Positions 1-64,000 of a stretch of 64,000 nucleotides of DNA are shown piece by piece. Where the stretch lies: positions 154,878,001 through 154,942,000 of the forward strand of contig CM059431.1 in NCBI GenBank assembly GCA_030390025.1, read 5' to 3'. The DNA comes from Squalus acanthias. Lineage: Eukaryota. The notes beneath the pieces are model-generated. The model worked only from the letters and a program-made list of their open reading frames with translations, was not told where the DNA came from and searched no databases. Each line of letters begins with the position of its first letter. Positions within the stretch are counted from its first letter, which is position 1. Position numbers and translations under genes: made by a program.

Positions 1-1010
1 CAACCATGCAGTCTTTGAATGTTTGCCATTGCCTATCCACCGTCAACTCCTTGAGTGACATTCCCCAATCAATCCTACCCAATCCCGCCTCATACCATCG
101 TATTTTCCTTTATTTAAATTTAGGACCCTAGTCTCTGATTCAACTACTTCACTCTCCATCCTAATGAAGAATTATATCATATTATGATCACTCTGACCCA
201 AGGGGCCTCTTACAACAAGAATGCTAATTAATCCTTTCTCGTTGCATAATACCCAGTCTAAGATGGTCTGATCTCTGGTTGGTTCCTCGACATATTGTTC
301 CAGAAAACCATCTCGTAAACATTCTAGGAATTCCTCCTCCACAGTATTTTTACTAATTTGGTTAGCCCAATCTATATGTACATTAAAGTCACCCATGATG
401 ACTGCTGTGCCCTTACTGCATGCTTCTCTAATTTCCCTTTTAATGCCGTCCCCAACCTCCGTATTACTGTTTGGAGGTCTATATACCACTCCCACTAACG
501 TTTTCTGCCCCTTGTTATTTCTCAGTTCTACCCATACAGATTCCGCATCATCAGAGCTAATATCCTTCCTTTCAATTGTGTTAATCCCATCTTTAACCAG
601 CAATGCTACCCCACCTCCCTTTCTTTTTTGCCTAACTTTCCTAAATATTGAATAAACCTGGATGTTGAGTTCCCAGCCTTGGCCACCCTGGAGCCATGTT
701 TCTGTAATCACAATCAAATCGTATTCATTTACCTCTATTTGCGCAGCTAATTCATGCACCTTGTTCCGAATGCTCCTTGCATTAAGACACAAAGCCTTCA
801 GGCTTGTTTTTTTAACGTTCTCAGACCTATATGAATTATTATTTACTGTGACCATGTTTGATTTAAACCGTTGAGTTCTTTGCCTTTTACTTTTGTTTTT
901 CTCCTTCCTATCTTTAACTTTTATCCTTATTTCCCTTTCCTCTGTCTCCCTGCTCAGGTTCTCAACCCCCTGCCACTTTAGTTTAAATCCTCCCCAACAG
1001 CACTCGCATT
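1..1010 (-). mobile_element. CR1 LINE fragment (APE endonuclease region of ORF2)
   Basis: ORF 172..1032 has APE motifs (LNARSIRNK, ITETWL, VYRPP, MGDFN, SDH); closely similar to the CR1 at 57458. Confidence 0.9.
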
Positions 1011-1049
1011 GCCTAGCACTTCTGTATCGCAAATGTTAACTGCTACCCT

Positions 1050-1310
1050 CATAAGGACAGAATCTGGGCTGTTCGTTGATGATTGCAATGTTCAATTCCA
1101 TTCACAAATCCACAGATAATTAAGCAGTCCCTGTCTGTATGCAGCATGATCTGGTCAAAATGCCACTTTGGGCGGATAAGTGGCAAGTATCAATTGTGCC
1201 ACATAAGTGACAGGCAATAACCATCTGCAGAAAGAGACTCCCTAATGAACTCCTCTGGAGATTCAATGTTATTACCACCGACAAATCCGCCACCATCAAT
1301 AACCTGGTTA
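1050..1310 (+). mobile_element. degenerate RT fragment of the tRNA/Deu-headed LINE family
   Basis: Aligns by eye to 48715-48910 and 62700-62930 (gctgttcgttgatgattgc...gggcggataagtggcaagta). Confidence 0.65.
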
Positions 1311-3149
1311 ACACCACTCACACCAGCTGATAATTCACTGCTAAACGTCTTTCAGTTAATGTTTGTCGCATTTCTGCAGGGATTCGATTTACTGCAGTTT
1401 CTGAAATCGGTCATAAATGGCATGGTTTCCATGGAGCAATTTATACAAATTTCAGAATTGCAAGGAACATGCCAAGGCACATTGTAAAGAAAAATTGAAT
1501 AAGACACCATTCGCAGCGCAAGCATCTCGCGTCCTCAGCACAGTCTCATTGGAAATCATGGAGCTAGATAAAACTTCTAATAGCCACATATCTAATCTCA
1601 TGTGATGAAATTAATTGATATATAATAACTGAACAGTCGGTCACGGCCGAGAGTTTATTTCCGTTATTCATCAAAGCATCCGTGCGTCCCCAATAAACTA
1701 TACGATTCTTGTGAGAATCCTTCGTATTCTCTATGAACCATTTCCTTCCTAAATCTGAACAGCCCTGTCTTGTGAGAAACTATTCTACTTGAAGTGTTTA
1801 TGAAATGTGATCATTGTCTCGAATTCTGTCACCTGCCACTCACACAATTCTTAAACTCTCAATGTTTTACCTTCTGCTCATTATCATCTACGCTTCTTTG
1901 ATTTGTATTCTATAATTAACTCTACACTCCCTATATTCAGCTTTAAAATCTCCTTTTTATTGCCTTTTCTATGCAAGTCGAAGTGATTCTTGTATGTGCT
2001 CTACCCTTAATATTATCGTGTAATTCATATATATTGTATGGCAATCATAGCCTAATGTGTAACTTCCAATTGCTTGCCGCCGGAATTATTTTATCATTTC
2101 CGTCCCAATATATCTGCGCTAGTGTGTTTTTGCTTTGTTAAAATTGGTTAGATTCCTGTAAATGTATATTGTTTAGATTTACTGTTCATATGAATTGTAA
2201 TGATATCATTGCTTCGTAGATATTCCACAACACTTATCCGTTTGCAGAAATGTTTCCAATGCTCAATCCCTCTTTGTTGTTCTGAAACCGTACCCATCTA
2301 TCTAACGTCCTGACATGTGGCAGGTAGCACACTCCCTCTTCCACCCGTATATCACTTCTACACTTTAGATATTTAAAGGCATCCAGCATTCTGACACCCT
2401 TGCTAAAATATCTTCAATTTTTCAAAATATCGCTTCCAGAATCCGTGTCCCAGCACGTGGTGCATAATAATCAACACCATTATTAAGCTATAAACCGAAA
2501 CGCATTGATTATCATTGCTCCTCATTCCTTATATCAGTCCTGAGTTTTCGTGCTGCAATTGAATATTTTATTAATAACTGTTCCCAATTTTGTTTGAAAT
2601 GTATTCAATTTCTTTGTAACAGGACATTTTAGCTCCTAGCTCCCTGCCCTGCCCTTATACAAGCCACGTAACTGTTAATGTCTTCATATCATAACTTCCT
2701 AGAGCATCATCAGACAATCGGTGCCTTCAACCCAACAGCTTTATTAACAATAGTTTATTAATATATGCATTACTTACCTCGAGGAAATATTCGGAAAGAG
2801 AGCAGATAGACATCACAGATAAGATTAGCGATTGTTTTTTAAATGGGATATTATGACAGTCTTGACATGAGAGGCCGGTATTGTTGATGTCCCTGTGCAC
2901 TGGGCCGAACAAAGGGCGTGGGTTGATCGGTCCTGGAGTCAAAGCAGAAGATTGCGTAATCCATGGGCTTGATGATACCTGGAACAATGCAGATTGTGCG
3001 AGGTTTTAAATTCCAAGTAATATCAGTGGCAGGGATTGTGTTGGAAAGGCAGAGCGAAGCAGCCATGCGATGAATTTGGAAGAAGAGAAATGGAAGCAAA
3101 GACTTGGATATGTTCAGTAGAAAGTTCTAGACATTCGTGCCACCGACAT

Positions 3150-3915
3150 TGGCCGAAAATTAAACCTAATACGCGAGAGTACTCCCTGTGTACTCCCGCG
3201 TATTAGATCCCGAATTGCCGGTTTCCTGCATGCACTGCGTATGCGCGGGAAACCGGCACTTCGTAAATTGAAAAGGGGGCGGTTCCTAAGTGAACCGCGT
3301 GCGCGCGACAGGCTGTGCACACGCAGTGCAGTTCGTTTTTTTTTCAGCTTTGAACGCGCAGGTAAGTGGTGAAGATTTTACACATAAAGAAAGCAGGCGT
3401 AGGACCCCCTTTTAACAAGGTAAGTAGTTAATTAAGTGTTATTTGAATTTTTTTTCAACAGGTTTATCTTTTTTAGAGACTTTAAAGAAAGGTAAGTTTA
3501 TTTTTATAACTTTTAAAAAGATTTTAAATTTTTTCAAAAATTAAATTTTTTGTTTAAAGTTGTTAATTTATTTAACTATATTTATTTTATTAATGTGATG
3601 GCTTTTTAAAAACAAATTATTGAGGTTTAGCTGTTCTTTTGGGGGGGTGTAGTATTCATAGCTTTGACAGATCTTGCCGTCAAAACTATGAATGAAAGAT
3701 GGTGTGCTGCCATTGGCTCTTACTGAATCACGTGATCCCAGAGCTCGCACGAACTAATTGCGTCTCTGGGTCACGCAAGCACTGCACAATTCCAACAGAG
3801 AGAGCCTTTGAAACTAAAGTTCGTGTGGGCCCGGAGCAATAAGGTAGGCGCGGATTGCGATATCGCGGGGAATCCTTAACCCCGCGGGAACCATCCATGT
3901 TTAATTTCTGGGCCA
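3150..3915. mobile_element. MITE-like non-autonomous DNA element
   Basis: Imperfect TIRs tggccgaaaattaaac / gtttaatttctgggcca; GC-rich arms, internal hairpin gccggtttcc...ggaaaccggc, AT-rich core. Confidence 0.65.
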
Positions 3916-4269
3916 TAATATTTTGCTACTGTTTCGATGAATGATAATTGGAATGAACGAAAGTCTCATTGCCGTCAATGGTAAAGAAATATGACGCATG
4001 GAAAACGAGCAGCACTTTCGCGATCAGCACCTTTCATGCGACTGGACGACTCCAATTTCATCCGCATTGTTTATCAATCTGTGCAATTTGAGTTTCTGAA
4101 AGCACGTTGTGTGCTTTCAAAAACATTACTGTTTTCAACAACAAATAATGCTTGATTTTGGTCGTATCGTATTTCTGTAATCGGACTGTTTCTCCCTTTT
4201 ATATGGCACTTTACACTTATTTCCTCTATCAATTGAGAAAATCCAGTTTCTCTCGGTGACTCAACGCCG

Positions 4270-4510
4270 GTCCTCTCTATCTCTGCTAACTCCTCCAGCC
4301 CTACAGCCCTCCGTGATCTCTGCGCTCATCCAATTCTGGACGTTTGTGCATTCCCAATTTTCTTCACGCCACCATTTGCAGCCGTGCCTTGAGCTGCCTC
4401 TCCCCTAAGCTCTGGAATCCACTACATCATCGTCTCCGGCTCTATGCCATTCTCTCCCCCTTGAAGGTACTCCTTAAAACTTACCTCGTTGACGAAGATT
4501 TTGGTGACCC
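4270..4510 (+). mobile_element. L2-like LINE 3' end fragment
   Basis: Translates as RALSCLSPKLWNPL...LLKTYL, resembling an L2 ORF2 C-terminus. Confidence 0.6.
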
Positions 4511-4626
4511 GATTCTGAGCTTTTCTGTTCATTCTTCTCAGCAATAGAGGGAGAAAGAAAACAAACGTTTCTTCTCAGATTTAGTAAATGACTTGTTTGA
4601 ATATGATTGCAATATTGTTTTTTTAG

Positions 4627-4825
4627 GAAATCAGAACACTTGCTGAAAGACAGCACAGAAATGATGCATCCCAACTCTTGTTTGATACCGTGGTGGAAAA
4701 GGGAGCTCGGGGAATAAGAACAATCTGGAACATATTTCGTCAACTGCAGAATACAAATCCCAACCTGAAAGCGACAATGTTTGAGATAACGGACAGAAGT
4801 ACAGAGGTAGAACAGGATCTAGAAG
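4627..4825 (+). CDS. NLR exon: C-terminal half of a CARD/death-fold-like domain
   Basis: ttttag|EIRTLAERQHRNDASQLLFDTVVEKGARGIRTIWNIFRQLQNTNPNLKATMFEI...DLE|gtagg; its phase-1 end matches the acceptor at 13100/13101. Confidence 0.7.
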
Positions 4826-4993
4826 GTAGGTGGTGTCCAAATTTAATTGCAAAAGGTCGTGTTTACTTTCAGAGTAACAAACTTCATTATTTATGTCGAG
4901 GAACTTATTTTCAGTTAATGCCCGTGAGGATGAAATTCTAAATGGTGGGGAATCCTTACAGGCGGAATCGCATTTGCCGACAGTTACAAAGCA

Positions 4994-5775
4994 CGCCCGA
5001 TATTCAGCTCAATTCAAGGTTATTCCGGCGCAGCATATAAGAATTGATGGATCCGATATGGCCTTTATTATGTCCTCGCGGAAAAACGATCGGTGTTGCA
5101 TCTGCTGCCCGTTTTGCGCTCGGGCCGATATTCCCTTCCGTTGACGTTAATAGAACTACATAGGTTGTGGTCCGCCCTCCCACCACAACCCAACCCCCAG
5201 AGCCGGCAATCAGGGAAATCTCTCAAATCAGATAAACTGATGAAATCTTCGGCTCTTCCACAGTAATTGCTCACTTAAATTCCCCACTAAAAGTTAGAGT
5301 CAAATGGATTGGGTTTAATTATTTTTTAACAGCGTATTGACTTCTAAACAATAGTTTTGGGACTGAAAATCTAATTTAAATTTTTTGAAGTATTCATTTT
5401 AATAAATAATTATATTTTTAAGAACATTTTTTAAAAAGTTTTTTATCCTCATTTAAGGTTCGCCTTTTCCCCACGTGAGAGCCCCACTGTATGTTTTCAT
5501 TCCCCAACATTTTTAGAAATGTACAAGTTTAAGAGCTTACTCACTTCCTTGTTGGCTGTCTGTGAGAATTCTACAATTTGATTGGCTGCTTAGACAGCCT
5601 GTTGACGTCAACGCATTATGCTCTAGGCGATCCACATGAAACTCCGCTGATTTTAAATTACGCTTCGGAAAAGCTGAACTTCTCTACACAGAGATTGCGA
5701 GACCTTTGTTTGAAGATTAGTTTGGGGCTAACAGCAAATGCCTTTGCTTCGCTACTGACCACAAATTCCGGACCA
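4994..5775. mobile_element. MITE-like element
   Basis: Same layout as 3150-3915 and 11265-11909 (GC arms, AT core, weak TIR ending aaattccggacca). Confidence 0.45.
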
Positions 5776-5779
5776 TTCT

Positions 5780-8700
5780 TTAGAGTCATAGAGTCATGGA
5801 GTTATACAGCACAGAAAGAGGCCCTTCGGTCCATCGTGTCCGCACCGGCCATCAAGCCCTGTCTATTTTAATCCCATTTTCCAGCACTTTGTCCGTAGCC
5901 TTGTATGCTATGGCGTTTCAAGTGCTCATCTAAATGCTTCTTGAATATTGTGAGGGTTCCTGCCTCTACCACCCTTGCAGGCAGTGAGTTCCCGATTCCA
6001 ACCACCCTCTGGGTGAAAAAGTGTTTCCTCAAATCCCCTCTAAACCTCCTGCCCTTTACTTGAAACTATGCCCCCTGGTTACTGAACTCTCTACTAAGAG
6101 GAGAAGTTCCTTTCTATCTACCCTATCTATGCCCCTCATAATTTTGTACACCACAATCAGGTACCCCCTCAGCCTTCTGTGCTCTAAGGAAAATAACACC
6201 AGCCTGTCCAGAACTATTCATAGCTGAAGCGCTGCAGCCCAGGTAACATCCTGGTGAATCTCCTCTGCACCATCTCAAATGCAATCACATCCTTCCTATA
6301 GTGTGGCGACCAGAACTGCACACAGTATTCCAGCTGTGGCCTAACAAGCGTTTTGTACAGCTCCATCATAACCTCCCTGCTCTTATATTCTATGCCTCGG
6401 CTAATGAAGGCAAGTATCCCATATGCCTTTTTAACCACCTTATCTACCTGTCCTGCTGCCTTCAGGGATCTATGTACATGCACACCAAGGTCCCTCTGAT
6501 CCTCTGTCCTTCCGAGGGTCCTACCATTCATTGTGTATTCCCTTGCCTTGATAGTGCTCCCAAAATGCATCACCTCACACTTTTCAGGGTTAAATTCCAT
6601 TTGCCACTGTTCTGCGCATCTGACCAACCCGTCTATATCGTCCTGTAGCCTGAGGTTCCTCTCCTCGCTATTTACCACCAAACCAATTTTCCTGTCATCG
6701 GCAAACTTAATGATCATACCTCCTACATTCATATCTAAATCATTAATGTACACTACAAACAGCAAAGGACCCAGCACCGATCCCTGCGGTACACCACTGG
6801 ACGCAGTCTTCCAGTCACAAAAACAACCTTCGACCATCACCGTCTGCCTCCTGCCACTAAGCCAATTTTGAATCCAATGTACCAATTTGCCCTGGAACCC
6901 ATGGGCATTTAACTTCTTGAACAGTCTCCCATGCGGGACTTCGTCAAAAGCCTTACTGAAGTCCATGTAGACCACATCAACTGCACTACCCTCATCCACA
7001 CACATAGTCAACCCCTCAAAAAATTCAATCAAATTGGTCAGACATGATCTCCCCCTGACAAAGCCATGCTGAGTTTCCTTTGATAAGCCTTGCCTCTCCA
7101 AGTGGAGACTAATTCTGTCCCTCAGAATTTTTTCCAATAATTTCCCTACCACTGATGTTAGGCTCACTGGCCTGTAATTCCCTGGTTTATCCCTACTACT
7201 CTTCTTGAATAATGGTACTACGTTAGCTGTTCTCTAGTCCTCTGGCACCTCCCCTGTGGCCAGAGAGAATCTGAAAATTTGTTTCAGAGCCCCTGCAATC
7301 TCCTCCCTTGCCTCACACAGCAGCCTAGGATACATCTCGTCTTGGCCTGGGGATTTATACACTTTTAATCTCACTAAAACCGCTAGTACCTCCTCCCTCT
7401 CAATATTAATTTGTTCAAGTATGTCACAATCCCCCTGCCTGATTTATATGCCTACATCTTCCTTCTCCATCGAGAACACATATGCAAATATTAATTGAAA
7501 ACCCTACCTACATCTTCTGGCTCTACACACAGATTACCACTTTGGTCCCTAATGGGCCCTACGCTTTCACTGGTTATCCTCTTGCCCCTAATATACTTAT
7601 TAAACACCTTGGGATTCTCCTTTATTTTGCCCGCCAATGTTATTTCATGCCCCCTCTTCGCTCTCCTAATTTCTTTTTTCAGTACCCCCTTGCACTTTCT
7701 ATACTCCTCTTGGGCTTCCACTGTTTTAAGTCCTTTGTATCTACCAAAAGCCTTCATTTTTTTCCTAATCCATTCTCGTATATCCCTTGACATCCAGGGT
7801 TCCCTGGGCTTGTTGGTCCCACCCTTGACCTTTACGGGAACATGTTGCCGTTGTACTCTCTCTATTTCCTTTCTGAAAGACTCCCACTGCTCTGATGTGG
7901 ATATTCCTACAAGTAACTGATCCCAGTCAACTTTGGCCAGATCCTGCCTTATCATATTAAAATCGGCCTTCCCCCAATTTAGCACCTTTATCGCCGTTCC
8001 ATCTTTATCCTTTTCCATGTCTATCTTAAATCTCACCGAATTATGGTCACTGTCACCAAAATGCTTTCCTACTAACACTTCAACCACTTGCTCGGCTGCA
8101 TTCCCTACAATTAGGTTCAGTACCGCCCCTCTCTTATCGGACTTTCTACATGCTAGCTTTAAAGATCTCCTGGATGCACTTTACGAATTTCGCTCAGTCT
8201 AAGCCTTTCACACTCTAACTATCCCAGTTAATATTGGGGAAGTTGAAATCCCCTCCTCTTATTACCCTATTATTTCTACACTTCTCTGAAATTTGCCTAG
8301 ATATCTGTTCCTCTATCTCCCCCTGACTGTTTGGGGGCCTATAGTACATTCCCAGCAAAGTGCTTGCCCCCTTTTTGTTTTTAAGTTCTACCCATATGGC
8401 CTCATTAGAGGAACCTGCTACGATATCTTCCCTCCTTACAGCAGTAATTGTCTCCTTGATTAATATTGCGACACCCCCTCCTATTTTGCACCACAGTCTG
8501 TCTCGCCTGAAGATTCTATCCCCCGGAATATTGAGCTGCCAGTCCTGCCCCTCCCTCAAACATGTCTCTGTGATAGCAACAATATCATACTCCCATGTGT
8601 TCATCAACACCTTCAATTCATCTGCCTTACTCGCAAGACACCTTGCATTAAAATAAATGCCATCCAGCCTTGCCATACTCCTTTGTTCCATTACATATTT

Positions 8701-10342
8701 GCTCTGACTTCCAGGCTGACTTGTTTTTGACTCTATATTTTTCTGTGCATCATCCCCTACTATAGCTCCACTCCGTATCCCACCCCCCTGCCACGTCAGT
8801 TTAAAAGCGCCCCCCCTCCCCCCACAACAATATTGGCAAACCTCCCCGCAAGGATGTTGGTCCCGTTCCGGTTCAGGTGCAACCCTTCCGACTTGTATAG
8901 GTCCCACCTTCCCCAGACGCAGACCCAGTGATCCAGGAAACTAAAGACCTCCCTCCTGCACGAATTATTTATCCACACATTAATCTGCTCTATCCTCCTA
9001 TTCCTATATTCACTAGCACGTGGCACTGGGAGTAATCCAAAGATTACAACATTTGAGGTCCTGCTTTTTAATCTGCTACCTAGCTCCCTAAATTCTTGTT
9101 GCAGGACCTCATCCCTCTTTCTACCCATGTCCTTGGTACAATGTGAACCACCACCTCTGACAGTTCGGCCTCCCCCTTCAGAATGCCCTGCAGCCGTTCA
9201 GTGACATCCTTGACCTGGCACCAGGAAGGCAACATACCATCCTGGAGTCACGTCTGCGGCCACAGAAACGTCTGTCTCTTCCCCTTACAATAGAATCCCC
9301 TCTCACTTTTGCTCTCTCACTCTTTTTCCTCCCCTCCTGTGCAGCTGAGCCAGTTGTAGTGCCATGGACTTGGCTCTTGCTGCATTCCCCTGAGAAACCC
9401 TACTGACCCAACAGTACCCAAAACGGAAAATCTGTCGGAGAGGGCGATGGACCCAGGGGACTTCTGCACTACCTTCGTAGATCTTTTACTCTGTCTGGTG
9501 GTCACCCGTTATCTATCTGCCTGTGCACTCTTTACCTGCGGTGTGACCATCTTGTTAAACGTGCTATCCACGAAGATCTCAGCTTTGCGGATGCTCCACA
9601 GTGACTCTAGCTGCAGCTCCAGCTCCGAAACGCGGAATTCGAGTAGCTGCAGCTGGAGACACTTCCTGCACATAGGTTCGCCCTGGACACCTCAAGTGCC
9701 CCTGACTTCCGACATAGCACAGGAGGAGCACTCCACGCTGCCGAGCTGCCCTGCCATGTCCTACCCTTAATTTACTCCCTTTAAGTTAAAGAATATTCAA
9801 TACATTAGGCACCTTACTTCGTTTAGACACTACTTACTCCAAACTAGAGACCTTACTTTTAGTTTAATGATTAGAATGTAGAAATAATGTAGAAATACTC
9901 ACCGCTGGTTCTCTGTCCCATCTTGTGCAGCTTTTTAGCTCCTGCTCTCCAGGAAGCTGACAAAGATGGAAAAAGAAAGGAACACCTACCTCCCCTCACT
10001 CACCAAACTCGCAGTTTAACACTCTGTTCCGATCTGCACTCCGTGACAAACTGCACTCTAGCCTCCCTTCTTTATACTGCTGAGATTTAAATAAGCGAGC
10101 TCTCTGGCAGTTACATAACCAGATTAGAGCATTTAATTAATTAATTACTCTCACCTGCTCTCCAGCACAAAGCTTGCTGAGCCCTGCCTAAGCCTGGAAG
10201 AAACTTAAAACTTGACAAAGTAAATTTAAATGCTAATTGCAAGCACACAAGACTAGAATTTATAAAAATAAGAGATTAACCTTTAAGATATACTCCCACA
10301 CTCACCAACCTCGCAGTTTAACACTCTGTTCCGATCTGCACT
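5780..10342 (-). mobile_element. near full-length decayed CR1 LINE, antisense in NLR intron
   Basis: ORF1 esterase-like pieces 8796-9770, APE 8215-8907, RT 6214-7167 ([12 protein letters not shown]), 3' tail near 5780, 5' UTR to ~10342. Confidence 0.92.
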
Positions 10343-11264
10343 TATTTAATACTGGTATCTCTCAGGCCTTTCTACTTCCAACCCACTGCATTTTAGAACC
10401 AGGTACATTCAATTATGAATTCCCAGCTATTTATATATTTCAGATATGGTATTAGAGATTATGTTATTATTTCAATTTGAGATCAATATCTATTTGGTGT
10501 TTTCTTCTAATTGCTGTATTGCTATCTAGCAAATTTAATGTGAGTACCTTTAGATTCAGTGTTTCAATTTCTCGGTTCCCTATCCTAGTTTATTTTTCCA
10601 AGAAAGAAGGAGAGAGCTTTCATGTACTTTTGCATTCTCTTAATCTCTGTAGATTGTTTATCAGCTCTTTAGGAAAACAAGTGAAATGCATGACTATCGC
10701 TAATTGCTCAACAGCGCCTTGTGATTCCAAGGCATTGACTTTGCCCTGGAGTCTCAGATCACCGTCCGGAACCATTATATGTTAATTTTCTGAATATATG
10801 ATTCCATATGAATAATTGCAATGTTTTTATCCAAGCTAATGAGTTTTAGACTCGATTCTTCGAACGACCTTTGGGCACAGCGTGTTATAAACTCGTGTTT
10901 GTCCAGAGCTTCAATTCGAAAATTAACACCATTCCACTGTCCGTAATCCTTTTTTTTATCAATGACCTACTTTCACTAGTTTTCCCAAATTATTTGTGAA
11001 ATCATCCTGCTCCACGGTCTTGACCACCTTATCTCTACAATCTTTGTCACGTCCCCTCTATTTCATTCCAGTCCCTCCTCTCCCCTTGCTGTGAACCTCA
11101 GATTATTGGTTCCTCTGCGCTGGACAAATCGTCAGCGCCACTGGCTGGCACTTTGTTGCCCTGGGCATCCGATCTCTACTTCTTACTTTCTTTATAAACA
11201 GCCTCCACAATGCCAATACATCGAATTGATTTTATCGCTCATAATTTTATTGATCAAAAACATA

Positions 11265-11909
11265 GACCCGTCATTTCCGATCGGAGGCTTCCCGCGTGCG
11301 GATGCCTCCTATCGGGTAGAAATGTGTGCCCTTACCTGAGGGCTCCCGAGGTGCAGACATTTCCGATCCTGCGCCTGTTTACAGTCGAAATGCGCAGGGC
11401 CCACGTATCCCAGGGGTGCATGCCGTTCGCAATCGTCACTGGAATCACGTGGGCCAGGTCAGCCAATAGGAGAACGGAATCTTCCTTGCAACTTTTGACA
11501 GATAGACCTGTCAAAACTTTGAATGGAAATCACCCCAAAAACACATCACTACATTAAATAAATTTTAAAAACCCATTAGGTTTTTAAATGAGTTAAAATG
11601 ACATTAAATTAAATAAATTAAACAAAAATATTTTTTTTTGAAAAATTATTTGAATTTCTTTACAGGGCTAAATGTAAACTTACCGTTTTTAAAAGTATTT
11701 TAAAGTTATAACTGAGTGAAAACATTTTTCTTTAACTTTTTTAAACTCTTATGCTAGTAAACGCAGACCTTATGCCTGCTTTTACAAGGCGTAAGATGTT
11801 TAAGTGTTTTCAGTGGGCGGAGTTTCTGCTGCAAGCGGAACTCCCCAAACCGCAGAGGCCCTTCTGCAGGGCAGACGTACACACAGGTAGGCATCGGAAA
11901 ATACGGGCC
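11265..11909. mobile_element. MITE-like non-autonomous DNA element
   Basis: TIR gacccgtcatttccgatc versus reverse complement of catcggaaaatacgggcc; AT-rich core. Confidence 0.7.
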
Positions 11910-12764
11910 ATTTCGTTCCCTGTATGTAACGTGGAGTCGAATATTTTCCATAGCGCTCGCACTTCAATTTCTTGGTTCTCTGCTTAACCTTTGAAAAAAA
12001 GTCTTCTTAATGATAAAAAATCTTTCTTCAATGCTTTCGCGGATCTGCAATGCACCCCCAATTCTTCACAAACTCCGGAGACTTTAAAATTGTGTACCTG
12101 GAACCTTCTCTTATTTAACAAGTCATGTAATCCTATTTCTCATAAGCACCGAGCTGAACTGGCTTCTTGTTACAAGCAGATTTAATATTAAGGATATTAA
12201 ACATCTTGTGATGGCCATTCCAAAAATTCCTTCCACTTTCTCTGGGCAGATTTCCCTCGGCTTCTGTACCTTAATACTACTGCAATGGTGTATCTCCACT
12301 ATTAAAGGGAGCCCTTCTATCTCAATGCACTTGCTCTTTGGAACGTTCATTGTTAATTATTTTGCCACGAAACCTGTCCCCTTTCATTCAGAACGCCTCT
12401 TAAAACCTCTCTAACAGTCTGTATCTCAGATTGCGCCGTTAACATTAAGCCCGCATTTTGTGTCCTGCTTTAATATTGTATTAATGCTTTGAAGAGACAA
12501 AGCTCCAAGGGGCGATTAATGATATCTGCTGAAGCAAAGTATTCCGGCATTTACTTCTCTTCTGATTCTAACTTCATATTGAGATATACAGATGGATATC
12601 TAGTAATTCTTTCAAAGTTACAATCTTGGCAAATTTCTCTTCATGAATGTCCTTTGTAATTTTGAAAATTTTACACCAGGAAGCTGGTCAAACCTACGTA
12701 AAGGTCCCAGAATCCTTAATCAACTTCATTAAATTCCCTGATATTTCAGAAAAGTAATCAAAAA

Positions 12765-12891
12765 GAAAATACTGCAAATGCTGGAAATCTGAAATAAAAA
12801 CAGAAAATGCTGGAGATACTCAGCAGGTCAGGCAGCATCTGTGAACAGAGAAAAATAGTTAACGTTTCAGGTGGATGACGTTTCGTCAGAA
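12765..12891 (-). mobile_element. Penelope-like 3' end remnant with degenerate hammerhead motif
   Basis: Matches 14246-14371; minus strand CTGACGA...GAAACGTT, helix II mismatched. Confidence 0.75.
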
Positions 12892-13100
12892 AAGTATGGT
12901 GTGTAAGGCTGCTGTATTTTTCTTATGGTGTCCGGGCACCAAATGGTAAAATAATTAAAAGTTGACTCATTACTCACAAAGTTTATAGGATTATATTTCT
13001 TGAATTTTAGATTTCCTTCATTGCATTGACAGATTAAATATTTTTTCTCCTGAGTCAGAATTGCTATGCCAATAAAATTGTTTATTGTTTCATATTCAAG

Positions 13101-15553
13101 AGATGGAACTTCAGCACAAACGCACTCTCAGAAAACAGAGTAAGAAGCTGAGAGTCACAATCACTGGAGGAAAAGAGATGCCGAGGTCATGTTTGCTCGA
13201 TGAGAGTTACACTGATGTAACGATTGTTGCATCCCTGCGTGAGCGGAGATTGGTAGAAAACGAACTGAAGGCCCGAGGGAGAGAGCGCGAAGAGATACTA
13301 CGGGAAAATGTTATGAATGAACATGAAGTTCAAATCGATCAATTATTGAGAAGCAGTTTCTCTAAAGCAGACAGTTCTGGAACAACTGTGGTAATTGGGG
13401 CTGCAGGGATTGGGAAAAGCACCATGATACAGAAGATAATCCGTGACTGGGCCAAGGAAAAATATACCAGCAGTTCAAATTTGTCTTTCATTTTAAGTTT
13501 CCACAATTAAATTTAACAAAAGTCAGAACAAATTTAACTACTCTGATCCTGGATTCCTACCCTTACTTCGAAAATGTGTTGGAACATCTGTGGGAAGATC
13601 CCGGAAACATGTTGTTTATATTTGATGATTTAGACCAATTTGACCAAACCATCGAATTCACCGATGTTCAGAGAAACAACGACCCACACAATCAGTGTTT
13701 CGGTCCCGAATGCTGCTGTTCGGTGTCAGACATCGCACGCTGCCTCATTCAGGGAGAGTTGCTGAAAGGCTGTTCAGTACTGATCACAAGCCGGCCGTGG
13801 AAACTGAAGTCTGTGGGAATGGCAAACATAAATCAAACGCTCGAAATCCTGGGTTTCACCTCTGAGAAAATCAAACAATATTTTCGCTGTTATTTTGGAG
13901 ATGAACAATTTGCGACAGATGTAATCGAGTACATTGAGCAGAATGATACATTGTACACTATGTGCAATAATCCTCTGCACTGCTCAGTACTCGCTTCATT
14001 ATTAGAGTCACAGCGGACGCAAGGAGCGGGGGAGAGACAATTGTCCGTCACAACCAGCACACGGGTGTTCTCCACTTACGTCACAAACCTTTTAGAGAGA
14101 TGCGGCTGTGACGCTGAAACATCTCGCGACATGTTAATGAAACTAGGCAATTTGGCCCACGAGGGTATTTGCAAGAAAACCGTTGTGTTAAAAACCGAAC
14201 AATTAAATAGCCACAGACTCGAACTTTCCAATGTTATACGATAGCAAAATACTGCGGATGCTGGAAATCTGAAATAACAACAGAAAACGCTGGAAAAACT
14301 CAGCAGGCCAGGCAGCATCCGTGGAGAGAGAAAGAGAGTTAACGTTTCAGGTCGGTGACCTTTCGTCAGAACTGTGAAGAGCCGGAAAGCAAATAGATTT
14401 AAGGCCAGAGTAAAGCTGGGAAAAGGGGGAGGGGATAAAAGAACAAAGGGAGAGATGAAGAGACATTAAGAGACATTAAGAGATATGAAAGGCTAGAGGT
14501 GGTGTTAATGTGACAGATTAAGGCTGAAAGAAGTGTGAAATCCACTGGCAGAATGAAGGACAGCTGCCAGCTTCTAGGAGGAAAAAAAAGGTGGGGGGGG
14601 CAAATAAAAGGGTGGAAAAAATAAAATATAAATGTGATTGGAGCTGAGGTTATGATCTAAAATTGTTGAACTCGATATTGAGTCCAGAGGGCTGTAGCGT
14701 GCCTAAACGAAAGATGAGGTGCTGTTCCTCGAGCTTACGCTGCGCTTCCGTGGAACAGTGTAATAGGCCGAGGACGGTGAGGTCAGAGTGGGAGTGAAGC
14801 GGTGAATTAAAGTGACAGGCCACCGGGAGCTCGGGGTCCCCCTTACGGACTGAACGGAGGTGTTCCGCAAAGCGGTCACCCAATCTGCGTTTGGTCTCGC
14901 CAATGTAGAGGAGACCACATCGTGAGCAGCGAATACAGTATACTAAATTGCAGGAAGTACAATGTTATATCTGCGTTTATGATGGAGATTCGAGGCAAAG
15001 ATTTGTGTAGTGTTGACTACACATTCACTCACTCTGTCGTGCAGGACTTCGTCGCTGCACTTATGAAAAGTCTAAGCACACCAGGAAATGGACTGACAGT
15101 ATTGCTCAATGAAGGCTACACGTGCATTGACGAGAGATTCAATATATTTTCACGTTTTCTTGTCGGTCTCTCCTCCCGGAATTCAACTGATCAGCTTGAA
15201 AGAAAATTGGGGAAATTTCCTTCTGTAGCATTCCCGTGTGTGTCGCATTGGCTCACAGAAAATGTCAAAAGACGTGTTCAGAACTTGGAAAATGGGCAAA
15301 GCCAAAGGACATTCTTAATCATATTGCATTATTTTCTTGAATTTGGAGACATAAAACTAATGAAGGTCGCATTAACACCGATGAAGAGAGTGAAATTCAC
15401 CCAGTGTCCACTAAAACCTTCTGACTGTACAGTTCTTTCAAACGCATTAATGGCCGTTGAACTGATGGAAGAGTTGAATCTTAGTTCCAGTGGGATACAA
15501 GATGAACGCATTCATCAGCTGGAGCTCGTGCTACACAAATGTAAAATACTCAG
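13101..15553 (+). CDS. NLR NACHT exon (disrupted)
   Basis: Walker A GAAGIGKS, Walker B LFIFDDLDQF, LITSRP, CNNPLHC, WHD FTHSVVQDFVAA, first LRR ELNLSSSGI; ORF pieces 13085-13510, 13576-14244, 14922-15557. Confidence 0.9.
14239..14959 (-). mobile_element. 5'-truncated Penelope-like element (GIY-YIG endonuclease end plus 3' region)
   Basis: Minus strand LVYCIRCSRCGLLYIGETKRRLGDRFAEH...GLNIEF; TSD caatgttata at 14229-14238 and 14960-14969. Confidence 0.9.
14337..14374 (-). ncRNA. minimal type I hammerhead ribozyme of Penelope-like element
   Basis: AGTT-CTGACGA-A-AGGTC-ACC-GACCT-GAAAC-GTT-AACT: catalytic core, helix II, helix I, loopless palindromic helix III. Confidence 0.75.
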
Positions 15554-15934
15554 TTAATTCATCAAAACCTTTAAAAAGCGTTATCAACAACTACTTTTTC
15601 ACTGGCATGTGGCATAATATTAGGTAAAAGCAAAGACATATACTGAAATCGATCAATTAATGAGCATATTTTCTCATTCCACTTTCTGCTGTGCTAAAAG
15701 TAACCTTAAGAGACGGCATTGGAGGGTCTGTTCGGGTAATACCTGAAAGTGTTGTGATGCTCATTTAATTACATCAGATTGGATGTTGGCAATATCACAT
15801 CCGAATCAAGCGCACCCTTTGCACCACGGGGAAATCTGGATTAATCAGTAAGATAAACACCCCTACCCTTTAATCATGATATATTTGATCGCTATTTTGA
15901 AAAATACACCATTTCTAACATTCAAACAATCTTA

Positions 15935-16230
15935 CACCATAGAAGGGGGCCGTTCAGACCATCGTGCTATTGCCGGTTTTTCGAAAGACCTATCCAATTA
16001 GTCCCACTCCCCTGCTCTTTCCCCATACCCCTGCATATTTATCCCCTGCAAGTTTTCATAAAATTCCTTTTGGATATCTATAGTTGGATCTGCTTCCACC
16101 AGCCTCTCAGAGAGAGCATTCCAGATCATAACAACTCGCTCCATAAATGTTTTTCCTCTTGTCACCTCTAGCTCTTCAGCCAATTACCTTAAATCACTGT
16201 CATCTGGTTACTGACCATGTGACACTGGAA
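15935..16230 (-). mobile_element. CR1 3' end fragment
   Basis: ERVVMIWNALSE...QGYGERAGEWD CR1 C-terminus and 3' UTR. Confidence 0.75.
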
Positions 16231-16974
16231 CATTGTCAGAAACAAAATATCTAGTTCATTTTAAACTGTAAATAAATAGCATTGTTAAATGTTGCAGTTT
16301 GTAAAATTTACAAGCGAGTTTTAACTGTATTTTTCTAAATTTTCCAAGTCCTCGATCAGATCAGATTTGTCAAATCAATAATGTTGTTCTTGAGTTCAAT
16401 GATTCCAAGTGAGGCAGTTCGATGTGGGTTCGCGTCTGTGATTCCTCAAATTCTGAGTACTCTTTCCAGCCGCACTGCTCTGCCAAGGCTTCATCAGAGG
16501 TCTGGAGGAAGAAAGGCGAGAGGGAATGTCACTCCAACTGCTCTTATGCACATTCGAGAGATGTGTTCCCATCCCCATCAGTGGATTCTAAAATAGACTT
16601 TGGCATGATTTCGCGGCATTTGTGAACCACTGTGCATCAAATAGATAACTTTCCTGAAATAGAGACAAGTTCAAAGTGACGGTCTCCTATGTTACCCTAA
16701 ATTCTCCTTTTAATGACGGGTATCGTCCTGTGAGAGACATATGTCGTGGATTCCTCTACGTTAAAGTTTACAACATTTAATCTGCCAACCTCTCAGCGCC
16801 TACTTTAAATGTAATAATTTTATAACGTATGGTTAAATAATGACCACGTGCATTAGAGTAACTTCCACTTAAAACAACTTCACCTTTTGATCGTCACTGA
16901 TTTGGCGGCTTGCGCTATATCAAAATAATTTAATGGAACTCATTGAAGAGAATTTTAATTAAGGGTCTTATAAT

Positions 16975-17154
16975 ATATTTAAGAGTGAATTAGATATATT
17001 TCTAGAGGCAAAAGGGATTAAGGGTTACGGAGAGAAGGCGGGGACAGGATACTGAATTGGAGGATCAGCCATGATCTCATTAAATGGCGGAGCAGGCTCG
17101 AAGTGCCGGATGGCCTACTCCTGCTCCTATCTTCTATGTATCTATGTATCTATG
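16975..17154 (+). mobile_element. short young CR1 3' end insertion
   Basis: Nearly identical to 60170-60352; (TCTATGTA)n tail; TSD tataat at 16969-16974 and 17155-17160. Confidence 0.85.
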
Positions 17155-17272
17155 TATAATCGCGTCTTGGAGAGCAGAGTATCCCACGTTAAATTAATTA
17201 TTTAATTACGAATAGTTTTATATCTGTTGCATTGCTATCTATTAATTATTGATTTTGCTTATTTGTGTTCAG

Positions 17273-17359
17273 ACTCAATGAGAATAAACTGGGAGATTCG
17301 GGAGTGAAACGGATCTCTGCGGTTCTGAAGAAAAATGATTGTAAAATACAGAGACTGGA
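17273..17359 (+). CDS. NLR LRR exon (87 nt)
   Basis: ttcag|...LNENKLGDSGVKRISAVLKKNDCKIQRL...|gtgagt, phase 2-2, ribonuclease-inhibitor-type LRR. Confidence 0.88.
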
Positions 17360-17625
17360 GTGAGTAATTATGTTTATTATATCGAACTGCACACCTATAA
17401 ATATATTTATCTACAATAATTATAATTAATGTAAGAATGATGATCAGTCTGCTCATTTTTCAATTTTCATTAAGACGGAAATAATTTAGAAACAGGAAAC
17501 AATGCATATATCATGAAAAGGTTTCTCCCACGATTCTAGAATATCACAGTAATTATTTGTAAGTGGTGAATATTTTGACGTGTGAGCGCTTTACTTAATT
17601 TGTGTTTATTTTTCGATCACTGCAG

Positions 17626-17817
17626 GTTAAAAGCTAACGATCTCACAGATCATTGTGTGGAAAATCTGGTCTCTGCTCTCCATGAAAACGGTTCACTGAT
17701 GGAGCTGGATCTGAGTAATGATAATCAGGATGGCGAACAGGCCAACAGACTGACTGACGATTCTGTTCCGGCATTGTGCCGTCTCATTCAGAGTAGAGCT
17801 AATCTCAAGGAAATCAG
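17626..17817 (+). CDS. NLR LRR exon (192 nt)
   Basis: tgcag|...LKANDLTDHCVENLVSALHENGSLMELDLSN...NLKEI...|gtgagt, phase 2-2. Confidence 0.88.
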
Positions 17818-18339
17818 GTGAGTTTCTGTATAAACTATTTATTAATTAAATGTTCTTTCCCGTGTAAAATGTATTTTCGGTATTTTAATTTGAATGGACT
17901 AGATATGGGAAAATTGAAATTATTAATTTGTGGCTAATTTATCTACTTCACTTGAGTAAACACATTTATTTTGAATGAATTTAATAATATCGCTACTCAC
18001 AGTGAGCGGAAGAATCCACTCCTTATCAATAATTATTTTTCGTTATTTTAATATTTTTGAGTTTGATACACAATCAATTTTCTGCAGAAGGAATGAAAAT
18101 TCTGAAGTCGGTCAATGTATCGGATCATTTGACTATAATTATAGAATAAGGGAATGCTTATCATGATTGTTTTATACAAATGTGTTAATTAGGTGATACT
18201 CTATAGAATCAGTTGCATTTTTGATCAGGTTGTCGGGTCATGCTCCAGAGTGAACAATGAACATACATGAGCTCAGGAGACGCATTTCCCCCCATATCAC
18301 TGTTCAGTGACCCAAGTATTCTTTCCTGGTTAAACAGCG

Positions 18340-18635
18340 ATATACTAGTACTTCTTTCAATGCATTACGCTGTATTCGCTGTTCACAATGCGGACTCCGC
18401 TACAGTGGGGAGATCAACTGCAGAATCAGTAATTGCTTTGGTGAACACACCTGTTCACTCCGCAAGTGTGACCCTGAGCTTCTGGTAGCTGGCCATTTCA
18501 TTTCTCCATCGCACTGTGACCTCTTTGTACTCGGGCAATGAGGCTCATCAGAAGCTCGAGGAATAGCTCATCATCTTTTGATTAGGCACTTTGCCACCTT
18601 CCGGACTCAACACTGAGTTCAACAATTTTAGAACA
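18340..18635 (+). mobile_element. degenerate Penelope GIY-YIG fragment
   Basis: Similar to reverse complement of 14655-14959 (aagctcgaggaatagc...ggactcaacactgagttcaacaatttt). Confidence 0.75.
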
Positions 18636-18989
18636 AAGCCTCTGCTATCATTTGTTACGACTGCAGGTGCCGTTAATGGTTCTGCTGTTCAATGAAGAGT
18701 GTCCCGCTGGATGTTATCACAGAATTCAGAGCCGGATCCCAGATCTCATCTCGCTGCGATTGGTGATGGAACTCTGAACCTCATGACTCAGAGGCTAGAA
18801 TGTTGCCATGCAGTCGAATTCCTGAAGTGAACAGGAGTTATTATCAGGTGTGGACAGATTTAATTCAGTCCCAATTTTATAGGCATGCATTCTGTCGTTA
18901 TTTTTATATTAATATTTTGATTTGATATTATATTTGATAAATAATAACAAAACTATAGATAATTTAGCTTGCAGAGGTATAGTGTTCAC

Positions 18990-19120
18990 TGATGACTCAC
19001 AGAACTCACAGAACTCACAGAATCCCACAGTGCAGATATAGGCCATTTCGGCCCATCGAGCCTGCACCGACACATATCCCACCCTATCCCCTTAACCCCA
19101 CGTATATTAATCACCCTAAC
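18990..19120 (-). mobile_element. 3' part of an HE1-like SINE; continues at 22610-22662 beyond a CR1 insertion
   Basis: ccctaaca joined to ctaagggtcaatttatcatagcc matches the reverse complement of the SINE at 44800-44900; (TCTGTGAGT)n tail. Confidence 0.75.
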
Positions 19121-22100
19121 ATAGAACATAGAACAGTACAGCACAGTACAGGCCCTTCGGCCCTCGATGTTGTGCCGAGCATTGTCCGAGACCAAGATCA
19201 AGCTATCACACTCCCTATCACTCTGGTGTGCTCCATGTGCTTATCCAATAACCGCTTGAAAGTTCCTAAAGTGTCCGACTCCACTATCACAGCAGGCAGT
19301 CCATTCCACACCCCAACCAATCTCTGAGTAAAGAATCTACCTCGGACATCCCTTCTATATCTCCCCCCATGCACCTTATAGTTATGCCCCCTTGTAACAG
19401 CTGCCTCTACCCGAGGAAATAGTCTCTGAAAATCCACTCTATCTATCCCCCTCATCATCCTATAAACCTCTATTAAATCGCCTCTCATCCTCCTCCGCTC
19501 TAAAGAGAAAAGCCCCAACTCCCTCAATCTTTCCTCATAAGACTTCCCCCCAAACCAGGCAGCATCCTGGTAAATCTCCTTTGCACTCTTTCCAATGCTT
19601 CCACGTCCTTCCTATAGTGAGGTGACCAGAACTGCACACAATATTCCAAATGTGGTCTCACCAAGGTCCTGTACAGTTGCAGCATAACCTCACGGTTCTT
19701 AAACTCAAACCCTCTGTTAATAAACGCCAACACACCATAGGCCTTCTTTACTGCTCTATCCACTTGAGTGGCAACCTTCAGAGATCTGTGGATATGAACC
19801 CCCAGATCCCTCTGTTCCTCCACGTTCCTCAGAACCCTGCCGTTGACCCTGTAATCCTTATTCAAATTTGCCCTACCAAAATGAATCACCTCGCACTTAT
19901 CAGGGTTAAATTCCATCTGCCATTTTTCGGCCCAGCTCTGCATCCTATCAATGTCTCTTTGCAGCCTACAACAGCCTTCCACCTCATCCACTGCTCCACC
20001 AATCTTGGTGTCATCAGCAAATTTACTGACCCACCCTTCAGTCCCCTCCTCTAAGTCATTGATAAAAATCACAAACAGCAGAGGACCCAGCACCGACCCC
20101 TGTGGCACACCGCTGGTAACTGGTCTCCAGTCCGAAAATGCTCCATCAACCACCACCCTCTGCCTTCTATGAGATAGCCAGTTACTTATCCAATCGGCCA
20201 CATTTCCCTCTATCCCACAACTCCTTACTTTCTTCATGAGCTGACCATGGGGAACCTTATCAAACGCCTTACTAAAATCCATGTATACGACATCAACTGC
20301 TCTACCTTCATCTGCACACTTAGTTACCTCCTCAAAGAATTCAATCAAATTTGTTAGGCGAGACTTATCCTTCACGAATCCGTGTTGACTATCCCTGATT
20401 AAGTTGCCCCTTTCCAAATGTTCATAAATCCTATCCCTCAGGACCTTTTCCATTATCTTACCAACCACCGAAGTAAGACTAACCGGCCTATAATTACCAG
20501 GGTCATTCCTATTTACTTTCTTGAAGAGAGGAACAACATTCGCCACTCTCCAGTCCTCTGGCACCATTCCCGTGGACAGTGAGGACCCAAAGATCAAAGC
20601 CAGAGGCTCTGCAATCTCCTCCCTTGCCTCCCAAAGAATCCTAGGATATATCCCATCTGGCCCAGGGGACTTATCGACCCTCAGGTTCTTCAAAATTGCT
20701 AAAACAGCTTCCCTCAGAACATCTACCACCTCCAGCCTATCCACCTTTATCACACACTCATCCTCAAGAACATGGCCCCTCTCCTCGGTGAACACTGACG
20801 AAAAGTATTCATTCATCACCTCTCCTATCTCTTCTGACTCCATGCACAATTTCCCACTACTGTCCTTGACCGGCCCTACCCTCACCCTGGTCATTCTTTT
20901 ATTTCTCACATAAGAGTAAAAGGCCTTGGGGTTTTTCTTGTTCCGACCCGCCAAGGACTTCTCATGCCCCCTCCTAGTTCTCCTAAGCTCTTTTTTTAGC
21001 TCATTCCTTACTACCTTGTACCCCTCAATCGACCCAACTGAACCTTGTTTTCTCATCCTTACATACGCTTCCCTTTTCACTCTTGACTAGACATTCAACC
21101 TCTTTTGTGAACCATGGTTCTCTCACTCGGCCATTTCCTCCCTGCCTGACAGGGACATACCTACCAAGGACACGCAGTAATTGCTCCATGAAAAAGCTCC
21201 ACTTTTCGTTTGTGCCTTTCCCTGATAGTTTCTGTTCCCATCTTATACTCCCTAATTCTTGCCTAATCGCATCATAATTACCCCTCCCCCAATTATAAAC
21301 CCTGCCCTGCCGTATGGCCCTATCCCTCTCCATTGAAATAGTGAAAGTTACCGAATTGTGGTCACTATCTCCAAAGTGCTCTCCCACATACAAATCAAAC
21401 ACTTGGCCCGGTTCATTACCCAGTACCAAATCCAACGTGGCCCCAGCTCTTGTCGGCCTATCCACATATTGTGTCAGGAAACCCTCCTGCACACACTGTG
21501 CAAAAACTATCCCATCCGAACTGTTTGACCTATAAAGGTTCCAAACAATATTTGGAAAGTTGAAGTCACCCATGACAACTACTCTGTGACCTCCACACCT
21601 TTTCATAATCTGCTTTGCAATTTCTTCCTCCACATCTCTATTACTATTTGGGGGCCTGTAGAAAACTCCTAACAACGTGACCGCTCCTTTCCTATTTCTA
21701 AATTCAGCCCATATTACCTCAGACGGCAGATCCCCCTCGAACTGCCTTTCTGCCGCTGTTAAACTATCCTTGATTAACAATGCTACTCCTCCACCTTTCT
21801 TACCAACTTCCCTCCTCTTACTGAAACATCTATACCCCGGAACTTCCAACAACCATTCCTGTCCCTGTTCTAACCATGTCTCCGTAATGGCCACCACATC
21901 GTAGTCCCAAGTACCAATCCACGCTCCAAGTTCTCCTACCTTATTCCGGATGCTCCTTGCATTGAAGTAGACACACTTCAAGCCATCTTCCTGTCTGCCG
22001 GTACATTCCTGCGACCTTGATACCCTCCTCAGTACCTCCCTACACTCACCACTGGCTCCTGGACTAAAGCCCTTTTTCCCATCCCCCTGACAAATTAGTT

Positions 22101-22609
22101 TAAACCCCCCCGAAGAGCCGTAGCAAATTTCCCTCCCAGGATTTTGGTGCCCCTCTGGTTCAGGTGCAAACCGTCCTGTTTGTACAGGTCCCACCTTCCC
22201 CAGAATGTGCTCCAATTATACACATAACTGAAACCCTCCCCGCTACACCATCCCTGCAGCCACGTGTTTATCTGCACTCTCTCCCTGTTCCTCAACTCGC
22301 TAGCACGTGGCACCGGCAACAAACCAGAAATTACAACATGGTTTGTACTGGCTTTCAGCTTCCAACCAAGCTCCCTAAATTCCTGTTTTAAATCCCCGTC
22401 CCTTCTCCTACCTATGTCGTTGGTACCGATGTGTACCACGACTTGTGATTGTTCCCCCTCCCCTTTGAGGAATCTGAAAACACGGTCCGAGACGTCACGG
22501 ACCCTGGCACCCGGGAGGCAACATACCATCCGTGAGTCTCTTTTGCTGCCACAGAACCTCCTATCTGTCCCTCTGACTATTGAGTCCCCAATAACTATTG
22601 CTCTCCTGC
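19121..22609 (-). mobile_element. 5'-truncated CR1 LINE (partial ORF1 esterase, ORF2 with two frameshifts)
   Basis: ORFs 22095-22529 (HIGTND, DGLH), 21025-22215 (APE), 19524-21080 (RT, FADD), 19198-19527. Confidence 0.95.
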
Positions 22610-23164
22610 ACTAAGGGTCAATTTATCATAGCCAAATCAATCTAACCCGCACATCTTTGGACATGGGATTTCTCCACAAGGAGTTGGACAATGTAATTGG
22701 GAGGCGCTGCAGCGCTGCCACTGGGCAAAGGGTGTAATTAAATCTTAAGAAGGATATCCACAGCGTCAATTTGAAATGGGAACATCAGGATGTATAGTGT
22801 ATCTGCAAAGAGATATAAGGTTTTTAAATATATTGCAAAAACATCTAATCCAAGAGTTATTGAAATAATAATAACATAAACGCCATTTGCAATGGAGTAT
22901 GAAATAAATGTGCGTGCACTGAATTATTTATGCAAGGTAGAAAGGGATTGTGGATCGCACTGTTGCGAATGTGATCATTGAATAGCCAGTGCTGGACAGC
23001 TCAGGACACAAATAAAGTGTAAATAAACTAATTTTGGCGACATCCTGTAGATCTGATAGAGAGAAACATGAGTCACAGATGGAGCGTCTTCCTGAGTTTC
23101 ACGAAGTGTCTAGTAGATACGGGCTGTACCTCTGTGAGTTCGATTGTATAAGTGACTCAGAAGC

Positions 23165-23990
23165 GACAATTTTCGTGTCATCTGCGAAATTACTGATCAT
23201 ACCTCCTACATTCATATCTGAAGCATTAATATACACTACAAACAGCAAAGGACACAACACCGATCCCTGTAGTACACCACTGGACACAAGCTTCCAGACA
23301 AACAAACAGCCTTCGAGCATTACCCTCTGCCTCCTGCCACTAAGGCAATTTTGGATCCAATGTGCCATGTTGCCCTGGATCCCATGGGCTCTTACCTTCT
23401 TGACCAGTCTCCCATGCGGGACTTTGTTAAAATCCTTACAGAAGTCCATGTAGAACACATCAACTGCAATACCCTCATCCACACACCTAGTCAGCCCCTG
23501 GAAAAATTCAATAAAATTGGTCAGACATGATCTCCCCCTGACAAAGCAATGAGGACTATCCATGATTAATCCTTGCATCTCCAATTGGAAACCAATTCTG
23601 TTCATCAGAATGTTTTCCAATAATTTACCTAACACTGATGTTAGGCTCAATGGCCTGTAATTCCCTGGTGTATCCCTGCTACCCTTCTTGAATAATGGTA
23701 CTACGTTAGCTGTTCTCTAGTACTCTGGCACTTTCCAGTGGCCAAAGAGGTTCTGAAAATGTGTGTCAGAGCCCCTGCAATCTCCTCCCTTGCCTCACCC
23801 AACAGCCTGGGATACATTTCGTCTGGGCCTGTGGATTTATCCACTTTTAAGCCCGCTAAAATCACTAGTACATTGTCCCTCTCAATACTAATGTGTTTAT
23901 GTATATCACATTCCCCCTGCCTGATTTCTATGCCTACATCGTCCTTCTCCATAGTGAACACAGATGCAAAATATTCATTTACAACCCCAT
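23165..23990 (-). mobile_element. CR1 RT fragment
   Basis: ORFs 23099-23650 and 23701-23997 resemble 6690-7510. Confidence 0.88.
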
Positions 23991-25599
23991 CGGTCATCGG
24001 TAAATGTGGTAAATCACTTTCTATGCAATCATCTAAGTGTTAATAAATACTGTGAATAGTTGAGGCTGCGGGATACCACTAGTCTCCTGCCAATCTGGAT
24101 ACCTACCTATTATCGCTACTGCGTGCTCCGTGCCAGTCAGCCAATTTCCTGACGAGGTCAGTAATTAGCCCTCAATTCCGTGGGTTTCTACCTTAGTTAA
24201 ATGCCTCTTCGGTGGGACTTTATCAAATGCCTTCTGGATGTACATATAAATAACATTCCCCTGTCCACTACTTTAGTCATCTCCTCAAAAAAATTCAATC
24301 GATTATGTCAGGCATGCCAGTTTCAAAAATCCATGCTTGAAAATAGGTCTCTTCTGCAAATAAATGTTAGACTAGTGACTGACTGCAAATAGTGGGTCGA
24401 TGTGCTGTTGGACAGACGGAGCTTGTGGGGCACCGGCACGCATATACGTATAAATATATATATCCTAAAAGCTATATTGGATACACTCTAGCAGACATGT
24501 TGAAGTTATTTGAAAATTGCATTGAAGTTACCATCAATTTCCAAGTTTTGTTCTGCAAAGAAGTTGTTGAAAGTAGTGGTGCTGCCTCGCAGGATTCAGC
24601 TCGGTAGCCACTATTAAAATCTATTACTAATTTGATTATATATCTTGATCGAAATTTGCAGATGGTGCGAAAATGTGGAGTACAGTTAATTATTAAGACC
24701 AGAGGAAACTGCAAAGGGTAATTGAAAAGATGGGGGATTTGTTAAAAAAAGTATGACAGAATCAATGTCAGTGTCAGGTGATATATATAGGTAACATTTT
24801 AGCTGTAATTTTACACTGAACAAAATTAGATTGAGTACTGTGGCAAAGCAGAACGAATTTGAGGGAAAACGTGCAGGGGTTTTTAAATGCAGCACCTCAT
24901 TTTGAAAACGACGTGGATTAACTAATGGACTTCTAGGTTTAATGACAATAGTTATAGATTAAGGTTACTGAGATAATAGTTAGCCCATTTAAAACCTTAA
25001 TTACACCTCCATTAGAATGCTGTGTGCACAATCGAGCTGCAGGCTTTATGAAGGAAATTGAGCCTCACGGGGGTTTACAAATCCTATTCACTAGAATGCT
25101 GCCTGGTATCAGGTAAAACAGATGCAAAGAAAGACTTTGAAAAACGCAACTTTTTCATTGTAACGACACATATTATGGAACGACATCATAGATGTATTTA
25201 AAATTATGAATCGGTGGGACAGGAAAAATATAAGCAGGCTGTTTTCAATAGTTGCGGTATCACCAACCGAGGAGCCAATTAATTAAATTTTCTGAGTTTC
25301 CAGTTGCACAATGAATGGAATTAGCTCCCAAACATTTCAAATAAAGATTAAATCAAAAGGTGAAATTAGAGCACCACAATTAGAAGTTGATAGGCCGATG
25401 AAGCGTAAACTTCAATTGTTTACTGAAACACCATTTCTGATTCAGCTGCAGCAAGTGAAACTCGGAGCCTGATCCTAATGGCTGCGAACATCTTGAAAAA
25501 GGCCGATACTGTAACTCATTAACTGGAGACTTTCTGCTAGACAATATAATCATTGCTCTGTTGCTAATAGGATAATAACTTGCGATGGCAATTGTACAC

Positions 25600-27100
25600 A
25601 TTGATGGCAATAAGGATTAGAATGTCAAGAAACGGCTGAGCGCACTGGAAACAGCAAAGTCTATGTGCCACAACAACATTCCGTTTTCGTGCTGAAGACT
25701 CCTTCTCCAGAACTAGCCGCGCTTCCAGCCAAGCTGTTCCAGTACAACTAAATAACAGGCACAATCCGAAAATATGGAAATCTGCGCAGGTATGCCCTGT
25801 CCACAAAAAGTAGGACAAATCCAAAAAGGCCAATTACCGCCCCATCAATCTACTCCCAATCATCAGCAATGTGATGGAAGGTGTCATCGACACTGCCATA
25901 AAGCGGCACTTACTCAACATTAACCTGCTCACTGATGCCCAGTTTGGATTCAGCCGATTCCACTCGGCTCCCAAGCTCATTACAGCCTTGGTCCAAACAT
26001 GGACAAAGGAGCTGAATTCCAGATGTGAGGTGAGAGTAAATGCCCCTGACATCAATGCAGCATTTGACCGAGTGTGGCATCAAGGAGCCCTCGTAAAACT
26101 GAACTCAATGGAAATCGGGGAGAAAACGCTCCACTGGCTGGAGTCATAAATAACACAAAGGAAGATGGTTGTGGTGATTGAGGGTCAATCATCACATCCC
26201 CAGGTCATCGCTGCAGGAGTTCCTCAGGGCAGTTTCCTAGGCGCAACCATCTTCAGCTGCTTCAGCAATGACCTTCCCTCCATCATACGTTCAGAAAAGG
26301 AGAAGTTATCTGATGACTGAACAGTGTTTAGCGCTATTCACAATTCCTCAGATGATGAAGCAGTCCATGCTTGCATGGAACAACACCTGGACGACGTTCA
26401 GGATTGGCGTTTAAGTGGCAGGTAGCATTCGCGCCACAGAAGTGGCAGGCAATGAGTATCCCCAACAAGTGAGAGACTAACGACCTCCCCTTGACACTCA
26501 ATGACATTACCATCGCCGAATCCTGCACCATCAACATCCTGGGGGTCCCCATTGACCAGAAAATTAACTGGACCAGCCACATAAATACTTTGGCATCAAT
26601 AACAGATCAGAGGTTCGGTATTCTGCGGCGAGTGTCTCACCTCCTGACTCCCCAAAGCCTTTCTACCATCTACAAGGCACAAGTAAGGAGTCTGATGGAA
26701 TACTCTACACTTGCCTGGATGAGTGCAGCTCCAACAATGCTCATGAAGCTCGACACCATCCAGGACAAGATGCACTGCAGCAACTCGCCAAGGCTTCTTC
26801 GGCAACACCTCCAAAACCCGCGGCCTCTTCCACCTAAAAGGACAAGGGCAGCAGACGCATGGGAGCACCACCAGCTCCACGTTCCCCTCCAAGTCACACA
26901 CCACCCTGACCTAGAAATATATCGCAGTTCCTTCATCATCGCTGTGTCAAAATCATTGAACTCCTTCCCTAACAGCACTGTTGGAGTAACTTCACCACCC
27001 GGAGTGAAGCGGTTCAAGAAGGCGGCTCACCATCATCTTCTCAAGCGCAATTAGTGATGGGCAATAAATGCTGGCCTTGCCAGTGACTCTCAGAACACAT
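25600..27100 (+). mobile_element. 3' half of tRNA/Deu-headed LINE family member
   Basis: RT region (MEGVIDTAIKRHLL...AFDRVWHQG) and tail gggcaataaatgctggccttgccag shared with 62000-63590. Confidence 0.85.
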
Positions 27101-28544
27101 AAGCGAATTACATAAAGTATAAAGGGCCTGAACCCAAGATTAATAGAGCCAGGATTTGAATGTTGTTCATTTACACACAGTTAGACTGTGGAGAACGTAT
27201 CTGCTAATGATCGAAATGGAAGTTAATTCCAAAAACTTAACGTTTCACATCAGAGAGTTCACTGCCCTTCCCTCTAAAATTGAACCAAAATAACTAACAA
27301 CGATCTTTGTCCGTTGCTATCAGTGGCCTTTTGTATTCTGATAATACAGAAGTTTTATGGGCAGCAAAAAACTAATATTGCGGCACTGAACTGAATCCGA
27401 CAGCAGGAGCCGATTTCGCTGTGGGGTCTTCTGAAACCGGGCGCGGGGGGGTGGGGGGGGGCGGGGGAGAGATAAAAATTGCTACCACACAAATAATTAA
27501 AAGATTTGCTTAAGATATCAGTTATTTCCCAGAACAATTTAAATCGAATGAGAATGTGCGTGATTCAGTTTGAGCCCTGTCACAGAGAACAGGGCTGGGA
27601 TAGATCGTACTGATCAGACTGAAGTTCGTGTTTATGACTGTGATGTGTAACTGATCTTTACCCAGGGTGTGCGCATTACCCTGCAGAACTCACAACGCAA
27701 ACATAACCTGACATCATGGAAACAGAATCAGGAGCCGCAGCACAAGTACTCAGAATGCACTCAGCGCAATCAAAGTGCTTTAATGTACCGGAATGTACTC
27801 ATCGCCGTTTATTTGGGTAGTTGTTTAATGTTATTGAAAAGTTATAGTATCAATTATGGATCAGTTAAGAATGCATTATTTTTCAGCAATTCATATACTG
27901 GAAGCAGCGCCATTTAACAGTGTAATACTTCCAAATGTAAACTCACAGACTAAAATGCCACTTTTGGAAATACTATTTAAATATGTTCTCGTTTATGTCA
28001 CCACTCTGAACAATAATATACTGTTCTAGATTTTTAACATGAAAAAGAGCGATTATCCTTTACGGAAATCCAAAGTTTTTACGACTGGAGGCATTAGTTT
28101 GACTCGCATTGACCTCAAGAAGCTTCTAGGTCAATCTGATGCAAATGCAGCATTCTTGTCAATGTGCGTTGCTGTCACCTCTTCTCTGGCATTTAAATCT
28201 TGCACCTGTAAGCATTTCGGGAACAAAGGATTTCAGGTGTCACCCGAACTAAACGTTGGTGAGCAGGTTATTGATGAGTGATAGTTGCTTGATGGCGCTA
28301 TTGATGAATCCACACTTCACTTTGCTGATTATTGAGGGGTGGCTTGTCGGCCGGTAATTGGTTCGACTCAATCTGTCGTAATTTTGTGGATAGGACATAG
28401 CTGAGCCCCCAAAACATCTTTATAAAGTGCAAAAACCATGGTCAACATGTGAGATAAGACAGAGTAAAAACCTAAATGAAGGGACTGACACAAATATAAA
28501 GAAATACGGTAATACACTAAACGGAGAAATAAAGAATTAATTAT

Positions 28545-28970
28545 TGGGATGTGGGCATCGTTGGCAAGGCCGGCATTTATTGCCCATCCCTAGTTGCATT
28601 GAGAATGTGTTGGATAGCGGCCTTCTTGAACCGCTGCAGTCCGTGTTTGATGCAACTGTGTCGCTTGCTAGACCATTTCAGAGGGCGATTAAGAGTCAAC
28701 AACATTGCTACGGGACTGGAGTCACAAAGAGTGCAGACAGGGTAAGTTCGGACGAATTCCTTCCCTGAAGGAAATTAATGAACCAGATGGGTTTTTGCGA
28801 CAATCTAGTATATTCATGGTCAACATTGCTGAGACTCGATTTTTGTTCCAGATATGTTTAATTAAATGCATTTAAATTCCCCAGCTGCCGCAATGGAATT
28901 TTGAACTCGTCATCGGATCATTAGTCCAGGCCTCTGGATTATTGACCAGTAACTTAACCACTATGCTAAC
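28545..28970 (-). mobile_element. SacSINE1-like tRNA-derived Deu-domain SINE
   Basis: Minus strand A-box tagcatagtgg, B-box gagttcaaaattcc; body matches 60520-60690, tail matches 63485-63585. Confidence 0.8.
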
Positions 28971-28999
28971 GTATCCACCATTCCTTCAACTATCAGTTT

Positions 29000-29560
29000 A
29001 CTTTTTTTTATCTATTTATGTAATATTTTAGGATTCCCTTTAATATTACCTCCTGATATTTTCTCAAACTAGATCTTTGCCCATCTTATATTCATTTTGA
29101 ATTTCCCCCTGCACTCTGCATTATGTCTGGTTTTCGATTGCATTCTGTTCCTGAAAGTTTTTATATACCTCCTCTTTCTGTTTTATTTTAAACTCTTTTT
29201 GCTTTGTCATCCAGGGCTTGTTATGGATGCTACATATTTCCTCCAGATAGGAATATGCTTGATTTTTTTCCCAATTCTCTCTGCGTTGAAGGCCTGCCTT
29301 TGTCCAATTACTGTTTCTTCGGTCAATCTTTGTTTCCATTCTCAATCCACTGAAATGAGCTTTCTTCTATTTGGGTATTTCACCGTTAATTTTAACCTTT
29401 GTCACTTTCAATAACATTTTTATTTCTAATTATATCATGATCACTATACCCAGATGTTGTCCCACAGAAACGCACTCCATGTTCCCTACTACAGTTCCGA
29501 GACTAGATCCAGCACTGCTTCGCTCCTCGTTTGGCTCGAAACATACTGATCAATAAAGAT
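29000..29560 (-). mobile_element. highly degenerate CR1 ORF2 fragment
   Basis: Residual similarity to the CR1 APE-RT linker (KPWMTK; tcactatacccagatgttgtcccac). Confidence 0.5.
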
Positions 29561-30129
29561 CTCCTGTATCGATAATATAAATTGTTAAGCGTTCAGCATC
29601 AAGGAGAACAGGTGGAAATGATTGGCAAAAGTTCAATTCGGATTGTAACAGGTTGGGGAAGGAAGAAATGGGTAAGGGAGAGAGTTTGTGGTTGAGGAGA
29701 CTGTAGACTTGGAGGCGTTTTCAGTTACGGGGCAACATTCAGGGATGGAGCAGGTGAATTAAAATGCATGTGGGGAACTGAAGTTACAACAGAATCAGAC
29801 ATAGAGCCGATGTGAAGGAAAACCGGGGGAGAAAGAGATATGGAACCGGTGGGGGAGGGAAGCAAAAATTTAAGCTAAAGCACAGAATCAGCCAGGGAAG
29901 CGGACCGCTAAAAAGCAAGGCTTTCAAACACGAAGCAGGGGAGCCGGATACAGATTGGGAACGGCAGCACAGAGAAGCAGGTAGTGTAATGAGACACGGA
30001 GGATACGCCAGAAATAGCATGAACTTTTAATATTCTTATTAAATTAAAATGTTGGAAATGATTTTAATGTTCAGACTTTCTCAGTCTGACAGTTAATTGA
30101 ATCCGTTGCCAAACTATTAAAATAAAGAT

Positions 30130-31800
30130 TAAACTAGGGCTCCTTGATTCCACACTCGGTCAAATGTTGCCTTGATGTCAAGGGCAGCCACTCTCATCTC
30201 ACCTCTGGAATTCAGCTCCTTTGTCCATGTTTGGAACAAGGCTGTAATGAGGTCGGGAGCCGAGTGGTCTTGGTGGAACCTAAACTGAGCACCAGTGAGC
30301 ATGTTATTGGGGAGTAATTGCCGCTTGATAGCACTGTTGCTGACACCTTCCATCACTTTGCAGGTGATTGATAGTCGACTGATGGGGCGGTAATTGGCTC
30401 TATTGGATTTGTCCAGCTTTTAGTGGACAGTACATACTTGGGCAGTTTTCCACATTGTCGGATAGATGCCAGTGTTGTAGCTGTACTGGAACAGCTTGGC
30501 TAGAGGCGCAGCTAATTCTGGAGCACATGTCTTCAGCACGATAGCCGGGATGTTGTCGGGGCCCACAGCCTTTTCTGTATCCAGTGCGCTCAGCCGTTTC
30601 TTGATACCACTTGCAGTAAATCGAATTGGCTGAAGACTAGCTTCTGTGACGGTGGTGAACTCAGGAGTAGGCCGATATGGTTCATCCACTCGGCACTTCT
30701 GGCTATAGATGGTTGCAAACGCTTCAGCCTTGTCTTTTGCACTCACGTGCTGAGCTCCACCATCGTTGAGGCTGGGGATATTCTCTCTTCCCGTTAGATG
30801 TTTAATGGTCAACCACCATTCACGACTGGATGTGGCAGGGCTGCAGAGCTTTGATCTCATCCGTTGTTTGTGGGATCACTTAAAATTGTGTATAACATGC
30901 TGCTTTCGCTATTTAGCATGCATGTAGTCCTGATGTTGCAGCTTCCCTGGAAGGCACCTCATTTTTAGGTACGCCTGGTGCTGCTCCTTTCAAGATCTTC
31001 TAAACTCCTTATTGGACCAGGGTTGGTCCGATGGCTTGATGGTAATTTTAGCTTGAGGGATATGCGTGGCCATGAGGTTACAGATTGTGGTTTAATACAA
31101 TTCTTCTGCTGCTGATGTCCCACATCGTCTCAAGGATCCCCAGTTTTGAGCTGCTAGATCTGTTCTGAATTTCTCACCACCTGTCGCAGGCCTAGACTGG
31201 CAGTTATGTGCTTCAGGACTCGGCCAGCTCGGTCAGTAGTGGTGCTACCGATCCACTCTTGGTGGACATTGATGTCCCTCACCCAGCGTAAATTCTGTGC
31301 ACTTGCTACTCGCAGTGCTTCTTACAAGTGGTGTTCAACATGAAGGAGTACTGATTCATCAACTGAGGAAGGGCGTTAGTTGGTAATCAGCAGGAGGTTT
31401 CCTTACCCGTGCTTCACCTGAAGCCATGAGAATTCATGGGGTCCGGAGTCAATGCTAAGGACACCCAGGGCCACTCCTTGCCGACTGTATACCTCTGTGC
31501 CGTCACCCAGGGATGGTGATGGAGGTATTTGGGACATTGCCTGAAGATATGGTTCTGTGAGTATGACTATGTCAGGCTGTTTCTTGACTAGCCTGTGGGA
31601 CAGCTGAACAATCTTGGCAACAGTCCCCAGATGTTGGTGAGGATGACTTTGCGTGTTCGACTGGGCTAGGTGTGCCATTGTCATGTCCGTAGCCGATGCC
31701 TGGTGGCCAGTTGGATTTCATTCTTATTAATTTGTTTCGTAGCGGTTTTGTTATAACTGAGTGGCTTGCTCGGCCATTTCAGAGGGCAGTTAAGCGTCAA
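30130..31800 (-). mobile_element. 5' two-thirds of tRNA/Deu-headed LINE family member
   Basis: Deu end at 31750-31800, then APE (QPDIVILTE) and GPDNIPAIVLKTCAPELAAPLAKLFQ. Confidence 0.85.
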
Positions 31801-32099
31801 CGAATTGGCAGCCGGTTTTACGCCCTGAGCGATTTATTTTAATTTACTTTTATTTAGCAAGGGATACATCTTCATTTTGTGCGAAGGTGGGTTGTTTAGA
31901 CTCTATCTTCTTGGAGGAAGTCATTGCTATGCATTTGTGTGACGCAAATGTTATTTGCAAATGTTCCTTTCTGCTAGTATCCAGGAGGTAAAGAGAGGTT
32001 AAGAGAAAGGATTAGCAGGCAAAATGAAATTGAACCATAAAACAATTGATAAGCATTTCAGGCAACATTTAATCTCTCCTGCCTTCAATCTAGCACAGA

Positions 32100-32330
32100 C
32101 TACCCTTTCAATTCCTTCCTCACCTACCCGTCCACCGCCCCGCCCTTTCCCTGCATCTGGACCTGCTTAAAACCTGTTACATTTTCAACTTTTACCAGTT
32201 TTGACGACAGATAACAGACCTGAAACGTTAACTATGTTTCTGTTTCCACGGACTTTGCTTGGTCTGCTGAGTTTTCCAGCATTCTCTGTTGTTATTTCAG
32301 ATTTCCAGCATTCGAAGTTATTTGCTATTG
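32100..32330 (+). mobile_element. Penelope 3' remnant with mutated hammerhead
   Basis: cagttttgacga...gacctgaaacgttaact...atttcagatttccagca. Confidence 0.7.
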
Positions 32331-32616
32331 TGTAAGTTCTAAGCGGTTTGGTCAGGAAAATGTTGGGCCTATTAAGGACGCAATGGGAAATCTTCATATA
32401 GAGGCAGAGGGCATGGCATCAGTATAGTGAGAGATAAAGCAGACATTATAAAATATTAGCATTAATGAAAGTTGTTAATCACCTGGTCCAGATGGATTGC
32501 ACCTAGGTTGCTGAATGAAGTAACGGTGGAAATAATGGTGGCATTGTTCACAATCCTTTAACCCTCATTGGGTACTGGATTAGTGCTAGAGGACTAGAGG
32601 TATGCTAATGTTATAT

Positions 32617-32858
32617 TGTTGAGGCTGCCGTGAAACACAAATTATGGCTGAATCGATTTGTGGAAAACAAGAGACTTGTTTAATGCGACTGCATGGTACA
32701 AAATGGCTGAACAGACTGCTCCCAGAATTCTCTGAAAAAATCCTGAGGCCCCGCCCACTCCTGCCTTAAAGGTAAGGTGCCTTAAAGGGAAGGTGCTCGA
32801 TATTTGTCCATGGACGGCAAAGTAGAAAATGCCCGTTTAAGTGGCGATCCGCAACACA
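32617..32858 (-). repeat. 3' LTR of Gypsy element
   Basis: tgttgaggctgccgtgaaacac...caca; adjacent PPT (minus strand ggggggagc). Confidence 0.85.
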
Positions 32859-35800
32859 GCTCCCCCCAGAATCCGCTTAGGAGGTGTGGACGAGACGGTG
32901 CAGCGGTCTGATGGGCCAGCCGGAGCGGCTCTTGTAGGACGCCGGTGGACGTGGAATGGCCGGGCGTGGAGCAGCCGGGTGAACCGGATTGAGGGCAGGT
33001 CGGCCGCGTGGATGTGGACGAGCTACATGGACCTGCTCACCGGGCTCCGAGTGTGCTGACTTGAGTCGGTCAACCGACACTTTTTCGGTCCTGTCGCAGG
33101 GTGAAAAATTTGTCCCCAGCCTGTAGCACCTTGTCAGGCCCGTCGTACGGGGGTTGAAGTGGTCGTCGTGTTGGACGAAATAAAAACCGTGCATTGTGCA
33201 GGCTTAGTGGGACGTGTGAGGTGGATTCACCGTGTCGGGCAATAGGCACTGGGGCAAACTGCAGCGCCGGTGAGGTGAAGTCGTGGCGTTGCTGGTCGGC
33301 TGACCAGGGTGTTGTGGTGCTGGGCAGGAACTCGCCGGGTACGTGCAGCGGCTGACCATACACGAGCTCTGCTGCCGATGCATGGAGGTCTTCTTTAACT
33401 GCGTTGCACAGGCCGAGGAGGACCCGCGGTTGTCGGTCGGTCCAGACGCCTTCCTGGACGCTGGCTCGAAGAGACGCCTTCAAGGATCTGTGGAACCGCT
33501 CACACAGTCCGTTGGCTTGGGGGTGGTACGTTGTGGTGCGGTGAATGGTCACCCCGAGATTGCTTGCGACGGCGGTCCAGAGTTCAGAGGTAAATTGCAG
33601 ACCTCTGTCCGATGTCATGTCGGAGGGGACGCTGAACCGTGCGACCCAGGTGCTGACGAAGGCTCTGGCGATGTCGGCGGTGGTGGTAGAGGTCAGTGGA
33701 ATTGCCTCAGGTCAGCTTGTGGTGCGGTCAACGATGGTCAGCAAGTGCGTGTGGCCTTGCGATGGCGGCAGGGGCCCGATGATGTCCACGTAGATGTGGT
33801 CGAATCTCCGCGAGGGGACGGTAAAATCCTCGAGGTGTCCTTTCGTGTGTTGCTGTACCTTGGCCCGTTGGCAGGCTGGGCAGGAGTGGGCCCAAGTACG
33901 AACATCCTTGCGAAGGCCGCGCCAGACAAAGCGGTTGTCTACCAATTTGATGGATGAGCGGGCGCCGGGGTGGGAGAGGTTGTGGAGAATGTCGAATAGC
34001 CGGCAGCGCCAGGACGCTGGGACGACGGGCCGAGGTTGACATAGGGATATGTCGCACTTGACCGTGACTGCGGTCGGGCCACAGGCGACGTCGGCCAGGC
34101 GTAGCCCTGGTAGGTTGCTGGGTGCGGAGAGCAGATCAGGGTCGGTGATCTGGTCAGCTGCGAGTTGAGCGTATTCGACTGCTAGGTGTGTGGCGTGGAT
34201 GGAAGGGCGGGAGAGGCAGTCGTCTACCACATTGTCTCGGCCGGAGACGTGTTGGATGTCCGTGGTGAACTCGGACACTGCCGTGAGCTGGCGCTGCTGC
34301 CTGGTGGACCAGGGGTCGGTTGTCTTTGCCATTGCGAATGTCAGGGTCTTGTGGTCGACAAACGCAGTGAAGAGGTGGCCCTCAAGCAAAAACCGGAAAT
34401 GGCGGACCGCCAGGAACAGCGCGAGGAACTCGCCGTCGAAGGTGCTGTACTTGACCTCCGGGGGGCATAGTTGGCAGCTGAAAAAGGCAAGTGGTTGCCA
34501 GGCGCCGTCGACGCACTGCTCATACACGGCTCCGACCGCGTGGTTGGAGGCGTCCGTGGTGAGCGCTACCCTGGAATTTGGCCATGGGTGCGTGAGCAGG
34601 TTGGTGTTGTTGAGCGCGGTCTTGGTGGAATCTAAGGCGGCGGACGTGTCTGCCGTCCATTCGACCGCCATCTTGCCGCTCCTGCCCCGGAGGGCTTCCT
34701 ACAGGGGCCTCAAGAGGGACGCCGCTTTGGGGATGAAGCGCTTATAGAAATTCACCATCCCGAGGAGCTTCTGGAGGCCTTTGATGGTGGTGGGGCGGGG
34801 AAATTGTTGGACGGCCTGCACCTTGGTGGGCAGGGGAATGGCTCCAGCATGGGTGATGTGGTGACCGAAGAAGTCGATCTTTACCAGGCCGAACTGGCAT
34901 TTGGCTGGGCTGAGGATGAGCCCGTGGTCACTGAGGCGCCCGAAAAGGATGCGAAGGTTTTCGAGGTGTTCCTGGTTGGAGGAACTGGCTACCAGGATGT
35001 TGTCCAGGTAGATGAACAGGAACTTCAGGTCCCGAAGGACCGAGTCCATGAGCCTTTGGAATGCCTGGGCCGCGTTTTTGAGGCCGAAGGGCATCCGCAG
35101 CAACTCGAACAGGCAGAAGGGGGTGTTTACGGCCGTCTTGGGGACGTCCGCGGGGTGGACGGGACTTGGTGGTAGCCGCGCACCAGGTCGACCTTGGAAA
35201 AGACTGAGCGGCCGGCCAGTCTAGCCGAGAAGTCCTGAATGTGCGGCACGGGGTACCGATCAGCGATGGTGGCGTCATTGAGGCGGCGGTAATCCCCGCA
35301 GGGGCGCCAACCTCCGCCTGGTTTGGGAGCGATGTATAGTGGTGAGGCCCAGGGACTGTTGGCGCGGCGGATGATGCCGAGCTGTTCCATGGTGGCAAAC
35401 TCGGTCCGCGCGATCTCCAGTTTTCCGGGTCCAGCCTGTGGGCATGGGCGTACACTGGGGGGCATGTGGTGGAGATGAAGTGTTCCACCCCGTGTTTGCC
35501 GGCCTCCGCGGAGAAGGTCGGATTGGTAAGGGCCGGGAATTCAGCCAGGAGTGCCGAGTAGTCATCCGTGGCCCGGGCGTGGCACTGTGACGCCTTGTCG
35601 GTGGGTTGACGGGGGGCCATGGCGCCCAGAGTGGAGGACATGGTGTTCATGTCCATGAGGCGGTGATGAGGGATGTCTAGCAGTAAGCCGTGGGCACACA
35701 GGAAATCTGCGCTGATGAGGGGGGAGAGCACCTTGGCAGTGATGAACTCCCATCGGTAGCGGTGACCAGCGAGGTCGAGGGTGACTGTCCGGGTGCCATA

Positions 35801-36694
35801 CGTTCGGATTTCCAAGCCGTTAGCAGCAGCCAGCGCCGGTCCTCGTTCGCCCTTTTGGATGTGGAGGGAAGAGGCCGGGATGATGCTGTGGTGAGCCACA
35901 GTGTCGCACAGGAACTGGCGGCCGGTTTTGTCATCCATGACGAACAGCAGGGAGCCCGCGTGGCCCACGGCCATCGCGGGGGCTGGAACGGGGGCGGACT
36001 TGAAAGAGCAGGGAGGTGTGCACCGTTGTGCCCTGGCGCCGAACCGTGCATGGTAGTAACAGTGGCCCGGGTTAGTGGGAGTGAAGGCCCCGTGGGCCTG
36101 GTGACAGGCCCTTGTGGCCGTGTGCTGGATGGTGAGGGGCGCGCCCAGGAATTGGCTGGCAGGTCCGGAGTGATGTCAAAGCTGGAGTGAGTGGACAGCA
36201 GCTTGACGGCCTCATCGGCCAGGGCTTCCAGGTTCGTGAGGCCGGACACCACGATCGCTGGCCGGATGCTGAGAGGGAGCTGGCGGATGAACAGCGTGTG
36301 GAAGAGGGATCCGGGTGGGCTCTCGTCGGTGAGGGAGAGCATGTGGGAGAGGAGGTCTGACTGTGAGGCATCACCGAGGCCTGGAAGGTCGAGGAGGTGG
36401 CAGTTTCGCTGATATGCCGAGGCCGTAAATATTTTAAGGAGCGCTGTTCTGAGATGTGCGTACTGGCCTTCCTCTGGCGGGTTCTGCAGCGTTGTCCAAA
36501 CCTTGGAAACTGCGGCGCTACTGAGTGATGTCACGAGATAGTCGTACTTCGTCCCATCTGTGATGATATTTCGCAGCCGGAAGCGAGATTCAGCTTGGAC
36601 AAACCAGGCTTCGGGCTGGTTTTCCCAAAACTCCGGCAGTTTCATGGAAACTGCGTTCGTGTCCACCATTGCAGTGCTCGGAATACGTTCTGAG

Positions 36695-36708
36695 CGTCGG
36701 CGTCACCA
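36695..36708 (-). promoter_or_regulatory. primer binding site, tRNA-Trp
   Basis: Minus strand TGGTGACGCCGACG, one mismatch to the complement of the tRNA-Trp 3' end (CGUCGGGGUCACCA). Confidence 0.8.
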
Positions 36709-36709
36709 A

Positions 36710-36975
36710 TGTTGAGGCTGCCGTGAAACACGAATGGAGGCTGCATCCATATGTGGGAAAGCAAGAAAACTTTAATTCACTGCATGGCACACAAAAAAAT
36801 GGCTGAGAGTTGCTCCCAGAATTCCCTGCTAAAAACTCCCAGAACTCTCTGGGTAAAACCTGAGGCCCCGCCCCCTTCTGCCTTAAAGGTAATGTGCCTT
36901 AAAGGGGAAGGTGCGGGAAATTTGTCCACAGACGGAAAAGTGGATTACGCCAGTTTTTGGTGGCGAACCGCCACA
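36710..36975 (-). repeat. 5' LTR of Gypsy element
   Basis: Diverged direct repeat of 32617-32858. Confidence 0.85.
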
Positions 36976-37009
36976 GCTGAACTCTTTAAGAAACAAAAAC
37001 TAACAAATT

Positions 37010-37280
37010 GTGACAAAAACACAAAATGGTGGAAACACATAGCAGGTCGGGTTACATCTGTGGAGAGAGAAACCGAGTTACCGTTTCAGGTCGATGACCT
37101 TTCATCAGACTGGAAAATGTTAGCGATTAACAGGGGCTGTGTAGGAAAAGAACAAAAGGAATGAATAAACTGCACAACTAACTGTGATGGCATGTAGGGC
37201 AGAAGTGATTAGATGACAAAAGTGATGCTGATGCAGGGATAATGAGGTGATACTGAGGCAAGGGTAGAAACAAAAGATCC
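37010..37280 (-). mobile_element. Penelope 3' remnant with mutated hammerhead
   Basis: Minus strand ctgatgaaaggtcatcgacctgaaacggt. Confidence 0.7.
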
Positions 37281-37599
37281 CATTATCAGAGCACGTTCCA
37301 TTTGTCACCGCTCTGCTTCCAACCTCTCTACCTGACAGTGCAGGCTCGTGAACTGCTACAGACTCATACAACAAGTTCATAATTGCACTACTTTAATGGC
37401 TTACAAGAAGCAATTCAAATGATTTTTCACCCAGGAGTTCACCAATGATGACTTCTGACACGGCTTCCATCCTGTTCTACTATTCAATGAATTCCTCTCC
37501 CCCAGTAACGTCAGCATGTGCATTAGAAGGTTGAAGTTTCTCAGGTGTGGACTTCTGATATCATTGTGGTCGGCGACCTATAGGTGTTTGGGTCTGAGA

Positions 37600-39420
37600 C
37601 GGTTAGCTCTGTTACAGGCTTCGACTATTTGTTGATTAATCCTCTGCCCAACGGTATAGCTACTGTTAGGGAGCCTATACATTATTCCCACCAGTGTTTT
37701 CTGCCCCTTGTTATTTCTTATCTCCACCCATACTGATTCTATTTCCTGATCTTCCGAGCCAAGATCCTTTCTCTCTACTGCCCTTATCTCATCCTTTGTT
37801 ATCAGGTTTACACCCTCCCTTTCCTTTCTCCCTGTTTTTTTTCGAAACATCAAGTAACCGGGAGTAATTAGTACCCAACTCGGACACCATACAACTACGT
37901 CCCTCTAATGGCTATTAGATGAAAGCCATTTATCTGTATTTGTGCAACTAATTATTGTATCTTGTTTCGAATGCTTCGTACATTCAGATAAAGAGCTTTT
38001 AATTTTAACTTTTTACCATTATTCCCTGGTGTCACCGTATTTGCTGATGAACTATTACTGTTAAAATCAGTCTGTGCCTTCGTTTCACACTCTGCTTAAG
38101 TTTACCCAAATCGCTACACTGCTCCATTTTCTAAACTTTGATTTTTAGATTTTAATAATTTCCCTTACCTGACAGCTCTGCCTTTAGGTTTAGTGCCCCA
38201 TCTATAGCCCTAGTTATTCGATTCGCCAGGACACTGATTCCAGCCTGGTTTATGTAAAGCCTGTCCCAACGGAACAGCTCCCGCTTTCCACATTACTGTT
38301 GCCAGTTCCCCATGAATCAATACCGTTTCTCGCACACCAATCTTTGAGCCAGGCATTTAAATCTCTCATCTGCTTGTCCCAATGCCAATTTGCGCGTGGC
38401 TCAGGTAACAATTCGAAGAGTCTTACCTCTGATGTTCTGCATTTTAATTTGGAAACTAGCTCTACAAACTCTCTCAGCAGAACCTCATCCCTAGTTCAAC
38501 ATATGTCATTGGTTCTTACGTGGACACGGCCACTGGATCTTTCTCCTCCCAATGCATTTTTTACTTCAGGCGCGAGGAAATATCATTAACTCAGATAAAC
38601 AGCCTTCGGAAACTCCCGATCGTGGCTGCAGAGAACAGTATATATCCCAGTGACTATACAGTCCCATACCAATACAACATTCCTTTTCACTCTCCCCGCA
38701 CCCTTGAATGGTTTCCTGTACCACGGTGCCGTGGTCAGTTTGCTAATCAAACCTGCAGACTTCGCCCTTATCCGCACAGGCAGCAAGAAACTCGTACGTG
38801 TTGGATAAAGGCAAAGGCCGAGGCTCCTCCAGCAGCGGACCAGGAGACCCCGAACCTGCCTGAGTCGCAGTCACACCCTGCTGTTCCAGAACACTAACCA
38901 GACCTGTAACACTACCTAACCCAATAGATGTGACTGCTTCCTGCATCAGAGTGTCCAGTTAACTCCCCCTCCCTGATGCCCCGCAGTGTCTGCACCTCGC
39001 ACTTAAGCTCAACAAATCTGAGCTGAAGTTCCTCGAAATGCAGACACTTACTGTAGACGTCGTCATTCGGGATTGCAATATTCTCCACAAACTCCCACAT
39101 GCTGCAGTTGCGGCACACCACCTGCACCACATCTATATACATATTTGTTTTCTTTATTGAGTTAAATAAAGTTTATATATTTAATTAACTTAGCTTACAG
39201 TTTAGTTTTTAACTCATTTGTAGATCTGTTTCAATTTATAGGCAGATGAAATTAAATATTTACCTGTAACACAAAGCGCTCCACGTTTTGAAGGAAAAAG
39301 CAACAACTCTATCCCACACTGCGCCGAATTCCCACTCTCTCCAAATTCGCAACTTTAATACTCTGTTTGGAAGCATTCTATGTAAGATCACGCTGTGCAG
39401 ACCACTCTGTGCGTCAACAA
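37600..39420 (-). mobile_element. decayed CR1 5' half (5' UTR, ORF1, APE)
   Basis: ESVWVEIRNNKGQKTLVGIMYR; ORF1 N-terminus CRNCSMWE...KCLHFEELQLR. Confidence 0.8.
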
Positions 39421-39579
39421 ATATGGTTTACTTTTAAACACCTTGGACCCAAAACCAGATTAGAATTGCTATCTCAGCCCCCAGTTCACCCGAATTAGCA
39501 CCTATTCAAGACAAGCACGCACAGCTGCTCATTGACAGTTACCAGAAGTTTAGAAAATATTTCAAGTACTTGAATTTTA

Positions 39580-39900
39580 TTCGTTCTTGGGATGTGGACG
39601 TCACTGCCAAGTCTAGCATTTATTGCTCATCGCTAATTGGCCTTGAGAAGGTAGGAGTGAGCCGCCTTCTTGAACCGCAGCAGTCCGTGTGGTGAAGGTA
39701 CTCCCACAGTGCTGTTAGGTCGGGAGTTCAAGGATTTTGACACAGCGACGATGAAGAAACGGCGAGATATTTCCAAGTTACGATGGTGTGTAACTTGGAG
39801 GGGAACTTGCAGGTGATGGACTTCCCATGCTCCTGCTATCCTTGTCATTCACGGTGGAAGAGATCGCGGCTTTGGGAGGTGCTGCCGAAGAAGCCTCAGC
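39580..39900 (-). mobile_element. 3' end of tRNA/Deu-headed LINE family member
   Basis: Reverse complement resembles 63270-63590. Confidence 0.8.
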
Positions 39901-41179
39901 GAGATATATTCATAGAGTCATAACGGCACAGCAAGAGGCCATTCGGCCCAACGAGTCCGTGACGACTCTCTGCAGAGCAATCGCGTCAGACCCATTCCCC
40001 CGCTCTTTCCCCATAGCCCTGCAAGTTTATTTCCCTCAAGTGCCTATCCAGTCTCCCCTTGAAAACATTGAGTGTCTCCGCTTGCACCACTTCCGTTGGC
40101 AGCGAAATCCAGGTCATCACCACTCACTGCGTAAAAACGATGTTCCTCACATCCTCCTGTATCTCTTGGCCAAAACCTTAAATCTGTTCCCCCCTAGTCC
40201 TTGTACAATCAATTTATGGGAACAGCCTTTCCCCGTCTAGCCTATCTAGACCCATCATAATCGTGTACACCTCTATCAAATCATCCCTCAACCTCCGTTG
40301 CTCTAATGAAAACAAATTCAGCTTCTCCAACCTATCCTTGTAGCTAAGATCCCCCATCCCCGAAACCATTTTGGTAAATCTTCTCTGCACCCTCTCAAGG
40401 ACCTTCACATCCTTCCTAAAGTGTAGTGACGAGAACTGGACGCAATACTCCAGTTGTGGCTTAACCAGCGCTTTAAAAAGGTTCAGCATAACTTCACTAC
40501 TATTTTACTCAATACCTCTACTTATGAAGCCCACTATCGCATATGCTTTGTCAACCACTACCTCAATATGCCTGATACCTTCAGGGACCTATGCACATTA
40601 ACTCCTAGGTCCCTCTCTCCCTGCACATTCTTAAAATCTGCGCCATTAAGTGTATATTGCCTCTCCCTGTTCCTTCTGCCAAAATGCATCACCTCACACT
40701 TCTCTGTATTAAATTCCATCTGCCACTTTTCTGCCAATTCTGCCAGCCTTTCTATTTCCTGTAGCAGTCGATTGATAGCATTATCACTGTTTCCCACATC
40801 CCCAAGTTTGGTTTAATCGGTAAATGTAGAAATTTTACTCAGTATTCCAATATCCAGGTCATTTATATATATCAAAAAAAGCAGTAGCCCCAGCACTGAC
40901 CCTTTGGGAACACCATTATCTTCCATTCTCCAGTCTGACAAACAGTCATTTACCAAAACGCGCTCTTCTGTCTTTAAGTCAATTCATTTTACAAGCTGCA
41001 CTGACCCACCTATTCCATGAGCCTCAATTTTGCTATCCACCCTTCTATGTGATACTTTGTCAAACGCCTTCCGAAAATCCATGCAGACAACATCCATTGC
41101 ATTTCCTTCATCAATCTTCTCTATTACTACATCAAAAAATGCAATTAAGTTTATTCAAACACGATCTGCCTTTTCCAAA

Positions 41180-41318
41180 TACAAAAGCAAAATACTGCGG
41201 ATGCTGGAAATCCGAAATAACAACAGAAAACGCTGGAATAACTCAGCAGGTGAGGCAGCATCCGTGGAGAGAGATAGAGAGTTAACTTTTCAGGTCGCCG
41301 ACCTTTCGTCAGAACTTT
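41180..41318 (-). mobile_element. Penelope 3' remnant with mutated hammerhead, nested in CR1
   Basis: Near copy of 14243-14372; imperfect TSD ttttccaaa / ttttacaaa. Confidence 0.8.
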
Positions 41319-42218
41319 ATTTTACAAACCCTTGTTGACGGTCCTTAATTAGTTTAAACCTCTCCAAATGTCCGTTACTTTTAACGTTGATTATTGTTTC
41401 TAAAACTTTACCCACCACTGAAGTTAAACTGACCGGCCTGCAGTTACTAGCATTGTCCTTTACATTTTCCTGGACAATGGTGTCACATTTGCCACTTTCC
41501 AATCCTCAGGCACCTCCCCCGCATGGAAGAAAGATTGGAAAATTATGGCAAGTCCTTCCCCTATCTCCTCCCCCACATTCCTTAGCAACCTGGGATGCAA
41601 GCCATCTGGACCAGGCGACTTGCCAACTTTAAGCATACCCAGCCATTATAGTAAATCCTGTCTATCAATTTTCACCCCTTCCAATGCTTATACCTTTTCC
41701 ACTTCTACCGATATTTTTACAGCATCCATCTAATTAGTAAACACCGATACAAAGTACTCATTGAGTATTCTAGCCTTGCCCTGCGCCTCTAAGCATATAT
41801 CACCATCTTTGTCTCTAATAGGCCCCACCCCGCCTCTTACTTACCACTTACTGTTTACATGCCGGTAGAAGTGTTTGGGTTTCCTTTTATGTTAATCGCC
41901 ATTCTACTCTCATATTCTCTCTTTGATAATTTTATTTTCATCGTCACATCCCCTCTCAACCTACTGCAGTTGGTCTGGTTCTTCCTTGAAGAATTCATCT
42001 GAAATCCAACATAACCCGCTTTTTTTGTTCCATCATCATCTCTATCTTCCTCGTCATCCAAGGAGCCCTTGCCTGGTTACCCTTACCATTCCCTTGGAAT
42101 GTACCTAGCCTGTACTTGCACTATCACCTTCTTAAAGATCACCCATTGCTCCTTTACAATTTGTCATGTCAGTCTTTGTTTTCATTTTACCCTGGCTAGA
42201 TCCTTTAGCATCTCATTG

Positions 42219-43665
42219 TGTAATGGAATAGTCATCTTTCACATAATACATCATCCTATGAACAGATTTTGAGAATATTAATACATGATGGACTGAGTTA
42301 AAAAGTCTGGAAAGCCTCGGCGACACAGGCTGCAAACACAATACAGGCTTCTGAGATAAGGTGACGTGTTAACAAAAACTGTAAAACATCACAAGGTTTG
42401 AAATGTGAGATGGTTGTAAACACAAAAACAATGCCCCTATTGAAGCAAACCATTGGCGCTTCCAGAAGTTCTAGAGTTTGGGAGAAACACAATGGAATGA
42501 CTCAAGTCAAGAGTTATAAGCTAACCGTCAGGGACACAGAAACTTAGAACATTAAACACCCATATGCCTTCATAAAGTAACAGCTAATAAAACAGGAAAC
42601 ACGATTAAATATACAACCAATTGAGATAGCAAGAAAACAAGTAAACACCCTAAGAGAAGTGATTTCAATTTACAAGTTGTAAAATATACCTTCAGAAGAC
42701 TTTGAAGATATAATATCAATAGATGACACCAAGCAATTACATTGTGTTTGTACTGAGCATGGAAAAACACGGAGTCACGACGTCTGGCTTACAAGCAGTT
42801 AAGTGATATTAAGAATTCAAAAGAACGACTTCCTAAGAATGGCATTAAATAGATAAATCGATAATAACAATTTTATGATAGTTTTGGAACACCGACAGTT
42901 AGAGACAGAATTCTAAAAGTTGGCAGCAGAAATTACAGTAAGAATAGAAAATAATTCAATAGAGTATGACTAGAGATAATTAGTTTACATCAGCAGGAAA
43001 ATTCAAAGAATATACCACGAAAAAAGTGTATAAAAATAAGAGCTTTTCAGATGAAAAGTCAGAAGTCACTGGAAGGGCAAGTGTTTCTCAACTTACCAGG
43101 CACGCTCTGTCATTTTTGAACTCTGAGTCTCGGGTAATCAAGGTATTTGATTTTGGTGGATATTCTTGATTAAGAAATAAATAGAAGTTTGTATATTGTA
43201 ACGAAGTTAAGATTTGAGAATAAGGATCTCTGATAAGAAATGTAAGGTATTTGTATTTTGAATGGTTAAATTTGCGATTGCCACACCAGCTGTTAAATAA
43301 ATGTCGGTTCTTTAATGAATCTATATATTTTTAAAATTGTCTCACTGAGCATTCTGTAACAATCTCGCGAACTGAATTGCTGTACACTCTTCAGAGAGGA
43401 GTTGCAGAATTCTGGGGGGTTGTCCGGACCCTCATAATATCCGGAAGGTTACAGTCTAGTTAAACTTCTTAAAAGTGCTACCCGGAGGACGGTAACATCT
43501 TCAGGCCGTTCCTTTCCTTTAGTGAGAGATAGTCTGAACCTTTAGAGCCAATTAAGAGTCTCTAGGATTCGGCTACCGCTAACGTTAGTTGAAGGTGAAC
43601 GTCTGGGGAATACGCCTGATCTGGGGTAGCATGTAAAGGGCCACGATGCAGTAATTATCCCTTCA
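42219..43665. mobile_element. probable solo LTR (1447 bp)
   Basis: TG...CA termini; 4-bp TSD attg at 42215-42218 and 43666-43669; removing it rejoins the CR1; TATAAAA ~43029, AATAAA ~43176 and ~43296. Confidence 0.75.
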
Positions 43666-44650
43666 ATTGAAGTTAGCCATATTCCAGTTTAGGAGTTCCA
43701 CTCTAGATTGTAATTTGCTAATCTCCATTGCTAATCTAAATCTTATGATACGATGATCACTCGTACCCAAGTGTTCTCCCACAGACACTTGGTCGACCTG
43801 GCCCACCTCATTCCCCAGCACAAGATCCAGCAATACCTGCTGCCTAGTTGGGCCAAGAACATTTTGATCAAGAAAGCTCTCTTGAACACATTTCAGAAAT
43901 TCCTCCCCCTGCATTCCATTTACCCTACCATTATCCCAATCGATATTGATATCACCACTCTTTCGCTCTTGCATATCTCTGCGATTTCCCTGCAGATTTG
44001 CTCCTCTACCTCCCTCTCACTATTTGCAGGCTTATAGAATACGCCCAATAGCGTGATTATCCCCTTTTTGCTCCTCAACTCTAACCAAATGGATTATGAC
44101 CTTGTCCCCTCGAGAACATGCTCCTTTCACAACGCTTCCTTAATCACCACTTCCACCCCACCTCCCTTTTTTCCTTCCCTATCTTTTCTGAACACCTAGT
44201 ACCATTGAATATTAAGTGCCCAGTCCTCACCGTTTTAAAGCAACGTTTCCGTTATTTCCACAACATCATATTGCCACACAGGTAATTGTGCTTGTAGCTC
44301 AGCAACCTTATTCACCACCCTTTGTGCGTTTATGTACATTCATCCTAAACACATTTTTGAATTTTTCGTAATCTTTCTTAGTCTGCTCCTAACTAATATG
44401 TTACTACTAACGCCTCTGGTACTATCTTTAGTACTATCCAACACACTCACTCTTTTATGCACCCTATTCCACTTTCTACTACTATATGCTGCTGCAGAAT
44501 GCCCCAGCCAAGTTAGTTTAATCCCTCCCCAACAGCACTAGCAAACCTCCCCGTGAGAATATTGATCCGGCTCTGTTGAAGTATAACCAGTCCGGCTATT
44601 ACAGGTACCACCTTCCCCAGAAATGGTCCCAATGCCTCAGGAATCTAAAG

Positions 44651-45085
44651 AGCAACACGGTGGCATAGTGGTTAGCACTGGTGCCTCACAACGCCAGAAA
44701 CCCGGGTTCGAATCTGACCTCGGGTGACTGTCTGTGTGGAGTTTGCACATTCTCCCTGTGTCTGCGTGGGTTTCCTCCGGGTGCTCCGGTTTCCTCCCAC
44801 AGTCCAAAAATGTGTGGGTTAGGTTGTTTTGGCTATGATAAATTGACCCTTAGTGTTAGGGGGGATTAAATATGTGGGGTTATGGGGATAGGATGGGATA
44901 TGTTAGGGGGAATTAAATACGTGGGGTTACGGGGGTAAGGTGGGATATGTGTACTGTGGGGATTAAAGCAGGGACAGGGTACTGGATTTGGATGATCAGC
45001 CATGATCGTATTGAATGGCGGAGCAGGCTCGACGGGCCGAATGGCCTACTCCTGCTCCTAGATTCTATGCTTCTATGTTTCTATG
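44651..45085 (+). mobile_element. HE1-like V-SINE
   Basis: A-box tggcatagtgg, B-box gggttcgaatc, V-domain gtgtggagtttgcacattctccc...ggtttcctcccaca, CR1 tail, TSD taaag. Confidence 0.9.
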
Positions 45086-46587
45086 TAAAGCCCTCCCTCC
45101 TGCACCATCTCTCCAGCCACGCGTTCATCTGTTCTTTCCTCCTTTTCCTGTACTCACTAGCACATGGCACCGGGAGTAATCCGGAGATTACTAGCTTTGA
45201 GGTCCTGCTTTTTAATCTCTCTCCTAGCTCCCTAAACTCTGCCTGCATGACCTCATCCCTCTTTCTGCAAATGTCGTTGGTACCGATATGGACAACGACC
45301 TTTGGCTGTTCACCCTCCCCCCATAGATTGTCCTGCAGCCGGTCAGTGACATCCTTGACTCTGGCACCAGGGAGGCAAAATACCATCCTGGCGTCACGTC
45401 TATGGAGAAATGCCACACTGTTCCCCTAACTATCGAAACCCCTACCACTATTTCTCTTCCGGTATTTTTCCTACCACCGTGACTCTGAGCCACCCGTGGT
45501 GCCGCGGACTTGACACTGACTGCACTCCCCAGAGGAACTATCGCTGTCACCACTACTCAGAAATTAATACTGGTTTTAGAGTGCGATGAACTCTGGGGTC
45601 GCATGCACTACCTGCCTGGTCCTCCTCTTCTGTCTGGCGATCACCCATTCCCTCTCGTCCTGCATATTCTTAAGCTGCGGGGTGACCACCTCCGGAAACG
45701 TGCTATCCACGTAACTCTCAACCTTGCGGATGCACTGCAGTGATTCCAGCAGCCAATCAATCTCCGAAACACGGCGCTCGTGTTGCTGTTGCTGTTGACT
45801 CATCCCGCACATGTGATCTATCATGCTAAGCGAAGTGTCCAGGACTTCCCAGATGGCACAGGATGCGGAATCCACTGGACTGAGCTGCCCTTCCCTGCCT
45901 CAATTTAACAGATGAATAACTAACCCAGCAGAAATAAATTTAAATGTTAACAAAAAAAAATCCCCAGCTACTCACCAATCAGCACTTTCCCTTAACTTAA
46001 TATACTATTAACGAACTTAGCATAAATAAACTTAAAAACTTTAAAAAAATGCATTCACCAGTGAATCAACAATCAGCTCCTTCCGTGTATTAATTTCCAG
46101 CTGCCACTTGTCTGCCCGTTCTGCTACCCTTTCTATGTCCTGTTGCAGTCGAATGGTATCATCGTCACTGTATGCCACACCCCCACGTTTGGTGTAATAG
46201 CCACATTTAGAAATCCAACTTTTGAGGAACTCAACATATGTTAACCAAATTTTCCATAAGGGAAGGCGGTAAGCTGCAATTGTCTCTTAAAGAAGCATGT
46301 CAAATGCTCAGCACTCTCCCTGAAGTGTTAAAGGAATTATCCAGGCAACAAAGAAAACCTGTCATTTAGCATTATACAATTTTAGACCAAATACATTTAT
46401 GTTAATACAAAAATAGTATCTGCTATGCAAGTGTAAAACTGTTCAAATATCAATAATACAACCTGTATACAAGTTGCCAGATTCTGTGCTCAGCTGATCA
46501 TAAAAACTTGTTTTTTTAGTCCAATAAGTAATTATGATCACAACAGAGAGGAAAATGAAGGATATGTACAAGACACTCATTGCGAAT

Positions 46588-49500
46588 TAAATCTGCCGTC
46601 CTTACCTGGTCTGGCCTATATGTGACTTCAGACCCAATGTGATTGATTCCTAGCTGCCCTTTCCAATGGCCTAGCAAGCCATGCAGTTGCAAACAACCGC
46701 GACGGTACACAATATACTGAATAAACGTGGACGGACCACCGCCACCGACCTCGGCACCGACTACGGTCGCGACAACGGCACACCCAGTCCAGTGGACCCG
46801 GCAAAGTCCTCCTCACCAACTTCTAGGGACTTGTGCCAAAATTGGGAGAGATGTCCCACAGACTATTCAAGAAAGAGCCTGACATAGTCATACTCACATA
46901 ATTATTCCTTTAAGCCAATGTCCCAAACTCCTCCATCACCATCCCTGGGAATGTCCTGTCCCATCGGCAGGACAGTCCCACCAGGGGTGGCGGCACAGTG
47001 ATATACAGTCCGGAAGGTGTGGCTCTGGTTGTTTTCAACATTTACTCCAGACTCCATGTAGTTTCATGGCTTCAGGTCAAGCATGGGCAAGGACACCTCC
47101 TGCTGATTACAACCTACCGCCCTCCCCCAGCCGATGAACCAGTACTTCTTCATGTTGAACACCACTTGGAAGAAGTAATGAGGGTAGCAAAGGCACAGAA
47201 TGTCCTTTGGGTGGGGGACTTCAATGTCCATCACAAAGAGAGGCTCGGTAGCGCCACTACTGACCGAGCTTGTCCGAGACCTGGAGGACGGAGCAACCAG
47301 TCTGGGCCTAAGACAGATATTGAGAGAACCAACACGAGGGAAAAACCTTCTTGACCTCGTCCTCACCAATCTACCTGTCGCAGATGCATCTGTCCATGAC
47401 AGCATTGTTAGCAGTGACCACCGCACAATCATTTTGGATACGAAGTCCCGTTTTCACGCTGAAGGTACCCTCCATCGTGTTCTGTGTCACTACCACCGTG
47501 CTAAATGGGATAGATTCGGAACAGATCTAGCAGCTCCAAACTGGTCATCCATGAGGCGCTGCGAGCCATCAGCAGCAGCACAATTGTATTCCACCACAAT
47601 CTGTAACCTCATGGCCCGGCATATCCCTTCCTCTAACATTACCATCAAGCCAGGGGACGAACACTGTTTCAGTAAGGAGTGTAGAAGTGCATGCCAGGAG
47701 CAGCACCAGACGTACCTAAAAATGAGGTGCCAAATGTGGGGAAGCTGCAGCACAGGAATACATGCATGTGAAAAAGGGGAAGCAGCATGCTATAGACAGG
47801 ACTGAGCGATCCCAAAATCAACGGATCAGATCACACCTCTGCAGTCCTCTTACATCCAATCGTGAATGGTGGTGGACCATTAAACAACTACTGGGAGGCG
47901 GAGGCTCCATGAATATCCCCATCCTCAATGATGGTTGTGCCCAGCACGTGAGTACAAAAGACAAGGCTGAAGCGTTTCGAACCATCATCAGCCAGAAGTG
48001 CCGAGTGTATGATTCATATCGGCCTACTCCTGATGTCCCCGCCATCACAAGCCATTTTTCAGCCAATTCGATTCACTTCACGTGATATCAAGAAATGGTT
48101 TAGCGCACTGGATACAACACAAGCTATGGGCCCCGACAACATCCCGGCTATCGTGCTGAAGACTTGTGCTTCAGGACCAGCCTTGCCTCTAGCCAAGCTA
48201 TTCCAGTACAGCTACAACACTGGCATCTATCCGACAACGTGGAAAACCGCCCAATTACCGCCCCATCAATCTACTCTCAATCATCGACAAAATGATGTTA
48301 GGTGTAATTAACAGTGCTATCAAGCGGCACTTACTCACCAATAAACTGTTCAATGATGCCCAGTTTCTGTTACGCAAAGACCACTCAGCTCCCGATCTCA
48401 TTACAGCCTAGGTCCCACCATGGACAAAGGGGCAGAATTCAAGCGGTGAGGTGAGAGTGTCTGCCCTTGACATCAAGGCAGTAATTGGCCGGGTGTGGCA
48501 TCAAGGAGCCCTAGTAAAACAGAAGTCAAAGGAAATCGAGGGGAAAACTCTCCACTGGCTGGAATCATACCTAGCACAAAGAAAGGTGGGTATGGTGGTT
48601 GAAGGTCAATCACCGCAGCCCCAGGACATCGCAGCAGGAGTTCCTCAGGTTAGTGTCCTAGGCCCAATCATCTTCAGCTGCTTCATCAATGATCTTCTCA
48701 CCAACATAACGTCAGAAATGGGGATGTTCGCTGATGACTGCAAAGGGTTTAGCACCATTCAGAACTCCTCGGATAAAGAAGCAGTCCATGCCCGCATGCA
48801 ACAAGACCTGGACGACGTTCAGGTTTGGGCTGATAAGTGGCAGATAACATTCACGCCGCACAAGTGCCAGGCAAATGAACATCACCAACAAACGAAATTC
48901 TAACCACCTCCGCTTTTTTCAAGGCTGGGAACTGAACATCCAGGGGTATTCAACATTCAGAAAGGATAGAATAAAAGGAAAAGGGGTGGGGTAGCATTGC
49001 TGGTTAAAGAGGAGATTAATGCAATAGCTAGGAAGGACATCAGCTTGGAGGATGTGGAATCAATATGGGTTCAGCTGCAGAACACCAAAGGGCAGAAAAC
49101 GTTAGTGGGAGTTGTGTACAGACCTGCAAACAGCAGTAGTGAGGTGGGGGAGGGTATGAAACAGGAAATCAGAGGTGCGTGCAAAAAAGGCACGGCAGTT
49201 ATCATGGGTGACTTTAATATGCATATAGATTGGGCTACTCAAACTGGAAGCAATACAGTGGAGGAGGATTTCCTGGAGTGTTTAAGGGATGGTTTCCTAA
49301 ACCAATATGTTGAGGAACCAACTCGAGGGGAGGCCATCCTGGACTGGGTGTTGTGTAATGAGGAAGGACTAATCAGCAATCTTGTGGTACAAGGCCCCCT
49401 GGGGAAGAGTGACCATAGTATGGTGGAGTTCTCCATTAGGATGGAGAAGGAAACAGTTAAGTCAGAGACCATGGTCCAGAACTTAAATAAGGCAAACTTT

Positions 49501-52245
49501 GAGGGTATGAGGCGTGAATTGGCGAGGTTAAATTGGCAAGCGATATTTAAGGGGCTATCAGTGGAAGGGCAATGTCAGACATTTAGAGATCGCATGGATG
49601 AACTACAACAATTGTACATCCCGGTCTGGCATAAAAATAAAAAAGGGAAGGTGGCTCAACCATGGCTAACAAGGGAAATCAGCGATAGTATTAAAACCAA
49701 GGAAGTTGCATACAAATTGGCCAGAAGTAGCAGCAAGCCCGGGGACAGGGAGAACTTCAAAACTCAGCAGAGGAGGACGATGGGTTTGATTAGGCAGGGA
49801 AAATAAAATATGAAAGGAAGCTTGCAGAGAACATTAAAATGGAATGCAAAAGCTTCTATAAATATGTAAAAAGAAAGAGGTTAGTAAAAACAAACGTAGG
49901 TCCCCTGCAGTCGGAAACAGGGGAAGTCGTAATGGGGAACAAGGAAATGGCTGATCAATTGAACAAGTACTTTGGTTCGGTGTTTACTGTGGAGGACACA
50001 CACAACCTGCCGGAAATAAAAGGGGTCAGAGGATCTGGTAAGAGGGAGGAGCTGAGGGAAATCCTTATTACTCGGGAAAAGGTATTGGGGAAATTGATGG
50101 GACTGAAGGCTGAAAAATCCCCGGAGCCTGATGGTCTGCATCCCAGAGTACTTAAGGAGGTGGCCTTGGAAATAGTGGATGCATTGACGATCATTTTCCA
50201 ACAATCATTAGACTCTGGATCAGTTCCGATGGAGTGGAGGGTGGCCAATGTAACCCCTCTTTTTAAAAAAGGAGGGAGGGAGAAACCAGGGAATTATAGA
50301 CCGGTCAGCCTGACATCGGTCGTGGGTAAAGTGATGGAAGCAATTATTAAAGATGTCATAACAGACCATTTGGAAAGTGGCGACATGATAGGTCCAAGTC
50401 AGCATGGATATGTGAAAGAGAAATCATGCTTGACAAATCTTTTGGAATTTTTTGAGGATGTTTCCAATAGGGTGGACAGGGGGGAACCAGTAGATGTGGT
50501 GTATTTGGACTTTCAGAAGGCCTTCGACAAGGTCCCACACAAGAGATTGGTGAGCAAAGTTAAAGCACATGGGATTGGGGGTAATGTGTTGACGTGGATT
50601 GAGAACTGGTTGGCACACAGGAAACAAAGCGTAGGAGTAAATGGGTACTTTTCAGAATGGCAGGCAGTGACCAGCGGGGTACCGCAGGGTTCGGTGCTGG
50701 AACCCCAGCTGTTTACATTATATATTAATGATTTGGACGAAGAGATGAAATGTAATATCTCCAAATTTGCTGATGACACTAAATTGGGAGGCAGTGTGAA
50801 TAATGAGGAGGATGCTAGGAGGCTACAGAGTGACTTGGACAGGTTGGGTGAATGGGCAAATGTATTGCAGATGAATTACAATGTGGATAAATGTGAGGTT
50901 ATCCACTTTGGTGGTAAAAATAGAGAGGCGGACTATTACCTGAATGGTGGCAGATTAGGGAAAGGGGAGGTGCAACGAGACCTGGTCTCCTAACTTAAGG
51001 AAGGACATTCTTGCTATTGGGGGAGCGCAGCGAAGGTTCACTAGATTGATTCCAGGGATGGCCGGTCTGACATATCAAGAAAGGTTGGGTCAACTGAACT
51101 TGTATCCACTGGAGTTCAGAAGAATGAGGGGGGATCTTATAGAGACATTTAAAATCCTGACTAGTTTAGACAAATTAGATGCGGGCAGAATGTTCCCAAT
51201 GTTAGGGAAAACTAGAACCAGGGGTCACAGTCTAAGGATTAAGGGGAAGCCATTTAAGACTGAGCTGAGAAGGAACTTCTTCACCCAGAGAGTGGTGAAT
51301 CTATGGAATTCTCTACCACAGAAGGTTGTTGAGGCCAGTTCGCTAAATATATTCAAAAGGGAGTTAGATATAACACTCACAACTAGGGGGATCAAGGTGT
51401 ATGGCGAGAAAGCAGGAATGGGGTACTAAGGTAGCATGTCCAGCCATGAACGCATTGATTGGCGGTGCAGGCTCGAAGGACCGAATGGTCTACTCCTGTA
51501 CCTATTTTCTATGTTTCTATGTTTCTATGTAATTCAACGGCATTACAATCGCCGAATCCCACAACATCAGCATCCTGGGGGTCACCATTGACCAGAAATT
51601 TAAGTGGATCAGTCAAAAAAATATTGAGGCAACAAGAGCAGTTTAGAACCTAGATATTCTGCGGCGAGTGTCCCACCGCGTGACTCCAGAAATCCTTTCC
51701 TCCATCTCCAAGGGACAAGTAAGGAGTGTGAAGGAATACTCTCCACTTGACTGGATGTGTGCAGCTCCAGCAACACTCAAGAAGCTCGACACCATCCAGG
51801 ACTTAGCAGGCCGCTTGATTGGCATCCTTTCGACCACCTTAAACATTCACTCCTTCCATCAGCGGAGTACCGTGGCTCCACTGTGTACGATCTACAAGAT
51901 GCATTGCAGAAACTCGCCAAGGCTTATTCGACAGCACCTCCCAAACCCGCAAAGTCTTCCACGTAGAAGGACAAGGGCAGCAGACGCATGGGAACACCAC
52001 CACCTCCAAATTCCCCTCCAAATCACACACCATCCTGACTTGGAAGTATATCGCCGATCCTTCAATGTTGCTGATTCAAAATCCTGGAAATCCCTCTCTA
52101 ACAGCACTGTGGGCGTACCTTCACCACCAGGACTGCAGCCGGTCAGGAAGGCGGCTCACCACCACATTCGTAAGGGCAATTAGGGATGGGCAATAAATGC
52201 TGGCCTTGCCAGCGATGCTCACATCCCATAAACGAATAAATACAA
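46588..52245 (+). mobile_element. tRNA/Deu-headed LINE copy (head truncated), split by a nested CR1
   Basis: Deu end 46588-46690, APE (TTYRPP, VGDFN, SDH), RT (MFADD) to 48915, resumes 51533-52245; collinear with 60585-63606. Confidence 0.88.
48923..51532 (+). mobile_element. 5'-truncated CR1 LINE nested in Deu-LINE
   Basis: ORFs 48997-49806, 49839-50993, 51046-51429; internal deletion near 50985; (TTTCTATG)n tail; possible TSD ttcaa. Confidence 0.92.
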
Positions 52246-52249
52246 AAAA

Positions 52250-55200
52250 GTTTACTGTTTCCTTCTTTAACTTTTCACTGTTTCCTGTTCCTGCTGTTCC
52301 CTATTTTTATGTTTAATGTTTCCAACTTTTCCTATTTCCTTTTTTTTTACTTTCTCTGATGTTTCCTCTTTCCTACATTTACTTTTTCCTATGTTTACCG
52401 TTTCCTACATTTCCTCTTTTTCCTTTTTTACTGTTTCCTATGTTCAACGTTATCTATGTTTAATATTTCCATTGTTTCCTTTTTCTTATGTTTTATTTTG
52501 CCAATACTTCCTATTTCGAATATTTACTTTTTCCTAAATTTCCTACTTTCTTTTCTGACTGTTTCCGACGACCAATATTTCCTATGATTAACGTTTCCAA
52601 TATTTCCTGTTTCTGATGTTTAATATTTCCCATGTTTCCCAATTCCTACGTTTTCAATGTTTCCGATTTTCTTTGTTTACTTTTTTCTATGTTTCCTCTT
52701 TTCTGTATTTCCTATATTTCCTATTTTCCTATGTTTAATGTTTCCTATGCTTAATGTTTCCTATGTTTAATGTGTCCTATGTTTACTTATTACTATGATT
52801 CCTGTTTCCGACGTTTACTATTTCCTATGTTTACTATTTCCTATGTTTACTATTTCCTATGTTTACTATTTCCTATGTTTACTATTTGCTTAATTATCTG
52901 TTTCCTATATTTCCGCTTTTCTTTTTTCACTATTTACTTTATTTCTTCTGTTTCCTGTTTCCTATTTTTCCTGTTTTCTTATGTTTCCTTCTCCTACGTT
53001 TACAGTTTCATATATTCACTTTTTCTAATTTTTACTGTTTACTATGGTCCAATATTTCTTATATTTCCATTTGCCTATGTTCACTTTACTGCTTTATATG
53101 TTTACAATTTCCTACTTTTAATCTTTCCACTGTTGCCTGTTCCCTATGTTTACTTTTTCTAAAATGTTGCATTTTTTCTATGTTTACTGTTTCCTATCTT
53201 TCCTGATTCCTATTTTCGATGTTTCCACTTTCCTTTGTTTACTGTTTCTTATGTTTTGTGTTTCCTATGTTTACTGTTCCCTATGTTATTGTTTCCTATG
53301 ATTCATGTTTCCTATGCTTACTGTTTCCGATAGTTTTTATTTCCTGTTTCCTACCTAATGTTTTCTCGATCATATTTTCCCTCTTTCATAAGTTCCATGT
53401 TTCCTATGTTTCGTGTTTGTTAGAGTTCCTTTCCCTTAGGATTCCTATTTCATGTTTGCTATGTTTTCCATATCCGATGGTTATTATTTCGTATATTTAG
53501 TATATCCCATGTTACCTGTTACCTATGTTTACTCTTTCCTCATCCCTAAATTTACTATGTCCTATTTTTACTGTTTCTTATGCTACCTATTTTCTATGTT
53601 TATTGTTTCTTATCATACAATCGTGGAAATTGACGCCACAGAAGGAGACGATGTTGTCTGTACCATTTCTCCTTTGTCTTCTTTTTACTGTTTCCGATGT
53701 TTCCTATTTCCTATGTTTACATTTGCTTTTTTTTCTGCTCCCTATGTTTACTGTCTCTCATTTTGCCTCTTTTGTATGTCCTGTTTCCTGTCGACTGTTT
53801 ACTCTATCATGTCTTTTCTTTATCATAAGTTCCATGTTTCCTATATTTCTTATAGTTCCTTTTCCCTAGGATTCCTGTTTCCTGTTTGCTATGTTTTTCA
53901 TATCCTATGCTTATTTCGTATATTTAATGTATCCTGTTTCCTGCTTCCTACTTTTACTATTTGCTATTCCCTAAATTTACTGTGTCCTATATTTACTGTT
54001 TCTTATGTTACCTATTTTCTATGCTTATTGTTTCTTATCATACAATAGTGGACATTTATGCCACAGAAGGAGACGATGTTGTCTGTACCTTTTCTCCTGT
54101 TTCTTCTTTTTATGGTTTACTAAGTTTACTGTTTCCTATATTTCCTCTTTCCTATGTTTACTGTCTCTCATTTTGCCTCTTTCCTATGTTTACTGTTTCC
54201 TATGTTACAGATTTCCTCTTTCCTGTACACTCCGTTTAATTATTCCAATGCTTCATGTTTCCTATGTCTCCTCTTAACGGTGTTTCCTCTTTGTTCTGTT
54301 TAGTGCTTTCCGTTTCCTTTGCTTCCTGTTTCCTGTATTTCATGTTTCATATATTTTCTGTTGACTATGTTTTCGATGTCCTATGTTTCCTATTTTCTTT
54401 GTTTTACTGTTTCCTATGTTTCCTCTTTCCTTTGTTTCAGTTTTATTACGTTTTCCGATTTCCTATGTTTATTGTTTCATATGTTTCTTTTTTCATATGT
54501 TTAATTATTCCAGAGATTACTGTTTCTTATGTTTCCTGTTTCTTGTTTCCTGCTTCTTATGTTTCCTTTTTATGTTTCCTGGTTGCTGTGTGTCCTGTTT
54601 CATATACAGTGGACTGTTGTATAGCAAATGTAATACGTATATATAAGAAGGGAGACAGAACATGTCCAGGAAACTATAGACCAGTCAGCTTAACATCGAT
54701 GGTAGGAATAACAATGGAATACTTAATAAAGGGGAAATAGGAGGACATCTAGTAACCAAAAAATATAATAATGCATAATCAGCATGGATTTCAAAAGGAG
54801 ACGTCTTGCTTAACCAACCTCATTGAATTTTTTGAAGAGTTAACAGAGAGCGTAGACAAGGTTAATGCAGTAGATATAATTTATGTAGATTTTCAAAAAG
54901 TCCTTCGACAAGGTACCACTTAATGGAATAATGAATAAGGTCAGAGAATGCGGACTCAGGGGACATGAAGCATAATAGCTGTCTCGCTGGCTCCAAGACA
55001 GAAAGCAGAGTGTAGGGGGAAAGAGTAGCAATTCAAAGTGGTAGAAGGTGGAAATACCAGTTCCACAAGGATCAGCGTTGGAACAAATGTTGTTCACAAT
55101 TCATATAACGGTTTATTCTTTGGAATCAAAAAAGCAATTTCTAATTTTGCGGATGATATCAAATAGGGGGGAAGGGGGTTAGTCAAACAGAGGAGGTCTG

Positions 55201-57457
55201 CTAAAATTACAGGAATAATGGTCAGATAATTGGCAAATAAATCTCAACACAGATAAATGTGAGGTGTTACATTTAGTCACGAAGAATAAGGAGGTCACAT
55301 ATTGGACGATAGGAATCTGTTTGGTGTAGAGGAATGAAGGGATCTCGGAATGCACAAATCACTAAAAGTAGCAATACAGGTTAACAAGGCCAGAAAAAAA
55401 GACAAGCACTAGGGTTTATTTCTAGAGGAATAGAATTGAAAAGTAGTGAAGCTTTGCTAAACTTTTATCGAACGTTGGTTAGACCACACTTAGAACACTG
55501 CATACATTTCTGGTCGCCTTATTAAATAAAGAATATAAAGGCACTGGAGATGGTGCAGAGAAGAATTACAAGGATGATACCAGAAATGCGAGGGTATACA
55601 TATCAGGATTGGATGAAAAGAGGGGGCTGAAGGGTGACCTAATAGAGGTTTTTAAAATTATGAAAGGTTTTGATGGAGTAGATTCAGAGAGAATTATTTC
55701 CACTTGTGTGGAACTAGAGGCCATTTATATAAGATAGCCACCAGAAATCAAGAAGGAAATTAATAAGAAACTTTGTACCCAAAGAGTGATGAGATTGTGG
55801 AAATCGGTACCGCAGGGTGTGGTTGAAGCGAATAGTATAGATGCATTTCAGGGGTGTTTAGATGAGCATATGAGGGAGAAGGGAATAAAGGGTTATGCTG
55901 ATAGAGTGAGCTGAGGAAAGAAGGGAGGAGGCTCGAGTGGAGCATAAACGCTGCCATTGACTGGGTGAGACGAATGCCCTGATTCTGTGCTGTATATCCA
56001 TTGCAATCCTATGTAATATTTTTTATGTTACTTATATTTACAGTTTCCAATGTTCACTCTTCCATATGCTTCTTATGTTTCCTCTTTCGAATGTTTAATG
56101 TATCTTATCTTTCCTATTTCCTATATTTACTATTTCTTCTGGTTCCTGTGTCTTATGTTTCCTGTTTCTTATGTTTCATGTTTCCTATATTTACAGTTTC
56201 CCATGCGTCCTGTTTTCTTCGTTTACTGTTTCCTGTGTTTACTTTGTTTCCTGTTTCCTATGTTTAATATATTCTTATGTTTACTGTTAACTACGTTTCC
56301 TGTGTCTTATATTTCGTGTTTTCTGTGGTTGTATCTTTTTATTGTTTCTTTTGTTTCCCGTTTCCAATGTTGACTGTTGCCTACATTTCCTACAGTTTCC
56401 TATCTTCACTGTTTCTTATATTAACTGTTCACGGTGGTCCATGTTTCTTATATTTCCATTTGACGATGTTTCCTTTTCCGATATTTACTGTTTCCTATAT
56501 TTATTATTTCATATGTTTCATGTTTGCTATTTTAACTGTTCCTTACATTTATTCTTATGTATGTTGCCTGTTCCCTATGTTTACTGATTCCTTTGTTGCA
56601 TGTTTCCTATATTTATTTTTTTCCATTTTTCCTATGTTTTCTGTTTCTTATGTTTACTTTTTGCTATGATTAATATTGCCTGTGTTTACTGCTTCCTATA
56701 TTTACAGTTTCCTATGTTTATTGTTTCCTACGTTCACTGTTTCCTAATTCTGATGTTTCCTATGTTTCCTGCTTCCTATGTAAACTGTTTCTGATGTTTC
56801 CTGTTGCCAATGTTTAATCTTTGCTATGTTTAGTGTTTCTCATGCTTACTGTTCCCTAATTTTACTATCTCTGAAGTTGCCTGTTTCCTATATTAGATAT
56901 TCCTTATTTTCACTGTTTCACTTGGTTCCTATTTTCAATTTATATTTTTTCATTTATTTCTTGTTGTATATCTTTCATGCTACGCATGTTTCTTCTTCCC
57001 TATGTTTAAGATTTCCTATATTTCCTGTTTCCTATGTTTATTGTTTCCTACGTTCAATCTTTCCTAATTCTGATGTTTCCTATGTTTCCTGCTTCCTATG
57101 TAAATTGTTTCTGATGTTTCCTGTTGCCAATGTTTAATGTTTGCTGTGTTTAGTGTCTCTCATGTTTACTGTTCCCTAATTTTACTATCTCCGATGTTGC
57201 CTGTTTCCTATATTACATGTTCCTTATGTTCACTGCTTCACTTGGTTCCTATTTTCAATATTTATTTTTCCATTTATTTCTTGTTGCATATATTTCATGC
57301 TACGCATGTTTCTTCTTCCCTATGTTTAATATTTCCTATATTTCCTGTTTCTAATGTTTAATTTTTCCTACGTTAACTGTTTCAATTGTTAACACATTCC
57401 TGTATTTTATGTTTCCTATACTTCCTGTTTCATTTGTTTCTTGTTTCCAATGTTTAC
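52250..57457 (+). repeat. degenerate T-rich array (TTTCCTATGTTTACTG-like) with higher-order duplications
   Basis: Recurrent tttcctatg / tttactg units; ~425-bp and ~311-bp tandem duplications. Confidence 0.85.
54607..56010 (+). mobile_element. old CR1 3' half within the array
   Basis: [18 protein letters not shown] followed by degenerate RT and 3' UTR. Confidence 0.8.
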
Positions 57458-60352
57458 TGCGAGAAGCATCAGGAACAAGGTAGATGAATTAGCTGTGGAA
57501 ATAGAGGATAATAATTATGATCTAATTGGGATTACGGAAACATGGTTGCAGGGTGAGCAGGGCTGGGAGCTTAACATACAGGGGTATTCAGTATTTAGGA
57601 AGGATCGACAAAAAAGAAAGGGAGGAGGGGTAGCATTGCTGGTAAAAGAAGGGATAAATGCAATTGAAAGGAAGGATATTAACTCAGTTAATACAGAATC
57701 TATATGGGTGGAGCTAAGAAATAGCGAGGGGCGAAAAACATTAATAGGAGTGGTATATAGGCCTCCAAATAGTAAAATAGAGGTTGGGGAGGGCATCACG
57801 AGGGAAATTAGAGAAGCGTGCAATAAGAGCACAGCTGTCATCATAGGTGACTTTAACTTACATATAGATTGGAATAGCCTAATCAGTAAAAATAATGATG
57901 AGGAGGAATTCCTTGAGTGTTTAAGGGATGGTTATCTGGATCAATATATCGAGGAACCAACTCGGGAACAGGCTATATTGGACTGGGTACTGTGCAATGA
58001 GAAGGGACTAATTAGTAATCTTGTTGTACGGGGACCCTTGGGTCAGAGCGATCATAACATGATCGATTTCTCACTCGAAATGGAGAGCGAAGAAATTGAC
58101 TCAGATACTAAGGTCCTGAATTTAAACAAGGGGAATTATGATGCCATTAGACGGGAACTGAGTAGGTCTGATTGGACAACGTTCCTGGGAGGACTGGAGG
58201 TAGATAAACAATGGCAAGCATTTAAAGATAGAATGACAAAATTGCAAAAATTGTTTATACCAATCTGGCATAAAAGGAAATCTAAAAAGGTGACCCAACC
58301 GTGGATAACAGGGGAAATTAGAGACAGCATAAAATCCAAAGATAGGGCGTATAAAATAGCCAAAAAAAGCGCCAGAGCGGAAGATTGGGAACAGTTTAAG
58401 ATAGAGCAAAGGAGGACAAAGGGCTTAATCAAGAGGGGCAAAATAGCTTACGAAAGCAAGCTGGCGGAAAATTTAAAAACTAACTACAAAAGCTTTTATA
58501 AGTATATCAAGAGGAAAAGACTGGTGAAAACCAAAGTTGGCCCATTGCAGTCAGATACGGGGGAATATATAACGGGAAATAAGGAAATGGCAGACCAACT
58601 AAATGCATACTTTGGGTCAGTCTTTACGAAGGAAGACACAAAAAACCTCCCTGGGATATCGGGAAAAATAGGGACATTTGCAAAGGAGGAACTGACGCAA
58701 ATCAATATCTCTAAGGATATGGTGTTAAGGAAGCTAAAGGGATTGAAGGCGGACAAATCCCCAGGGCCTGATAACATGCATCCTAGGGTGCTGAAGGAGG
58801 TGGCCCTAGAGATAGCGGATGCACTAAGTATGATTTTTCAGAATTCATTAGACTCGGGAACAGTGCCCATGGATTGGAGGGTAGCTAACGTTACCCCACT
58901 ATTCAAAAAGGGGGGTAGGGAAAAAGCAGGTAATTACAGACCTGTAAGCCTTACATCAGTTGTGGGCAAAATGCTGGAGTCCATCATTAAGGATGAAATA
59001 GCGGAGCACTTAGCAAATGGGGACAGGATAGGACAGAGTCAACATGGATTTACAAAGGGTAAATCGTGCTTGACTAATCTATTGGAATTTTTTGAGGGAG
59101 TAACTGGTAAAATAGATGGGGGAGAGCCAGTAGATGTGGTGTACCTGGACTTCCAAAAGGCCTTCGAAAAGGTCCCACATAAAAGATTAGCAGGGAAAAT
59201 TGAAGCTCATGGGATAAAGGGGAAAGTATTGACGTGGATAGAGAACTGGCTGTCAGATAGAAAACAGAGAGTTGGAATAAACGGCTCATTTTCTGAATGG
59301 CAGGCAGTAACAAGTGGGGTACCACAGGGATCTGTCCTGGGTCCCCAGCTGTTCACAATTTACATTAATGACCTGGATCAGGGAGTCGGATGCAGCATTT
59401 CCAAATTTGCAGACGACACTAAACTAGGAGGGGGGGGGGGGGGTGGGCTCAGAGGAGGAGACCAGGAAGCTCCAGAGCGATTTGGACAGACTGGGTGATT
59501 GGGCGGATAAATGGCAGATGCACTATAATGTGGACAAGTGCGAAGTTATCCACCTTGGGTGCAGGAACGGGAGGGCAAATTATTATTTAAATGGCAATAA
59601 ATTGGGAGAGGGGGAAGTACAGAGAGACCTGGGTGTTCTTGTACACCAGTCACTGAAGGCGAGCATGCAGGTGCAACAGGCAGTCAAGAAGGCAAACGGT
59701 ATGCTGGCCTTCATAGCAAAAGGGTTGGAATACAGGAACAGGGATACCTTGCTGCAGCTGTACAGGGCACTGGTGAGACCACACCTCGAGTACTGTGTAC
59801 AGTTTTGGTCGCCTCATCTGAGGAAAGATGTTCTTGCCATGGAGGGGGTGCAGCGGCGATTCACCAGGCTGATACCAGGAATGGCGGGATTAACCTATGA
59901 GCAGAGACTATGTAGTTTAGGGATGTACACACTGGAGTTTAGAAGATTGAGAGGGGACCTCATGGAAGTATATAAAATTCTGACAGGTCTAGACAGGCTA
60001 GATGCAGAAGGAATGTTTCCCTTGGCGGGTGAGAACAGAACTAGAGGACATAATTTAAGGATAAGGGCTAAACCATTTAGGACAGAAATGAGGGGGAATT
60101 TCTTCACTCAGAGGGTGGTGAACCTGTGGAACTCATTGCCACAGAGGGCAGTGTACGCCAGCTCATTAAATATATTTAAGAGGGAATTAGATATATTTCT
60201 ACAGGCAAAAGGGGTTAAGGGTTACGGAGAGAAGGCGGGGACGGGATACTGAATTGGAGGATCAGCCATGATCTCATTAAATGGCGGAGCAGGCTCGAAG
60301 GGCCGGATGGCCTACTCCTGCTCCTATCTTCTATGTATCTATGTATCTATGT
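57458..60352 (+). mobile_element. young 5'-truncated CR1 LINE with nearly intact ORF2
   Basis: ORFs 57441-59498 and 59443-60252; single frameshift in the G14 run at 59430-59443; (TCTATGTA)n tail. Confidence 0.95.
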
Positions 60353-60363
60353 TCCATTAGAAC

Positions 60364-63300
60364 GGTAGCATAGTGGTAATGTCACTGGTACCAGTAATCC
60401 AGCAGGACTGAGCTAATGATCCGGTAAACGTGGGTTCAAATTCCACCACGGAAGCAGGGGAATTTAAATTCAGTGTTAATTAAATAAATCTGTAATAAAA
60501 AGTTAGCATAAGTTAATGGTAACCATGAAACTATCAGATTGTCGTAAAAACCCATCTCCTTCAATAATGTCCTTTCGGGAAGGAAATCTGCCGTCCTTAC
60601 CTGGTCTGATCTATATATGTCTCCAGACCCACATAACTGTGGTTGTTTCTTAACTACGCTCTGAAATGGTCTATCAAGCCACTCAGTTGTAAAAAAACCC
60701 GCTACGAAACACAATAATAAGAATTAAACCGGACGGAACACACGGCATCGAACTCGGCACTGGCTTGGACACGGCAACGGCACACCAGGCGACCCTGCAA
60801 AGTCTTCCTCACCATCATCTGGGGCTTGTGCCAAAATTGGGAGAGTTGTGCCACAGACTAGGCAAGCAACAGCCTGACATAGTATTACTCACAGAATTAT
60901 AAATTTCAGCCAATGTCCCAAACTCTTCCATCACAATCCTAAGATATGCCCTGCCCCAGCGGCAGGACAAACCCACCAGGGGTGGTGGCACAGTGGTATA
61001 CAATCGGGAAGGAGTGGCCCTGGGAGTCCTCGACATTCACTCTGGACCCCATGAAGACTCATGGCTTCAGGTCAAGCACGGGCAAGGAAACCTCCTGCTG
61101 CTTACCACCTACCGCCCTTCCTCAGCTGTTGAATAAGTACTCCTCCACGTTGAGCACCACTTGGAAGAAGCAATGAGAGAAGCAAGGGCACAGAATGTAT
61201 TAACGTCCATCACCAAGAGTGGCTCGGCAGCACCAATGCTGGCCGAGTCCTGAAGTGCTCAGCTGCCAGTCTGGGCCAGCGACAGGTGGTGAGCGAACCA
61301 ACACGATGGAAAAACCTACTTGACCTCGGCCTCACCTATCGACCTGTCAGAGATGCATCTATCCATGACAGCATTGGTAGCAGTGACCGCCGCACAATCA
61401 TTCTGGAGACGAAGTCCCGTCTTCACACTGAGGACACACTCCATCGTGTTGTGTGGCACTACCACCGTGCTAAATGGGATAGCTACAGATCTAGCAGCTC
61501 AAACTTGGGCATCCATGAGGCGCTGTGGGCCATCAGCAGCAGCAGAATTGTATTCCACCACAATCTGTAACCTCATGGCCAGGCATATCCCTCACTCTAC
61601 CATTACCAATAAGCCAGGGGACCAACACTGTTTCAATAAGTAGTGTAGAAGAGAATGCCAAGAGCAGCAACAGGCGTACCTAAAAATGAGGTGCAAACGT
61701 GGGGAAGCTGCAACACAGGACTACATGCCTGTGAAAAAGGTGAAGAAGCATGCTTTAGACAAACGTAAGCGATCCCACAATCAACGGATCAGATCAAAGC
61801 TCTGCAGTCCAACCATATCCGGTCGTGGACCACGAAGTAACTATCGGGTGGAGGAGGCTCCATGAATATCCCCATCCTCAATGACGGTGGAGCCCAGCAC
61901 GTGACTGTACAAGATAAGGCTGAAGCGTTCGCAATCATCTTCAGCCAGAAGTGCCGAGTGGGTGATCCATATCGGCCTACTCCTGAGGTCCCTACCATCA
62001 CAGAAGCCAGTTTCCAGCCAATTCGATTCAGTCCACATGATATCAAAAAAAGGCTTAGCGCACTGGATACAACAAAGACTATGGGCCCCGAAAACAGCCC
62101 GGCTATCGTGCTGCAGAATTGGCCGCAACTCTAGTCAAGCTGTTCCAATGCAGCTACAACACTGGCATCTATCCGACAATTTGGAAAACTATCCAGGAAT
62201 GTCCTGTCCGCAAAAAGCAGGACAAATCCATACCGGCCAATTGACGCCCCATCGGTCTACTGTCAATCATCAGCAAAGTGATGGAAGGTTTCATCGACAG
62301 TGCTATCAAGCGGCACTTACTCACCAATAACCTGCTCACTGATGCCCAGTGTGGGTTCCAACAAGATCACTCGGATCCCGACCTCATTACAGCCTTGTTC
62401 CAAACATGGACAAACGAGCTGAATTCCAGAGGTGAAGTGAGAGTAACTGCCCTTGACATCAAGGCTGCATTTGACTGGATGTGGCATCAAGGTCCCCTAG
62501 TAAAATTTCAGTCAATGGGAATCGGAGGGAAAACTCTCCACTGGCTGGAGTCATACCTAGCACAAAGGCAGATGGTTGTGGTGCTTGAAGTTCAATCATC
62601 ACAAGCCCCAGGACATCGCTGCAGGTGTTCCTCAGGGAAGGTCCGAGGCACAACCATCTTCAGCTGCTTCATCAATGACATTTGCTCCAACCTAAGAGCA
62701 GAAATGGGGCTGTTAGCTGATGTCTGCACAGTGTACAGCGCCATTCACAACTCCTCTGATAAGGCAGCAGTTCATGCCCGCATGCAACATGACTTGGACG
62801 ACGTTCAGGTTTGGGCTGATCAGTGGCAGGTAACATTCGCGCCATAGAAGTGCCAGGCAATGACTATCTCCAAATTGCGAGAGTGTAACCACCAACCCTT
62901 GACTTTCAACGGCATTACCATCGCTGAATCCCCAATCATCACCATTGACCAGAAACTTAACTGGACTAGCCACATGAATACTTTACCAACAAGCGCAGGT
63001 CAGAGGCTAGGTATTCTGCGGCGAATTTCTCACCTCCTGATTAACCAAAGCCTTTCCAACATCTACAATGCGCAAGTAGAGGAGTGTGATGTAATACTCT
63101 CCTCTTCCTTGGGTGAGTGCAGCTCCAACAACACTCAAGAAGCTCGACACCATCCAGGACAAAGCAGCCCGTTTGATTGGCACCCCATCCAGCATCTTAA
63201 ACAATCACTCCCTCCACCACCGGCGTACCGTGGCTGCAATGTGTATCATCTATGAGATGCACAGCAACAGCTCGCCAAGGCTTCTTTGGCATCACCTCCC

Positions 63301-63606
63301 AAACCCGCGACCTCTTCCAAGTAGAAGGACAAGGGCAGCAGGCGCATGGGAACACCACCACCTCCAAGTTCCCCTCCAAGTCACACATCATCCAAACTTA
63401 GAAGTATATCGCCGATCCCTCATCGTCGCTGGGACAAAATCCTGGAACTCCCTACCTAACAGCAGTGTGGGAGTACTTTCACCACACAGAGTGCAGCGGT
63501 TCAAGAAGGCGGCTCACCTCCACCTTCTCAAGGGCAATTATAGATGGGCAATAAATGCTGGCCTTGCCAGCGACGCCCACATCGCATAATCGAATATAAA
63601 AAAAAA
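60364..63606 (+). mobile_element. full-length decayed tRNA/Deu-headed LINE lacking ORF1 (APE + RT, CR1-group)
   Basis: A-box 60366-60376, B-box 60433-60444, Deu-like body 60520-60690, APE from ~60800 (QQPDIVLLTE), RT 62278-62847, A-rich end. Confidence 0.88.
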
Positions 63607-64000
63607 GTGTTTACATTTTCCTACGTTTAACGTTCCCTATATTTGTTGTTTCCTCTGTTTATTTTCCCGATATTTAAAGTTACTGCTTTTACTGTTTCTT
63701 CTGTTTCTCCTTACCTATGCTTCGTGTTTCTTTTGTTTCCTCTTTCCTATGTTTATTGTTTCCTTTGTTTACTATTTCTTATGTTTCGTGTTACCTAAGT
63801 TTTCTGCATCTGATATTTGGAGTTTGTTATGCTTCCTATTTCCCAGGTTTACTTTTTCCAATCTTTTATATTCCCTATGGTTAGGTCTCACTTGTTTACT
63901 GTTTCCTCTGTTTCCCGCTCCCTCTGTTTACTGTTTCCTATGATTAGTTTTTCTTATATTTACTGTTTCTTATATTTGCTGTTTCTTATGTTTACTGATT
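63607..64000 (+). repeat. degenerate T-rich array, continuation
   Basis: Same motifs as 52250-57457. Confidence 0.8.

Follow-up and report, generated by a model that had tools for sequence, protein, structure and literature searches.

A short element of Squalus acanthias corresponding to the two ends of a putative tRNA-headed Zenon LINE

The origin of SINE bodies is obscure, and the birth of a SINE is commonly pictured as the joining of a small-RNA head to a piece of a LINE. It is established that SINEs carrying a LINE tail are copied in trans by the LINE protein, which acts on that tail (PMC5499810). Two sets of described elements come close to the one considered here. In moths, according to the text available to us, Persaeus arose several times from the LINE Zenon by internal deletion (Wang et al. 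2019, PMC6740152). For bipartite SINEs, the model of Kojima (2018, PMC5786205) puts the deletion first and the acquisition of the head later. Stuart et al. (2026, PMC13343379) describe Zenon from five elasmobranchs as devoid of ORF1 and ending in poly-A; in the consulted part of their survey, elasmobranchs, coelacanth and hagfish are the only vertebrate hosts, and Zenon is a lineage of the CR1 group different from the L2-2_CM/CR1-4_DR-like LINE. The Deu-SINE of sharks, SacSINE1, is described with an L2-type tail (PMC5499810; table in PMC3747384). The portion of a whale shark preprint at hand names CR1-Zenon once and tRNA never, and that of the dogfish genome paper uses SacSINE1 and HE1 as its only known SINEs. 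No earlier account of a shark LINE with a tRNA head or with Pol III transcription was found in the literature searched, outside which lay Repbase, Dfam and most subscription papers. The Zenon family itself is therefore not new; what the present analysis adds, for one window of the Squalus acanthias genome (the whole 64,000-nt stretch analysed), is the Zenon identity of a LINE, a negative Deu test for the short element that shares both its ends, and a direction of origin for the latter.

The short element and its partner LINE

The short element occupies about 28976-28537 of the minus strand, measures about 440 nt, is non-coding and consists of a head, a body and a tail, the last being common to it and the LINE. 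An earlier note on this DNA had equated this minus-strand SINE with both ends of the LINE at 60364-63606, and the alignments agree: 28972-28647 (minus) matches 60362-60696 (plus) in 251 of 326 columns (77% identity; BLAST E 3e-55, nhmmer E 1e-44), and 28646-28545 (minus) matches 63484-63585 (plus) with 84% identity (BLAST E 2e-25). About 330 nt from the 5′ end of the LINE and its last 100 nt or so make up the whole element, with no foreign sequence. Because the letters preceding the tail agree with the beginning of the LINE linker, the joint is placed at 28646-28645 (minus), where the LINE 5′ part (about 60698) meets the 3′ part (63484-63486) with a 2-nt AC overlap, the only direct repeat at the break; about 2.79 kb of the LINE is missing there. 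The same note had the tail follow directly upon a motif that it quoted. Six to eight further letters, matching the beginning of the LINE linker, intervene. Target-site duplications were looked for at the short element and at the full-length LINE and found at neither.

The tRNA-like head (28895..28976, minus; 5′ start set by eye against SquAca_Zenon-1) contains an A-box-like motif at 28968-28958 and a B-box-like motif at 28906-28895. The body of about 250 nt (28645..28894, minus) corresponds to the Zenon 5′ UTR with the first linker letters, is 77% identical to 60445-60698 and is also found in 5′-truncated LINE copies at 46584 and 31807. Its distal part shares 73-74% identity with the LINE copies, whose mutual identity is 66-80%, over alignments of 62-98 columns that are too short for dating the element. 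Beyond the joint (28645..28646), the tail (28537..28646, minus) holds the last 17 or so codons and the stop of the Zenon ORF, about 45 nt of 3′ UTR and a decayed A-rich end. It is 78-84% identical to four LINE 3′ ends, the LINE tails being 77-85% identical among themselves, and its 3′ UTR can fold into a hairpin of -18.5 kcal/mol, a value that carries no shuffle control.

The full-length LINE copy occupies about 60358-63606 on the plus strand. Its tRNA-like head (60358..60447; A-box-like 60366-60376, B-box-like 60433-60444) is followed by a 5′ UTR body and linker (60448..60785) that leave no space for an ORF1 and hold no in-frame ATG common to the copies before the endonuclease, by a single decayed APE-RT ORF with several stops and frame breaks (60786..63541), and by a 3′ UTR hairpin and poly-A tail (63542..63606). 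The tail was delimited from the sequence and from contigs in which it continues as an A-run, loose contig ends at 63583 running into such a stretch in runs X1, X15 and X6. As only about 430 nt lie upstream of the endonuclease, the LINE is taken to be without ORF1. In tblastn, residues 21-958 of a 962-aa relative (P0008) cover 60786-63529 (E 1e-122), and Pfam RVT_1 matches 62245-62844 (E 2.4e-16); a Pfam scan of three other pieces in the window gave no match.

Four further stretches belong to the same family. The second copy (46584..52240, plus) is 5′-truncated inside the body and interrupted at 48920-51530 by a CR1-type insertion, its halves resuming at places that correspond to 62893 and 62905 in the full copy. 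The third (30133..31807, minus) is 5′-truncated in the distal body, lacks the 3′ end and skips about 190 nt at 31173-31163 (from 61293 to 61485 in the numbering of the full copy), which indicates that internal deletions in this family extend beyond head-to-tail forms. Two 3′ fragments (25622..27108, plus; 39575..39903, minus) were assigned by sequence similarity. In all three window copies that reach the 5′ region, the body is joined to the same linker and APE; since the two 5′-truncated copies also continue in this way, the head is a trait of the LINE family and not of one chance chimera. Directly after two of the four Zenon 3′ ends in the window there begins a degenerate T-rich array with a period of about 16 (52250-57459; 63608-64000), for which a target preference and an old local duplication are candidate explanations.

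The window contains other repeats. Further LINE pieces lie at 1-864, 5977-7682, 19292-21990, 23167-23987, 40567-41115, 48920-51530 and 57454-60352, their RT rows forming a separate clade. Immediately before the full Zenon copy, a CR1-type element ends in a microsatellite tail (60352), and the tail at 60290-60350 resembles by eye that of CR1-1_CM. A repeat of about 140 nt, unrelated to the short element, is present in five copies that are 77-91% alike (12761-12891, 14225-14373, 32196-32335, 37015-37109 and 41172-41316), and two repeat pairs are 74% (32617-32861 and 36710-36978) and 70% (14642-14960 and 18348-18646) alike.

Judged from its sequence, the LINE at 60358-63606 is a member of the elasmobranch Zenon family; L2 and Crack/Daphne, which had been considered as its clade, were dropped after the match to the Zenon consensuses. 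Its head matches the published shark and ray consensuses deposited in the supplement of PMC13343379. The seven compared (SquAca_Zenon-1 to -3, CarCar, RhiTyp, ScyCan and HypSab_Zenon-1, from five shark and ray species) all begin with the same head and body, the Squalus consensus being the closest, and both parts are absent from hagfish Zenon-1 and -2 and coelacanth Zenon-1; each of these comparisons was made by eye over the first 400 nt. Among 1.84 billion proteins, the best RT match is a whale shark protein (56%). In a 50-row RT tree, which the three family copies of sufficient length entered and whose rows include no named Zenon references, these copies cluster with two whale shark proteins and one further protein (100/100) and, more widely, with amphioxus, wrasse and further proteins (95/83), at a distance from the six other LINE rows of the window. 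The wider clade includes P0212, P0217, P0216 and P0218, from the wrasse Xyrichtys novacula and from amphioxus. About 95 residues of the RT of this LINE (70% identity) also occur in P0001, a catshark cystathionine beta-synthase-like isoform model, where they are probably an exonised or mis-annotated piece of Zenon.

The tRNA character of the head, assumed in the earlier note, is in part upheld. Both heads show A- and B-box-like motifs, and the A/B-box pattern matches the window only at 60366 (plus) and 28968 (minus); this pattern was fitted after the heads had been inspected, a stricter one having been discarded because it missed the window's own heads. None of 81 retrieved loci matched it on the plus strand. 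The Rfam tRNA model matches 60365-60447 with 22.2 bits (E 0.038), under the gathering score of 29, and has no match in the short element up to an E of 5; ARAGORN at default settings found no tRNA. These results lend weak support to a decayed, tRNA-like head of the LINE. Among 80 metagenome relatives (30-43% RT identity), neither a match to the head profile at E up to 10 nor the A/B pattern was detected. Relaxed ARAGORN made 13 scattered calls on these relatives, which are uninformative since the same settings miss the window's own heads. Exact-pattern scans for body or tail found none in viral contigs, metagenome contigs or prokaryote genomes, and a protein scan of the viral contigs found no relative of the LINE.

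Origin of the short element

As sharks and rays both carry the head, it must have been on the LINE before the two groups separated, and the LINE probably gained it, as a tRNA-type head, prior to that split. Of the two options offered in the earlier note, capture of a head by the LINE is thus probably true, but as an older event, since all seven elasmobranch consensuses are already headed (by eye, over 400 nt). For the copy at hand, there is better support for the other option, by which it derives from the LINE through internal deletion. The stretch of 23 nt between the boxes of the short element is identical to that of SquAca_Zenon-1, and this stretch and two additional blocks downstream of the B box are of a Squalus type missing from the ray and the three galeomorph consensuses (by eye). 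Such sharing would imply that the short element split from the local LINE after the ray and galeomorph lineages had parted. Local Squalus changes are not expected in a SINE lineage that had been separate since the capture, except where heads were swapped afterwards; the same pattern could indeed arise by gene conversion between the heads of SINEs and LINEs.

Joints comparable to that of the short element were sought by aligning the LINE at 80% likeness to contigs of four runs, in each of which all 30 bins of the LINE were covered. Joints found at this likeness may stem from repeats, which are precisely the object here. Four of the best 15 of 715 joints run from head to tail, linking 60688-60696 to 63492-63557 in runs X1 and X6: 60688 to 63530 (two contigs of X6), 60691 to 63492 (four contigs of X1), 60691 to 63531 (one contig each of X1 and X6) and 60696 to 63557 (one contig of X1). 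The joints listed further include 60696 to 63492 and 60696 to 63481, and some have intervening letters similar to the linker as far as about 60712. The heterogeneity of the junction, whose mapping had been proposed earlier, is thereby documented as several break points in two of the four runs, among the best 15 of 715 joints. The remaining 11 of these 15 are internal skips of 31-1066 nt, such as 61482 to 62549 and 61957 to 62416. For X7 and X15, where pieces are few (169 and 353), no head-to-tail joint is among the best 15 of 715.

The simplest reading, and one that we consider likely, is that the short element came from the local LINE by internal deletion. It draws on the spacer-free joint, the varied break points, the shared Squalus-type blocks and the similarity of the tails, and it has a precedent in the repeated origin of Persaeus from Zenon. 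The short element would accordingly be a bipartite Zenon derivative, that is, a Zenon SIDE whose tRNA-type head is inherited. The 5′ exits of the head-to-tail joints fall within about 25 nt, and this clustering also fits a single ancient origin after which trimming continued. All other joined forms could descend from the longest one.

A less likely account, although one to be taken seriously, is that the short element is a deleted LINE insertion that arose once and left no further copies, an integration accident resembling a SINE. This account agrees with an origin by deletion and departs from the preferred reading only at the step at which Pol III transcription and copying in trans would make the product a SINE. 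Other internal deletions in the family (31173-31163 of the third copy and the two skips named above) would be in line with it, as would the facts that the exact joint of the short element (28646-28645) is absent from the best 15 of 715 joints and that this element is the only head-to-tail form of the LINE in the window. The number of head-to-tail joints among those 15, in several contigs and two runs, speaks against an accident, and so does the recurrence of individual break points, 60691 to 63492 being present in four contigs of one run and 60691 to 63531 in both X1 and X6.

It seems improbable that matters went the other way, with an independent tRNA-SINE lineage, mobilised by Zenon by way of a shared tail, passing its head on to the LINE through a template switch, and with the short element descending from that SINE. 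A tRNA-like head on a LINE must derive from a tRNA or a SINE; the head is missing from the hagfish and coelacanth consensuses (within their first 400 nt) and from the 80 metagenome relatives; the clustered 5′ exits look like a discrete family; and true SINEs with Zenon tails are described from bivalves in the available text of PMC11481361. However, the head of the short element is of the Squalus type (by eye), yet the capture predates the shark-ray split; moreover, the element contains no sequence foreign to the LINE, and the joints vary on both sides.

The body and the Deu domain

The earlier note had called the body a Deu body and the LINE Deu-headed. The Deu label was put to the test with two conserved motifs taken from the alignment in Fig. 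S4 of PMC7245038, not with a full profile, and is not supported: in the bodies, the two motifs match no better than in shuffles. At up to two mismatches, they have 0 and 2 matches in the window, against 0.39 and 0.88 expected by chance, and none falls in either element. The best sites of the first motif in the two heads have 6 and 5 mismatches of 15, equalled by 489 and 271 of 500 shuffles. For the second, the LINE head offers 5 mismatches of 14 (equalled by 417 of 500 shuffles) and the short element 3 of 14 (13 of 500), the latter site being located between the A and B boxes, outside the body. No real Deu reference copy was found in viral contigs, and a Streptomyces match (L081) considered as a Deu copy was taken as chance.

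By its alignment to the LINE, the body is best regarded as Zenon 5′ UTR. That it is instead a diverged Deu (Nin) domain, the LINE 5′ UTR and Deu-SINEs being of common origin, appears very improbable to us. By eye, the body has no match to UCON3, Meta or Deu rows, except for a gappy, unscored resemblance between 60541-60610 and the 3′ half of the Deu core, which would favour such a kinship, as would a stretch of 10 letters at 60588-60597 that resembles the start of the Deu core (likewise unscored) and the Deu-SINEs with Zenon tails that PMC11481361, in the part consulted, describes from bivalves. Apart from the motif counts, it is opposed by the position of the 10-letter look-alike, which lies downstream of the block that it ought to precede, and by the L2-type tail of SacSINE1. 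The bearing on the origin of the conserved Deu domain that had been expected of this locus falls away because the body is not Deu by this test and the tail is Zenon, unlike the L2-type tail given for SacSINE1 in PMC5499810. Similarity by chance or through an assembly artefact is practically negligible as an explanation of the short element, given the E-values of 3e-55 and 2e-25 and like joints in independent runs; the divergence of 16-23% between the short element and the LINE excludes mis-joined reads of one locus.

Transcription, a possible mechanism and known systems

Transcripts of Pol III have no cap. The full LINE copy contains no TTTT on its sense strand in 3224 nt, where 5.0 would be expected from base shuffles (0 of 200 as low) and 3.4 from dinucleotide shuffles (3 of 200). 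The pooled family pieces contain 6 over 9735 nt, the expected values being 15.1 and 11.7 (1 and 3 of 100 shuffles as low), and all six runs are private to a single copy where others overlap. One piece, 46584-48908, shows no deficit (4 against 3.1-3.9 expected), nor do the other LINE pieces of the window (40 against 28.9 and 40.1). In 50 of the 80 metagenome relatives, those with a frame of at least 1500 nt, 1130 TTTT were counted against 1049 expected. No in-frame ATG before the APE is common to three copies, the first that is common to two lying 125 codons in. An in-frame ATG in the distal body was rejected as the start, its distance to the APE varying among copies (132, 136 and 126 nt) and the published Squalus consensus containing, by eye, a stop codon in this frame. 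At 60666, an ATG that is out of frame is retained in all three LINE copies and in the short element.

The scarcity of TTTT and the lack of a shared AUG fit an uncapped transcript with non-AUG initiation, although this is unproven, and they make the LINE a candidate, equally unproven, for a coding LINE transcribed by Pol III. A Pol II promoter in the LINE body is possible as well. It is tempting to speculate that the autonomous Zenon is transcribed by Pol III from a captured tRNA-type promoter, that it is kept free of TTTT, that its AUG-less ORF is translated cap-independently by way of the body of about 250 nt, and that it repeatedly sheds SINEs by deletion; taken as a whole, we hold this scenario to be plausible but somewhat doubtful. 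A LINE made in this way would provide a protein-coding, capless transcript of Pol III, with A/B boxes, avoidance of TTTT and an AUG-less ORF as features open to test. The scenario would also open a direct route from LINE to SINE and give a conserved SINE body a testable role.

The steps could have been as follows. The ancestor of shark and ray Zenon would have acquired the tRNA-type head from a tRNA or from some SINE. Deletions of the ORF may have arisen through template jumping of the reverse transcriptase or through recombination at short overlaps. They would have kept the internal A/B-box promoter as well as the hairpin and poly-A at the 3′ end, both putative recognition features for the Zenon protein, so that the products could be transcribed by Pol III from the A/B boxes, be copied in trans by the Zenon APE-RT and act as SINEs as soon as formed. 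Since the LINE would itself start with a tRNA-like promoter, a plain deletion is enough to give a ready-made SINE. With such a head on an autonomous LINE of sharks and rays, one deletion would yield a complete SINE, whose body would have the LINE 5′ UTR as its source.

The window LINE and the elasmobranch Zenon of PMC13343379 are alike in their 5′ sequence (by eye), a length of about 3.3 kb, the lack of ORF1, the single APE-RT ORF and the poly-A. The main text of that paper has no mention of 'tRNA' or 'polymerase III'; in its consulted part, no short derivative is described, and the head is present in the deposited sequence without remark. With SacSINE1 and other Deu-SINEs, as described in the available text of PMC5499810, the short element shares a tRNA-type head, a length of about 430-460 nt and a shark host. 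Deu-SINEs, whose head may be tRNA- or 5S-derived, however, carry the Deu motifs that the short element lacks in the two-motif test based on PMC7245038 (Fig. S4), and the tail of SacSINE1 is L2-2_CM/CR1-4_DR-like whereas that of the short element is Zenon, a contrast that rests on the description of SacSINE1.

Persaeus, a Zenon SIDE of Lepidoptera in which, on the account consulted (PMC6740152), the 5′ UTR and ORF start are joined to the ORF end, 3′ UTR and poly-A, displays variable break points, microhomology and repeated origins from the local LINE. The short element has in common with it that it consists only of the two ends of its partner LINE. Persaeus is described without tRNA homology or a Pol III promoter and with a variable central region; the shark element, by contrast, bears A/B-box-like motifs that come from the LINE and has no central insert. 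The bipartite SINEs Bov-tA, AfroSINE and SINE2-1_ACar/Vingi-2_ACar resemble the short element in the succession of tRNA head, LINE 5′ body and LINE 3′ tail, as far as the available text of PMC5786205 goes. In their case, the head was added onto a deleted LINE and the LINE itself is headless, whereas in the shark the autonomous LINE bears the head. The order of events in the shark would thus reverse that of Kojima's model, the head having been on the LINE before the deletion took place.

What the first reader, a model, noticed from the sequence alone, without database searches (positions are those of the whole stretch)
60364..63606. Protein-coding LINE with a tRNA-derived Pol III head and Deu domain in place of 5' UTR/ORF1
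Seen: A and B boxes, then a Deu-like SINE body, then after only ~110 nt an APE-RT region and LINE tail. The same Deu-to-APE junction recurs at 46588-46850 (+) and 31600-31800 (-), so the chimera spread as a unit rather than being a chance SINE beside a LINE. Established: CR1-group LINEs normally use Pol II and carry ORF1, and tRNA+Deu heads define SacSINE1-type SINEs. Inference: a once-autonomous retroelement driven by an internal Pol III promoter. All copies here are decayed, and I cannot assign a start codon.
Basis: partly seen in the sequence, partly recalled or inferred. Interest (0 to 1): 0.9.

Follow-up and report, generated by a model that had tools for sequence, protein, structure and literature searches.

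The report
LINE that starts with SINE head
A 3.25-kb protein-coding jumping gene, present in thousands of copies in this shark-like genome, begins with the same tRNA-like head and body as the short non-coding SINE that rides on it, so it may have been copied by the polymerase that normally makes only small RNAs.

Summary
Window 60358-63606 (+) is one decayed copy of a ~3.25-kb non-LTR retrotransposon.

- **Structure.** The first ~350 nt are the tRNA-related head plus body of the resident ~430-bp SINE. The last ~125 nt are that SINE's tail.
- **Coding part.** One ~950-codon endonuclease/reverse-transcriptase frame lies between them. There is no ORF1.
- **5' ends.** Of 29 copies picked by the endonuclease part alone, 19 reach the head's first bases. 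The other 10 are cut short at scattered points.
- **Full-length copies.** 11 of 20 fetched copies are collinear from head to tail.
- **Decay.** Stop codons are private to single copies.
- **Selection.** Shared changes are enriched for synonymous ones (p=3e-4), so the frame was once under selection.
- **Pol III drive.** This is plausible but unproven. LINE and SINE forms share one 5' end 8 nt before box A. The ancestral sense strand had no T4 run in 3.25 kb, whereas three other LINE families here carry 1.9-4.9 per kb.
- **T runs versus codon use.** T runs are rarer than codon usage predicts, and control frames show no such deficit.
- **Start codon.** No conserved AUG exists.
- **Prior reports.** Six literature searches found no description of this arrangement. 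Repbase and Dfam could not be checked.

The parts
60358..60447 (+). tRNA-related head and 5' terminus of the unit. Box A lies at 60366-60376 and box B at 60433-60444. In most copies GG precedes 60360; the window copy has TA.
   Evidence: Rfam tRNA match at 60365-60447: 22.2 bits, E 0.034, below the gathering score. 7 of 20 sister heads score 22.6-27.3 bits. GG precedes the head in 23 of 28 LINE-type and 6 of 8 SINE heads.
60448..60709 (+). Body shared with the resident SINE (the 'Deu-like' part). Together with the head it forms the whole 5' UTR of the long form.
   Evidence: Alignment of 17 SINE copies, 1 SINE-type copy with a LINE-like head, and 12 LINE 5' parts. Homology runs to about 60696-60710. 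Mean identity is 0.888 SINE-SINE, 0.897 LINE-LINE and 0.880 SINE-LINE. Only 4 columns are diagnostic. The Deu identity was not tested.
60690..60692 (+). In-frame TAA that closes the frame just before the long ORF opens.
   Evidence: A stop stands in this column in 11 of 12 aligned full-length copies.
60704..60706 (+). Conserved ACG, the fourth codon of the open frame, with G at -3. It is a candidate non-AUG start.
   Evidence: By my count, of 48 sister rows (some are one genomic copy under two locus ids) about 31 have ACG, 9 ATG and 4 ACA, as CpG decay of an ancestral ACG would give; the rest have other letters or a deletion. No conserved in-frame ATG occurs before 61515.
60693..63541 (+). Single long reading frame of about 950 codons. 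The APE part runs from about 60795 and the RT part lies at about 62200-62960. In the window copy it is broken by 8 stops and 27 gapped codons.
   Evidence: No stop is shared by a third or more of 12 copies over 970 codons, window 60695-63538. Stops are private: 41 columns in one copy and 3 columns in two. Pfam: PF14529 at 5.4e-9; PF00078 at 1e-36 and 1.1e-38. Shared versus singleton changes: synonymous/non-synonymous 69/113 versus 204/632, p=3e-4.
60723..60725 (+). Place of an ATG in the +1 frame (ATT in the window copy). It opens a short frame of about 46 codons that overlaps the main frame and ends at a shared stop near 60859.
   Evidence: ATG in 9 of 12 copies and the stop in 12 of 12. One subfamily reads AATAAAACC here and lacks this ATG.
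63478..63606 (+). 3' end shared with the SINE: the last ~60 nt of the frame, a ~56-nt 3' UTR, and an A-rich tail.
   Evidence: Window SINE copy 28646-28540 equals 63484-63590. SINE junction subtypes begin at about 63478-63495. 3' ends of 14 long copies were read.

Best explanation
Shown, and I hold it at about 0.9. This is one retrotransposon lineage that exists in two length forms.
- The long form (~3.25 kb) is a single-ORF APE-RT LINE.
- Its entire 5' UTR is the tRNA-related head plus body of the resident SacSINE1-like SINE, and its 3' end is that SINE's tail.
- The short form (~430 bp) is the same element without the reading frame.
- Both forms begin at the same nucleotide, and the long form's frame was kept open by selection.
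- Which form gave rise to the other is unresolved.

Inferred, at about 0.45. The RNA that was copied back into the genome was made from the internal box A/box B promoter by RNA polymerase III.
- It started about 8 nt upstream of box A, as for the SINE.
- The polymerase could read through 3.25 kb because the sense strand had been purged of T runs.
- The uncapped RNA was translated by an unconventional start, because no AUG is conserved. An ACG in good context sits four codons into the frame.
- The protein then copied its own RNA and the SINE's through the shared tail.
For: **Unit.**
- The junction query gave 40 of 40 scored matches spanning it, on about 20 contigs.
- With an APE-only query, 19 of 29 sister copies reach 60340-60371. 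Two of these do so across an interruption. The other 10 stop at scattered points between 60393 and 60782. None shows another shared 5' sequence.
- 11 of 20 fetched copies are collinear from 60360 (one from 60340) to 63596-63610, with lengths of 3129-3286 nt.
- Of the 20 best matches to the head plus body alone, 19 continue into APE.

**Coding.**
- Stops are private to single copies.
- Shared changes are enriched for synonymous ones (odds ratio 1.89, p=3e-4).

**Same start as the SINE.** GG followed by GAACGG is the 5' terminus in 23 of 28 LINE-type and 6 of 8 SINE heads.

**Heads barely differ.** Only 4 diagnostic columns in about 340 separate the SINE and LINE heads, and none lies in the boxes.

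**T-run avoidance.**
- Each copy has 0-1 T4+ run, always at a different place, against 14-18 A4+ runs.
- This family has 0.18 T4+ runs per kb. Three other LINE families here have 1.9, 4.9 and 4.4 per kb. The window copies of two of those are 98-99% identical to their sisters.
- T-run extension probabilities are 0.166, 0.121 and 0.052, against 0.25-0.29, 0.26-0.39 and 0.17-0.38 in the controls.
- Shuffling synonymous codons predicts 11.6-15.1 T3+ runs where 6-10 are seen. P is 0.083 or lower in 10 of 11 non-window copies, which are not independent of each other.
- 7 control frame pieces show observed counts close to expected, P 0.10-0.93.
Against: - There are no RNA data. No RNA holder was listed, and the contigs were too short to bridge the junction.
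- The absence of T4 is not significant on its own. Dinucleotide-preserving shuffles give about 2 runs per copy, and 9-14% of shuffles of four sister copies have none (2% for the window copy).
- The family strongly prefers C-ending over T-ending codons (TTT:TTC is 46:186), which explains part of the depletion.
- About 11 T3 runs per copy remain.
- A terminator at the 3' end is not consistent. A T4+ run stands next to the A run in only 3 of 14 long and 4 of 17 short copies.
- Pol III transcripts of 3 kb and their translation are unusual. A 2024 paper states that non-LTR retrotransposons use Pol II and that Pol III processivity limits element length (PMC10886601, passages read).
- The tRNA match is below Rfam's threshold.
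- No acceptor stem is matched.
- All 11 sister full-length copies are broken. The longest open piece is 527 aa.
Confidence: 0.45

Rival explanations
1. Pol II element with a borrowed 5' UTR. The LINE took over the SINE's 5' part by template switching or recombination, much as other LINEs replace their 5' UTRs. An internal Pol II promoter in the head or body sets the same start site. The A/B boxes serve only the short form.
For: - The literature treats all non-LTR retrotransposons, and bipartite deletion derivatives, as Pol II units (PMC5786205 Discussion; PMC10886601 passages).
- L1Tc/ingi and their deletion derivatives share a 5' Pol II promoter (PMC1874656; only the start of the abstract, from the search listing).
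- A 3.25-kb coding RNA fits Pol II better.
- The absence of T4 alone is not significant against dinucleotide shuffles.
- C-ending codon bias accounts for part of the depletion.
Against: - It needs a Pol II promoter that starts at exactly the SINE's first base.
- It does not predict fewer T runs than synonymous shuffles give, a deficit that 7 control LINE frame pieces lack.
- It does not explain the absence of any AUG for a scanning ribosome.
Confidence: 0.35
2. The 5' end is made by processing, not by a promoter. Copies are read through from neighbouring host transcription units. The tRNA-like head is then cut at its first base by a tRNA-processing enzyme, in the way that ribozymes free the 5' end of R2 and some RTE elements.
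For: - The 5' ends are precise and shared.
- An uncapped RNA without a conserved AUG would fit this reading.
Against: - The Rfam match covers model positions 7-64 only, so no acceptor stem is seen, and RNase P needs one (that requirement is recalled).
- This reading does not predict T-run avoidance.
Confidence: 0.08
3. Non-autonomous passenger. A 5'-truncated LINE fused once to a SINE 5' part, and another, conventional LINE then moved it in trans. The frame stayed open only because the burst of copying was short.
For: - No conserved AUG exists.
- All 11 sister full-length copies are broken.
Against: - Shared changes are enriched for synonymous ones compared with private changes (p=3e-4).
- No stop is shared by a third or more of 12 copies over 970 codons.
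- No second 5' form turned up among 29 copies chosen by the APE part alone.
Confidence: 0.07
4. Not a unit: a chance SINE beside a LINE, local segmental duplicates, or many independent template-switch chimeras.
For: None beyond the prior that such one-off chimeras exist (tRNA/L1 and U6/L1 chimeras; bioRxiv 10.1101/2025.02.02.635956, passages read).
Against: The same junction is present in 40 of 40 scored matches on about 20 contigs. In addition, 19 of 20 best matches to the head plus body continue into APE, and 11 of 20 fetched copies are collinear along their full length.
Confidence: 0.02

Closest known systems
SacSINE1 / tRNA-headed DeuSINEs and their L2 partner (L2-2_CM)
   Same: The short form here has the described build: a tRNA-related head with A and B boxes, a conserved body, and a tail like the 3' end of an L2 LINE (PMC5499810: abstract, section 7 and passages read).
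   Different: That paper draws only tail homology between the SINE and the LINE. Here the LINE also carries the SINE's whole head and body as its 5' UTR. Identity with SacSINE1, the Deu domain or L2-2_CM could not be tested by sequence, because no library was at hand.
SINEs whose bodies come from LINE 5' parts; bipartite non-autonomous LINEs (Kojima 2018, PMC5786205)
   Same: The short element shares both the 5' and the 3' end of a LINE, and several deletion junctions occur.
   Different: Kojima found only RTE and Vingi 5' parts in SINE bodies, and no LINE counterpart for the conserved bodies such as Deu (abstract and Discussion read). In his model the small-RNA head is added to the deleted form. 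Here the full-length coding form carries the head too.
ingi/RIME and L1Tc/NARTc
   Same: An autonomous LINE and its internal-deletion derivative share the 5' promoter segment and the 3' end.
   Different: There the shared 5' segment (Pr77) is a Pol II-dependent promoter (PMC1874656; only the start of the abstract, from the search listing). Here it is a tRNA-type head.
R2 and other ribozyme-headed LINEs
   Same: A LINE whose RNA is not made from its own Pol II promoter. Its precise 5' end is set by a structured RNA element. The lack of a conserved start codon in some R2 elements is recalled.
   Different: R2 is co-transcribed with rRNA and cuts itself free (PMC3414825; only the start of the abstract, from the search listing; PMC5786205 Discussion). 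Here no ribozyme was found, and the head is tRNA-like.
TRIMp3 elements (Cassandra, Helenus, Ajax)
   Same: These are retroelements of a class normally read by Pol II that carry a small-RNA-derived Pol III promoter (PMC10886601, passages read).
   Different: They are short (311-1263 bp), non-coding LTR elements. This one is a 3.25-kb coding non-LTR element.
U6/L1 and tRNA/L1 chimeric insertions
   Same: A small RNA is joined to the 5' side of LINE sequence by template switching.
   Different: Those are one-off insertions, the tRNA pieces are mostly half-length and antisense (bioRxiv 10.1101/2025.02.02.635956, passages read), and they do not propagate. Here one junction was amplified thousands of times.

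Membership tests
APE-type non-LTR retrotransposon (LINE) | Apurinic-like endonuclease domain upstream of the RT | tested here: met
   PF14529 Exo_endo_phos_2 at 5.4e-9, 36.4 bits against a cut-off of 27.4, in L043:628-1998.
APE-type non-LTR retrotransposon (LINE) | Reverse transcriptase domain | tested here: met
   PF00078 RVT_1 at 1e-36 and 1.1e-38. The best solved relative is L1 ORF2p at 2.2e-11.
APE-type non-LTR retrotransposon (LINE) | Many 5'-truncated copies with a common 3' end | tested here: met
   10 of 29 copies are truncated at scattered points. Three window copies are truncated. The 3' ends are A-rich.
APE-type non-LTR retrotransposon (LINE) | Target-site duplications | tested here: inconclusive
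   A clear flanking repeat is seen in 1 of 12 copies (21 nt, L041), with a possible one in L042. The rest are no better than shuffles.
L2 clade (CR1 group) | RT groups with L2 references in a phylogeny | not testable with these tools
   No reference LINE proteins were at hand. The nearest database proteins are 44-48% identical and mostly unnamed. The L2 label comes from PMC5499810.
L2 clade (CR1 group) | ORF1 upstream of ORF2 (present in many members, not all) | tested here: not met
   Only about 335 nt lie before the long frame, and they are full of shared stops in all three frames.
tRNA-derived SINE (SacSINE1-type DeuSINE) | tRNA-related head with box A and box B | tested here: met
   Rfam tRNA match at the 5' end in the window copy (22.2 bits) and in 7 of 20 sister heads (22.6-27.3 bits). 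All are below the gathering score of 29 and all lie at the same place. The box motifs were read, and their consensus is recalled.
tRNA-derived SINE (SacSINE1-type DeuSINE) | Deu domain in the body | not testable with these tools
   No Deu reference sequence was available. Nishihara 2006 is not held and the supplements of PMC5499810 are not readable. Only position and build agree.
tRNA-derived SINE (SacSINE1-type DeuSINE) | Short and non-coding | tested here: not met
   The long form is 3129-3286 nt with a frame of about 950 codons. The 430-bp form does meet this feature.
Type 2 Pol III transcription unit | Body free of T4+ terminators on the sense strand | tested here: met
   0-1 T4+ run per copy, none shared between copies, against 1.9-4.9 per kb in three other LINE families.
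Type 2 Pol III transcription unit | T-run terminator at the 3' end | tested here: inconclusive
   A T4+ run stands beside the A run in 3 of 14 long and 4 of 17 short copies.
Type 2 Pol III transcription unit | Transcription by Pol III (TFIIIC binding, 5'-triphosphate RNA) | not testable with these tools
   No RNA holder was listed, and contigs cannot show RNA starts.

The most novel reading that the evidence does not exclude
[quoted passage not shown] The tRNA-Deu SINEs of cartilaginous fish, and perhaps of other vertebrates, are its internal-deletion forms. On this reading the long-enigmatic Deu 'central domain' is simply this LINE's 5' UTR.
Probability: 0.35. Interest if true: 0.9.

Novelty: new variant of a known kind. 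Interest (0 to 1): 0.75.

Why it matters
Textbooks split non-LTR retroelements into LINEs and SINEs. LINEs use Pol II and code for protein. SINEs use Pol III, are short and non-coding, and borrow only the LINE's tail.

Here a coding LINE carries the full SINE head and conserved body. This has three consequences:
- It gives a concrete LINE counterpart for a conserved SINE body. Kojima (2018) could find none for Deu, CORE or V.
- It makes the origin of such bodies testable by looking at the 5' ends of the partner LINEs in chimaeras, rays and coelacanth.
- It offers a natural candidate for a long, translated Pol III transcript.

Even if Pol II turns out to drive it, the case still shows a LINE and its SINE exchanging or sharing a complete 5' unit. 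It also warns that repeat annotation will split such elements into 'SINE' plus '5'-truncated LINE'.

Tried and rejected
- **ARAGORN** finds no tRNA in the window. The head is too diverged and has an insert.
- **RNA evidence.** No RNA holder was listed.
- **Laid contigs.**
  - Contigs of four runs guessed to be RNA, from three coded organisms, were laid on L053.
  - They cover all 30 bins, but they are about 200 nt long, and no listed piece bridges the SINE-to-APE junction.
  - They say nothing about transcripts or their starts.
  - They did show several SINE-type joints, for example 637 to 3459, 3460 or 3487.
- **T4 absence alone.** Against dinucleotide-preserving shuffles, 9-14% of shuffles of four sister copies also have none (2% for the window copy), so this is not significant. 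I therefore moved to family controls and synonymous shuffles.
- **Start codon, idea 1.** A subfamily (L049/L051) has an in-frame ATG at the column of window 60704. I rejected it as ancestral. By my count, of 48 sister rows (some are duplicates of one copy) about 31 read ACG, 9 ATG and 4 ACA, which is the CpG-decay pattern.
- **Start codon, idea 2.** A fusion by -1 frameshift from the short +1 frame that starts at 60723. I rejected it as general, because one subfamily lacks that ATG and I saw no canonical slippery heptamer when reading the overlap.
- **Start codon, idea 3.** Read-through from the in-frame ATG at 60666 would need to pass two stops. I judged this unlikely.
- **N-terminus from homologues.** This was uninformative. 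The L043 open piece starts in another frame, and the database proteins are gene calls on decayed copies.
- **Target-site duplications.** 1-2 of 12 copies show one.
- **Fold of one head**. It was not used, because that copy has an insertion.
- **Earlier scan notes.** Nothing relevant was found.
  - Nishihara 2006 is not held.
  - The supplements of PMC5499810 are not readable.
  - Those files may hold the SacSINE1 and L2-2_CM alignments that bear on the Deu label and on whether the chimaera LINE has the same head.
- **More copies.** Smaller stretches were taken instead.
Full report
**What is in the window.**

The stretch 60358-63606 (+) reads, in order, as follows.
- A tRNA-related head. Rfam's tRNA model matches 60365-60447 at 22.2 bits, E 0.034, below the gathering score of 29. 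The match covers model positions 7-64 with a 31-nt insert in the anticodon region. ARAGORN calls nothing.
- A body of about 260 nt.
- A decayed endonuclease and reverse-transcriptase region.
- An A-rich end.

A self-comparison of the window shows an ordinary SINE copy at 28972-28540 (-). That copy consists of 60362-60689 joined directly to 63484-63590. So the element's two ends are the two halves of the resident SINE.

46589-48908 equals 60584-62893, and 31794-31173 (-) equals 60649-61293. Both are truncated inside the body and lack the head.

**It is a unit, genome-wide.** The window lies in a 3.7-Gb assembly.
- A 401-nt query across the body-to-APE junction gave 7014 first-look candidates. 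All 40 scored matches cover about the whole query at 85-100% identity, on about 20 contigs.
- To avoid choosing copies by their 5' part, I queried with APE sequence alone (60830-61330). That gave 5675 candidates, of which 40 were scored.
- Of the 29 sister loci returned, 19 extend 5' to 60340-71. Two of these do so across an interruption. The other 10 stop at scattered points (60393, 60428, 60453, 60485, 60515, 60537, 60545, 60604, 60659, 60782). None shows another common 5' sequence.
- Of 20 candidates fetched at full length, 11 are collinear with the window copy from 60360 (one from 60340) to 63596-63610. They are 3129-3286 nt long. The other 9 are truncated, rearranged or interrupted.
- Querying with the head plus body alone gave 6372 candidates. 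Of the 20 best sister copies, 19 run on into APE and one is SINE-type.

**The exact 5' end.**
- GG stands immediately before GAACGG in 23 of 28 LINE-type heads and in 6 of 8 SINE heads that a loose head pattern found. The window copy has TA there.
- Both length forms therefore begin at the same base, 8 nt before box A (60366-76).
- 7 of 20 sister heads give the same sub-threshold tRNA match, at 22.6-27.3 bits, at the same place.

**The coding part.**
- In an alignment of 12 full-length copies, mean pairwise identity is 0.922. One frame has no stop shared by a third or more of the copies for 970 codons, window 60695-63538. The other two frames manage 72 and 120 codons.
- Stops are private. They fall in 41 columns in one copy and 3 columns in two. 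Each copy has 0-8 stops plus gapped codons.
- No copy is intact. The longest open piece among the 11 sister copies is 527 aa.
- Pfam finds Exo_endo_phos_2 (5.4e-9) and RVT_1 (1e-36 and 1.1e-38).
- The nearest solved structure is L1 ORF2p, at 2.2e-11.
- The nearest database proteins are only 44-48% identical. They come from metagenomes, amphioxus and arthropods. One shark protein is 76% identical over a third of the query.
- Changes shared by two or more copies arose in source elements. They are 69 synonymous to 113 non-synonymous. Private changes, which are decay after insertion, are 204 to 632 (odds ratio 1.89, p=3e-4). Parallel CpG hits would only dilute this signal.
- The frame was therefore under purifying selection while the family diversified. 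That fits an autonomous element.
- There is no room for an ORF1. The 335 nt before the frame have shared stops in all three frames.

**Relation to the SINE.** I fetched 16 SINE copies (8282 candidates).
- In an alignment with the LINE 5' parts, homology runs from the first base to about 60696-60710. That is just past the in-frame TAA at 60690-92.
- Over this stretch, mean identity is 0.888 SINE-SINE, 0.897 LINE-LINE and 0.880 SINE-LINE.
- Only four columns are diagnostic (60378, 60383, 60390, 60521). Some copies of either kind carry the other kind's states.
- SINE copies fall into several junction subtypes. The 5' breaks lie around 60696-60710 and the 3' breaks around 63478-63495. Similar joints appear in the laid contigs.
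- The two forms are thus contemporaries that share, or keep exchanging, a complete 5' unit and a 3' unit.
- The data do not say whether the SINE arose from the LINE by internal deletion or the LINE took the SINE's 5' part.

**Start of translation.**
- No in-frame ATG is conserved between the TAA and window 61515, which lies beyond most of the endonuclease part.
- An in-frame ATG at 60666 is cut off by two stops.
- An ATG in the +1 frame at 60723 (9 of 12 copies) opens a short overlapping frame of about 46 codons. One subfamily lacks it.
- The fourth codon of the frame is ACG, with G at -3. By my count of 48 sister rows, some of which are one copy under two ids, about 31 read ACG, 9 ATG and 4 ACA. 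This is what CpG decay of an ancestral ACG gives.
- The start remains open. A non-AUG or cap-independent start is the simplest reading.

**Is Pol III plausible?** Besides the boxes and the shared 5' end, I tested one specific prediction: a Pol III template must lack T runs on the sense strand. The T4 rule is recalled.
- The 12 copies have 0-1 T4+ run each, always at a different place. The ancestor therefore had none in 3.25 kb. The same copies have 14-18 A4+ runs.
- Base composition predicts 4.2 T4+ runs.
- Dinucleotide-preserving shuffles predict only about 2 in four sister copies, with no run in 9-14% of shuffles. The zero is therefore not significant on its own.
- Three other LINE families in the window have 1.9, 4.9 and 4.4 T4+ runs per kb, against 0.18 here. 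The window copies of two of them are 98-99% identical to their sisters and so are essentially undecayed.
- Their T-run extension probabilities are 0.25-0.29, 0.26-0.39 and 0.17-0.38, against 0.166, 0.121 and 0.052 here.
- Part of the difference is codon usage (TTT:TTC is 46:186).
- Shuffling synonymous codons within each copy still predicts 11.6-15.1 T3+ runs where 6-10 are seen. P is 0.083 or lower in 10 of 11 non-window copies, and those copies share ancestry.
- Seven frame pieces of the control families show observed counts close to expected, P 0.10-0.93.
- T-run avoidance is therefore real and specific to this family, but its statistical weight is modest.
- A terminator at the end is not consistent. 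It is seen in 3 of 14 long and 4 of 17 short copies.

**What is known.**
- Luchetti et al. 2017 (PMC5499810; abstract, section 7 and passages read) describe SacSINE1-type SINEs in chimaera, sharks, skate and coelacanth. These have a tRNA head, a Deu domain, and a tail like the 3' end of the L2-2_CM LINE. The paper draws only the tail as shared with the LINE.
- Kojima 2018 (PMC5786205; abstract and Discussion read) compared all Repbase SINEs and LINEs. Only RTE and Vingi 5' parts were found in SINE bodies. The paper notes that no counterpart of the conserved bodies had been found.
- Kojima 2024 (PMC10886601; passages read) states that non-LTR elements use Pol II and SINEs use Pol III. It also states that Pol III processivity limits element length.
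- Six full-text searches turned up no tRNA-headed coding LINE.
- Repbase and Dfam could not be searched. The supplements and the 2006 paper that hold the reference sequences could not be read.
- The 'Deu' and 'L2' labels therefore rest on the literature, not on a test here.

**Verdict.**
- The reading 'once-autonomous element' is supported.
- 'Driven by Pol III' is the single most likely mechanism in my view, at about 0.45. A Pol II promoter in the borrowed 5' UTR stands at about 0.35.
- I left out building a family consensus or a restored frame (see referred steps). Per-copy and per-column statistics gave what was needed.

Noticed in passing
window 57471-60352 (+): A different LINE ends in a TCTATGTA-type microsatellite a few bases before the element. 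Its copies elsewhere are 99% identical over 2.3-2.6 kb (3199 candidates), so the family is very young. The window copy holds open pieces of 701 and 274 aa.
   Followed up: partly
window 19234-21900 (-): Another LINE family whose copies are 98-99% identical over 2.7 kb (2362 candidates). It also looks young.
   Followed up: partly
window 6101-8583 (-): A third LINE family with copies 92-95% identical. It gave the largest first-look count of the families examined (11256 candidates).
   Followed up: partly
window 63688-63997: A T-rich tandem array directly downstream of the element. The period is 16, there are 19.4 copies with 64% matches, and the unit is TTTCCTGTTTCCTATG.
   Followed up: no
window 48908-51533 (+): The family copy at 46589-52274 is split by an insertion of about 2.6 kb that holds RT-like frames of yet another LINE family.
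   Followed up: no
window 34001-36000: GC rises to 0.62 against about 0.40-0.47 elsewhere. This may be a CpG island or a gene part.
   Followed up: no
L002/L010 (same contig, about 0.7 Mb from the window): This is the sister copy closest to the window copy (89-92% identical across the three queries). It is rearranged, and a 350-nt match to the window's upstream LINE tail (73% identical) lies beside it in a different arrangement.
   Followed up: no
SINE loci L081, L085, L087, L089; long copies L040, L042, L049: In some copies of both length forms the tail is a T run of 4-10 beside the A run, either T then A or A then CA then T8. This recalls SINE tails that carry a Pol III terminator.
   Followed up: partly

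What the first reader, a model, noticed from the sequence alone, without database searches (positions are those of the whole stretch)
60364..63606. No TTTT Pol III terminator in 3.2 kb of the sense strand
Seen: reading 60364-63606 by eye I found no run of four T, but more than ten AAAA runs. The adjacent ordinary CR1 (57458-60352) has several TTTT runs. TTTT runs in the 46.6-kb sibling (~47032, 47432, 47451, 48055) fall where this copy has other bases, so they look like post-insertion mutations. Established: T4 or longer terminates vertebrate Pol III. Inference: selection for Pol III read-through of an entire coding sequence, implying cap-independent translation, possibly via the Deu domain (speculative).
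Basis: partly seen in the sequence, partly recalled or inferred. Interest (0 to 1): 0.85.

Follow-up and report, generated by a model that had tools for sequence, protein, structure and literature searches.

The report
LINE carrying a SINE promoter head
This is an old copy of a 3.3-kb jumping gene whose front end is the RNA-polymerase-III promoter head of a SINE and whose whole length lacks that polymerase's stop signal, although its own codon usage nearly explains that lack.

Summary
Observation confirmed. Window 60364-63606 has 0 T4 runs and 15 A4 runs. It lies in the longest T4-free stretch of the window, 3,809 nt against a mean spacing of 160 nt.

It is a decayed full-length copy of a ~3.28-kb single-ORF LINE family (endonuclease + reverse transcriptase). 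Its first ~335 nt are a tRNA-derived A/B-box head plus a Deu-like body, shared with a local SINE.

In 54 copies (135 kb) there are 32 T4 runs against 182 expected from base composition. No internal site is shared by more than 5 of 46 copies, so the master had none. Nine ordinary CR1 pieces in the same window carry 3.9 per kb. However, synonymous-codon shuffles expect only ~1.9 per ORF, with P(0) 0.07-0.20. That is suggestive, not proof of selection.

The ORF evolved under purifying selection and has no in-frame ATG.

Best reading (~45%): a LINE transcribed from its SINE-type Pol III promoter. Main rival: a Pol II LINE with a captured SINE leader. I found no head-bearing LINE in the papers searched.

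The parts
60358..63606 (+). Whole element: decayed full-length copy of the ~3.28-kb head-bearing LINE family
   Evidence: aligns end to end with L010, L011, L012, L014, L018, L019 and L028; 5' terminus GGGAAC|GGTAGC... in most full-length copies (here TAGAAC at 60358-60363). Upstream flanks are unrelated between copies.
60365..60447 (+). tRNA-derived head
   Evidence: Rfam tRNA model RF00005, 22.2 bits (gathering 29), E 0.23. D arm and T arm are matched, with a 31-nt insert in the anticodon region. ARAGORN finds no tRNA.
60366..60376 (+). A-box-like motif TAGCATAGTGG
   Evidence: Read. Kept in 16 of 16 aligned 5' ends, apart from single private changes. The box consensus is recalled, not taken from a tool.
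60433..60444 (+). B-box-like motif GGTTCAAATTCC
   Evidence: Read; it aligns to the T loop of the tRNA model. The main lineage has GAGTTCAAATCC.
60448..60689 (+). Body shared with the SINE (Deu-like domain)
Evidence: the short SINE copy 28649-28968(-) matches positions 3-326 of the element.
60690..60692 (+). TAA that opens the long reading frame
   Evidence: GTTGTAA precedes the frame in 7 of 8 younger full-length copies and in nearly all older ones. No in-frame ATG follows before the endonuclease domain.
60693..63541 (+). Remains of the single ORF (~948 codons in the family), broken here into several frames
   Evidence: The family stop TAG corresponds to 63539-63541.
60815..61415 (+). Apurinic-type endonuclease region (approximate, projected from L040)
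   Evidence: Exo_endo_phos E 4e-9 and Exo_endo_phos_2 E 1.1e-14 on the L040 piece, residues 43-246.
62212..62956 (+). Reverse transcriptase region (approximate, projected from L050)
   Evidence: RVT_1 E 4.1e-40 on the L050 piece, residues 370-618. One search gives the tblastn placement.
63484..63606 (+). 3' tail shared with the SINE (last ~57 nt of the ORF plus the 3' UTR)
   Evidence: SINE copy 28540-28646(-) matches element 3121-3227. One search shows the sequence.
63550..63571 (+). AATAAA followed by a possible hairpin GCTGGC-CTT-GCCAGC
   Evidence: Read. The hairpin is inferred; no covariation was seen.
63594..63606 (+). 3' end ...GAATATAAAAAAAAA: the T/A homopolymer end
   Evidence: in other copies this is GAAT(T)nA(5-9). 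It is the only recurrent T4 site, in 8 of 35 aligned copies plus L039.
63616..63619 (+). First T4 downstream of the element, 10 nt past the A run
   Evidence: The flank is T-rich, so this is expected by chance.
46582..48908 (+). 5'-truncated sibling (starts inside the Deu-like body). It continues at 51533-52248 after a nested CR1.
28540..28968 (-). Short SINE form: head + Deu-like body + tail, without the ORF

Best explanation
SHOWN. The stretch is an old, decayed, full-length copy of a ~3.28-kb LINE family with one ORF (endonuclease + reverse transcriptase, no ORF1). The first ~335 nt are not an ordinary LINE leader. They are a tRNA-derived head with A- and B-box motifs, followed by the Deu-like body of the local SINE. 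The last ~120 nt are the SINE's tail. The short SINE therefore looks like this element without its ORF. The family master had no internal T4; the T4 runs seen in copies arose after insertion.

INFERRED (about 45%). The element is transcribed from its own SINE-type internal Pol III promoter, starting at nucleotide 1 of the head. It can only yield a full-length template because no T4 terminator lies between the head and the 3' end. The T-poor, C-ending codon usage gives, or helps to keep, that state. The RNA would be uncapped, so the ATG-less ORF would need unconventional initiation. That last step is speculative.
For: 1. The family is real and LINE-like.
- 19 copies, counting the window's, reach element position 6 or lower. 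Most begin GGGAAC|GGTAGC with unrelated upstream DNA.
- With L010 as query, 9 of 40 scored rows start at nt 1-7; the others are 5'-truncated and run to the 3' end.
- Pfam finds EN and RT.

2. The head belongs to the LINE lineage.
- The window copy and L002 share head variants and an in-frame 6-nt ORF deletion.
- 5'-truncated copies break inside the Deu-like body.
- No cluster of alternative 5' ends with another leader was found.

3. The head is tRNA-like, with D- and T-loop (A/B box) matches.

4. T4 counts.
- 32 runs in 135,036 nt of 54 copies, against 182 expected by base composition. A4 runs are 634 against 653 expected.
- There are 17 sites. Each internal site occurs in at most 5 of 46 copies.
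- Nine canonical-CR1 pieces in the same window have 54 T4 runs in 13,782 nt of sense strand, with TT/expected of 0.91-1.18 (seven of the nine at 1.11-1.18). The family has 0.70-0.90 in its full-length copies.

5. The ORF was under purifying selection in the master lineages. Among shared non-CpG variants, 44 are synonymous, 52 nonsynonymous and 0 stop. Among singletons the counts are 459, 1261 and 75 (Fisher p 4e-5; one search agrees). The head-bearing element therefore coded for a working protein.

6. The only recurrent T4 sits at the extreme 3' end, just before the terminal A run.

7. Inference: an inherited 5' end identical to the start of a Pol III head needs a promoter that starts there. 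The A/B boxes are the only known candidate.
Against: 1. Given the family's own protein sequence and codon usage, only about 1.9 T4 runs are expected in the ORF. P(0) is 0.07-0.20 in 12 younger copies and 0.07-0.66 per piece in older ones. Dinucleotide shuffles of the less decayed copies give P about 0.2.

2. T avoidance is general, not sharp at four. TT and TTT are also low, and C is preferred to T at third positions everywhere (TTC 116 to TTT 38, TAC 89 to TAT 37, CAC 188 to CAT 73).

3. All copies share one ancestry, so this is effectively one observation.

4. No natural Pol III transcript of 3.3 kb that encodes a protein is known to me (recalled).

5. An AATAAA lies 45 nt before the A run, which would also suit Pol II polyadenylation.

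6. T4-T6 directly before the A run in about a quarter of copies would stop Pol III before the A run, if that run is templated.

7. I obtained no evidence at the RNA level.
Confidence: 0.45

Rival explanations
1. An ordinary Pol II-transcribed LINE whose leader was captured from a SINE, for example by template switching. The head is a passenger or serves Pol II. The lack of T4 is a by-product of a T-poor, C-rich coding strand.
For: - Codon-aware and dinucleotide-aware shuffles leave only a weak excess depletion.
- C-ending codons are preferred throughout.
- AATAAA lies upstream of an A-run end.
- LINEs are known to swap 5' leaders, and SINE sequences can act on Pol II (both recalled).
Against: - Every full-length copy starts at the first nucleotide of the tRNA-like head, through old and young subfamilies. 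Pol II would have to start exactly where Pol III would.
- Co-resident Pol II-type CR1s have 3.9 T4 per kb.
- The ORF lacks an ATG.
Confidence: 0.35
2. A non-autonomous 'long SINE': a one-off SINE-LINE chimera, copied in trans by a headless autonomous relative through the shared 3' tail. Its ORF is a passenger that need not be translated.
For: - No in-frame ATG.
- No fully open ORF among the full-length copies I examined (longest pieces 815 and 766 aa, both in 5'-truncated copies).
- Tail-recognising LINEs mobilise SINEs in trans (PMC5499810, passages).
Against: - Shared variants are enriched for synonymous changes and include no stops.
- Stops and frameshifts are private to single copies.
- No headless full-length relative turned up among the rows scored. 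Only 40 of 25,000-44,000 candidates were scored in each search.
Confidence: 0.12
3. A chance feature of this one decayed copy.
Against: The same holds in 54 copies. No internal T4 site is shared by more than 5 of 46.
Confidence: 0.02

Closest known systems
tRNA-headed Deu-SINEs of sharks and coelacanth (SacSINE1, LmeSINE1; PMC5499810 passages, PMC3747384 table)
   Same: tRNA-derived head with A/B boxes, a central conserved body, and a 3' tail shared with an L2/CR1-type LINE. A short copy of this build lies at 28540-28968(-).
   Different: Here a ~2.85-kb endonuclease/reverse-transcriptase ORF sits between body and tail. Those papers describe the LINE partner only by tail homology and mention no head on it.
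ORF1-less CR1-group LINEs with an A-rich end in elasmobranchs ('Zenon'; PMC13343379 passages)
   Same: Single ORF with APE and RT, no ORF1, A-run end. They are reported in elasmobranchs, coelacanth and hagfish, the taxa that also hold tRNA-headed Deu-SINEs.
   Different: That paper contains no occurrence of 'tRNA' and describes no SINE-type head. I did not test RT phylogeny. The A run here is short (5-9).
Kojima's model that SINE bodies derive from LINE 5' UTRs through internally deleted LINEs (PMC5786205 passages)
   Same: SINE = 5' part + 3' part of a LINE, with the ORF removed.
   Different: In that model the tRNA head is added to the deleted LINE, and the text notes that Pol II signals may conflict with Pol III. 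Here the coding LINE itself bears the head.
R2 elements (PMC3414825 abstract; the rest recalled)
   Same: Works alike if the Pol III reading is right. It is a LINE made by a polymerase other than Pol II (a Pol I co-transcript cut by a ribozyme), so its RNA is uncapped and its ORF lacks a conventional start.
   Different: R2 is site-specific, has a different endonuclease, and has no promoter of its own.
T+ SINEs such as B2, with AATAAA, a Pol III terminator and an A tail at the 3' end (PMC12101331 abstract)
   Same: The order AATAAA ... T run ... A run at the 3' end of many copies.
   Different: The T run here varies from 1 to about 10 between copies, without clustering on the tree. Its function is untested.

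Membership tests
LINE (non-LTR retrotransposon, CR1 group) | Encodes an apurinic-type endonuclease and a reverse transcriptase | tested here: met
   RVT_1 E 4.1e-40; Exo_endo_phos_2 E 1.1e-14; Exo_endo_phos E 4e-9.
LINE (non-LTR retrotransposon, CR1 group) | Copies share the 3' end and are variably 5'-truncated | tested here: met
   most copies run to element nt 3238-3243 and start anywhere from nt 1 to about 1300.
LINE (non-LTR retrotransposon, CR1 group) | ORF kept by selection (autonomous lineage) | tested here: met
   synonymous share 0.46 among shared variants against 0.26 among singletons, p 4e-5; 0 shared stops.
Zenon-type CR1-group LINE | No ORF1 | tested here: met
   Only ~335 nt precede the ORF, and they are the SINE head and body.
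Zenon-type CR1-group LINE | Poly-A tail | tested here: inconclusive
   The element ends in an A run of only 5-9, preceded by a variable T run.
Zenon-type CR1-group LINE | RT groups with Zenon in a tree | not tested
   No reference LINE sequences were at hand. RT is only 25-32% identical to the canonical CR1 next door.
tRNA-derived SINE, Deu superfamily | tRNA-derived head with A and B boxes | tested here: met
   a tRNA model hit below threshold (22.2 bits), with D and T arms aligned. Motifs read.
tRNA-derived SINE, Deu superfamily | Central Deu domain | not testable with these tools
   No SINE or repeat library was available. The supplement of PMC5499810 could not be read. The identity rests on recall.
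tRNA-derived SINE, Deu superfamily | Short and non-coding | tested here: not met
   3.28 kb, with a ~948-codon ORF.
Pol III type-2 transcription unit | Internal A and B boxes near the start | tested here: met
   A box at +9 of the element, B box about 50 nt further on.
Pol III type-2 transcription unit | No T4 between start and end | tested here: met
   No internal T4 in the master. The excess over codon expectation is not significant.
Pol III type-2 transcription unit | Actually transcribed by Pol III | not testable with these tools
   No RNA run on record. The contigs I laid gave no start or strand.

The most novel reading that the evidence does not exclude
A vertebrate LINE that is itself a Pol III gene. 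Its 3.3-kb template and message is started by a tRNA-type head and kept free of T4. Its ATG-less endonuclease/RT ORF is read from uncapped RNA with help from the conserved Deu body. The ancient Deu-SINEs would then be its ORF-deleted offspring, which would explain why the Deu domain is so conserved.
Probability: 0.25. Interest if true: 0.9.

Novelty: new variant of a known kind. Interest (0 to 1): 0.68.

Why it matters
SINEs are defined as Pol III-driven parasites of Pol II-driven LINEs. A coding LINE that carries the SINE's own head and body at its exact 5' end blurs that line.

It gives a concrete parent for an old SINE superfamily. The SINE would simply be the LINE minus its ORF.

It also makes testable an idea that was raised and dropped for L1: that a LINE can be made by Pol III. 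If that is right, it would be a natural case of a long protein-coding Pol III transcript.

Even if Pol II makes the RNA, the element shows a LINE lineage living for a long time with a SINE as its leader and without a start codon.

Tried and rejected
- RNA evidence. The look-up of sequencing runs listed no RNA holder: 17 runs are only guessed to be RNA. I laid contigs of X1, X3, X9 and X10 on L041.
- Orientation slip. I first read the depth as falling 5' to 3'. I then found that the element lies on the minus strand of L041. The depth in fact rises towards the element's 3' end, as copy number alone predicts, and says nothing about transcription (note).
- Probe searches gave 576, 4,108 and 4,154 first-look candidates. 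These are not a copy-number measure, because the tool skips very common words.
- One search scanned the wrong end of the element; one search replaced it.
- ARAGORN found no tRNA. Rfam at gathering score found nothing.
- A ~460-nt sequence abutting the LINE at position ~352-356 in L015 and L035 looked like an alternative leader. It is an independent dispersed repeat, and the L035 junction was spread by segmental duplication.
- A codon-position test of shared variants alone was weak, so I replaced it with the synonymous/nonsynonymous test.
- Counting T4-creating changes among shared substitutions has no power (about 0.5 expected).
- The protein atlas gave only generic RT clusters.
- Earlier scan notes held nothing on this element.
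- Literature searches and passages read mention no LINE with a tRNA or SINE head. Repbase and Dfam could not be consulted.
Full report
**1. The observation**

Window 60364-63606 (3,243 nt, T 21.2%) has no run of four or more T and 15 runs of four or more A. The neighbouring CR1 (57458-60352) has five T4 runs.

On the + strand of the whole window there are 399 T4 runs, one per 160 nt. The longest T4-free stretch is 59807-63615 (3,809 nt) and the next is 1,872 nt. The third, 25688-27328, is another copy of the same family.

At those alignment positions most copies have other bases.

**2. What the stretch is**

BLAST inside the window and against the window's own 3.7-Gb genome shows a repeat family.
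- *Ends.* Counting the window's copy, 19 copies reach element position 6 or lower. Most begin GGGAAC|GGTAGCATAGTGG, and their upstream DNA is unrelated, so the true 5' end here is near 60358. Nearly all copies run to the same 3' end...CCCATAAACGAAT(T)nA(5-9). Many are 5'-truncated.
- *Age.* With the younger copy L010 as query, 9 of 40 scored rows start at nt 1-7, and identities are 93-96%. A short probe finds copies up to 99% alike.
- *Coding part.* Natural open pieces of up to 815 aa carry Exo_endo_phos and RVT_1. The RT is only 25-32% identical to the canonical CR1 next door.

**3. The 5' end**

Window 60365-60447 matches Rfam's tRNA model below threshold (22.2 bits against 29; E 0.23). The D and T arms, which are the A- and B-box regions, are aligned, and there is a 31-nt insert. 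ARAGORN calls no tRNA.

The next ~240 nt are shared with a short SINE copy at 28540-28968(-). That copy matches element 3-326 and then 3121-3227 directly. The SINE therefore has the build of this element minus positions ~330-3120.

Siblings at 46582 and 31803 are truncated inside this body. The window copy and L002 share head variants together with an in-frame 6-nt ORF deletion. The head therefore evolves with the LINE and is not added anew at each insertion.

**4. The ORF**

The long frame opens after a TAA (GTTGTAA; window 60690-60692) and ends at a TAG about 66 nt before the 3' end.
- In the 16 aligned older 5' ends and in 8 of 8 younger full-length copies there is no in-frame ATG before the endonuclease domain. 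The exceptions are private changes, an ACG-to-ATG change in three older copies and in L045, and another change in L042.
- An ATG in the same frame lies 8 codons upstream of the TAA. Its third codon is TAG in older copies and CAG or GAG in 5 of 8 younger ones. A second ATG, 14 codons downstream of that TAA, opens a 48-codon ORF in another frame.
- No copy I looked at has the whole ORF open.
- Variants shared by four or more copies (non-CpG) are 44 synonymous, 52 nonsynonymous and 0 stop. Singletons are 459, 1261 and 75 (Fisher p 4e-5). The result holds at thresholds of 3 and 6 copies and in the first set of 42 sequences. The ORF was therefore under purifying selection while the head-bearing family diversified.

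**5. T4 in the family**
- In 54 sequences (135,036 nt) there are 32 T4 runs against 182 expected from base composition. A4 runs are 634 against 653.
- The 32 runs fall at 17 sites. Sixteen are internal, each in 1-5 of 28-47 covering copies. The seventeenth is the extreme 3' end, in 8 of 35.
- Nine canonical-CR1 pieces in the same window have 54 T4 runs in 13,782 nt of sense strand (3.9 per kb; observed/expected 1.5; TT/expected 0.91-1.18, seven of the nine at 1.11-1.18; C 13-16%). The family has C 27-28%, T 20-21% and TT/expected 0.70-0.90 in its full-length copies.

**6. Is it more than composition?** This is the weak point.
- Dinucleotide shuffles expect 3.4 runs in the window copy (P 0.02) but only 1.5-2.6 in less decayed copies (P 0.08-0.35).
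- Synonymous-codon shuffles of natural in-frame pieces expect 1.4-2.2 per younger copy, or 1.9 per 2.85-kb ORF. Observed are 2 private runs in 32,424 nt, and P(0) is 0.07-0.20. Older pieces give P 0.07-0.66.
- C-ending codons beat T-ending ones in all two-fold families, so TTT is not singled out.
- All copies descend from one lineage, so this is close to a single observation.

The depletion goes in the predicted direction, by roughly a factor of 5-10 in likelihood, but it is not significant on its own.

**7. How it most likely works**

A family that keeps the first nucleotide of a tRNA-type head through old and young subfamilies needs a promoter that starts there and is carried inside the element. 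The A and B boxes are the only known candidate. A box at +9 is how tRNA-derived SINEs are built (recalled).

Pol III would then have to pass 3.3 kb, and the T4-free master allows that. The terminal AATAAA...T run...A run recalls T+ SINEs (PMC12101331, abstract). An ATG-less ORF would suit an uncapped RNA, as in R2 (recalled; PMC3414825, abstract). I put this reading at about 45%.

Against it:
- the weak statistics above;
- no known natural precedent for a 3.3-kb coding Pol III transcript (recalled);
- the AATAAA could serve Pol II;
- T4-T6 just before the A run in about a quarter of copies would stop Pol III before a templated A run.

The T-run length does not cluster on the tree. T plus A length is roughly constant, which may point to slippage or to the target site rather than to a terminator.

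**8. Rivals**
- A Pol II LINE with a captured SINE leader (35%).
- A trans-mobilised chimera with a passenger ORF (12%). The selection signal argues against it.
- Chance in one copy (2%). This is refuted by the family data.

**9. What is known**

Papers on shark and coelacanth Deu-SINEs name an L2/CR1-type partner by tail homology only (PMC5499810 and PMC3747384, passages).

A 2026 survey describes ORF1-less, A-tailed 'Zenon' LINEs in elasmobranchs, coelacanth and hagfish. These are the taxa that also hold tRNA-headed Deu-SINEs. The survey never mentions tRNA (PMC13343379, passages).

Kojima's model derives SINE bodies from LINE 5' UTRs but puts the head on the deleted derivative (PMC5786205, passages).

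In seven searches I found no report of a coding LINE with a SINE head. Repbase and Dfam could not be checked, and the supplement of PMC5499810 was not readable.

**10. RNA**

No run is on record as RNA. The contigs I laid give no start, strand or level. My first reading of their depth was an orientation error, which I corrected.

**Verdict**

The more solid and more interesting result is the head-bearing, ATG-less, selected LINE itself.

Noticed in passing
window 60650-60760; L039-L046 5' regions: The ~948-codon ORF has no in-frame ATG. An in-frame ATG GCC (TAG in older copies, CAG or GAG in 5 of 8 younger ones) lies 8 codons before the TAA that opens the frame. Another ATG, 14 codons downstream of that TAA, opens a 48-codon ORF in a different frame. 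How translation starts is unexplained.
   Followed up: partly
window 63594-63606; 3' ends of L010-L050: The 3' end is GAAT(T)nA(m), with n from 1 to about 10 and n+m roughly constant at 10-11. The T-run length does not follow the tree. This may be slippage, a target-site effect or a terminator remnant.
   Followed up: partly
L035:40-506; L015 upstream region; G000 C7 36.94-37.21 Mb: A ~460-nt dispersed repeat containing GCGCATGCGC abuts the LINE at element position ~352-356 in two copies. The L035 junction recurs at least 17 times in clusters on C7, C214 and C24, which indicates segmental duplication.
   Followed up: partly
(L015, L016, L035 and three rows): Six copies start at element position 348-356, the boundary between the SINE-like leader and the ORF. 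This may be a hot spot for truncation or template switching.
   Followed up: no
window 63688-63997: A T-rich tandem array of 16-nt period (19 copies, 64% matches) lies directly downstream of the element.
   Followed up: no
window 48909-51532: A canonical CR1 ending in a (TTCTATGT)n-type microsatellite is nested in the sibling copy, splitting it into 46582-48908 and 51533-52248.
   Followed up: partly
window 60730-60790; alignment: The ~60 nt after the leader are very CpG-rich (about ten CpGs), and most copies still keep them.
   Followed up: no
Runs labelled as eight coded organisms (A-H) hold 21-78% of the sampled 31-letter words of a young copy. Near-identical copies therefore occur under several species labels.
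   Followed up: no
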